Positions 1 through 32,000 of a DNA stretch of 32,000 nt are shown one piece after another. Location of the stretch: contig CP104013.1 of assembly GCA_025839675.1 (NCBI GenBank), forward strand, positions 3,960,001-3,992,000, given 5' to 3'. The notes under the pieces were generated by a model. That model saw only the letters and a program-made list of their open reading frames with translations, did no database searches and was not told where the DNA came from. How positions within the stretch are numbered: position 1 is the stretch's first letter; each line of letters begins with the position of its first letter. The translations under genes and the position numbers were made by a program. The stretch comes from Candidatus Lokiarchaeum ossiferum. Its GTDB lineage: Archaea; Asgardarchaeota; Lokiarchaeia; Sigyniarchaeales; Promethearchaeaceae.

Positions 1-330
1 ATTTTCGGTATTGGGCGCTCCTTGAATTGCTGGGGCATCCCAATCATGAGCATGGATTTTCATTTTTGGAAAGATTTCTTTTAATTGGTGTGCAGCCCCA
101 GCATGATCATAGTGGCAATGGGTCAAAATTAAATCAGAAATTTCATTATTTGCTAAAGGAGTTTTCTGAATGTTCTCCAGCAAAATAGATGCATTTTTCG
201 TTCCGGCATCTATTAAACATATTTGATTCGAATCAATTTTGATCGCATACACACAGCAATCTCCGCTTCCAGAAATATCATCGGATCCTATAAGATAAAC
301 ATCCTTTGAAACTTTAATCGGATCTTTCAT
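1..330 (-). CDS. MBL-fold metallo-hydrolase (beta-lactamase-like), N-terminal part; the C-terminus lies beyond the window edge
   Basis: The reverse-strand ORF is open from an ATG (complement of 328-330) to the window edge and is absent from the ORF track because it has no stop. My translation reads MKDPIKVSKDVYLIGSDD...DLILTHCHYDHAGAAHQL. It contains the HxHxDH metal-binding signature (THCHYDHAG) at the usual distance from the N-terminus. Confidence 0.8.
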   Translation of the reverse strand, partial: MKDPIKVSKDVYLIGSDDISGSGDCCVYAIKIDSNQICLIDAGTKNASILLENIQKTPLANNEISDLILTHCHYDHAGAAHQLKEIFPKMKIHAHDWDAPAIQGAPNTEN

Positions 331-462
331 ACAAATATAAAAGACAACAATTCTAAAGAATTTTGATCAAATTTCAATAAACTCTTAGAAAACAAAATTT
401 TTTCAGTTAGGTGTTTATTTATATGATTAGACTAATATTTATCAAAACAACGACGAACTCCT

Positions 463-1323
463 ATGGCATTAAATTCTAAAAAAAATAAAAATTATGCATT
501 ACACTCGGATTTTGAGGATGAAAGTGAACGTGTAATGTTAACAATGAGTGATTCTACCGAACTTCTCATTCTAAGAACTTATGCTCCCGTTGCTTCTCGT
601 AATGGTTTTACTATTCTTATGATTGCCGGATGGGGTAGTATCGTGCCTGGATGGAATGGTTTCCTAGATGAAGCGCGAGATGATTTTGATCTGGTCTATC
701 TTGAAACTCGTGAAAAAGCATCTAGCACTCTAACAAAAAATTCCGTTCGGGGAAGTATTGAGCGTTTATCTTCAGATTTGCAAGAAGTTATTGAATTATT
801 GAAACTGGATCAGAAGAGTTTAATATTATTTGGTTCATGTATGGGGGCAAATATCATTGCCGATGGTTTGGTTCAAGAAAAATTTGATGCCCACAAAAGT
901 ATTTTGCTTGGACCTCAGCCCAAATGGCCTATACCAAAAATATCAAAGGTTCTTCTTCCATTATTACCTAAACGCTCTTTGACTTTAATAAAACCATTTT
1001 TAAAATACTGGGTTGTTCATACACAATGTGATACTGAGGAAACTGCAGCTAAATATGCCCGAGTGCTTGATGAAGCAAGTAGTAAGAAGTGGCATCATGT
1101 CGGAAAACCCATCGCCTTCGATGATTATACGGAAATGTATTCGAAAGTGTCAAAACCTGTAGTTATTGTTGTTGAGGAAGGGGACAAAACCCATATTCCT
1201 GAGGATACCCTCGCAATCGCAAACTCAATTAAAAATTCTGAGATAGTATATATGGAAAGTAATAAAGTTGCCCACTCGGAAAGGATGGTAGTTAAAATCC
1301 GGGAAATACTTAATCTTCCATAA
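463..1323 (+). CDS. alpha/beta-hydrolase-fold protein, paralog A (GxCxG nucleophile elbow)
   Basis: 286-aa ORF. It has the nucleophile-elbow-like motif FGSCMGAN, a late acidic residue (EEGDKTH) and a C-terminal His (KVAHSE), in the Nuc-Asp-His order typical of alpha/beta hydrolases. It is a clear paralog of the next gene, sharing blocks ETREKASS, GSCMGAN-IADGL, GPQPKWP and ETAAKY-RV-DEAS. Confidence 0.65.
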   Translation: MALNSKKNKNYALHSDFEDESERVMLTMSDSTELLILRTYAPVASRNGFTILMIAGWGSIVPGWNGFLDEARDDFDLVYLETREKASSTLTKNSVRGSIERLSSDLQEVIELLKLDQKSLILFGSCMGANIIADGLVQEKFDAHKSILLGPQPKWPIPKISKVLLPLLPKRSLTLIKPFLKYWVVHTQCDTEETAAKYARVLDEASSKKWHHVGKPIAFDDYTEMYSKVSKPVVIVVEEGDKTHIPEDTLAIANSIKNSEIVYMESNKVAHSERMVVKIREILNLP

Positions 1324-1564
1324 ATAACAAACTCAATTTTTAATATTTTTTGAGTAATAGGTTTTTTTCCACTTTTTCAAGATTTTTATTTATAGAAAAA
1401 TTTAATTGTCAAATGATCATCTATTTAAATAGGGAACTATTGTTTATTTGGGATTTCTTCCAATTCGATAGTTTCTTCATAGGATGCATTTCTACCTAGT
1501 AGATAGGAAGAGTATATGTAGACTACATCTTAAATTTTAATATAATCGAGGCTTATCCAAACTC

Positions 1565-2416
1565 ATGCAAGAATTGCAGCTTTCAACAAAAATTCTCTTT
1601 GAAGATGAATGTGAAAAACAATACGTTGTAATGGATGATGGTACGCAATTACTTGCAATGCGTTCAATTGCTCCAAAAGAAACTCGAAATGGGCATACCC
1701 TTTTAATGGTCCCTGGATGGGGGACTTTACCGCTTTCTTGGAAAGGATTTATTGAAGAAGCACGAAAAGATTTTGATTTTATTTATTTTGAGACTCGAGA
1801 AAAAGCTTCAAGTATTTTACCAAAAAAAGCGGAACGCGGTGGCATTCAACGTTTGTCGACAGATCTCGCCATTGCAATAGAACAATTAGATCTAGATCAA
1901 GATAAACTCATCCTTGTTGGAAGTTGTATGGGTGCTAATCTCATTGCTGATGGTTTAGCTTATGATAAATATGCTCCTAAAGAATCGTTTTTAATTGGCC
2001 CTCAACCGAAGTGGCCAATGCCTTTTGGGACTCGTCCTCTTACACGGTTAGGTACTCGTTTTACCCTTACTCCAATCCGCCCGTTTTTGCGATATTGGAT
2101 TAAAAAAACTCAAAGCGATACTCCGGAAACTGCCGCCAAATATATTCGGGTGATTGATGAAGCGAGTCCTCGTAAATGGTGGTATATTGGTAAACCGATT
2201 GCCCGTGAAAATTATTTACCTATGTATAAAATGCTGAAAAAATCTGTCGTTTTAATTGCGGAAAAAGGTGATAAGATGCACAAGGCGAAAGATGCTCAAA
2301 AAATTGCTAAAGCTGTTAAACATGCAAAACTCATTACAATGCCTTCTAATAAAGCCACCCATTCAGAATTAATGGTGTATAAAATTCGAGATCATCTTGG
2401 ATTTTCCCCTATTTAA
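1565..2416 (+). CDS. alpha/beta-hydrolase-fold protein, paralog B (GxCxG nucleophile elbow)
   Basis: 283-aa ORF, colinear with paralog A over its whole length. It carries VGSCMGAN, EKGDKMH and KATHSE. Confidence 0.65.
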   Translation: MQELQLSTKILFEDECEKQYVVMDDGTQLLAMRSIAPKETRNGHTLLMVPGWGTLPLSWKGFIEEARKDFDFIYFETREKASSILPKKAERGGIQRLSTDLAIAIEQLDLDQDKLILVGSCMGANLIADGLAYDKYAPKESFLIGPQPKWPMPFGTRPLTRLGTRFTLTPIRPFLRYWIKKTQSDTPETAAKYIRVIDEASPRKWWYIGKPIARENYLPMYKMLKKSVVLIAEKGDKMHKAKDAQKIAKAVKHAKLITMPSNKATHSELMVYKIRDHLGFSPI

Positions 2417-2456
2417 TTATTTATGTCCTTTTATTTCTTCCTTTTTGTTTTAGTGC

Positions 2457-3008
2457 TTATTTTTGCTCATATAATGATAACCAGTGAAAGGCTGCGATGA
2501 TGTATGTATTTGTTATTTTCCCATCTCGAATAAAATTTTGAACATCTTCCATTGGATAAAATTGGCATTCTAAATCTTCGTCAGGATCTAAATTGCGTAT
2601 ACCCGTATTGGTAATGTTTTCCGCGAGGAATGTATAACATTTATTTGATTGAATCGCGGGATTTGCATCTACAACTCCAATTTGTTGAAATTTATTCGAA
2701 ATATACCCTGTTTCTTCCTTTAATTCTCTTCGGGCTCCATCAATAGGTGCTTCATCTGAATCGATGCAACCTCCCGGGATTTCCAACTCTACTTTATCAG
2801 ACCCAAATCGAAATTGGCGGATCAGTAAAATTTCTTTTTTTTTATTTCGCACAATGATATTTGCCCAATCAGGTGTTTGAATAACGAATGCGGAAAATTT
2901 ACCTCTTTTTTCTGGTTTTTCATAGATTTTTTTATACACATTGAAAGGTTTTGAAGAAAATACTTTATTCTCCTTAATAAGATTCCATTTTTTTATCATA
3001 TAGATCAA
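2457..3008 (-). CDS. NUDIX hydrolase (ADP-ribose pyrophosphatase-like)
   Basis: It has a perfect Nudix box Gx5Ex7REUxEExGU, read as GGCIDSDEAPIDGARRELKEETGY. The 183-aa size fits single-domain Nudix enzymes. Confidence 0.85.
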   Translation of the reverse strand: MIYMIKKWNLIKENKVFSSKPFNVYKKIYEKPEKRGKFSAFVIQTPDWANIIVRNKKKEILLIRQFRFGSDKVELEIPGGCIDSDEAPIDGARRELKEETGYISNKFQQIGVVDANPAIQSNKCYTFLAENITNTGIRNLDPDEDLECQFYPMEDVQNFIRDGKITNTYIIAAFHWLSLYEQK

Positions 3009-3140
3009 TATAAGTTTATAACTATTTTTTTGTTATGATTTCAGAACACAGATTTGTTTTTTTTCCTTGATGTTAAAATATTTAAGTGCCAAACACACTA
3101 CTTAGATTAAGTTTACAAAATAATTTGGAGGTAATGCAGT

Positions 3141-4430
3141 ATGATATTTATTGAAAATTCGGAATACACTTTCACAACTATAGAATCTATAGTCATGATC
3201 ATTTATGGAGGATTTATAATCTTGCTTTTAATGTTTGGATGGGATCTTTTGGGAAGATTCATAAAAGCAGATAAACGTATGCGGGGTGATCCTGCCTATA
3301 TGGTATTCTTCATAATTGCAGTTGCCATGTTGGGTTACGGTATTTATATGTTTCCCGCGTTGGTTGATTATTTCTTTGTAAGTGATTTGACGGGGGCAGA
3401 TAATGCTCTTCTATGGATCGTACCATTTAAATATGCCTTGATTTTATGTATGATCGTTCCTATTGCTTATGTTTGTCTGTTAATTCTTCTTAAAAATCGA
3501 AGAAGGATTGCTAATATTCTGGGGTTAATCGGTGTTTTACCCACAATCTACATTTTTATTATAACTATTATCACCGGCAATAATCCTTCGATCAACGTTG
3601 GATTTACATCACCATTGATACTACCAGTTGTAGCATTCATAGCGATTTTTGCAGTTATCGATTTTATCGGAATCGTTTATATATTGATCGTGGAACTTGC
3701 TCCCCAAAAAGAAGTGAGAAATCGTGTTTTGCTTGGAATTTTGGGCATCGTTATTGCAGGGATTGGTGGTTTTATTGAAGTTTCAAGTCGAGATTCTCTA
3801 ATTGATAATCCGGATAATTGGTGGTATGTATATGGGACATTTATTGAATTATTTGGATTCATTGTCATGCGCCATTTCTTCTTATCTATTCCATCCTATG
3901 ATGAATTTGCTTGGAAGAATGGAATGATTGAAATGCACGTAATCATCGCTGAAACTGGAATTTCTTTACATTATCAGTCATTTGCAGAATTGAAAGCTAA
4001 CGAGTTAAAGGGAGATATCAAAGTAACCGCAACCTTAGCTGAGAATGAAGCACGTCCAAATTCTGATCTTGTTGCAGGTGGTTTAGTGGGAATTAAAGGA
4101 ATGCTTGCTGAAATTTCAGGCGACCGTGGAAAATTAGAGAATATTGAAATTGGTGAAAAATCTCTTGTCTTTAAACAAGGAAAAACAATCCTCTGTTTAT
4201 TACTTGCAGATGAAAATTTGGGTGTTTATCATAGTTTACTTGATGATCTGGTGACAAGAATTGAAGAAGAACATCCTGGATTAGATAATTTCAATGGGGA
4301 TACACGAAAACTTCATATCGCTCCTATAGTGGAAGAAGTTTTTGATTTAACCAATCAAGGAATTTTAAAGAAAACAAAAAAGAAGAAGAAAAAATCTCTT
4401 CCTTCTAACACCTCTGAATCGGAAGTGTAA
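3141..4430 (+). CDS. polytopic membrane protein (about 7-8 TM) with a C-terminal soluble longin/roadblock-like alpha/beta domain and a poly-Lys tail
   Basis: The N-terminal ~250 aa consist of successive hydrophobic helices. The C-terminal ~170 aa show a beta-beta-alpha-beta-beta-beta-alpha pattern (MIEMHVIIAETGISLHYQSF / DLVAGGLVGIKGMLAEI / LENIEIGEKSLVFKQGKTILCLLLADEN / GVYHSLLDDLVTRIEEE). This pattern is typical of small-GTPase-partner folds. The protein ends in KKTKKKKKKS. The fold assignment is an inference. Confidence 0.6.
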   Translation: MIFIENSEYTFTTIESIVMIIYGGFIILLLMFGWDLLGRFIKADKRMRGDPAYMVFFIIAVAMLGYGIYMFPALVDYFFVSDLTGADNALLWIVPFKYALILCMIVPIAYVCLLILLKNRRRIANILGLIGVLPTIYIFIITIITGNNPSINVGFTSPLILPVVAFIAIFAVIDFIGIVYILIVELAPQKEVRNRVLLGILGIVIAGIGGFIEVSSRDSLIDNPDNWWYVYGTFIELFGFIVMRHFFLSIPSYDEFAWKNGMIEMHVIIAETGISLHYQSFAELKANELKGDIKVTATLAENEARPNSDLVAGGLVGIKGMLAEISGDRGKLENIEIGEKSLVFKQGKTILCLLLADENLGVYHSLLDDLVTRIEEEHPGLDNFNGDTRKLHIAPIVEEVFDLTNQGILKKTKKKKKKSLPSNTSESEV

Positions 4431-4478
4431 TATTTTTTTTAATTTCAATTTTAACCTAATTTAGCGGAAGAACAAGAA

Positions 4479-5690
4479 ATGAAAATTCCCGGGTCATTTT
4501 TCGAAGTACAATTGGTATTAAATGGCGAATTAATTGAATTTCAGATTTTAAATCGCGCCGTTGTTGAATATCAAATTTCAGTGATGGATTTTGAAGAAAT
4601 TGAATTTGATCTACCCGAATTTTTAGAGGAAAATCATGTAAGTTTACCAAAGAATCGACTAGAAAATGTATTGCAACAACTTGAAGGTGAGTATTTGGAA
4701 TTGCAACAACAACAAGAAAAAATACGACATCAACAGATGACACAATATCAACAGTCGCAACAAAATATAATTACTTACGAGTCACAAAAGGTTCTTTTAA
4801 TGGGAAGTAGTGGGAAATCATCTATTTATCAGGTAATTTTTGAAAGCAAATCCCCTTATGAAACTTTTTCTTTACCGCCAACTAAGAAAGTTATTAAACA
4901 TAATATAGAATTTGCTGCAATGACATCTGCAAGCCGAAAACAAAATTTAGCCATACTCGAAGCTGGCAGTGAATTTCCCGCACCTGAACATTTTGACCAA
5001 GCATCGATTTTACTCTTTATCATTGATGCTTTTGAAGTTTCCAACTACGAAAACATCCGCTACCAATTACATCAAGCAATCAAATTATTAAAATATCATG
5101 GCAAACGTCCCGCCCATCTACAAGATTCGCAAAGCAACATATTTTGCTTTATTCATAAAATGGATCTGTTTCCGAATTCCGCAGAACAATTTGAATCTCT
5201 TGTAAAATATTTCCGTTATGATCCAGAGGCCGATGCAGTCAATCTGGAAATTAACTTTTTCCCTACCTCCATTTTTGATTCTTCCATTTATAGTGCTTGG
5301 GCTAAAGTAGTTGAAGTAATGATGCCTAAATCTTCAAAACTCAATGCATTATCAAATCAACTCAAAGAAGCTCTCGGTTTATATGCTACTTTGATTATTG
5401 AAAAACGAACTGGATTGCCAATATGTGCTTCCAAGACTTTATTGGATGATTCTGTTTTAGTTGGAAGCACTAATCGGGTGTTAATCGCTATAGAAAAAGT
5501 ATTACCTGAGTATGAACTTGCAGGATTGAAAGATTTTAGAATTAATGCGGCGACTGGTGTCTTGGAAGTTAAACTTTTCCACCAATATTATATGTTGGTG
5601 CTATTGTATCCCCCTCATATTAATCTAAATGATGTGCATTCTCAAAAGAAGCTAACTGAATTTATTGAAACGATGCTAAATAGCATTTAG
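4479..5690 (+). CDS. Rag/Gtr1-family GTPase-like protein (G domain plus C-terminal roadblock-type domain) with a ~100-aa N-terminal extension
   Basis: Three blocks match remembered human RagA signatures. [18 protein letters not shown] matches [31 protein letters not shown] matches IFCLVHKMDLV, where HKMD replaces NKxD, a Rag/Gtr hallmark. [19 protein letters not shown] matches CFRTSIWDETLYKAWSSIV. These are followed by [16 protein letters not shown] (compare EVLLFERATFLVIS) at the start of the C-terminal domain. Confidence 0.8.
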   Translation: [403 protein letters not shown]

Positions 5691-5717
5691 ACATTTCTTT
5701 TACTCTGTGAAAATTTT

Positions 5718-8567
5718 ATGGAAACCAACAAAGAAATACAATTGTTATCCATTATTCTATCAATTTTTCAACAGTCAGATGCACATTTGAATTTTGGTAT
5801 TCATAAGATTTTAGGAAAATTTCGATCATCACTTAAGAAAAACCTTCTTAAGACGATTGATCTCAGCTTAATCCAGAATTCTATAGAGTTTTCCTCAAAA
5901 GAAAAAGAATTGTTCTGGGATCTGTTAATCGAGTTTTTTTCCTTATATTTTCCCAAAGGAAAATTATATAATATTCCAAAAAACCTGAATAATTCGATAG
6001 CTACGGATTTTTTTTTTCAATGGGTAAATGAAGATCAATATTATTACAAGATTGATGATTTTTATTTTAATTATCAAACTATTCTTGGCGATTTCCAAGT
6101 TTCTTTTGTCACATCGAAAGTAGAACTCGAAGATGGAGGAAAAAATAAACCAAAACGATATTTTATTCCTGCTTTGATTAATTCTCCAATAACATATTCG
6201 CCTGAAAATAGATCTTTTTCAATCAATTTTGAGTATAGGTCTTTGAATGAAGCAGAAAAAGAACTCTACAGTAGAAATTATCAAGCTAAAATTAATAAAT
6301 TTCTTTTTCGCTCCTTTCAAGAAAATTTTGGATCTCAGATTTTGACAACTGAAAATTTGGATAAATTATTCGCCTGTCTTGAAGAATTTACGTCTCAAAG
6401 GTACTCTGATAGGTTCATTCATCCTCATCTTCTTAATTATTTGCATGATCAAGCAAAGTCATTTATTATTGCAAATGTTCCTTTCCCAATTGTAACAAAT
6501 TGTGAAAATGGAGATAGTTTTCGGTATAATATTCTATATCAAGGCTTTATTCTTTCCTCTAACATAATAATCGAGCAAATCTGTTCCTTAGAAACTTTAA
6601 AAAAAAAACTCTATGAAAAAAAAAAATTTATAACAAAAACAGATCTAATCGTCCCTCTGAAATCTATTCCGACGGGTTATTATCCTGAAATTTTGAATAA
6701 TAAGATGCAGCAAAGAGATTGGCTGAACTTAGTTGGTTATTCTCTTTCCTCGATTGATTCTGATAACTTTTTGAAATCTGGAGTCATTAACAATTCAATT
6801 CCTTCGAACATTCAAAACCTACCTGTGAATACCGGTCTCTATTCGGGAAAAATTAGATATTCTCTTTTAAATGCCCTTAATAAGAAGGCCTCAAATTCTC
6901 ACAATTTGCTGATCAAGGGAGAAAATTGGCAGGTTTTGAATTTATTAAAGTCAAAATTTTTTCAGAAAATTAAAACAATTTATATTGATCCTCCCTATAA
7001 TACGGGTGCAAATGATTTTGTTTATAGTGATAATTTCCAGAAAGCTAGCTGGTTAACAATGATGCAAAATCGGTTGGAGCTTTCAAAATATTTGTTAAAA
7101 TCCGATGGGATCTTATTTTCTAGTATTGGGGATCATGAACTTCCAAATTATTCCTTGTTGTTGGAAAAGCTCTTTCCAAAGCGTTTAGACAATATTGTGT
7201 GGCACAAAAAAACCCAGCCTTCATACTTATCTCAGGAACTGATTTCTGTCACTGAATATATTTTAGCAGCCAAAAAACAAAATTCTCCCCTTAAATTAAT
7301 GGGAAGTTATGGAAATAAAAATAAATTGACCGAATTAATCAATATTGGAAATTCTCCTTGTAAAAGAATTTTTCCTAAAGAAAATATTTTTATTGCAAAT
7401 GGTTGGACTGGAATTTTACAAGCAGGGACCTATGGAAAAAATAAACTCAAAGTTGAGCTTTTAAACCCACAGATATCGGTAAATGAAGGTATTCCAGATG
7501 AAGATCTTATTTTGAAAAGTCGTTTTAAATGGGTGCAAGATCGAATTAATCATGAGCTAGATATTGGAGGTCAAATTCATATAAAAAGTATTAAATCTTT
7601 GCGACCCACAATTGCACGTTTTTATGATTCCCCTATAATTAAAGCTCCTACAACTCTACTCTCAAAAAAAGTGAACGACCTCCCAACAAATACAGATGCT
7701 AACGCTGAATTAAAAGCTCTTTTTCAGACCTCCCCTTTTGATTATTCCAAACCCTCAAAATTAATAAAATATTTAGTAAGATCCTCTACCTATTTTGATA
7801 AATCTGGGATTATTCTCGATTTTTTTGCGGGTTCTGGAACAACTGCTCAATCTATTATTGAATTAAATCAAGAAGATCAAGGTTCTCGCCAATATATTTT
7901 AATCGAAAAAGAACAATATTTTGAAAGCATTATTATTCCTCGAATTCAGAAGTTGATGTATTCTTCTACTTGGAAAGATGGTAAACCAGAATCTTTAACT
8001 GGATGCCCACACATTGCCAAAACCTTTCAAATTGAGCATTTTTGTGATACATTTCGCAATATCATTTTTTCAAATGAAATCTATCCAGAATATAAAACAC
8101 CACAATCGGGAAAAAAATTTCTTAAATATGTTATAAACATGGATGATATAACTTCTTCCCTTAATCTTAACATTACAGAATTTGACGATCCCTTTAGTTA
8201 TTATATGATCTCTTCTCAAAATGGAATAATGTCTGAAGTAAATCTTGATTTGGTGGAAACCTTCAATTTTCTTCTGGGGATAGATGTAAATTCCCACGAG
8301 TATTTCGAAGAACAAAACCGTGCTTATCAAATTGTGTCGGGCACGATATTGCCTTTGAATTCATCTCAGAAGCATAATTTGGAATTGATCTTAATTATTT
8401 GGAGAACTACAAAGGATCTTGATAGAAAAAAAGAATCTCACTTTCTAACCAAAAATTATCTCACTCAGCAAAAATTTGCACAAATCTATTTTAATGGAGT
8501 CTCTACAATTCCAAATGGAAAGGTGCTGGATAAATTGTTTTTAAAATTAATGTTTGAAGACTTATGA
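5718..8567 (+). CDS. DNA methyltransferase, beta-class (N6-adenine/N4-cytosine), Type III Mod-like, with a large unassigned N-terminal region
   Basis: Motif IV is IYIDPPYNTG (DPPY at nt 6987-6998) and is followed by SWLTMMQNRLELSKYLLKSDGILFSSIGDHE, typical of Type III Mod and N4/N6 MTases. Motif I is ILDFFAGSGTTAQS (nt 7818-7844), about 275 aa downstream. The order IV...TRD...I defines the beta class. About 420 aa before motif IV and about 230 aa after motif I have no signature I recognise. Confidence 0.85.
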   Translation: METNKEIQLLSIILSIFQQSDAHLNFGIHKILGKFRSSLKKNLLKTIDLSLIQNSIEFSSKEKELFWDLLIEFFSLYFPKGKLYNIPKNLNNSIATDFFFQWVNEDQYYYKIDDFYFNYQTILGDFQVSFVTSKVELEDGGKNKPKRYFIPALINSPITYSPENRSFSINFEYRSLNEAEKELYSRNYQAKINKFLFRSFQENFGSQILTTENLDKLFACLEEFTSQRYSDRFIHPHLLNYLHDQAKSFIIANVPFPIVTNCENGDSFRYNILYQGFILSSNIIIEQICSLETLKKKLYEKKKFITKTDLIVPLKSIPTGYYPEILNNKMQQRDWLNLVGYSLSSIDSDNFLKSGVINNSIPSNIQNLPVNTGLYSGKIRYSLLNALNKKASNSHNLLIKGENWQVLNLLKSKFFQKIKTIYIDPPYNTGANDFVYSDNFQKASWLTMMQNRLELSKYLLKSDGILFSSIGDHELPNYSLLLEKLFPKRLDNIVWHKKTQPSYLSQELISVTEYILAAKKQNSPLKLMGSYGNKNKLTELINIGNSPCKRIFPKENIFIANGWTGILQAGTYGKNKLKVELLNPQISVNEGIPDEDLILKSRFKWVQDRINHELDIGGQIHIKSIKSLRPTIARFYDSPIIKAPTTLLSKKVNDLPTNTDANAELKALFQTSPFDYSKPSKLIKYLVRSSTYFDKSGIILDFFAGSGTTAQSIIELNQEDQGSRQYILIEKEQYFESIIIPRIQKLMYSSTWKDGKPESLTGCPHIAKTFQIEHFCDTFRNIIFSNEIYPEYKTPQSGKKFLKYVINMDDITSSLNLNITEFDDPFSYYMISSQNGIMSEVNLDLVETFNFLLGIDVNSHEYFEEQNRAYQIVSGTILPLNSSQKHNLELILIIWRTTKDLDRKKESHFLTKNYLTQQKFAQIYFNGVSTIPNGKVLDKLFLKLMFEDL

Positions 8568-8572
8568 AATAT

Positions 8573-9163
8573 TTATTCTAAATTTTTAAAAATAAATTGT
8601 ATTTTTTCATTCCAAAGTCCCTTCTTCTTTAAAAACGCTTGAATAAGTTCCAACTTTTTAAGATCCATTTGAGCTACTTCGAAATCTTCCTTCGTTTTAT
8701 AAAATAAAAGAAATCCGTCGGCGATTTCTTCAAAAGATGCCTTAATTCCAAGAATTTCAATAATTTTGAATGTAAAATTGTAATTTTGCCGGATTATCTC
8801 TTTGTAATTTGTTCGGTATTTGACAATCAAATATAGGTCATTCTCTTCTAGATCTTCTTCATCATAAAAATCTTTGGGGGTAGGTTTTGTGAGTACAGTT
8901 TCGAGGAGATTTGCATAATCTGAAACATTTTCCTGGATCAATTGGTAAAATTTTTCATAAATTTTTTTTTCTCCATGGTATGTGTTTTGGAAATCTCTCT
9001 CGGATTTATATTCAACAAAAATTTTCATATTTTCTCCATTTTCAATGAAATTTACTTGAGAATTGTTACCTCCCTCTGCTTTTTGCTGCAGAAATTTAAG
9101 AATTTCCTTTTTTGGGTCTTGAGAGTGAACAATACTAACTTCAATAAATGGCAGCGATTTCAC
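8573..9163 (-). CDS. hypothetical acidic cytosolic protein
   Basis: 196-aa ORF convergent with the methyltransferase gene. It has no recognisable motifs and no hydrophobic segments. It is called as coding on length and on the absence of a competing ORF. Confidence 0.5.
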   Translation of the reverse strand: MKSLPFIEVSIVHSQDPKKEILKFLQQKAEGGNNSQVNFIENGENMKIFVEYKSERDFQNTYHGEKKIYEKFYQLIQENVSDYANLLETVLTKPTPKDFYDEEDLEENDLYLIVKYRTNYKEIIRQNYNFTFKIIEILGIKASFEEIADGFLLFYKTKEDFEVAQMDLKKLELIQAFLKKKGLWNEKIQFIFKNLE

Positions 9164-9228
9164 AAGTCTTAATAAAAGAAACTTGAATAAGAAGCTTCTC
9201 TCCGGTTTATATTAAAACTTGGGAGAAA

Positions 9229-9516
9229 TTGTTATTAGTGAGGAAAAAGATAGTTACCCTAGCGATGGGTACTGGTACTGAACTAAATCGTAAAAATTTA
9301 ACGATCGATAAGAAGAATATTGTTAATTATATATCACCTGAATTACAAGAAGCATTGGAACTTGCCAAATTGGGGGATTTGCGACATTCTCAAATAATAT
9401 CTGAATTAAAAGAGAAAATTAATGCAAATTTAGTGCAAGGTGAAAATGAAAATGTGAAGTCACGCCTCAAATTGAAATTATTGCGGTATCTTTATAATAT
9501 GGAGGGGAATCTGTAA
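9229..9516 (+). CDS. small hypothetical protein, start uncertain (TTG 9229, GTG 9238 or ATG 9265)
   Basis: 95-aa ORF whose TAA stop (9514-9516) overlaps the ATG of the next gene (9516) in a TAATG arrangement, which suggests translational coupling. A GGGAG lies just upstream (9221-9225). Confidence 0.45.
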   Translation: MLLVRKKIVTLAMGTGTELNRKNLTIDKKNIVNYISPELQEALELAKLGDLRHSQIISELKEKINANLVQGENENVKSRLKLKLLRYLYNMEGNL

Positions 9517-10802
9517 TGGATGTTAAAAAGATTCAGTCTGATGTTGTAGTTGTGGGGGGTGGATTTTCTGGAATGAATATCGCACGAATTCTCTCTCAAA
9601 ATGGTTTATCGTGCAATCTTATCTCAGGTGGGTATGGAGCATCTGAATTTTGGAATGGAACTGTTGATCTTCTTAATTATCCTGGTGATAATATTGAACT
9701 CGAGTTAGCCAAATTTCAAGTTTCTATTAAAGATCATCCCTATGCTAAATTAAGTTTGAAGGACATCCAAAATTCTCTCATTGAATTTAATCGAGACTTT
9801 ACGAAGCTTAGTATTTTCCAAGAAGATGATAAGCTTGTTAATAGGCATGTCATCACACCACTGGGGACGACAAAATTATGTGTTGGTAATTGGAATTCGA
9901 TTTTTTCTACCTATAAAGATTTTACGCTCGATACGAAGTGTTTATTAATAGAGTTCGCGGAATTTCCAAATTCAACTGCTCCATTAGTTTCCCTTGGGCT
10001 AAAAGAAACTTTTCCTGGGCAATTTAATGTATTAACAATCAACCTTGCAACAGTATTTAGTTTGATGAATTCTGAATTTACTGAATATTTAGAAGAAGGA
10101 AAATTATCCGCTCTTAATTTGGCCGAATTTTTTGATGAAAAAGTTCTCCACTTAGCGCCGGTGGCCGAGATTATCAAAAAAGAATTTGAACTGCAATTTC
10201 CAGATCTTAAATTCGAGGAATTAACTCATTTTCTATTTCCTGCTGTAATGGGGTTAGAACATACGCAAACAATTTTGAACAACTTAAGTACATTTCTTAA
10301 TACTGAATGTTGGGAATTTTTAGTATTCACGCCAACCGTCCTTGCAAACCGTCTTATCAATAAAATGGAAAGAAAGCTCGAAATTGCGGGTGCAATCAAC
10401 GATCATTCCAAAATCTTAGTTGATTTGACATCTGAAGAAAGCGTTCATAAGTGGAATTGTCATATAAGAAATTCAGATGGAGAAATAACCATTCTAAATT
10501 CGAAATATGTGATTTTTGCCACGGGTTCGATTTTTCTCCATGGATTTTTTAGAGATCAACTTAAGATGGCCAATCAATTTCTTTCTTTAGGGTTAGATTT
10601 TCCTGAATCCTTGAATCCTCATTTTGAAATTATTTCATCTCATGCCAACTCAAATATTTTTGTCGTGGGTTCTGCAATATTTCATTTTTCTACGAATCTT
10701 GGGGAAGATGATGAAATTCAAGATGGTACTGGTCTTGGTATGGCAATAGCGACGAGTTTTAAGGTTGCTCAAGAAATAATTGCCAGAGAAAAGACGAATT
10801 AA
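9516..10802 (+). CDS. FAD-binding oxidoreductase of the GlpB family (anaerobic glycerol-3-phosphate dehydrogenase subunit B-like)
   Basis: The N-terminal Rossmann motif is VVVVGGGFSGMNIARILSQNGLSCNLISGGYGASEFWNGTVDLL, colinear with remembered E. coli GlpB [44 protein letters not shown]. Further colinear blocks are HPYAKL (HPYSLL), ITPLGT (ITPLGT), VIFATGSIF (AVLASGSFF) and FVVGSAI (FAIGSVL). Its length is similar to GlpB (~420 aa). Confidence 0.7.
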   Translation: MDVKKIQSDVVVVGGGFSGMNIARILSQNGLSCNLISGGYGASEFWNGTVDLLNYPGDNIELELAKFQVSIKDHPYAKLSLKDIQNSLIEFNRDFTKLSIFQEDDKLVNRHVITPLGTTKLCVGNWNSIFSTYKDFTLDTKCLLIEFAEFPNSTAPLVSLGLKETFPGQFNVLTINLATVFSLMNSEFTEYLEEGKLSALNLAEFFDEKVLHLAPVAEIIKKEFELQFPDLKFEELTHFLFPAVMGLEHTQTILNNLSTFLNTECWEFLVFTPTVLANRLINKMERKLEIAGAINDHSKILVDLTSEESVHKWNCHIRNSDGEITILNSKYVIFATGSIFLHGFFRDQLKMANQFLSLGLDFPESLNPHFEIISSHANSNIFVVGSAIFHFSTNLGEDDEIQDGTGLGMAIATSFKVAQEIIAREKTN

Positions 10803-10867
10803 CGGTTTTTTCCTATTTTTGCATTTTTATTCGATTTTTTGATTTATAACAATAAAAAATAGCTACC

Positions 10868-10875
10868 TATAAATA
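10868..10875 (+). promoter_or_regulatory. TATA-box-like element (TATAAATA) positioned to drive + strand transcription into the repeat array
   Basis: TATAAATA sits about 25-30 nt upstream of the first repeat unit (10898). Both flanking genes end here, so neither needs a promoter in this spacer. TATA-like strings are common in AT-rich DNA, so confidence is low. Confidence 0.25.
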
Positions 10876-10897
10876 CTTGAAGTGAATATATATGTTT

Positions 10898-11290
10898 GCC
10901 CAATATCAATGGAAATACGATTTACCATTTCTTGGGTGAATGTACGAAATTGAGTTTGCTTTAATAGGAATAAATGTCGGAAATTTGTTACTAAAGGAAT
11001 AAATGGTGTTGCAGCTCAATAGAATCTGTATTGGTTTGTCCGAAATTGAGTTATAGGAATAAATGTCGGAAATTTGTTACTAAAGGAATAAATGATGTAA
11101 AAACTCAATCGAAATCTGTAATTGTTTGTACGAAATTGAGTCAATTATTAATAATTTGGATGTTGTCGAGACTCAATAGAAATCTGTAATTGTTTGTAGG
11201 TCGTACGAAAATTGGGTCAGTATTAAATATGCGAAAATGAAGTTGGAACCCAATCGAAATCTGTAAGGAATTTAGTTGGTACCCATTTGT
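10898..11290 (+). repeat. array of five related units with inverted-repeat ends (ACTCAAT...ATTGAGT hairpins), plus an embedded 46-nt direct repeat
   Basis: The units are: 10898-10955 (degenerate); 11014-11051 (gCTCAATagaatctgtattggtttgtccgaaATTGAGt); 11103-11141 (ACTCAATcgaaatctgtaattgtttgtacgaaATTGAGT); 11171-11217 (ACTCAAT...ATTGGGT, a G-U-compatible change); and 11248-~11290 (ACCCAAT..., degenerate). The 46-nt direct repeat ataggaataaatgtcggaaatttgttactaaaggaataaatgRtgt occurs at 10964-11009 and 11053-11098 with one mismatch and an 89-nt period. Confidence 0.8.
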
Positions 11291-11309
11291 AATCGCTTTA
11301 TTCGGCGAA

Positions 11310-11357
11310 CCCTATGAGACGTCGTACTCTTTGAGGCGGCGTCGAGGGATTTTTTTT
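11310..11357 (+). terminator. GC-rich stem-loop followed by T8 (candidate + strand terminator / 3' end structure)
   Basis: CCCT(11310-13)...AGGG(11345-48) and GACGTCG(11318-24)/CGGCGTC(11337-43, one G-U pair) form a two-tier stem. TTTTTTTT follows at 11350-11357. On the minus strand the tract reads A8, so the structure is oriented for a + strand transcript. It is by far the most GC-rich patch in this spacer. Confidence 0.45.
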
Positions 11358-11367
11358 ATTCTTTACT

Positions 11368-12363
11368 TCATTCTATAGAAAATTTATAATCTATCCAAGG
11401 AAGATTCTTTTCTAACATTGGTTTCCATGCTGCTACTGCTTGCTGAGACCAATCATCCTCTTCTATGGATAATTCATAAACTAAAGTGCAAAATAAGCTA
11501 ATATGGCGTAATTGAACAAATTTTGAGATTCTCTCTAACCATACATCACCAGTTGGATTAACTTCCAGATAACCTTTGATAAAAGCAGGATAAAATTCCT
11601 GAATCACTTGATTTCGGCTCTTTTCTGCTGTAGAAAAGCGCCAAGCTACATGAAAGAGCACTATCGCCATATCGGAAATGAACCAATCGTATTGGCAATC
11701 ATCAAAATCAATTACTGTTAAATTGCCTCCGTTGATAAATAGGTTTGCATCATGGAGATCAAAGTGTACTAACCCAAAAGTATCCTCATTTTGAGGGAAT
11801 GAACGAATTTCTTCTATCAATTGAATAGCATTTGTTAGAATTATTGGATGATCTTTTAAAATCTCCCTAATATTTCGAAGTACATGTTCTTGATCCCACG
11901 TTTGTCTTCGAACTTCAGGTGGTTGCATTGGATATTGTTTGGTTGCTAAGTGCATTTTTGCAAGGGTTTTTCCCCACAAATATTTGACCTCATCTGTCAA
12001 TAACTCTGGACAATCTCCAATGATGCATCCTTCTAGTTTTTCAAATAAAACTGCGTAGAACGCGGAATTACTTAATTGGTATTTAACAATAAAATCTCCA
12101 TTATTTGCCGTAACGGGAACACATGTTGGGATATTTTGAGTTTGAAGAAAATTAATCCAATTGATTTCAGCAGTAATTTCTTCTTTAGATCTATAGGAAC
12201 TGTGAGAAATTCGGAGAATGAAGGAGTTTTGATCTCGTTCTGCTTCATAAATAAAATTTTCAGTCGTTTCCATTTCAGTTATTTTTTCAAAAGGGATTCT
12301 ATATTCTTGTGCGATTTTTCTAAGAACTTCCACTGTTAAATACTTTTCAATTCCAACTTTCAT
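11368..12363 (-). CDS. phosphotransferase of the APH / choline-kinase-like (protein-kinase-like fold) family
   Basis: The catalytic loop LVHFDLHDANLFI (HxDxxxxN) and the metal-binding VIDFDD motif are separated by the usual ~15 aa. The 331-aa size is typical. Confidence 0.8.
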   Translation of the reverse strand: MKVGIEKYLTVEVLRKIAQEYRIPFEKITEMETTENFIYEAERDQNSFILRISHSSYRSKEEITAEINWINFLQTQNIPTCVPVTANNGDFIVKYQLSNSAFYAVLFEKLEGCIIGDCPELLTDEVKYLWGKTLAKMHLATKQYPMQPPEVRRQTWDQEHVLRNIREILKDHPIILTNAIQLIEEIRSFPQNEDTFGLVHFDLHDANLFINGGNLTVIDFDDCQYDWFISDMAIVLFHVAWRFSTAEKSRNQVIQEFYPAFIKGYLEVNPTGDVWLERISKFVQLRHISLFCTLVYELSIEEDDWSQQAVAAWKPMLEKNLPWIDYKFSIE

Positions 12364-12442
12364 CTGAATATCTCTTATTAGTGTTATATTCTGTCAAAAG
12401 TTTCTTAACTTAAATATTTATTTAAAAGAAGAAGAAAAAAAA

Positions 12443-13936
12443 TTAGAGACGATCTGCTCGCTTTTGAGCATGGAGTTCTTCTAATTTAATGCGCATTTCT
12501 GCAATATGTTCCTTACCTAAGGGGTACCAGAACCATAAAATGGCCCCAATTAGTGCAAATATGGCGGGCATGAGAAATACACCTGTAGCGACACCTTTAA
12601 TGGCATTTCCAATTCCTAAGGTTGGAGTTATGGGTTCTGCTGTAGGATCCTCTGGATTTGAAGGAACTAATCCATAAAGTGCTAAAAATGCCGGAATTAA
12701 TGCAAAAACGACACTTTCCATAACTTTTCCAAACAAACACGCAATTCCTGCGTAAACTGCTTCCCGACGTTCACCAGTTTGAAGTTCATCATAATCTATG
12801 GTGTCAGCCCGCATAACTTGATGGAAAATAAAATCTCCACTGAATCCTAAAAATGTAATCGCCATTCCAATTGAAACTAACCAAATATTGCTTGGAACTT
12901 CCCATATTGTTGTACTTGATGTGAGATCACTAGTCATAATTCCAATATAAGAAATAAATCCACCAATTGCAATTGTCCAGAGTGAGTAACTTAGCGCTGC
13001 TTTGACCGAAATTTTCGAACCAATTTTTAATTGAATTGGGATACCAATAACGGCAAATAGTGCTGGAATTATAAAGTAAAGCATTGCATTACTTCCAGGA
13101 TTCAAGTTAATTGCTCCGAAAATCCAACTAAACATAAAAAACATACCCGTAAGGAGAGAATTTAAAATTCCAACCGACATTCCATCATAGACCATATAAA
13201 GCAAGCCCGATTTGTTTTTAAATACATACTTGACACCTTCCCAAAACGGAGTTTCGTCTTTTGGAATTAATTCTTTTTTCTCCTTAACTACTTTAACAAT
13301 AAAGATCCAAGGAATTAAAGCAACAATTCCGAATATTATGGCCATTAATTGAAATTCCGCAATTTTTGTTGAGGTGGGGTTAGTAAGATACATCATAGGA
13401 AAGGCAAGGCTTGCTCCCATTCCAACGAAGGTAAGGATCGATCCCAATCCATTGATTTCGGTACGTTCTTTTTGATCGAACGTCATTTGGGGTGCTAAAG
13501 ATACATGAGCGAGATAGACTATTGTGAAGAAGGTGTCATAAATCATGTAACTGACCACATACCAGATCAATAAGGCTATCTGATATTTCTCACCTCCAGT
13601 TTGCAAGCGCCATCCTTGCGGAGGGATGAATAGGAGGATAAAACCAATTGTAAAGGGCACTGCGCTGTACTTAATCCATGGGAGATATCGTCCCATTTTT
13701 GTTCGAGTTCGATCTTGAAGGGTCCCAAAGATAGGATCATTTAGTACATTCCAAACCATGTATATCAATTGACCAATTAAAATATAATCTGCTTTTAATC
13801 CCATCCATGCATAATAGAAAGTGGTGATAGCTCCTGTGAATGAAGAGAAAAATCCTGACGGGAGGGTTCCCGTTGCATAGGCGAATTTTTCTTTGAATGA
13901 TAATTTTTTTTGTTCACCTAGTTCTGTCAAAGCCAT
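12443..13936 (-). CDS. MFS-type glycoside-pentoside-hexuronide (GPH):cation symporter family transporter
   Basis: About 12 TM helices. The GPH loop 2-3 signature is LNDPIFGTLQDRTRTKMGRYLPWI (compare D-x-x-G-x-x-x-D-R-T-x-x-x-x-G-R-x-R-P-W). Confidence 0.8.
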   Translation of the reverse strand: MALTELGEQKKLSFKEKFAYATGTLPSGFFSSFTGAITTFYYAWMGLKADYILIGQLIYMVWNVLNDPIFGTLQDRTRTKMGRYLPWIKYSAVPFTIGFILLFIPPQGWRLQTGGEKYQIALLIWYVVSYMIYDTFFTIVYLAHVSLAPQMTFDQKERTEINGLGSILTFVGMGASLAFPMMYLTNPTSTKIAEFQLMAIIFGIVALIPWIFIVKVVKEKKELIPKDETPFWEGVKYVFKNKSGLLYMVYDGMSVGILNSLLTGMFFMFSWIFGAINLNPGSNAMLYFIIPALFAVIGIPIQLKIGSKISVKAALSYSLWTIAIGGFISYIGIMTSDLTSSTTIWEVPSNIWLVSIGMAITFLGFSGDFIFHQVMRADTIDYDELQTGERREAVYAGIACLFGKVMESVVFALIPAFLALYGLVPSNPEDPTAEPITPTLGIGNAIKGVATGVFLMPAIFALIGAILWFWYPLGKEHIAEMRIKLEELHAQKRADRL

Positions 13937-14212
13937 ACCTTACCAAATGTTTAATTTTTATAAAAAGTACAACTTTTTTTTTTTAGAAATTTGAAAAAAG
14001 ATACAATTTTGTTCAATTTTATCTTTGATTTTCTATGGAATTGATTCTAAATACGCAATTTTTTATGAATTTCCCTAAGTAAATGCGATTTTTGTTTATG
14101 GATAGTTCTATCTTCATTTATGGCAAATTTAAATTTAACAATTGGAGACAAAAATTGGTCTAAAGAATTTTTAATACCTCATACATCCATAATATAATTA
14201 CCAGTAATTTAT

Positions 14213-14650
14213 ATGGAAGTAAAAAAAACGATGTCAAAATATTGTGTTAATTGCGGCGGGGAAAATAATCCCGGTGCTAAATTTTGTGCTTTATGTGGGG
14301 CAGAAATGTCTCCCACTGCTCCACCGACCAATCAAGAACCTCAATATCAACAAAATACCTATTCTCAACCAGAATACCAACAAGCCCAACCAGTATACGC
14401 AAACCAAAGTGGGCAAATAAATGATCCAAATCGAAAAGATCGCGTTGCAGCGGCTATTTTTGGAATTATCTTGGGTGGTATCGGAGTACACAAATTTTAT
14501 TTGGGTAATATAGGGATGGGGATTTTATATCTGATTTTCTGCTGGACTGGTATTCCGTCTTTAATCGGTTTTATTGAAGGAATTATTTATCTCACTGAGA
14601 ATGATGAAGAATTCCATCAAAAACATGTGTTACCAATTCTCCAGCGGTAG
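14213..14650 (+). CDS. zinc-ribbon / TM2-domain membrane protein
   Basis: The N-terminus has a double CxxC zinc ribbon (YCVNCGGENNPGAKFCALCG). A Q/P/Y-rich linker follows. The TM2-domain signature is AAIFGIILGGIGVHKFYLGNIGMGILYLIFCWTGIPSLIGFIEGI. Confidence 0.8.
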   Translation: MEVKKTMSKYCVNCGGENNPGAKFCALCGAEMSPTAPPTNQEPQYQQNTYSQPEYQQAQPVYANQSGQINDPNRKDRVAAAIFGIILGGIGVHKFYLGNIGMGILYLIFCWTGIPSLIGFIEGIIYLTENDEEFHQKHVLPILQR

Positions 14651-14700
14651 TTCTTTCTTTTTTCAATCTTTTTCTATTTTTCTCAGAAAATTTAACATCC

Positions 14701-15171
14701 TTAAATCTTCATGCTCATTTCAGTCCCATCAGTAAAACCTAATTTTTTGTAGAGTTTGCGACCCATCTCGGTAGCATGGAGATTCGCAATAGAAATATTT
14801 TGTTTTTTTAACCATTGTATGATTATCTCCATAATTTTTTGAGCAATTCCTTGTTTACGGAATTCTTCTACGACAACAACGCTCATAATGTACCCTTTCT
14901 TCCCGGATAAGTTGTTTGGACTGGGAGGGTGTTTATCAATAACGACTCCACCTGATCCAATTGCTTTTTTTTGTGTATCTTCCGCAATCCACCCAATAAA
15001 TTCTCCTGTGGGAATACTTTGCTGAAAATACTCATTTGCTGCTTCATCGGCTAGATTCAGTAATTCTAAATCAGAATATCCCATTGATTCAAACATAATT
15101 CGTCGAAGTTTTACTATTGAGTTAACATCCGCAATAGAACACTGTCGAATTGAAATATTTCGTTTACTCAT
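14701..15171 (-). CDS. GNAT-family N-acetyltransferase
   Basis: The acetyl-CoA-binding motif A is VVVVEEFRKQGIAQKIMEIIIQWL (R-x-x-G-x-A). The 156-aa size is typical. Confidence 0.8.
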   Translation of the reverse strand: MSKRNISIRQCSIADVNSIVKLRRIMFESMGYSDLELLNLADEAANEYFQQSIPTGEFIGWIAEDTQKKAIGSGGVVIDKHPPSPNNLSGKKGYIMSVVVVEEFRKQGIAQKIMEIIIQWLKKQNISIANLHATEMGRKLYKKLGFTDGTEMSMKI

Positions 15172-15210
15172 GTTTTTTCCCTCATATATAAAATGGTGTG
15201 AAAAAAAGGG

Positions 15211-15717
15211 TTATTTATGAACTACATGTGTATTAGCGAGAATCTGGCAAAAACGAGGATAATTTTCTTTGCCTTTTCTCCATTTCAAAAACAATCCGAT
15301 GATTAAGTCGATTCCCACAAAGAAATAGAATTTACCTGCACTATGAATTAAGGCTTGAACTAAAGTAGGTCTGGTTAATTCTTTGTCTTTAATATGTCGT
15401 TTACCCTTCACTTCAAGCTTCATAATCCATTGACCCAAGGAACGTCCTTTGTTCAACCATGTAAAAATGAAGAAATAGAAAAAGACAACTCCCAGTTGAA
15501 TGAAAAATTGTGTCCGTAATTCTGCAGTTGAAGGTGTTAATCCTTCAAAATGAATACCTACGATAATACCATAAGGAAGTGCTAATATTAGCAAATCTAC
15601 GAAGTATGCGATTAAACGCGGTGGAAAATCAGCATAGTTATATTTTGGTATTTTGCTGGGGGTTTTTTTATGAGCGGATTTTGTCGGATTGCTTTTATTT
15701 TTAGTTGCGTGAGTCAT
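15211..15717 (-). CDS. RDD-family membrane protein
   Basis: A basic N-terminus is followed by YADFPPRLIAYFVDLLILALPYGI and three hydrophobic helices. This layout is consistent with RDD-domain proteins. Confidence 0.55.
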   Translation of the reverse strand: MTHATKNKSNPTKSAHKKTPSKIPKYNYADFPPRLIAYFVDLLILALPYGIIVGIHFEGLTPSTAELRTQFFIQLGVVFFYFFIFTWLNKGRSLGQWIMKLEVKGKRHIKDKELTRPTLVQALIHSAGKFYFFVGIDLIIGLFLKWRKGKENYPRFCQILANTHVVHK

Positions 15718-15893
15718 GTTCCGATCCTCAAAAATTTATTAGCATAAACTGTACTATTGTACACGATGCTTTGAATTGTTATTAATATTTTATCCGTTTT
15801 AAGGATTTTATGATAGCGTCGGTGAGCATAAAAAAGTGTAAAAAAATCTAATCATCTAAACTGCATTGGAAAACAATATTGAAGGAATAGACA

Positions 15894-16913
15894 ATGGCAA
15901 AAATGACATATTATATCGTGAGGGATGTAATTGAGAAACATCCGGTTATTGAAACCTGTGAGGTATCACTTGAAGATTTACGGGATGAATTCAATATTGA
16001 AGCAGTAAAAAAGCAATGCAAATTTTGTTTTTTGGATGTATTTCTTGAAGAGAGTCCTTTTGATCTTGACCACAATCAGGAAATCTTAGATTTAACCGTT
16101 TTACTTGATATTTCATTAGATACTTTTGAGGAGATTATCCAAGATAGTAGGCCACGTTTGGATGATTATCAAGAATATTTATTTATTTTATTTAAAAGCA
16201 TTGGGAAACATCCAACTGAAATTGATGGGAAATCAGAACATCAATGCGGGTTGATTATTGATGAAAATATTTTAATGTCTATCCATGTTGGGATTCCATT
16301 ACCTTTAGACAAACTCTTCCGATTATTTAACCGAAATCCACAAATGCTCATTCGGGGTGGAATCACATACCTCTCCACAACATACTTTGATGCGTTAATA
16401 GATCCCACATATCACGTGCTTGATGGGTGGAGGAAGCTTTCTGATGATATTGAATGGAGTATACTGAGTCAAAAGCGGGTAGATCAACAAACTACTCTTT
16501 CTCGTTTGATTGGAATTCGGGAATCAATTTTTGATACTGTGAAGATTCTTCAAGCGGATCGGGAAGTTGTGAATCGTATGAAAAGTCCGAATATGCCTAT
16601 TTTTAAGAAAGAATTTATTCCACCTGAGTTGGATGATCATATCCGCCATTTACTTGATGAACAAGATATTCTCCGCGCTACTATTTCTGATTTGATGAAT
16701 TTATTCTTCAATGCGGAATCGAGTAAAACAAATCGCGTTCTTTCCCGCTACACCTTTGTTACCTCCATACTATTACTTCCCAGTTTGATAGCTGGAATAT
16801 TTGGAATGAATAATATTCATTTTCCTCAAATATCTTTTTGGTGGGTGTTAGTTATCATGGTTTCCTGTATGGGAGGATTATGGTTTTTGTTTAAAAAAAA
16901 ACAACTTATTTAG
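15894..16913 (+). CDS. corA: CorA-family divalent cation (Mg2+/Co2+) channel
   Basis: A large soluble N-terminal domain is followed by two C-terminal TM helices bracketing the GMN signature (IAGIFGMNNIHFP). Confidence 0.85.
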   Translation: MAKMTYYIVRDVIEKHPVIETCEVSLEDLRDEFNIEAVKKQCKFCFLDVFLEESPFDLDHNQEILDLTVLLDISLDTFEEIIQDSRPRLDDYQEYLFILFKSIGKHPTEIDGKSEHQCGLIIDENILMSIHVGIPLPLDKLFRLFNRNPQMLIRGGITYLSTTYFDALIDPTYHVLDGWRKLSDDIEWSILSQKRVDQQTTLSRLIGIRESIFDTVKILQADREVVNRMKSPNMPIFKKEFIPPELDDHIRHLLDEQDILRATISDLMNLFFNAESSKTNRVLSRYTFVTSILLLPSLIAGIFGMNNIHFPQISFWWVLVIMVSCMGGLWFLFKKKQLI

Positions 16914-16942
16914 GATTTAGGAATCTTATTATTCTGAGGAAA

Positions 16943-17662
16943 TTGGAAAATCAGCATTGGGAAATATTTCATGACTATCTGGATTCTTATTCACTGAGGG
17001 ATATGAATAGGCTTCTTGAAATTTTTTCTGATGATTTTAGTGGTTTTGGAACCGGATCGGATGAAAATTCATTTGATTTTGAAGATTTTACCGAACTTTA
17101 CATTCGCGAAGTTGAGCAAGTTCCTTCAAAATTAGATATTCAAATTAATAGAGAGAAAATTCATTCTCATTCTTCGAATTTCTTTACTGGGATGGCTGAA
17201 TTAGATATAAAAGTGTCACTTGATGATGGTATATTGTCTTTTGAAGGATTAAGGATTAGTGTTATATTTCAAAAGAAAAAAAATCTATGGAAACTCGTTC
17301 ATAAGCATATCTCCTCCCCTCTTATAATTCAAGAAAATGGAGAAACTGTTCCAATTAAGGAACTTCAAAAGAAAAACCAAGAATTAGAGTTGAAAGTTGA
17401 AGAAAAAACTAAAAAATTATTAATTCAAAATGTCGAACTACAAGAAAAAAATGATAGATTACAAGCTGCATTAAATGAGGTTTCCACATTAAAAACACTA
17501 CTTCCTATTTGTGCAAATTGTAAGAAAATTAGAGATGATTCGGGATATTGGCAAAATGTTGAAGAATATCTCCAAAAAAATACAGATATCCGTTTAACTC
17601 ACAGTTTATGCAATGATTGCGTTCAGGAATTGTATCCCGAAATGAATTTTGATAATACCTAA
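16943..17662 (+). CDS. NTF2/SnoaL-like domain protein with a coiled coil and a C-terminal CxxC...CxxC (LPICxxCKKIRDD) module; TTG start in the track
   Basis: The N-terminal ~125 aa resemble the SnoaL/DUF4440 type (WEIFHDYLDSYSLRDMNRLLEIFSDDFSGFGTG). Heptad-like KELQKKNQELELKVEEKTKKLLIQNVELQEKNDRLQAALNEV follows. The C-terminus reads LLPICANCKKIRDDSGYWQNVEEYLQKNTDIRLTHSLCNDCVQELYPE. Confidence 0.65.
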   Translation: MENQHWEIFHDYLDSYSLRDMNRLLEIFSDDFSGFGTGSDENSFDFEDFTELYIREVEQVPSKLDIQINREKIHSHSSNFFTGMAELDIKVSLDDGILSFEGLRISVIFQKKKNLWKLVHKHISSPLIIQENGETVPIKELQKKNQELELKVEEKTKKLLIQNVELQEKNDRLQAALNEVSTLKTLLPICANCKKIRDDSGYWQNVEEYLQKNTDIRLTHSLCNDCVQELYPEMNFDNT

Positions 17663-17685
17663 ATAAAAAAATCAAAAAAAAAGTA

Positions 17686-18516
17686 TTAACTATTAAAATC
17701 AGAGGTCCGAGGGGCTCCAAAATTATATGACGGCTTGAGTTTTGCCTCCTTCGCCTGTTGTTCATCGGGGGAATTCACTGCGTAAATACTTCGGAATTTT
17801 GCGTTTATTAACGGAAAATGAGTTGTTCGGAAAAATGCTATCCCTAAAATAATAATTCCTAAGTAAAGGATAAAACTGAAGACTTTTTGAACAAAACCAC
17901 TCATATAAAAGGGAAAGAATGGACAAAAAGCATAGTAATTGAAAAAAAATAGAATTAAACCAATAGTGAGAAAATGGCTATAATGTTTAATCTGGGGTGT
18001 TTTCTTTGAAGTCAAAAATATGATTGTACAGAGAATTGGGAGCAAAATAATCTCAAAAAATCCAATATTTCGATTGTTCATAACAGCAAAAACAGCTCCC
18101 AGAGTAATCAATTTCAATCCAAATAAAATAATTACACCCTTTGATAATTTTCCATTTGTCTTGTTATATAACAACTTCATATCAATTTGATAAACAAGAA
18201 TAATTGTACATAATATGTCAAGAATCAATGATGACATTTTGTAAAAGTAAGAAATTCGTCCAAGTCTTGAAAAAATCACAATTTCTGTCCATATAATCAT
18301 TTGTTCATCCATGGTAAGGTTAGAAAAAAAGTTTGAAGAAAAAATTCCAATTATAATCTTACAAATATTTAGAAGTAGCACAATTAAAAATTGTTTCATT
18401 AAAGATTTTGAGCAATGTTCTGCTAGTTTTACTTTTGAATATAGCACTCCATACCCAATCGAAAAAAGAATCAGAATGATCAGACAAATTAAGTCGAAGA
18501 TAAAATTAGGATACAT
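17686..18516 (-). CDS. polytopic membrane protein, unknown function
   Basis: 276-aa ORF with about 8 hydrophobic helices and no recognisable motif. Confidence 0.55.
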   Translation of the reverse strand: MYPNFIFDLICLIILILFSIGYGVLYSKVKLAEHCSKSLMKQFLIVLLLNICKIIIGIFSSNFFSNLTMDEQMIIWTEIVIFSRLGRISYFYKMSSLILDILCTIILVYQIDMKLLYNKTNGKLSKGVIILFGLKLITLGAVFAVMNNRNIGFFEIILLPILCTIIFLTSKKTPQIKHYSHFLTIGLILFFFNYYAFCPFFPFYMSGFVQKVFSFILYLGIIILGIAFFRTTHFPLINAKFRSIYAVNSPDEQQAKEAKLKPSYNFGAPRTSDFNS

Positions 18517-18632
18517 ATTGTTTTTTGCCTCGTAACAAAAGTTAGAAGGAAAATGATATAATATTTTCTAAATCCAGAATAATCAGGTACATTATTAGTG
18601 TGGAAATATTAAAAAAAAAATAAAAAAGGTTC

Positions 18633-19352
18633 TTAGTAGGAATGTGCAATTAAATAAGTGCGAGCTGAATCATGGATTTCGCTCGGAGCACAAGCCCAAA
18701 AGTAGTCTGAACCACTCCAGCCAGGATCCGCATCGATAGTATTGGTGTTAGAATCACTGTTGTCATAATCGTAATCCCATGGATTGCCTGGGGCACCATC
18801 CATTGCCCAATCGTAAGCTTTGGCACATAATTCTGAGCAATACATGGATTTGTAAGTGCTCATTCCATATAGGTAATTATAATCATATTCCGTTTTGGAC
18901 CCCCATTTCCAGGTCGTACGGAACCATGATGTTTCCCATGCTCCCGTGGCGTATGCATTGGCATATTCAATTACTTTTGATCGAATCCAATCCGTAACTC
19001 CTGTAACTCTTAACAATTCAGCTTCATCTGCCTTATTCAATCGAGATACATCATTAAAGACTACTCCATCAGGGGTGGCTTCAATACAAAAATATCCCCA
19101 ATGGGAATATTCGGCTTCAGCATCATAATGATATGACCATCCAAGATAAATTGCTGAATGATCCCAATGACCCGGGATTAAATCAGTATATTTACCTCCT
19201 GCAGTGAGAATTATATCACCTGGGAGGGATAATCCTACTATGTTTAGTGCGTTTCCATCTCCTTCATCCCCTAAAGCAGCACCAAAATCCATAAAGGAGA
19301 ACAGAACAACCATAAACATTGCGCTTACAATTAATTTTCGGTTTAATTTCAT
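18633..19352 (-). CDS. secreted permuted papain-fold (NlpC/P60 superfamily, YaeF/YiiX C92-like) amidase/peptidase
   Basis: There is an N-terminal signal-like segment (KLIVSAMFMVVLFSFMDFGAALG). The motifs GDIILT...HWDHSAIYLG...CIEATPDGVV...MYCSELCAKAY place His before Cys, as in the permuted C92 family. Confidence 0.65.
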   Translation of the reverse strand: MKLNRKLIVSAMFMVVLFSFMDFGAALGDEGDGNALNIVGLSLPGDIILTAGGKYTDLIPGHWDHSAIYLGWSYHYDAEAEYSHWGYFCIEATPDGVVFNDVSRLNKADEAELLRVTGVTDWIRSKVIEYANAYATGAWETSWFRTTWKWGSKTEYDYNYLYGMSTYKSMYCSELCAKAYDWAMDGAPGNPWDYDYDNSDSNTNTIDADPGWSGSDYFWACAPSEIHDSARTYLIAHSY

Positions 19353-19633
19353 TTTTCAACCACAAAACCCATTTTTTTTTAAAAAAAACCCAAACAATTT
19401 TCGATTTAATTTTCAATATTTACCCATTAGACCAAATATTGCTGGTTTTACATTTTGTTCATGATCCTTAAAAGTATTGTGAATTAATTACAACATACAA
19501 TTATGTCTCATCAATCCCACGAGATAGAGGCAACTTGGCTTGCGGAGATATATGTTGTTCTACCAATTGGGAGATATTTGGTTCAAAATTGAACTAGCGG
19601 AATATTTTTTGATTTTGCTATATTATAATATCT

Positions 19634-20725
19634 ATGAGTGAAGTTGAAAGATCCATTACCATCGGTCTCTTGGGAGCGAATCATGATATTACCAAACTGG
19701 TGGGTGAAGCATTCGGCAGTCCAGGCACAAGATCAGACTTGCAATTTTATAATCGGCTAGATTCGGGGATGAATATGATTTTTACTGCGGTTGCCCCGAT
19801 TGCATATCCTGAAAAAATAAAATCTTTAGTTCAAACCTGTGCAGAAACGAGTGTTCATATCATGATCATAGATTCCGAAACTGGAATTAATTCCGAAATT
19901 GGTGAAATTATGGTGATTATGGATTTGTATGCACAACATTTTAATTCCAAATTTATTGCAGTGATTGGAGGTATAACACCTACAAATGAGTGGCGTGTAG
20001 AAGAAATTCAGAATCAATTGCCAAAAGTGGTTGCAAATACTTCATTGAAAGCCATGGAATTAGTCGTTCTTAAAGATCGGGAAAACTATCAGCAATTAAA
20101 GCAGAAGGTATCCGATTTGTTTACATCAACTCCAAAACCCGATCCAAAAGATGCTCCATATAGTAAGGTCCTAATTGATCATGTGTTTCCGGTTCAAGGA
20201 ATTGGTACTGTGGCGTTAGGCTTAGTGACTAAAGGACAAGTAAAAGCGGGACAAATGTATGATATTGTTCCGGTCCAGAATAAAGTCATTTTACGATCGA
20301 TTCAAAAGCAAGATCGCGATTTTAAAACTGCTGAAGAAGGAGATCGGGTGGGCCTTGCTCTTAAAGGCATTAAAGGAGATAAAATCGATCGGAATGCGAT
20401 CTTTTGCACTTTAGGGGCCATGACTACTTCCTCCAAATTTCAAGCGAAAGTTCATGTTTCTCCTTATTATCGTCCTCAAAGCGAATCGGGTATGATATCT
20501 CCAAAAGATGCCAAAGCTTACCATGCAATTGCAGATCTTGGAATCAGTCCCGTAAAATTATTAGAAGGGGAAGATATTGCGCCGGGAAAAACGGGTGTGA
20601 TAACTTTAGAACTCGAAAAAGAATTACCCCATGATAGGAATGGAATGCGTGGGATTATTGCTGATTTTGGTCCTTTTGATAAAAAACTCCGCATTGTCGC
20701 ATATTTTGAGCAGATTATTGAATAA
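19634..20725 (+). CDS. EF-Tu/SelB-like protein with a degenerate (non-GTPase) G-like domain plus beta-barrel domain II
   Basis: The domain II signature is LIDHVFPVQGIGTVALGLVTKGQVKAGQMYDIVPVQNKVILRSIQKQDRDFKTAEEGDRVGLALKGI. The N-terminal region is colinear with a G domain, but its motifs are replaced. GHVDHGKT becomes GANHDITK, DxPGH becomes AVAPIAY, and there is no NKxD. Confidence 0.75.
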   Translation: MSEVERSITIGLLGANHDITKLVGEAFGSPGTRSDLQFYNRLDSGMNMIFTAVAPIAYPEKIKSLVQTCAETSVHIMIIDSETGINSEIGEIMVIMDLYAQHFNSKFIAVIGGITPTNEWRVEEIQNQLPKVVANTSLKAMELVVLKDRENYQQLKQKVSDLFTSTPKPDPKDAPYSKVLIDHVFPVQGIGTVALGLVTKGQVKAGQMYDIVPVQNKVILRSIQKQDRDFKTAEEGDRVGLALKGIKGDKIDRNAIFCTLGAMTTSSKFQAKVHVSPYYRPQSESGMISPKDAKAYHAIADLGISPVKLLEGEDIAPGKTGVITLELEKELPHDRNGMRGIIADFGPFDKKLRIVAYFEQIIE

Positions 20726-20742
20726 AACTGTTGCGAAATCTT

Positions 20743-21720
20743 ATGGTCAGACTCCTCTCCGAGAAATCAAAAGCTCAAATTCAAATTTTTCTCAGCGGTA
20801 TTTTAATGGGAACTATTGGATTTTTTTTACTGGGCTTAAATCTTCTGTCAACTAATGCTATTGTGGCATTAAGGGGATTGTTTGGTGCGCTTATCATTTT
20901 TCCCATCTTGCTTTTTTCAAAAAAATTGGGATATATTAAAAAACTGTTCTTTTCTCATCCTTGGTTAACCATACTTCAAAGTATTACTGGTCCTGTGCTT
21001 ATATATTGTTATTTTTATGCTATTATGAATTTAGGTTATGGAACTGCCGTTTTTCTTTTAAAGACTGGACCTATATTTTCTGTGTTTTTTATGTGGTTGT
21101 TTCTAAAACGAAGTCCTGATAAAAATGATCTATTAGCGTTTCTAATCACCATGATTGGAGTACTAATTTTAACACAACCTTGGGATCTGGCTTCTTCTTC
21201 AGAATCATATTGGAAGGGCATACTTATAGGATTGATATCTGGAGTATTAATGGGGGCTGCAAATGTATTTCGAATCATGATTTTTGACAAATCTCGATTG
21301 TATCAAGATACTGCTCTGACAAATTCTATAATTTCTTCAGAAGGACTATCAGAAACCAAACTTTCTGATGATTTAATTTATAGCAGTTTGAGTTTAATCT
21401 TTTTAGAAACCCTTGTGATGTTTGTTATGTTTTCCCTGCTTGATTTTTCTTATTTTAGAACCATGTCACCCATCCATTGGGCCATCGCCTTTGGTTTGGG
21501 TTTGATTCCGACTGTGATTGCTTTCTTTTTAAGAAACATTGCATTAAAACATGATGAAGCGGGGGATGTACTCATTTTCTCTTATTCCGAAACAATAATG
21601 GGGGCTCTTCTTACAGCTATTCTGGATCATGAGTTAACTTTGCTATTAATTTTGAGCGGAATATGTATTTTAGTGGCCAATGGCATAGTTGCTTTAAAAC
21701 CAAAAAAAAATTTACCTTGA
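20743..21720 (+). CDS. DMT-superfamily (EamA-like) transporter; ATG at 20743 preferred over the track's TTG at 20731
   Basis: About 10 TM helices in two halves, which is the size and topology of EamA/DMT permeases. It starts 6-18 nt after the stop of the EF-Tu-like gene. The family call rests on topology only. Confidence 0.5.
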   Translation: MVRLLSEKSKAQIQIFLSGILMGTIGFFLLGLNLLSTNAIVALRGLFGALIIFPILLFSKKLGYIKKLFFSHPWLTILQSITGPVLIYCYFYAIMNLGYGTAVFLLKTGPIFSVFFMWLFLKRSPDKNDLLAFLITMIGVLILTQPWDLASSSESYWKGILIGLISGVLMGAANVFRIMIFDKSRLYQDTALTNSIISSEGLSETKLSDDLIYSSLSLIFLETLVMFVMFSLLDFSYFRTMSPIHWAIAFGLGLIPTVIAFFLRNIALKHDEAGDVLIFSYSETIMGALLTAILDHELTLLLILSGICILVANGIVALKPKKNLP

Positions 21721-21818
21721 CCAAATCAATCCACATAACTTACTTCTTCGGGCGATAAAGATTGGTTGCTAAAACACTTATTACCTCTTGTTGGTTATCT
21801 TAATGTAAGTGATAAGAA

Positions 21819-22847
21819 ATGAATCTGAAACTAAGCAGAATTTTGGTTCTCATCTTCGCGATCTTTTGCCCCATCTATATTTTAGTAGTCTTCTTTACTT
21901 TTGACTTCAAGTTGGAATGGTTGCCTTTTGATTGGGGATACAATTCTCAAATTGTAAGTATTTCGGCTAATTGGATTTCTCCAATTCTCTTTTGTATTTC
22001 TTGGTTGTATTTCCTTTTCTTGACGGGAAAACGCCTCGCAAGCACAATTCAATTGATGGGGGAGACATCTTCTGTGATTTCTGCCCATTACATTATCTTT
22101 TATGGTGTTTGTGCTATTGTTATGCTGGTATCCTTTTTAATTCCCCTATTGACTCCAATCGTCGGTGTATTGGCGTTTTCTTCCCTTGTTTTTACTTTAT
22201 TAACTTCCAAGGTAAATTGGGATGATTTAGATGATAAAACAAAGAAATTTGTAAAATTCTTTACTTTCTTTGTCAATATCCCTATGATTTTCTGTTCTAT
22301 TCTTGTTGTTCCAGAGTTAATCGGTTTTTCAGTAGACTTCTTCTTGAATTTTTGGAATGGAGGGGGTTTAGAGTATTTGTATTTTATTATGAAAGGATTA
22401 GGTGTTGCTCTCCCGATTGGAAATTTCATGTTACTTTATCGAAATGCGGTTGGGGAATCGGAAGGTAGGAGAAGCAGTTCGGTTAAATCCAATACCGATA
22501 TTTTGTTTGTAGAAATTGTGATAACTGGGTTTCTATTTTTGCTAGAATTTTATAATATAGAATTTGTTCAAATTTTGTATTATGGTGGAATGGTATTTTG
22601 GATTTTATCCTTTATTGCTAACTTTGTAAATAGTCGCAATGCGGGGAAATCTTCCAGCAATAAATTGTTACAAAGTCCCCTTTCATTAATCATGTTCGCA
22701 GTATTTTGGGTGGCAACCACTATTTTTGGGAATGATAGGTTTGCGTTTTCAGATATTCTTAGGAAAATTATTGTGGGGGGGGCAGCTTTTGTCTTTATTT
22801 TTGTCTTTTTCTTGGTTTTCATTGGCCATCCAGATTTGGATGACTAA
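21819..22847 (+). CDS. polytopic membrane protein, unknown function
   Basis: 342-aa ORF with about 9 hydrophobic helices and no recognisable motif. Confidence 0.55.
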   Translation: MNLKLSRILVLIFAIFCPIYILVVFFTFDFKLEWLPFDWGYNSQIVSISANWISPILFCISWLYFLFLTGKRLASTIQLMGETSSVISAHYIIFYGVCAIVMLVSFLIPLLTPIVGVLAFSSLVFTLLTSKVNWDDLDDKTKKFVKFFTFFVNIPMIFCSILVVPELIGFSVDFFLNFWNGGGLEYLYFIMKGLGVALPIGNFMLLYRNAVGESEGRRSSSVKSNTDILFVEIVITGFLFLLEFYNIEFVQILYYGGMVFWILSFIANFVNSRNAGKSSSNKLLQSPLSLIMFAVFWVATTIFGNDRFAFSDILRKIIVGGAAFVFIFVFFLVFIGHPDLDD

Positions 22848-22869
22848 TTTTTTAAAAATTTTTATTACA

Positions 22870-23613
22870 TTATTTCTCTGTTCGGGCAGAAAAGGTTACT
22901 TCTTCAAAGAATTTTGTAAATCCTAATGAACGCGCGACTGAAATTGATCCCAAATTTCCATCATGACATCGATAGAGAAGTAATTCATTTTTTCGTAGTG
23001 CTTTCTTGCATAATTCAGAAATCAATAGCCTACCCAATCCTTTTCTACGAAATTTTGGATGTGTTAGAACTCCAATATCTTTAGCATCTCCAAAATTGAC
23101 CATGCTGGATACGGCGACTAATTTTTTTCCATGAAAACACCCTAAAACTTCGGGGTGGGTTATTTTTACCCATGAATTTTTTACTTCAAACTTGCTACAT
23201 GCAAATTGAAGTCGTTTCAGGATGAATTGATCTTTTAATTTGAGAAAACGGAATGTATACTCATCAAATAATGGTTTTCGTTTCAGTTCTCCCGGTTTTA
23301 AGTGATAAATGTATATTAGATCATCTTTCTGAAACCCTTCACTCTCCATTTTAGATATAAAATCTTCCATGGAAATTGATTGTTCTAAAGGATTATTATC
23401 GTTCATTTTTAAAATTTTTTTATAAAAACTAGGTGCTACTTGAATAATTCGCTTCTTATCAAACGTCCAGAAATTGAAAGCATTGGTTTTTTTTAAATCT
23501 GGTTCTTCAATTATTGAAATTTCAGGATCTAAAAAATTTTCGAGTGGGATTGAGAAAAATTTAGCCCAACTTTTTGCTAATTTTCTAAAAAATTCGTTTT
23601 CAGTAAAATCCAT
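22870..23613 (-). CDS. GNAT-family acetyltransferase with an unassigned N-terminal domain
   Basis: The C-terminal motif A is GVLTHPKFRRKGLGRLLISELCKKAL (R-x-x-G-x-G). The N-terminal ~140 aa are unassigned. Confidence 0.7.
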   Translation of the reverse strand: MDFTENEFFRKLAKSWAKFFSIPLENFLDPEISIIEEPDLKKTNAFNFWTFDKKRIIQVAPSFYKKILKMNDNNPLEQSISMEDFISKMESEGFQKDDLIYIYHLKPGELKRKPLFDEYTFRFLKLKDQFILKRLQFACSKFEVKNSWVKITHPEVLGCFHGKKLVAVSSMVNFGDAKDIGVLTHPKFRRKGLGRLLISELCKKALRKNELLLYRCHDGNLGSISVARSLGFTKFFEEVTFSARTEK

Positions 23614-23654
23614 CGTGGGAACTCCATTCTATGGAACTTTTTAAAAAAAATCGA

Positions 23655-24284
23655 TTACTCTTCAATTTTTAGAATTCGGTTCAAATCGTCAACATAAATA
23701 AAATTAATTTGGGCTCTTTCAGCTGCTTCTTCATCCACCTTACTATCACCGATGAAAAGGACTTTTTCTGGAAGTAGATCATATCCGTCCATTATTCGAA
23801 TTAATCCCTCGGGGTTGGGTTTTTCATTTGACACATCATTTCGACCAATTATTACTTTAAATTTATCATTTGAGCCAAATTGATTTAAAATTTCAAGAAT
23901 TGTTTCGTGGAAATTATTAGAAACGATTCCAAAGAAGCAATCAAATCGAAGATGTTCTGCCATTTTTTCTATACCCATTGTAAATAGTTTTAGCGGCTCA
24001 AATCTTTTTTCCTTAAGTGCAATGAGTTCTTGATTACGCATATAATCTTGATAATACTGAAATGCTTGATCGCCTTGTTCAGTTCGTATGTAGCGGAATA
24101 TTTTGAAAAATTTCTTTTTTTCTGGGATTTCTATTCCATAAGTACGTTTATAGTGACTTAAAATATGCTGTCTAATATCTTGCCATTGAATATGGAGATT
24201 AAAAAGTGTTCCATCAAGATCAAATAAAATTGCGGAACTTTGTTTAATTAAAGGCATCAACATTTGGGAAGAAGTGATTTTCAT
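23655..24284 (-). CDS. HAD-superfamily phosphatase (phosphoglycolate phosphatase-like, subfamily IA)
   Basis: Motif I is ILFDLDGTLFN, motif II is GIVSNN, the Lys motif is EKPNPEG, and motif IV is FIGDSKVDEEAA. Confidence 0.85.
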   Translation of the reverse strand: MKITSSQMLMPLIKQSSAILFDLDGTLFNLHIQWQDIRQHILSHYKRTYGIEIPEKKKFFKIFRYIRTEQGDQAFQYYQDYMRNQELIALKEKRFEPLKLFTMGIEKMAEHLRFDCFFGIVSNNFHETILEILNQFGSNDKFKVIIGRNDVSNEKPNPEGLIRIMDGYDLLPEKVLFIGDSKVDEEAAERAQINFIYVDDLNRILKIEE

Positions 24285-24352
24285 TAGGTTAACCTATGAT
24301 CTATGTTTGCATGCGAAGTTTAAAAAATTTAAGGAAAAAAGAAACAGAAAAA

Positions 24353-25681
24353 TTAGTACAAGAAATTGCGTCGATCGGGTTTTTTTCGATCATTTTTCTT
24401 TGGACCTGATTTTTTATAGGTACGTTTTGGATTGTTACGATTTCTACGGGCTGGATGGTCGGTGTTAAGATGCCTCTCTGAGTGAGATCCCGAAGATTGT
24501 CTATTTGACGAAGAGTATTGTCTTCGTTGAGGTAAAGGCCGTTTTTCAATATCTTTACTCATGAATCCCTCAATTCTAGATAAAGTACGCATTTGATCAT
24601 TCATAACTAATGAAATTGCGATTCCTTTTGCAACTTTACCTGATGCATTCGATATTCGAGCGGTTCTACCAATACGGTGGACATAGTTCTCTTCAAATTC
24701 TGGAATATCATAATTAAACACATGACTGACTTTTTCTACATCTAATCCTCGAGCTGCTACATCGGTTGCAATTAGGCAATTAATTTTGCGTTTTCGAAAT
24801 TTATCTAAAACGATTTCTCTTCTTCGTTGAGTTAAATTTCCTGAAATTAATTCCGGTTTAAGTGGTAATCTTTCTTCATTTTGAAAACGTTGATATAGCC
24901 AATCTCCTGTTCTTTTTGTGTTAACAAATATCATACAGTGAATTGGCTTTTCTTGACGAATGATTCGGATGAAATGGTAATATTTATCCTTGAAATCATC
25001 GATTAAATAATAGTATTGGTTACAGTTTTCTACTGTCATTGAATCTTGTGAGACATCAATTTCAATTACATTTTTATCTCCAGTGAACCGTTTAGTTAAA
25101 TCATATACTGCATCTAACATCGTTGCAGAAAACAAGATTAATCGAGGATGAACATCTCTCATTGCATCCAATAATAAAAACTCAATATCGGGCATAAATC
25201 CCATATCCAAACAACGATCGGCTTCATCAAGAACTACAAATTTCACATCCGTAAAAGATACTCGATGTCGATTAAAAAGATCAATTAAACGTCCGGGGGT
25301 CGCAACAATGATTTGAGCCCCTTCCTGAATTTCTTGGACTTGTCGATCAATTGATACTCCTCCATAGACTTGAACCACTTTAATGTGGCGATATTTTGTG
25401 AGTTTTACAAAAACCTCTGCAACTTGTTTGCATAATTCTCGGGTTGGGACGATTATAACACTTTGAACTGTTTGCAAAGTATTATCAATTTTTTCTACTA
25501 GTGGGATCGCGAAAGCGAGTGTTTTTCCTGATCCCGTGCGCGCTTGAGCAATGATATGCGTATCTGGGGAATCTATTATCTCTGGAATTGCTCGTTCTTG
25601 GATTTCTGTGGCTGTTTCCATTCCCATCTGTTTCAATCCATGTAATAGGGAGTGGTTTAAATTCATTTCTTGAAATTTCAT
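24353..25681 (-). CDS. DEAD-box ATP-dependent RNA helicase with a basic R/S/N/K-rich C-terminal tail
   Basis: The Q-motif region is TATEIQERAIP. Motif I is AQARTGSGKTLAF, Ia is PTRELC, II is VLDEAD, III is SAT, and VI is HRIGRTAR. The last ~70 aa are low-complexity and basic. Confidence 0.9.
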   Translation of the reverse strand: MKFQEMNLNHSLLHGLKQMGMETATEIQERAIPEIIDSPDTHIIAQARTGSGKTLAFAIPLVEKIDNTLQTVQSVIIVPTRELCKQVAEVFVKLTKYRHIKVVQVYGGVSIDRQVQEIQEGAQIIVATPGRLIDLFNRHRVSFTDVKFVVLDEADRCLDMGFMPDIEFLLLDAMRDVHPRLILFSATMLDAVYDLTKRFTGDKNVIEIDVSQDSMTVENCNQYYYLIDDFKDKYYHFIRIIRQEKPIHCMIFVNTKRTGDWLYQRFQNEERLPLKPELISGNLTQRRREIVLDKFRKRKINCLIATDVAARGLDVEKVSHVFNYDIPEFEENYVHRIGRTARISNASGKVAKGIAISLVMNDQMRTLSRIEGFMSKDIEKRPLPQRRQYSSSNRQSSGSHSERHLNTDHPARRNRNNPKRTYKKSGPKKNDRKKPDRRNFLY

Positions 25682-26103
25682 GTAAAAAACCCTTAAAAAA
25701 ATAATCTTTTTTATAGCGTTAATGATCTATAGTGAATCTGGTTTTATCAAATTTTCTCTATTTTTAATAATTTTGCGTTTTTTTTTGTTATCGATTTCAA
25801 TATTTGCTATTTGTACTGATTAATTTCTAACTAATTTCTACTTTTTAAATGTTTAAAACGAATTTATTATACACTCCGCTCGATATGGATAAATTCTTAA
25901 TGTTTGAGTAATTTAAAGTAGAGTAAATTAGATTGTTTTAATAAACTTCCCGATGAAGACACTTTTTTGGAAGCTTTCGAAAAAATAAATATATATACTA
26001 TTGCCGATATTATGATCCTACAAGCAATACACAATTGTGGTATTAAATAGCGCGACGATATATATAGTTGATTAATAGTTTTATTAGATATAAAAAGTGA
26101 ATA

Positions 26104-26256
26104 ATGGTGATGGTCGAAACTGAAACGATACTTCGAGATAAGATATGCCCCAAATGTGGATCGAAAATGAATTATCGTCGCAGAGTGTCAAGCAACCGTC
26201 TTCTTACATTACTTCAGTGTTCAGTGTGTCGGCATTACTTGGTAATAGATAATTAA
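26104..26256 (+). CDS. small zinc-ribbon protein (50 aa), below the ORF-track cutoff
   Basis: My translation is MVMVETETILRDKICPKCGSKMNYRRRVSSNRLLTLLQCSVCRHYLVIDN*. It has CPxCG...CxxC with 20-residue spacing. It sits in an otherwise unexplained 590-bp spacer and is preceded by TATA-like AT-rich sequence. Confidence 0.45.
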   Translation: MVMVETETILRDKICPKCGSKMNYRRRVSSNRLLTLLQCSVCRHYLVIDN

Positions 26257-26270
26257 AAGTGATATGACAA

Positions 26271-26642
26271 TTATTTAATCAATTTCTGAGTCACTTCTTC
26301 AATGGAACTATTTGAAATTTCTAAAATTAACGTTTTGGTTGATGCTGTGTGACCACGCACTATTCTAATTGCAGATTTTGAAATTTTAAGTTTTGCACTT
26401 AAGAATTTAATAATGGCAATGTTAGCCTTTCCTTTGACAGGAGGTGCCGAAATATTCAAATAAAAATGTTCTCCTTCTCTAAAGAGCCTATTTTCTCGTG
26501 AATTCGGTTTTATTAGCAAAATAAGATTGTACAAATTGGGATTGTCTTCATCTTGATACAAAGAAAGAGTTTTTTGTATATCATTCATATCTTTTTTCTG
26601 AATTTTGCCTGATTTTTTTTTAGATTTGTTAAATTTCACCAT
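26271..26642 (-). CDS. DUF167 (YggU-like) family protein
   Basis: The family signature is LNISAPPVKGKANIAIIKFLSAKLKISKSAIRIVRGHTASTKTLILEI. The annotated ATG overlaps the upstream gene's stop by 14 nt. An alternative start at M19 (26588) is possible. Confidence 0.75.
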   Translation of the reverse strand: MVKFNKSKKKSGKIQKKDMNDIQKTLSLYQDEDNPNLYNLILLIKPNSRENRLFREGEHFYLNISAPPVKGKANIAIIKFLSAKLKISKSAIRIVRGHTASTKTLILEISNSSIEEVTQKLIK

Positions 26643-27831
26643 TTAAATCCTCTTCAATTGTTATTAAGTGGATATATTCGTTCCCAAAAGTTTCTTGACC
26701 CCCTAAGAAGATTTGAAAAGTATCAATAGCTCCAATTTCCTTAAACGAAGGAACGTTTGTCGCTTTTTGCAATAACCCTCGAATCTCCACGAAATCACCC
26801 GTCCTAAAGTGGCCGACCAATTCATGTTCATAGACCATTAAACGGGTAATTTCTTCTCGGTAGATTTCAAATTTTTTCTCCATAATTTCAATGCATTCAA
26901 TTTCAAAGAGACTGGGATAATAATATCCCCATCTATTGTTTTTGATTTTTGCTTTGATCCTAATGGGTGTCAAAGAAGAAAAAATTGTATCACTATAATA
27001 AAATGGATAATGAATCAATTCCGAAAAGGTTGGCGCAAATGTGATGGAAACTTTCCGTTGGTTGAAAAAGAATAGGTAATTCTTCCGATATATATATTCA
27101 AAGCATTCTTCCATATCCCTTCCTGTTTTCAAAGCCATTTTTTCTGCCAGAGGAAGAATTTCAGTCGTTTTATACCTTCTTAAACCACGTTTGTGGGAGG
27201 AAATATTTAGAGATGCTTCAACTATCTTCTTTGTCGCTCCGATCCCATAAATCATTATATCAATATCTGATTTGTTATGATGTGATTCCCATAAAATAGA
27301 TCCAGTTACTCCAATATGATCCAAATCTATCCCGAATAATTCATTTAAGTTTAATCCCACTTCAACAGTTTCACGTTCTAGGCGATCTAAGTTTTGTTTT
27401 TCTTGTAAACTTCCTTTCTCAATAATTAATAACAGATCTTTAAACCGCTGTTGTGGATGCCAATGATGTAATATTTGTTCATAAGGGACTTCAATTAACT
27501 CCATTTGAAAAACAGAGTTGAAATTTTTAAATGAATGGCTTTTAATATTTGCTTCAGCGGATTTAGATGAGTAATTCGGTAAAACGCGAATAAATTCTTC
27601 TGCAGTGGTTTTTTGTTTCCAATACATAAGATCGTGGTTCCTAACCTTGCTAATTGGATCATTGACGGGTATCAGTCGTTTATGAATCTCTGGATCATCT
27701 TTAGGGGAAATTCGTTGATATTTTTGCAACGCGATTACTTTATTTTGGGGATGAATCGAACCTATTACTTGATAGATCCCTCCTTGTTTATCTTGAATGT
27801 AATCACGGTCTCTAAAAGGTTGAAATTTCAT
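26629..27831 (-). CDS. predicted nucleotidyltransferase (Pol-beta superfamily; archaeal COG1665-like)
   Basis: The minimal NTase signature is IGVTGSILWESHHNKSDIDIMIYG (G-S...D-x-D). The N-terminal FRDRDYIQDKQGGIYQVIGSIHPQNKVIALQKY resembles the conserved start of archaeal predicted NTases as I remember them. A possible C-terminal OB-like region contains GDFVEIRGLL. Confidence 0.6.
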   Translation of the reverse strand: MKFQPFRDRDYIQDKQGGIYQVIGSIHPQNKVIALQKYQRISPKDDPEIHKRLIPVNDPISKVRNHDLMYWKQKTTAEEFIRVLPNYSSKSAEANIKSHSFKNFNSVFQMELIEVPYEQILHHWHPQQRFKDLLLIIEKGSLQEKQNLDRLERETVEVGLNLNELFGIDLDHIGVTGSILWESHHNKSDIDIMIYGIGATKKIVEASLNISSHKRGLRRYKTTEILPLAEKMALKTGRDMEECFEYIYRKNYLFFFNQRKVSITFAPTFSELIHYPFYYSDTIFSSLTPIRIKAKIKNNRWGYYYPSLFEIECIEIMEKKFEIYREEITRLMVYEHELVGHFRTGDFVEIRGLLQKATNVPSFKEIGAIDTFQIFLGGQETFGNEYIHLITIEEDLNGEI

Positions 27832-27843
27832 TTTGAGTCTCTT

Positions 27844-29214
27844 TTATAGATTGTTAATTATGGAATCGATTTGTTCTATTAAAGGTTGAAGAAGTTCCAG
27901 TGGGATGCGAATACCGCCTGCTAATCCATGTCCTCCTCCATCACCTCCAATTTGGTCCATAATTTTTTTGATTACAATGTTCACTCCTGAATTATTATGA
28001 GATTCTATGAATTGGGAGGTAGTTCTAACCGAAAACTTAAATTCACTTTTTGTTTCTCCTCCAATAAATAACATCTTAGAAGGGTCATAGATTTGATTTA
28101 TGGATGCAAAACTACCTGTATCCGACCACATTTCAATGGGGATTTTTCCAGTTAAATTTACAATAATTGCATGAGTGGATTCAATTTTGTCCATTTTAAC
28201 AAAGGTTGTAAGATTCTTAACAATTCCTTGAATATAATCTAAATATTTCTGTTTAAATTCCTTTGTGGCCTTTGTTGCACTAAGTAAGTTGGTAGCAATA
28301 TCTGGTCGATCATGACCTAAAATAGATATCAATTGAGCATGTTCAAAAACATATTCTAACAATCCCTTTTTTTTTGGAAGGGTTAGAAACTTACCTTTCA
28401 AATTGGGATTTGTAAATCTTGCCACAATTTGGTTCACTTCATTTATCGTTAGTTCCTTCACTTTTGTTTTAGGGATGATTTCTAAAGATTCTAATATGGT
28501 CTTCGCTATTTTTGGATCACCTTCAACTTCGGGAACAAAAGGGAGAATTGATTGCGCTAAGGCTTTATCGATCCGTTCATTCTGGCCACCAAATAAACAG
28601 AGTCCTTCATGGAGGATAACTTGTTCAAGTTCAATGGCTTCTTCTATGACTAATAGGTTGTAAGACTTGTACTCATTGATGTGTTGTAGTGTATCTCCCC
28701 CCATTCCTAATGCTGCCAACCATGCTAAGTTTGTATTTTTTTCCGAAACTGCTTTTGCAAAAAGATAATTCAAAGTAGATCCTACAATTTCTTTCAACCC
28801 ATGAAGTCCAAACTGGGTTGGATTACAATTATATACGTTTTCAGGCATCTTTCGCGTTGGATCAGGGCGAAATAGATGATGATCTAAATTATATATGTCA
28901 ATATTGGGAAATTGTTCTAGAAAATCTATTAAGATTTGTCCTGATGGGCATACATCTGAAAATATGATTGCTTGTGGTATTGAAGGATCAAAATTAAAAG
29001 AACTTAGATATTTTTCCCATGAGATTTCTAAATTGAAGGAGGTTTGGGTGTATTTTACTTTTAATCGGTTGAGCATCTGCTTAATTATGGCTCCTGCAGT
29101 TATTCCATCTGCATCGGAATGATGAATTGATAAAATTTGGCTATATTTGGATAAATTCTCTAAAAATTCCATTGATGCCGTTTCAAGATATTGTTCAAAT
29201 TGTGGATTGATCAT
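27844..29214 (-). CDS. DHH/DHHA1 phosphoesterase, archaeal RecJ/Cdc45 homolog (GAN, GINS-associated nuclease-like)
   Basis: DHH motifs are IHHSDADGITAG, IFSDV and NLDHHLF. The DHHA1 motif is GGGHGLAGGIRIP. The protein is colinear with remembered T. kodakarensis GAN blocks: NPTQFGLHGLKEIVGSTLNYLFAKAVSEKNTNLAWLAALGMGGD matches [44 protein letters not shown], and PFVPEVEGD matches PEIPEVTGD. Confidence 0.8.
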   Translation of the reverse strand: MINPQFEQYLETASMEFLENLSKYSQILSIHHSDADGITAGAIIKQMLNRLKVKYTQTSFNLEISWEKYLSSFNFDPSIPQAIIFSDVCPSGQILIDFLEQFPNIDIYNLDHHLFRPDPTRKMPENVYNCNPTQFGLHGLKEIVGSTLNYLFAKAVSEKNTNLAWLAALGMGGDTLQHINEYKSYNLLVIEEAIELEQVILHEGLCLFGGQNERIDKALAQSILPFVPEVEGDPKIAKTILESLEIIPKTKVKELTINEVNQIVARFTNPNLKGKFLTLPKKKGLLEYVFEHAQLISILGHDRPDIATNLLSATKATKEFKQKYLDYIQGIVKNLTTFVKMDKIESTHAIIVNLTGKIPIEMWSDTGSFASINQIYDPSKMLFIGGETKSEFKFSVRTTSQFIESHNNSGVNIVIKKIMDQIGGDGGGHGLAGGIRIPLELLQPLIEQIDSIINNL

Positions 29215-29469
29215 GGTACTTATTTTTCCGCTTTTTTTATATTTAAAAAAACATCTAGTTCCATAAAAATTAACCCTTCCTTGGAGAAAATCAAAATCAT
29301 TTCAATGCACCAATTATCTTTTTTTTTATAGCTGATTTGAAAGTATAATTAGAAGGTATATCCCTTTGAGTGGATGCATTTTCAGAAAATGCTTGATTGC
29401 TCTCCCTTACAGGGAAATCTACTCAGAAACCTATATAATAATAAAAATATATTTATCAGTGTCAATAAG

Positions 29470-31239
29470 ATGGTTAGTTATTCACAGTTTCAAACGCGTG
29501 GCCGGAAGAATGCAAAGCAAATTTCGAAATTATCTTTTGTTTTGCTTGGCCTATTAGCATGTTCCATGATTTGTCAGTATCTGACAGATGGTAACAATCC
29601 AAATCCAGTAAACAATTCTCAATTAATGGGTTTTAATCCTTTGGCATCTACAGAGAATGCCGCACCAAGTGAACCTTTAGCAGTTAAGGAAGACCTTTCA
29701 AATGCTTTAGGTGATATTGAAATCATTGATGTCAATGTTCTCGAAAGTTTGACTGTCACAAATTTTGTAGCCAATAGCAATATTACTTATATTGTTGATA
29801 ATGATGATCAAACTTCCTTTGTTGGAACAATTGAGACCGCTTCTACTTCTAATGCTGTCGGTACAGCAACTGATCGAGATGCCAACATTACTATTCAATT
29901 TTTAACTGAAATAGTATGGGCATACAATGAATCCATTGCCGATTTGGAAGAAAAAGTTGTTGGATTCACTCCAGTCGTTCAACCCGCCGAAATATCCGTT
30001 CTGAAAGTTGATGGGATCGAAATTACCAACGAATCCTTATTTTATACTGAGACTAATCTTGGAAAAAAAACCTTTTTCTATAATTTTGAAAATGAATATT
30101 TAAATGATCCAAGTGACTCCATTCGGATCAGATATAATTATAATGTCAAGGTGCCTGTTTCCCAATGGAAAGTTGTAACTACCCGGGTTGAAACCGAAGA
30201 AGGCGAAATTTTAGCAGGTGCTCCTCAATACATGACAAATTTGTCCACAACATTTACTCAAGTTTATGATTATTATGTAAAAATTGGAGGCTCTTCTAAT
30301 TTACCTATTCGAGCCCTAACTAACATAAATTTGCCAAATAAAAATGAAATCTTTGATGTCAGTGTTGAAAGTTATAATGAGTTAAATAAAACGGATTTTT
30401 CCTACGATACAAATTTATTAAATGAAAAAATTATTCAAATTGACGATTATCTTAACATTTCTTCGGGAGTGTCAATTGAGGGTCGATTTTATGCAAATTT
30501 CACAGTTGAATTTTTGGAAGTCGTAGACGGCTTTTGGTGTGAAGATCGCCTTGTATCCGGAACGGATCGTCGTGAACGCGATTACAAAATAACTATTACT
30601 GAAGGTCCGGCGGACTTAATGTTAGTCTATTTTGGATTTAATGATACATCCATATATTATTCCCACTTGTGGGGTGATCCAGATCTCCGTAGTGCTTTAG
30701 GTCGAGATGTTTCCGTTGAAAATGTTAATCGATCGGCGTATCTTACACCCAGCGAACGCCTAGGTAAAGTTTTTATCGATGGTATTTCGATGCTCGCCCA
30801 AAGTCAGTTAACTCCATATCTCTTGTTTAAAGGTGAAATTGATGTCATAACTGTTGGCTATATTGGAGTTTATGATTTAAAATTGACGGTGACCGATCGC
30901 ATTCAGACACCTTTGGCTAATGTTCAAGTTAATATTTATATTAACGACATTCCTTATGGAACTTTGATGAGTAATTTTGAAAATTACCCCATTGCACCTA
31001 AAACTACAGATTCCCAAGGGCATATCTTGATTCGAAATGTACCGATATCAGATTTTACTATTGAGATTCTTGATGCAGAAGGAAATTCCCAAGAAAATTT
31101 AACCGCTAATTCTCTAAAGGATTATAATAAAAATTTGGTTATTACCTCCAAAAGTCATTTTCCTGCAATAATTTTGTATTTCGGAGGAATTAGTGCCGTG
31201 ATGGTAGTAATTGGATTTCTTAAATTCAAGAAGTATTAA
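29470..31239 (+). CDS. surface-exposed (S-layer/cell-surface) protein with an N-terminal signal/anchor, about a dozen N-glycosylation sequons, a CarboxypepD_reg-like beta-sandwich and a C-terminal TM anchor
   Basis: I prefer the start at ATG 29470 (MVSYSQFQTRGRKNAKQISKLSFVLLGLLACSMICQ) over the track's 29374. At least 12 NxS/T sequons are present (NNS, NIT x2, NES x2, NLS, NKT, NIS, NFT, NDT, NRS, NLT). LKLTVTDRIQTPLANVQVNIYIND...TTDSQGHILIRNVPISDFTIEILDAEG resembles the carboxypeptidase-regulatory-like domain. The C-terminus is FPAIILYFGGISAVMVVIGFLKFKKY. Confidence 0.7.
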   Translation: MVSYSQFQTRGRKNAKQISKLSFVLLGLLACSMICQYLTDGNNPNPVNNSQLMGFNPLASTENAAPSEPLAVKEDLSNALGDIEIIDVNVLESLTVTNFVANSNITYIVDNDDQTSFVGTIETASTSNAVGTATDRDANITIQFLTEIVWAYNESIADLEEKVVGFTPVVQPAEISVLKVDGIEITNESLFYTETNLGKKTFFYNFENEYLNDPSDSIRIRYNYNVKVPVSQWKVVTTRVETEEGEILAGAPQYMTNLSTTFTQVYDYYVKIGGSSNLPIRALTNINLPNKNEIFDVSVESYNELNKTDFSYDTNLLNEKIIQIDDYLNISSGVSIEGRFYANFTVEFLEVVDGFWCEDRLVSGTDRRERDYKITITEGPADLMLVYFGFNDTSIYYSHLWGDPDLRSALGRDVSVENVNRSAYLTPSERLGKVFIDGISMLAQSQLTPYLLFKGEIDVITVGYIGVYDLKLTVTDRIQTPLANVQVNIYINDIPYGTLMSNFENYPIAPKTTDSQGHILIRNVPISDFTIEILDAEGNSQENLTANSLKDYNKNLVITSKSHFPAIILYFGGISAVMVVIGFLKFKKY

Positions 31240-31317
31240 TTTTCTTTTTTCATTTCTATTTTTATCAAAAAATAATTTTACAACAAAAAAGCAAGTTGTA
31301 TTTTTTATGAATAGGTT

Positions 31318-31647
31318 TTAAGTGCAATTGATTTTATCTTCAGGGAGATATTTTTCTTTAATGAAAATCAGTTTAGCTGGATTATTTTCTTTGTTTTCTA
31401 ATCCATGCGATTCATTGGCTTCCAAGCGAATTGCAGATCCCATTGGGATCTGGATTTCTTCTTTTTCCAATTTAAATGTCATTATTCCTTGGAGTACATA
31501 AAAGGTTTCACCCATATGTTCATGAAAATGTGCTGGTTTTTCTTCTCCTGGTTGCAATGTTATCAAACCCCAGTCAATATCTGGACCTCGATTCATATAT
31601 CGTACTCCTCCGTGAACAGGCTGTTCTTCTTCTGAAATAATTTTCAT
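31318..31647 (-). CDS. cupin-domain protein
   Basis: Cupin motif 1 is GEEKPAHFHEHMGETFYVLQG and motif 2 is GSAIRLEANESHGLEN. I prefer the start at M14 (31647), which avoids overlap with the upstream gene. The track start is 31686. Confidence 0.8.
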   Translation of the reverse strand: MKIISEEEQPVHGGVRYMNRGPDIDWGLITLQPGEEKPAHFHEHMGETFYVLQGIMTFKLEKEEIQIPMGSAIRLEANESHGLENKENNPAKLIFIKEKYLPEDKINCT

Positions 31648-31679
31648 TCTCAAGCATCCTAGTTTTGATTTAAAAAAAA

Positions 31680-32000
31680 TTACCATGCTTTGTCCAATAA
31701 TTGTCGTAATGATTCCGGATCAATTGGACGGGGATTGGCATTCACTGATCTTCCCTTGGTCTGGGTGATAATCCACTCAAAATCTTCTTTTAATACACCT
31801 ATGTCTTGTAATCTTAGCGGGATTTGTACTTGGGAGAAAATTTCTTTTATCATTCCCGTTAATCTTCGTGCATTTTCGTAATCTGTTCCTTCAGGCTCGT
31901 ATTTATTGAATAAATCAAGTTGACTTAACACTTTTGCAATGTTGGCATATTTTTTCGCTTGCCATTCTAAGTTATAATCAATTACCCAAGGTAATAAAGC
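31680..32000 (-). CDS. iron-containing alcohol dehydrogenase family protein, C-terminal part; the N-terminus lies beyond the window edge
   Basis: The reading frame stays open to the window edge. My translation is ALLPWVIDYNLEWQAKKYANIAKVLSQLDLF...IPLRLQDIGVLKEDFEWIITQTKGRSVNANPRPIDPESLRQLLDKAW. This matches the C-terminal helical-domain pattern of Fe-ADHs (LLP-V-x-x-N...KYA-IA...NPR...). Confidence 0.65.
   Translation of the reverse strand, partial: ALLPWVIDYNLEWQAKKYANIAKVLSQLDLFNKYEPEGTDYENARRLTGMIKEIFSQVQIPLRLQDIGVLKEDFEWIITQTKGRSVNANPRPIDPESLRQLLDKAW

Follow-up and report, generated by a model that had tools for sequence, protein, structure and literature searches.

A Rag-like GTPase gene with degenerate motifs and a membrane-longin gene in Candidatus Lokiarchaeum ossiferum are probably neighbours by lineage-specific rearrangement

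Asgard archaea encode many Rag-, Rab- and Arf-like GTPases together with longin and roadblock proteins, but the partners and membrane routes of these proteins are almost unknown. The 32,000-nucleotide stretch of the L. ossiferum genome analysed here (the window) raises the question of whether two such genes work as a pair. A preliminary description of this DNA had noted a Rag/Gtr-type GTPase gene 48 nt behind a gene for a polytopic membrane protein with a longin/roadblock-like domain, and had suggested that the two might form a membrane-tethered Rag switch. Both open reading frames and the spacer lie where they were reported (Table 1), and the two genes, referred to here as Rag-like and 7TM-longin, were correctly identified as eukaryote-like signalling genes. 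On balance, however, we favour the reading that they evolved separately, were brought together by a rearrangement in the L. ossiferum lineage and do not form a dedicated two-gene system. The Rag-like protein differs at two residues from the corresponding L. ossiferum protein in the database. No RNA family was matched in an Rfam scan of the window, and NCBIfam and PADLOC searches returned no family for either protein.

Table 1. Coordinates of the genes, domains and motifs in the window.
Feature	Position	Strand	Basis and remarks
NUDIX hydrolase gene	2457..3008	-	Pfam NUDIX 1e-16; divergent from 7TM-longin gene
7TM-longin gene	3141..4430	+	ORF, 429 aa; identical (100%) to L. ossiferum NEF87_003350
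Polytopic membrane region, ~7 TM helices, predicted N-out/C-in	3168..3890	+	Kyte-Doolittle segments, positive-inside
Cytosolic longin-type domain (predicted), aa ~255-400	3903..4340	+	AF2 model, Foldseek, profile matches
Lysine-rich tail KKTKKKKKK	4368..4394	+	Window protein and 76%-identical ortholog P0122 only; disordered in model
48-nt spacer with T8 (4433-4440) and TATA-like CAATTTTAACC (4446-4456)	4431..4478	+	Sequence
Rag/Gtr1-family (Rag-like) gene	4479..5690	+	ORF, 403 aa; degenerate G1/G3 motifs
N-terminal extension: b-b-b-a module (aa 8-51) and long helix (aa 58-95)	4479..4763	+	AF2
Shortened P-loop GSSGKSS (G-xx-GKS, not G-xxxx-GKS)	4803..4823	+	Alignment with Gtr1 and canonical Lokiarchaeial relatives
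G3/switch II remnant LEAGSE (vs WDxGGQ), then ~10-residue deletion	4956..4973	+	Alignment
G4 HKMD, aa 226-229, Rag-specific form of NKxD	5154..5165	+	Alignment
G5 TSI block, aa 262-274 (TSIFD at 263-267)	5262..5300	+	Alignment
C-terminal roadblock (dimerisation) domain, a-b-b-a-b-b-b-a, aa 286-402	5334..5684	+	AF2 secondary structure
Type III Mod-like DNA methyltransferase gene, 949 aa	5718..8567	+	Pfam N6_N4_Mtase 2.6e-28; PADLOC MTase_III 4.6e-84

The assignment of the second gene to the Rag/Gtr family was borne out by profile, structure and sequence comparisons. Its product matches Gtr1_RagA (Pfam PF04670) over aa 104 to 319 with E=3.5e-28 and 99 bits (cutoff 22), and its best PDB sequence matches are Gtr1, RagC and RagA. 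In Foldseek, the AF2 model (pLDDT 82) aligned with full-length Gtr1/RagA over 310 to 320 columns (E=3e-20, TM 0.80). This superposition includes the C-terminal domain, and MglB aligns with that domain alone. Both PDB and fold comparisons place the protein nearer RagA/Gtr1 than RagC/Gtr2. RagA/B pairs with RagC/D as an obligate dimer through the C-terminal domains, and by analogy the Rag-like protein most likely dimerises through its roadblock domain. A profile search of the window detected no second Rag-like gene.

The Rag-like protein shares with eukaryotic RagA/B-Gtr1 a G domain followed by a C-terminal roadblock domain, the HKxD form of G4 and the TSIxD..W block. Unlike RagA/B-Gtr1, it carries a structured N-terminal extension of about 100 aa, and there is no sign of a Gtr2/RagC-type partner, Ragulator/EGO or TORC1. 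The extension is specific to this family; it is modelled at pLDDT 84-91 and is kept in all of the approximately 39 archaeal family members, including those with canonical motifs. It matched neither PDB sequences nor the longin profile, and a longin-GTPase-roadblock architecture can therefore be ruled out for this protein. The glutamine-rich composition of the helix (aa 73-95) is a peculiarity of L. ossiferum; in orthologs, alignment and model show a long helix of variable sequence in the same region.

The preliminary description had compared three blocks of the G domain with RagA/Gtr1 and found them to match almost residue for residue. This is true of G4 and G5, which are present as claimed: H226, K227 and D229 are invariant among 49 aligned archaeal and eukaryotic sequences, and in the TSI block T263 is invariant while S264, I265, D267 and W274 are nearly so. 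However, it does not extend to the remainder of the nucleotide pocket, where the P-loop is two residues short and the DxxGQ motif with its catalytic Gln has been deleted along with approximately 10 switch II residues. The P-loop deletion is common to 28 of 29 close orthologs, and the GQ and switch II segment is missing in all 29. Within this clade, P-loop Lys113 and Ser114/115 as well as the switch-I Thr are invariant. Eight deeper relatives retain a canonical P-loop and WDLGGQ...F..RY, and in the tree these canonical proteins are basal and the degenerate Lokiarchaeial clade is derived. The degeneracy had been overlooked in the preliminary description.

As GKS, the switch-I Thr, HKMD and TSI are kept while DxxGQ and switch II are lost, the Rag-like protein is probably a pseudo-switch that binds nucleotide but does not cycle. 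On this pattern of motifs, it would still bind guanine nucleotide but would have lost the capacity to cycle like a canonical Rag, and it may serve as a scaffold or as a pseudo-switch that is locked or turns over very slowly. Known pseudo-GTPases include CENP-M, the pseudoGTPase domain of AAGAB and non-hydrolysing GTPases of the Rnd/RhoH type. Like these, the Rag-like protein combines a GTPase fold with lost catalytic motifs and a conserved scaffold, and the motifs that it has kept suggest retained nucleotide binding. The degenerate clade may thus be a natural pseudo-switch candidate, with canonical sister proteins at hand for comparison.

Rag-like GTPases of Asgard archaea have been described previously in the MKD1 catalogue (Tran et al. 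2024; PMC10933270). LokiRagO (PDB 8yl2) and LokiRagM (8zla/9m28) likewise consist of a Lokiarchaeial Rag-type G domain with a roadblock domain and come from the same organism group. They are paralogs of the Rag-like protein (profile E ~1e-25 and 1e-23), and they differ from it in having no N-terminal extension; both bind GTP/GDP. The literature searched yielded no description of the degenerate-motif clade or of its gene neighbourhood, nor did it yield anything under LokiRagO/LokiRagM papers, Asgard pseudoGTPases or MKD1 locus tags in the supplement of Tran et al.

For the 7TM-longin protein, seven of the proposed 7 to 8 transmembrane helices were found, followed by the expected soluble domain of approximately 150 aa. 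The loops DKRMRG, KNRRR and KEVRNR are positive and were placed inside by hydropathy and positive-inside analysis, and the soluble domain is predicted to be cytosolic. The 7-TM region matched no known transmembrane family in Pfam (30 of 30 members); the UniRef label 'Histidine kinase N-terminal 7TM' was accordingly not reproduced.

The guess that the soluble domain has a longin/roadblock-like fold found support. Conservation within the protein is highest in this domain, which has approximately 40 invariant residues. Its AF2 model (pLDDT 69 overall, i.e., medium, and 84-93 in the core) has the topology a-b-b-(b)-a-b-b-b-a-a, in keeping with the five-stranded, helix-flanked sheet (b-b-a-b-b-b-a-a) of longin domains. 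All of the top 50 Foldseek matches in the PDB belong to the longin/roadblock/profilin superfold, with a best E of only 1.9e-3; AP sigma subunits, Sec22b (TM 0.69), VAMP7, TRAPP and Fuzzy lead the list, and LAMTOR and MKD1 Roadblock2 rank lower. The best match of the domain profile in the PDB was a TRAPP longin subunit (7b6d_C, E=0.01). Pfam searches returned no family over threshold for the window protein and no match to Robl_LC7 (PF03259) in it or in 35 relatives, while longin families appeared below threshold among these relatives (10 member-family matches: Sybindin, best 6e-4, Intu_longin_1 and Fuz_longin_1). Taken together, the model and these matches support a longin-type domain on a polytopic membrane protein. 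A longin SNARE was ruled out, as the domain order is reversed and no SNARE motif is present.

The 7TM-longin family is single-copy, comprises approximately 31 clusters and is confined to Lokiarchaeia/Promethearchaeota. Beyond the 7-TM proteins, the longin module is found in standalone forms and in fusion with MFS-type transporters, and the latter suggest a whole family of longin platforms anchored in the membrane. In sequence and in structure, the strongest hints of kinship lead to TRAPP Bet5/Trs23-sybindin, Mon1-Ccz1, Fuzzy-Inturned and FLCN/NPRL2; those GEF and GAP platforms, however, are soluble and usually heterodimeric, whereas the domain described here is fused to a membrane protein. Shuffled longin fusions are common in Asgard archaea (Liu et al., bioRxiv 10.1101/2020.10.19.343400), and the literature searched held no description of a longin domain fused C-terminally to a 7-TM or MFS membrane domain. 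Most likely, the 7TM-longin protein would serve as a membrane-anchored platform that recruits or regulates some small GTPase according to the state of its membrane domain, and the 7-TM and MFS-type longin proteins are direct candidates for such platforms.

The T8 tract, which the preliminary description had flagged as a possible terminator, was confirmed. It is terminator-like and lies directly after the TAA stop of the 7TM-longin gene, and T-runs follow the membrane-gene stop in all three loci in which the two genes are adjacent. The TATA-like box is positioned at -32 to -24 relative to the start codon of the Rag-like gene, and orthologs that need a promoter of their own carry a conserved AAAAAATTTAACA at a similar distance. 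T-run and box therefore make co-transcription of the two genes doubtful. In this AT-rich genome they may be separate transcription signals; same-strand spacing of 48 to 55 nt, as present in two of the loci, would allow read-through.

Eukaryotic Rags are tethered to the lysosome by Ragulator/EGO, with SLC38A9 as their transceptor. The two genes could be imagined as a minimal archaeal Ragulator/SLC38A9-Rag unit, in which the 7TM-longin protein tethers or regulates the adjacent Rag-like protein and the longin domain pairs with the C-terminal roadblock domain or touches the G domain. The logic would be that of Ragulator/EGO and SLC38A9, namely, a membrane-bound roadblock/longin-type platform, or a polytopic transporter-like protein, to hold a Rag dimer in place or control it. 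Both domain calls proved right, the longin domain is predicted to face the cytosol, and the genes share a strand at 48 to 101 nt from each other in three loci. Likewise, both families are restricted to Lokiarchaeia, and their single-copy occurrence within one archaeal class would fit a common pathway. Lipid-anchor cysteines are missing from the small GTPases of MKD1 (PMC10933270), which makes protein tethers plausible. However, unlike Ragulator/EGO, the platform would be a longin domain on the same polypeptide as a 7-TM (or MFS) membrane region, with no lipidated LAMTOR1/Ego1 and no sign that the Rag-like protein is its client. Moreover, of 17 ortholog loci only three have the genes side by side, namely the window, L094 and L001; these form one sub-clade in the tree and thus represent a single evolutionary event. 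The orthologs of P. syntrophicum are approximately 2 Mb apart (at 0.48 Mb and 2.53 Mb), the neighbours of 7TM-longin orthologs vary between loci, and the 7TM-longin family predates the adjacency and is better conserved than it. The spacer signals point to separate units, and the other membrane-longin fusions examined, those with MFS domains among them, have no GTPase gene beside them. We consider a tethered unit of this kind quite unlikely. As the genes stand side by side in one lineage only, they are probably no dedicated pair, although their products might interact independently of gene order; the survey of gene order that the preliminary description had called for goes largely against its proposal, the pair not being conserved in related genomes. 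The idea of a membrane-tethered Rag switch depends on a gene order peculiar to one lineage and should not be passed on as if the system were conserved. A wider version would see longin domains on 7-TM and MFS proteins as membrane-embedded small-GTPase platforms, with a transceptor logic anticipating SLC38A9/Ragulator-Rag and explaining how anchorless Asgard GTPases reach membranes, and the L. ossiferum 7TM-longin protein as recruited beside the degenerate Rag-like protein and acting on it in place of a zinc-ribbon Rab-like partner; as a whole, this appears improbable. An unlikely but somewhat better placed alternative is that the soluble domain is a profilin/longin-like a/b sandwich for ligand binding or oligomerisation, in which case the protein would be a sensor or would regulate a transporter, with no link to small GTPases. 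The weak fold-search statistics, with profilins among the matches, the lack of a Pfam family over threshold, the fusion of the module to transporters and the absence of consistently neighbouring GTPase genes would all agree with this. However, the recurring sequence hints are all GEF-platform longins (Sybindin/TRAPP, Fuz/Mon1 and Intu/Ccz1), and Lokiarchaeia are rich in small GTPases and in longin and roadblock proteins.

On its other side, the Rag-like gene has a conserved neighbour. The Type III Mod-like methyltransferase gene follows it in all close-ortholog loci that extend far enough and also in L008, after a 27-nt spacer in the window and with a 20-nt gene overlap in L008, and the enzyme appears intact, with DPPY and FxGxG motifs visible in the translation. 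The Rag-like protein could be, for instance, a nucleotide-dependent regulator or partner of DNA methylation or of a defence-like function, to which the membrane protein would be irrelevant. We regard this as very unlikely. In L002 and L004, opposite-strand genes intervene between the two, and in L016 approximately 700 nt lie between them. The methyltransferase is missing beside the deeper relatives at L095, L096 and L019, although the zinc-ribbon GTPase is kept there, and the pair belongs to a longer conserved backbone, Rag-MTase-CorA-EFTuD2. No Res gene is present in the window, the only candidate being a DEAD-box helicase 16 kb away, and the methyltransferase therefore looks like an orphan; PADLOC found no other defence genes in the window. 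We also know of no Rag-type protein that acts on DNA methyltransferases, which counts further against such a partnership.

Our preferred reading of two separately evolved genes gives more weight to the zinc-ribbon GTPase, a Rab-like protein with a zinc-ribbon tail. Its gene lies head-to-head upstream of the Rag-like gene in 14 loci, and the pairing reaches Rag-like relatives at 29-31% identity. Asgard ESP genes are rarely found in conserved neighbourhoods (bioRxiv 10.1101/2020.10.19.343400), and this deep pairing is a neighbourhood of that rare kind. The window, L001 and L094 loci lack the GTPase gene, and no ortholog was found elsewhere in L. ossiferum among the best 120 matches listed. At the position taken elsewhere by the zinc-ribbon GTPase gene, the window carries the 7TM-longin gene. 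The zinc-ribbon GTPase would then be the ancestral genomic partner of the Rag-like gene, whose roadblock domain may offer it a platform, much as MglB or Ragulator do, and in the L. ossiferum sub-clade the 7TM-longin gene would have come to stand in that position. That a gene of this kind took exactly the position of the ancestral GTPase partner speaks for the tether model, and it could reflect functional substitution rather than chance. The arrangement resembles MglA-MglB in that a GTPase gene is paired with a roadblock gene. Unlike MglB, however, the roadblock domain belongs to a Rag-type protein with a degenerate G domain of its own and has no known GAP activity, and the genes are divergent rather than co-oriented. 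Synteny with both the methyltransferase and the zinc-ribbon GTPase could in part be inherited backbone rather than functional linkage.

Two further associations of 7TM-longin orthologs were considered. Small GTPase genes occur near those in L011 and L013, but these were rejected as linkage because the families and distances differ and because Lokiarchaeia encode approximately 70 to 100 small GTPase genes (PMC10933270). An 84-aa ORF with a CxxCGxCC motif lies upstream of the 7TM-longin gene in L009 and L013, where it is homologous, and is absent elsewhere; it is therefore not a general partner. The arrangement of a minus-strand NUDIX gene beside a plus-strand 7TM-longin gene, as in the window, also occurs in L001, L094 and L011.

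The domain-level reading of both predicted proteins in the preliminary description is upheld, and every motif quoted there was found in place (the G4 HKMD, the 13-residue G5 block, the Q-rich segment and the T8 tract). The two genes lie on the same strand with a gap of 48 nt (see table). In a database comparison the membrane protein was identical to NEF87_003350, and the GTPase differed from its L. ossiferum counterpart by two substitutions (E71V and A357T), which suggests a strain- or version-level difference.

The product of the second gene is a Rag/Gtr-family protein. It matched Pfam Gtr1_RagA at 99 bits (cutoff 22; E=3.5e-28), and its top PDB sequence matches were Gtr1, RagC and RagA. A profile of the Rag-like family scored RagA/Gtr1 well above RagC/Gtr2, with Arf proteins reaching only ~1e-12, although three yeast Gtr1 sequences contained in the profile inflated the Gtr1 scores. 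An AlphaFold2 model (alignment of 49 sequences, pLDDT 82) aligned with full-length Gtr1/RagA over ~315 columns in Foldseek (E=3e-20, TM 0.80), and the leading 45 matches were Rag/Gtr chains without exception. The recently determined Lokiarchaeial structures LokiRagO and LokiRagM (8yl2, 8zla, 9m28) represent paralogs of the window protein and not the same protein. The N-terminal extension is kept across all ~39 archaeal members of the family; it had no PDB match and was unrelated to the longin profile. Distant full-length relatives with 25-30% identity, N-terminal extension included, were present on metagenome contigs (L019-L029).

The G domain of this protein is degenerate, a feature that the preliminary description had overlooked. 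The P-loop reads GSSGKSS, two residues short of GxxxxGKS, and the G3 block reads LEAGSE as opposed to WDxGGQ, followed by a deletion of ~10 residues in switch II. The short P-loop is common to 28 of the 29 close orthologs, P. syntrophicum DSAG12_00977 among them, and GQ is missing in all 29. Eight deeper-branching relatives (P0030-35, P0038, P0039) retain the canonical GLxxAGKTS and WDLGGQ, and the degenerate group formed a single derived clade in a rough neighbor-joining (NJ) tree without support values. No variation was seen across the 49 aligned sequences at Lys113, Ser114/115, switch-I Thr135, H226/K227/D229 or T263. Judged from the motifs kept and lost, guanine-nucleotide binding is probably retained, and canonical hydrolysis and switch II signalling appear to have been lost.

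From hydropathy and the positive-inside rule, the membrane protein is predicted to have seven TM helices, an external N-terminus and an internal C-terminus, which would place its soluble domain in the cytosol. No family in Pfam, NCBIfam or PADLOC was matched by this protein or by any of 30 relatives. Conservation is highest in the soluble domain, with ~40 invariant residues, and the AF2 model of this domain was of medium confidence (pLDDT 69, core 84-93; topology a-b-b-(b)-a-b-b-b-a-a). All of the top 50 Foldseek PDB matches fell in the longin/roadblock/profilin superfold, with weak statistics (best E 1.9e-3); they included AP sigma and mu longins, Sec22b (TM 0.69), VAMP7, TRAPP Bet5/Trs23 and Fuzzy, as well as Mon1-Ccz1, LAMTOR2/3 and MKD1 Roadblock2. 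A profile of 35 diverse relatives gave one notable PDB match, the TRAPP longin subunit 7b6d_C (E=0.01). When the same relatives were scanned singly against Pfam, there were 10 member-family matches to Sybindin, Intu_longin_1 or Fuz_longin_1, all sub-threshold, and no other recurring family. On the combined structural, profile and Pfam evidence, we accept a predicted longin-type domain, nearer to longin than to Roadblock/LC7, in agreement with the longin/roadblock fold first guessed for it. The membrane proteins of L. ossiferum and its closest relative are alone in having the lysine-rich C-terminal tail KKTKKKKKK, which could be a patch, specific to this lineage, that binds membranes or nucleic acids. 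At two other loci, the 7TM-longin ortholog is immediately preceded, in the same orientation, by a gene for an 84-aa cysteine-rich protein (CxxCGxCC; 67% identical between the two); neither the window nor any of the remaining loci has this gene.

Coordinates of features in the window, in the Rag-like protein and at related loci
Feature	Location	Coordinates	Strand	Remarks
Alpha/beta-hydrolase-like gene	window	463-1323	+	286 aa
Alpha/beta-hydrolase-like gene	window	1565-2416	+	283 aa
7TM-longin membrane protein gene	window	3141-4430	+	429 aa
Lysine-rich tail	window	4368-4394		
T8 tract	window	4433-4440		
Rag-like GTPase gene	window	4479-5690	+	403 aa
HKMD (G4)	window	5154-5165		
Type III Mod-like DNA methyltransferase	window	5718-8567	+	949 aa; DPPY and FxGxG motifs
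Inserted genes	window	8573-15893		~7 kb
CorA	window	15894-16913		
EF-Tu-domain-2 protein	window	19634-20725		
N-terminal module	Rag-like protein	aa 8-51		b-b-b-a; AlphaFold2 model
Long helix	Rag-like protein	aa 58-95		AlphaFold2 model
G domain	Rag-like protein	aa 103-281		AlphaFold2 model
C-terminal roadblock domain	Rag-like protein	aa 286-402		a-b-b-a-b-b-b-a; AlphaFold2 model
Zinc-ribbon GTPase	L007	9031-9630	-	P. syntrophicum; also at other loci
Zinc-ribbon GTPase	L097	5222-5809	-	
Zinc-ribbon GTPase	L095	5229-5810	-	
Zinc-ribbon GTPase	L096	5123-5737	-	
Zinc-ribbon GTPase	L019	5028-5588	-	
Robl_LC7 gene	L095	10223-10600	+	
84-aa CxxCGxCC gene	L009	7591-7845		
84-aa CxxCGxCC gene	L013	7576-7830		
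MFS-type longin fusion	L098	6001-7899		
MFS-type longin fusion	L099	6001-7668		

Neighbors of the Rag-like gene were screened by tblastn at 17 loci, each with an ortholog or clear relative of it. Only three of them, the window, L094 (GTPase 89% identical) and L001 (60%), have the 7TM-longin gene immediately upstream. As these three fall in one clade of the rough NJ tree, which has no support values, the adjacency represents a single evolutionary event. The P. syntrophicum counterparts, DSAG12_00977 for the Rag-like protein and DSAG12_02834 for the membrane protein, are encoded at 0.48 Mb and 2.53 Mb, and the genes flanking four other 7TM-longin orthologs are unrelated between loci. A T-run follows the stop codon of the 7TM gene at all three loci with this order. 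In the window spacer, CAATTTTAACC is found at -32 to -24 relative to the Rag-like ATG; at a similar distance, a conserved AAAAAATTTAACA precedes orthologs that must be transcribed from a promoter of their own. Given a genomic GC content of 33%, these signals favour separate transcription units only weakly.

The position directly upstream is otherwise occupied by the gene for a Rab/Ras-like GTPase of 195-204 aa that has a zinc ribbon at its C-terminus (CPHCGExIxKxLxFCxxCGxKL); this gene is transcribed divergently, head-to-head with the Rag-like gene, at 14 loci, even beside relatives at 29-31% identity (L019 and L096). By tblastn it is absent from the entire window (1-32000), L001 and L094; the loci lacking it are exactly those with the 7TM-longin gene in its slot. 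Its family had 641 matches at E<=1e-20, Hermod- and Heimdallarchaeota included; among its best 120 homologs, Harpocratesius and others were present and L. ossiferum was not.

Downstream, a Mod-like methyltransferase is encoded at every close-ortholog locus with enough sequence (window; L001-L008, L016, L094, L097), immediately adjacent to or overlapping the Rag-like gene in most (by 20 nt in L008). Opposite-strand genes intervene in L002 and L004, and in L016 the two genes are ~700 nt apart. The methyltransferase was not found next to deeper relatives; L019 retains the zinc-ribbon GTPase and not the methyltransferase. There is no Res partner in the window. The methyltransferase is part of a longer Rag-MTase-CorA-EFTuD2 backbone, intact in Promethearchaeum-type loci (L097/L007), where CorA and the EF-Tu-domain-2 protein follow directly. 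In the window lineage, an insertion encoding an FAD-binding protein, APH kinase, MFS_2 transporter, TM2/zinc-ribbon protein, GNAT and RDD displaces them.

The preliminary description had proposed that the 7TM-longin protein is the membrane tether or regulator of the adjacent Rag-like protein. Comparative genomics lends no support to such a dedicated membrane-tethered Rag switch, and we consider it improbable; it keeps some weight because a physical interaction is possible and the replacement of the zinc-ribbon GTPase in its slot is suggestive. It is reasonably likely that two independent Asgard signalling genes, a Rag pseudo-switch and a member of a membrane-anchored longin platform family, were juxtaposed in one lineage. 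The ancestral partner of the former would be the zinc-ribbon Rab-like GTPase, and the latter would act on some client GTPase.

An exhaustive profile search returned ~31 core clusters and ~170 more distant relatives. In a domain-only HMM search, the longin module formed the C-terminal part of two groups of membrane proteins, one with 5-8 TM segments and the other, of ~20 proteins, with 9-12 (several of them matching MFS_1), and was also located in ~15 standalone proteins of 100-160 aa. P0205, P0232, P0244, P0246 and P0302 are among the MFS-type fusions and standalone proteins, and the Lokiarchaeial MAG that contains locus L008 is also the source of one MFS-type fusion. No GTPase genes flanked the two MFS-longin fusion loci examined. 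Asgard longin and Rag-like proteins are described in the literature as numerous and heavily domain shuffled; no description of the 7TM/MFS-longin architecture was found in searchable literature texts. These fusions, the degenerate Rag clade and its conserved head-to-head GTPase partner are worth following. At L095, a standalone Robl_LC7 gene lies ~3 kb downstream of P0034, a Rag-like ortholog with canonical motifs. Upstream in the window are tandem paralogous alpha/beta-hydrolase-like genes with weak Hydrolase_4/Abhydrolase matches, an arrangement also found in L094.

Follow-up and report, generated by a model that had tools for sequence, protein, structure and literature searches.

A conserved modular array between convergent genes of Candidatus Lokiarchaeum ossiferum is a candidate noncoding RNA gene

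Results

The window analyzed here is a stretch of 32,000 nucleotides. Its GlpB-like protein matches a Ca. L. ossiferum database entry at 100% identity, so the host is an Asgard archaeon and archaeal promoter and terminator rules apply to the window. As the initial annotation had stated, two convergent genes terminate at a spacer of 565 nt (10803–11367). On the + strand, a FAD_binding_2 ORF with the NCBI name GlpB (9516–10802) ends with its stop at 10802, and on the − strand, an APH phosphotransferase (kinase) ORF (11368–12363) ends with its stop at 11368. Most genes in the window have T-tracts right behind the stop codon. GlpB is followed directly by four of them (10806–10811, 10816–10820, 10824–10828, and 10835–10840, + strand), which we assign as its terminator. 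The kinase gene is unusual within the window in having no T-tract behind its own stop. Because it has no terminator of its own, − strand transcripts from the kinase probably also run across the spacer.

The spacer was compared with those of two other genomes. Strain B36 (CP163304.1) also has a spacer of 565 nt, with 4 substitutions, none of them in stems. A second Lokiarchaeum species (ENA contig), referred to here as the sister species, has the same synteny and a spacer of 673 nt. The T-tract segment after GlpB is just 74% identical to that of the sister species.

A TATA box, TATAAATA, was found at 10868–10875, where it had been noted ahead of the first repeat unit. It lies within a promoter block, TAGCTACC-TATAAATA-CTTGAAGTGAAT (10860–10890, + strand), that is near-invariant in the three genomes and has a TATA-like sequence similar to those 5′ of other genes in the window. 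The surrounding segment, 10846–10897, is 88% identical to that of the sister species. The usual archaeal TATA-to-start distance puts the predicted transcription start at about G10898 (10896–10900, + strand), 23 nt past the TATA box. At this point begins a 5′ hairpin, module H5 (10896–10939, + strand; −11.8 kcal/mol), with the stems UUGCCCAA/UUGGGUGA and AAUGG/CCAUU. The H5 segment is 93% identical in the sister species, where both stems are retained and a 9-nt insertion sits in the apical loop. H5 is followed by an orphan 3′ arm, GTACGAAATTGAGT (10942–10955, + strand), which has no canonical 5′ partner of its own and could pair with ATCAAT at 10908–10913 or with the 5′ arm of the long module that follows. 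Thus, the first of the five hairpin-ended units in the initial annotation is not a canonical unit, being a different hairpin followed by this arm.

The opposite end of the spacer contains two GC-rich hairpins, UCGCU/GGCGA (11293–11308) and CCCU...AGGG (11310–11348). Together (11293–11348, + strand), they fold with −23.3 kcal/mol and z = −2.5, which bears out the stable 3′ stem-loop described previously, as does the T8 that follows it (11350–11357, + strand). The T8, a predicted oligo-U terminator, is invariant in the three genomes and ends 10 nt short of the stop codon of the convergent kinase. Directly past it, identity with the sister species falls to 50%. In archaea, termination is directed by U-tracts (PMC8716108). 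As the T-tracts of GlpB itself lie 500 nt upstream, the T8 must serve another + strand transcript. In all three genomes, 27 of the 28 predicted pairs of the 3′ hairpins are retained; they show no covariation, because the sequence barely varies.

The whole stretch from one of these ends to the other is a degenerate tandem array. It consists of the 5′ hairpin module, then alternating short (29 nt) and long (60–77 nt, hairpin-bearing) modules, a terminal module, the two GC-rich hairpins, and the T8. Related units with ACTCAAT...ATTGAGT ends do exist in the spacer, which holds three of the four copies of ATTGAGT and two of the six copies of ACTCAAT in the 32-kb window. Five hairpin-ended units had been proposed, and three of these are canonical, with stems at 11013–11020/11045–11052, 11103–11109/11135–11141, and 11170–11177/11211–11218. 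The conserved block begins 5′ of the stem, at ATGNNGT(C).

Long module L1 (11003–11062, + strand) has the first of these stems and the loop AGAAUCUGUAUUGGUUUGUCCGAA, and its ortholog in the sister species is 87% identical. L2 (11092–11159, + strand), the consensus unit, has the second stem and the loop CGAAAUCUGUAAUUGUUUGUACGAA, with an ortholog that is 91% identical. L3 (11160–11236, + strand), assigned by module alignment, has the third stem and an 8-nt insertion in the loop. It was correctly noted that this unit, the fourth in the original count, carries ATTGGGT, giving a U-G pair; the L3 ortholog, sp2_L4, retains ATTGGGT, while its outermost pair changes from G-C to A-U. An inner loop stem, UGUA/UACG, was considered as a module feature and rejected, as it is broken in L1. 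The terminal module T (11237–11284, + strand), previously taken for a full fifth unit, is the 5′ half of a long module alone, closed in the predicted fold by a shifted stem, CCAAU (11250–11254)/GUUGG (11275–11279). This stem is retained in the sister species, though 15 nt of the loop are deleted. Between module T and the 3′ hairpins lies a single-stranded AUUUGUA (11285–11291, + strand) that is invariant in the alignment and that we infer to resemble a U-rich Sm/SmAP binding site.

The direct repeat of 46 nt (10964–11009 and 11053–11098) was found as described, and it proves to be a short module, that is, a long module minus its hairpin, together with a linker. Short module S1 (10974–11002, + strand) is ATGTCGGAAATTTGTTACTAAAGGAATAA, 29 nt, obtained by parsing and by alignment with the four short modules of the sister species (nhmmer E = 2e-6). 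S2 (11063–11091, + strand) is identical to S1 in sequence, by module alignment and nhmmer. The 29–30-nt intervals that had been read as unique spacers are homologous among themselves and with the ends of the 46-nt repeat, and are also conserved in the sister species.

The modules share several short motifs. The sequence GGAATAAATG, which has the look of a Shine–Dalgarno sequence with a start codon, occurs four times at module junctions (10967–10976, 10996–11005, 11056–11065, and 11085–11094, + strand), with degenerate versions at 11153–11162 and 11230–11239. The loop motif CGAAAUCUGUA has 3–4 copies here and 4 in the sister species (5 with a truncated copy in the terminal module). There are 4 copies of GGAAUAAAUG vs. 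8–9 in the sister species. UUUGU, with 6 copies here and 7 in the sister species, recurs in short modules and in the loops of long modules.

The junction motif raises the question of whether the transcript could be a polycistronic array of micro-ORFs, with an AUG after AAGGA-AUAA in each module, in which peptides of 2–17 codons or their translation would be the function. The eight to nine copies of GGAATAAATG in the sister species, the retention of the AUG in every module, and the similar ribosome-binding sites of the real genes in the window (GGAGG, GAGGA, or AAGGA, 5–10 nt ahead of the start codon) are consistent with this proposal, as is the finding that two of the four substitutions between B35 and B36, GTG>GTA and AGA>CGA, would be synonymous in these frames. 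However, the frames are not conserved. Two long modules have stops at codon 3–4 (ATGATGTAA, ATGATGTCGTAA), and a 1-nt indel frameshifts the ORF of the terminal module between species (MKLEPNRNL vs. MKLDPIESW). Furthermore, short modules have either 29 or 30 nt, the longest ORF measures 20 aa here and 43 aa in the sister species, and the predicted transcription start falls downstream of the first conserved ATG (10892). We therefore consider a coding function very improbable.

The conservation of the spacer is higher than that of its surroundings. Between the two species, the kinase is 75.5% and GlpB 90% identical in amino acid sequence, flanking coding DNA is 79–83% identical, and identity at four-fold codon sites is 46.7% (n = 1292). 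For the predicted transcript, identity is 88.5% (393 of 444 aligned positions), and it reaches 95% in the terminal module with the 3′ hairpins. A strict aligner gives 88.5% identity for this spacer and 64–83% for the remaining long spacers in the block. The TATA box, the 5′ hairpin, every individual module, the 3′ hairpins, and the T8 are all retained in the second species. This comparison shows an element under stronger constraint than the neighboring protein genes.

L. ossiferum has 3 long and 2 short modules and the sister species has 4 long and 4 short ones, arranged by the same module grammar. The assemblies of SRR32148620–23 break within the spacer, at 10935–10938 and 11279–11298, perhaps through a copy-number variant of the array or low coverage. 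Orthologous long modules are 85–91% identical and paralogous ones 70–81%. Since orthologous modules are more alike than paralogous ones, the array is older than the species split, and its modules are not being homogenized. The known carriers of the element are three genomes representing two species. In more distant Lokiarchaeia, reached through homologs of GlpB (46–49% identity) and of the kinase (43–48%), the element is absent and the context is different, with another gene about 30–45 nt after GlpB. Within the present sampling, the element is confined to the genus Lokiarchaeum.

An origin by duplication and unequal recombination, together with the absence of the array in more distant Lokiarchaeia and of copies elsewhere, would also be expected of a neutral minisatellite, a tandem duplication kept by chance in a gene-free spacer and without function. 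Against this stands the identity across species of 88–95% with four-fold sites only 47% identical, higher than that of the flanking coding DNA, as well as the retention of every module as an ortholog between an invariant promoter and terminator. There is little chance that the array is functionless, and the spacer very probably holds a conserved functional element.

Folding was examined on both strands. The hairpins of the units do not exceed shuffled sequence in stability (z −0.3 to −1.8), and neither does the region as a whole (z = −0.66). In the partition-function fold of the full RNA, the arms pair within their own unit in some units and with the next unit or over long range in others, and neither this fold nor the variant bases discriminate between own-arm and next-unit pairing. 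In the alignment of long modules, 96.9% of the stem cells are paired. One pair of this stem has changed on both sides (G-C to A-U), and there are three independent G-U-compatible changes in the core stem, with a covariation score within the shuffle range (reached by 261 of 500 shuffles; three genomes, two species). All three large indels relative to the second species sit in hairpin loops and leave the stems intact. The suggestion that the G-U change is a sign of selected RNA structure was right in its direction but statistically weak.

Could the functional molecule come from the − strand? It would then be an MFS-kinase operon 3′ UTR of about 510 nt, or a processing product of it, in which the motif reads UUAUUCCUUUA, a CU-rich, anti-Shine–Dalgarno-like seed for the ribosome-binding sites of other mRNAs. 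The strand cannot be told from sequence conservation by itself, and a T-tract is missing behind the kinase stop; the first conserved oligo-T for read-through, an A6 (T6 on the − strand, 10858–10853; A5 in the sister species), lies beyond the whole array. By contrast, the invariant TATA box and the T8 with its preceding GC hairpins face the + strand. On the + strand, the variants of the stem produce 7 G-U pairs and 2 mismatches, vs. 2 G-U pairs and 7 mismatches (A-C) on the − strand, and the predicted fold is far weaker on the − strand, −70.8 vs. −104.7 kcal/mol. We consider the − strand reading unlikely.

The same data bear on whether the element works as DNA, either as protein-binding iterons or inverted repeats in a regulatory, segregation, or replication site, or as weak tandem promoters. 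The stems are conserved as sequence and not merely as pairs, CGAAAT recurs in direct orientation, the RNA folds no better than shuffled sequence, and the short modules can be read as having TATA-like A/T boxes about 18–23 nt before each hairpin. However, the strong conserved GC hairpin with its T8 and the TATA box, which lie at opposite ends, are transcript-like, and the indels respect RNA hairpin loops, in agreement with the G-U asymmetry. No orc1/cdc6, partition, or recombinase gene is present in the window, and the GC skew has no switch. A role as DNA is distinctly unlikely, and it is likely that the element acts as + strand RNA. A replication origin or dif site was likewise discarded on the GC skew and because no orc1/cdc6 or Xer gene is nearby.

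Database searches were performed for copies and families. The window gave no match in Rfam at the gathering score, and the spacers of both species gave only chance-level matches (E of 1 or more) in a relaxed Rfam search (E ≤ 10). ARAGORN found no tRNA or tmRNA in the window. The unit-core pattern had 48 single matches in species-representative genomes, about the chance estimate and none extending into the unit, in a collection that may not include the complete L. ossiferum genome. In metagenomes, the same pattern had 11 single matches, again at chance level and none extending into the unit. Viral contigs had 4 chance matches to the core and none to the gapped unit pattern, the core of the 46-nt repeat, the 3′ tail, or the 5′ hairpin. 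Further copies were not found in the 32-kb window, the orthologous loci, or the 610 kb of sequence examined. A pseudogene remnant was rejected, since comparing all six frames with the remainder of the window and the loci of the relatives gave nothing, and a small ORF of 52 aa had no database record. H/ACA or k-turn readings of the units were rejected because the boxes and G-A pairs are missing.

Discussion

The initial annotation had offered two readings of the spacer, a multi-hairpin + strand ncRNA of about 460 nt or a CRISPR-like array of processed small RNAs. The first of these is supported by the present results, and it is strengthened by the conservation of the promoter box, the modules, the 3′ hairpins, and the T8 in B36 and the second Lokiarchaeum species at an identity above that of the flanking genes. 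The second reading, repeats with acquired spacers that are processed into small guide RNAs, has a superficial geometry in its favor. The array has direct repeats of 39–48 nt with terminal dyad symmetry, intervals of about 29–30 nt, degenerate end units, including the last repeat, and an A/T-rich upstream region. However, the intervals are homologous to one another and conserved between species, which refutes this reading. There is no spacer turnover, as B36 is the same bar its 4 substitutions and the second species keeps the order of the intervals, and the units are 69–90% identical to the reference copy, unlike the near-identical repeats of CRISPR. No cas domains were found in ORFs of at least 100 aa in the window, nor by PADLOC in the seven nearest ORFs, and one interval test segment had no exact match in viral contigs. 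Both L. ossiferum strains, B35 and B36, are reported to be without CRISPR arrays (preprint 10.64898/2026.02.13.705702). We give the CRISPR reading almost no credence. A literature search on L. ossiferum noncoding RNAs, transcription start data, and archaeal sponge RNAs returned nothing relevant beyond this statement and general background on SmAP and terminators.

Other known repeat systems were compared. Type III toxin–antitoxin (ToxI-like) loci also have tandem short RNA repeats that end in a terminator hairpin; their units are near-identical and about 36 nt long, whereas those of Lokiarchaeum are heterogeneous and 29–77 nt long. This class was rejected because there is no same-strand toxin gene downstream, the next gene being the convergent APH-family kinase. 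Archaeal C/D box sRNAs share the small size of the RNA units, and one module start (AUGAUGU) is C-box-like. A C/D box sRNA needs a C box (RUGAUGA) and a D box (CUGA), with C′/D′ boxes set at guide distances of about 12 nt. In the putative C box, the G-A differs from module to module (AUGGUGU, AUGUUGU, AUGAAGU), no CUGA D/D′ box was found at the required spacing and no k-turn signature beside the stem, and there is no Rfam match, so this class was also rejected. REP/BIME or MITE repeats are likewise clustered short units with inverted ends between convergent genes. The Lokiarchaeum units differ from these in having no dispersed copies in the sequence searched and in their position and order, which are fixed between species.

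A closer likeness is to CsrB/RsmZ, which titrate CsrA, and CrcZ (Hfq/Crc), the bacterial repeat RNAs that titrate proteins. Like these, the locus has a predicted ncRNA of a few hundred nucleotides with a promoter and a terminator, and the TATA box and T8 suggest that it stands alone. Many imperfect copies of short motifs lie in hairpin loops and single-stranded linkers, and the motifs are kept while the copy number varies between related species. The differences are the archaeal host, the lack of sequence similarity and of an Rfam match, and the motifs themselves, which are the CGAAAUCUGUA loop, the UAAAGGAAUAAAUG linker, and UUUGU; CsrA itself is bacterial.

We favor, with modest confidence, the explanation that the spacer is an independent + strand ncRNA gene whose product may be a multivalent binding platform. 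Transcription would start near 10898, about 23 nt past the TATA box, and stop at the T8 (11357), for a predicted length of about 460 nt in L. ossiferum vs. about 575 nt in the sister species. The 5′ hairpin would be followed by tandem long modules, in which a 7–8-bp stem, ACUCAAU/AUUGAGU, presents the loop CGAAAUCUGUA...UUUGU.CGAA, and by short modules, which would be A-rich long modules without the hairpin, with UUUGU inside and UAAAGGAAUAAAUG at the end. The terminal hairpin, the invariant AUUUGUA, and the two GC-rich hairpins would complete the RNA. Duplication and unequal recombination gave rise to the array before the species split, with each module retained since.

L. ossiferum is among the very few cultured Asgard archaea, the nearest known prokaryotic relatives of eukaryotes. 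The locus is an unannotated candidate RNA gene whose predicted ends are clear and whose modular layout is suggestive of multivalent binding. Should it be expressed, it would provide a handle on post-transcriptional regulation in the Lokiarchaeum lineage and a natural case of an RNA that changes its valency through module duplication. If it is not, its conservation still flags a functional DNA element.

What would such an RNA bind? Displaying the same short motifs 4–9 times, it may titrate or assemble an RNA-binding factor in the manner of CsrB/RsmZ or CrcZ. This platform or decoy mechanism is a tentative proposal and may well be wrong. The motifs can be read as resembling a Shine–Dalgarno sequence with AUG and a U-rich site, and candidate partners would be an Sm-like protein that binds U-rich RNA or, alternatively, the small ribosomal subunit or a factor that regulates translation start sites. 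More speculatively, and with a rather low probability of being right in full, the locus could encode the first sponge or scaffold RNA to be described from the Asgard archaea, lineage-specific and evolving by the gain and loss of modules. Each module would display an Sm-site-like A/GUUUGU, with the invariant AUUUGUA between two hairpins, and a start-site mimic, AAGGA-AUAA-AUG, and the RNA would set global post-transcriptional activity by titrating Sm-like proteins or small ribosomal subunits.

Results

The spacer at 10803–11367 is one degenerate tandem array. The initial annotation had placed hairpin-ended repeat units in this 565-nt stretch, and most of what it described is found there. The GlpB-like ORF (9516–10802, + strand) and the APH-family kinase gene (− strand) converge on the spacer, which contains the ACTCAAT...ATTGAGT units, the ATTGGGT variant, the 46-nt repeat, the TATAAATA box (10868–10875), and a 3′ stem-loop followed by T8 (11350–11357). 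Three of the four occurrences of ATTGAGT in the window fall in the spacer. The units stand, but not their proposed start, since a conserved ATGNNGT(C), upstream of the stem, marks where each block starts. Nor are the 29–30-nt intervals unique, as had been stated; they share homology with one another and with the ends of the 46-nt repeat. Module parsing of the entire stretch gives a 5′ hairpin module (H5, 10892–10973), then short and long modules in the order S1 (10974–11002), L1 (11003–11062), S2 (11063–11091), L2 (11092–11159), and L3 (11160–11236), and a terminal module (T, 11237–11357). The short module (ATGNNGNNAGTTTGTTAATAAAGGAATAA) corresponds to a long module that lacks the hairpin. The motifs repeated across modules are a CGAAAUCUGUA loop, UUUGU elements, and a UAAAGGAAUAAAUG linker.

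With the kinase as query, two close homologs whose loci share the window's gene order were recovered: one, 98% identical, from the 6.27-Mb chromosome of strain B36 (CP163304.1), the other, 76% identical, from a 19-kb ENA contig of another Lokiarchaeum species (L077). At 565 nt, the B36 spacer matches that of the window in length and differs from it at four positions (10895 T>A, 11008 G>A, 11178 A>C, and 11227 A>G), all outside the stems. The spacer of the second species, 673 nt long, keeps in order the block TAGCTACC-TATAAATA-NTTGAAGTGAAT, the 5′ hairpin, alternating short and long modules (four each), and the terminal module, with the invariant AUUUGUA, both GC-rich hairpins, and T8 all retained. 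Relative to this species, L. ossiferum is missing a pair made of a short and a long module plus an additional short module, and the breakpoints of module gain or loss sit in repeated ATGNTGTC.

Between the two species, identity is 79–83% in flanking coding DNA and 46.7% at four-fold degenerate sites (n = 1292). The predicted transcript is 88.5% identical, with 93% for the 5′ hairpin module and 95% for the terminal module with the 3′ hairpins; the promoter block is 88% identical, the T-tract segment before it 74%, and the 10 nt after T8 50%. Because a lenient alignment scored about 75% even on shuffled sequence, strict penalties were used, and these gave 88.5% for the spacer versus 64%, 71%, and 83% for the block's remaining long spacers. 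Orthologous pairs of long modules are 85–91% identical and paralogous ones 70–81%. Thus, judged from these identities, the array is older than the species split, and its modules have been kept individually rather than homogenised. Chiefly on the strength of this conservation, we consider it very likely that the element is functional.

Relatives are few. DNA pattern scans of genome, metagenome, and viral collections returned single matches only, at the numbers expected by chance. Distant GlpB homologs (46–49% identity) retain the upstream synteny; the spacer is absent there, and another gene follows GlpB after 30–45 nt. Distant kinase homologs (43–48%) lie in other gene contexts. A more distant third GlpB, 79% identical, occurs in the sister species' metagenome on a 1418-nt contig (ENA ERZ26802894); its gene is broken into ORFs of 172 and 246 aa, and the contig runs out within T-tracts, 53 nt past the GlpB stop codon. 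At 100% identity to the window, the Logan contigs assembled from SRR32148621-23 stop at the margins of the repeat array, three at 10935–10938 (L057–L059) and two at 11279 and 11298 (L002/L003), whereas those from SRR22273277 break at the 46-nt repeat (10993/11065). Low coverage, or an array of different copy number in those cultures, may account for the former breaks.

Although a CRISPR-like layout had been suggested, the repeats are only 69–90% identical, the intervals are interrelated and conserved across strains and species, and the window lacks cas genes, so this reading is rejected. Domain searches found no cas genes among the window ORFs, and no orc1/cdc6, integrase, or reverse-transcriptase domains. 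Furthermore, a preprint on strains B35 and B36 reports no CRISPR arrays in either genome (10.64898/2026.02.13.705702). The Rfam scans proposed in the initial annotation, run on the window and the spacers, matched no family, which excludes a C/D box RNA or other Rfam family. A type III toxin–antitoxin RNA is excluded by the lack of a same-strand toxin gene downstream of the array, a tRNA-derived site by a tRNA search, and a pseudogene remnant by six-frame comparison with the rest of the window and the relatives' loci. Nor does the element appear to be a dispersed repeat, judging from 610 kb of sequence plus the collection scans. Every module opens with an AUG after AAGGA-AUAA; the frames are interrupted by early stops, 1-nt indels between species, and mixed 29- and 30-nt module lengths, ruling out a conserved micro-protein array.

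Discussion

The GlpB-like protein shows 100% identity to one encoded on a 6.03-Mb contig of Candidatus Lokiarchaeum ossiferum. Since the host is an Asgard archaeon, transcription signals are to be read as archaeal. The archaeal promoter has a TATA box about 25 nt upstream of the start. The TATA box and T8 are invariant across the loci compared, and both are oriented for the + strand. Oligo-T tracts act as archaeal transcription terminators (PMC8716108). Because GlpB is already followed by four T-tracts, 500 nt upstream of T8, the latter must belong to a different + strand transcript. Directly before T8 stands a stable double hairpin that is almost invariant. Each of the large indels that separate the two species, three in all, lies in a hairpin loop and spares the stem: 9 nt for the 5′ hairpin, 15 nt for the terminal hairpin, and 4–18 nt for the long-module loops. 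In the 8-bp stem of the long modules, 96.9% of cells are paired, and the stem variants give seven G-U pairs and two mismatches on the + strand versus two and seven on the − strand, with only three independent events among the core-stem changes. Signal orientation, the 3′ double hairpin, loop-confined indels, and the G-U asymmetry together make a + strand RNA the probable form of the element.

The multi-hairpin ncRNA of the initial annotation is thus supported as a conserved TATA box-to-T8 unit with its stems kept, but not by folding energy: single hairpins and the whole region fold no better than shuffled sequence, and only the 3′ end does (z = −2.5). Covariation beyond chance was not found, the observed score being reached by 261 of 500 shuffles; the 3′ hairpins are too invariant for covariation to show. 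All stem arms share one sequence, so that each 3′ arm can pair with its own or the next unit's 5′ arm, and partition-function folding of the full RNAs gives a mixture of both.

A function on the − strand remains a rival. In neither species is the stop codon of the kinase gene followed by oligo-T (11340–11368, − strand), in contrast to most window genes, and the kinase transcript therefore probably runs antisense into the array. Such read-through would supply a − strand RNA, whereas the TATA box and T8 face the other way and the stem variants mismatch more often on that strand.

The + strand unit is a conserved promoter-to-terminator arrangement of repeated modules that displays the same few motifs many times. 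If transcribed from the + strand, the RNA might present a multivalent platform, or a decoy, to an RNA-binding factor, a mechanism we put forward tentatively and think rather doubtful. Its logic would be analogous to that of CsrB/RsmZ and CrcZ, which it does not resemble in sequence. The repeated motifs suggest two candidate partners: U-rich-binding Sm-like proteins, and the translation initiation machinery, via a Shine-Dalgarno-plus-AUG mimic. SmAPs recognise uridine-rich sequences, and possession of three smAP genes is reported to be typical of the TACK and Asgard groups (PMC12817955). No described family in the Rfam scans matches the element. Repeat-built regulatory RNAs are a kind already known from bacteria; a literature search found no archaeal example. 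On one side stand solid comparative evidence, an organism of importance, and a readily testable prediction; on the other, the element is confined to one genus and its predicted mechanism is conjecture.

In the modules (11003–11266; L077 5870–6542), UGUA, AAUAAA, and GU-rich GUUUGU follow in close succession, resembling eukaryotic cleavage and polyadenylation signals. This is most likely coincidence, given a 33% G+C genome and a duplicated array (window G+C, 33.5%).

The ORFs around the spacer are ordinary: a Gtr1/RagA-type GTPase, a type III-like DNA methyltransferase, an FAD oxidoreductase, the APH-family kinase, an MFS transporter, and CorA. The block at 3141–9163, with a 429-aa protein, the GTPase, the 949-aa methyltransferase, and an opposite-strand 196-aa protein, keeps its synteny across Lokiarchaeia (the distant loci L061 and L063, and L077), down to about 47% protein identity of the adjoining GlpB; a eukaryote-like GTPase and a methyltransferase conserved side by side is an unusual pairing. 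In distant Lokiarchaeia, a 541-aa DAO-domain, GlpA-like protein lies upstream of GlpB (4379–6004 in both L061 and L063). Only an 81–95-aa ORF takes this position in L. ossiferum and the sister species (window 9229–9516, + strand), which suggests loss or truncation of the GlpA-like partner subunit. A 50-aa ORF carrying two CxxC pairs (MVMVETETILRDKICPKCGSK...QCSVCRHYLVIDN; 26104–26256, + strand), probably a small zinc-ribbon protein, lies within the other long 'non-coding' stretch (25682–26270), which is thus partly coding. Finally, B36 has an extra 451-aa gene without a Pfam match (L076, the B36 locus, 2286–3641) between a C92-peptidase-like gene and a 276-aa gene that are only 116 nt apart in the window (18516–18633); by this comparison, it is a strain-specific insertion.
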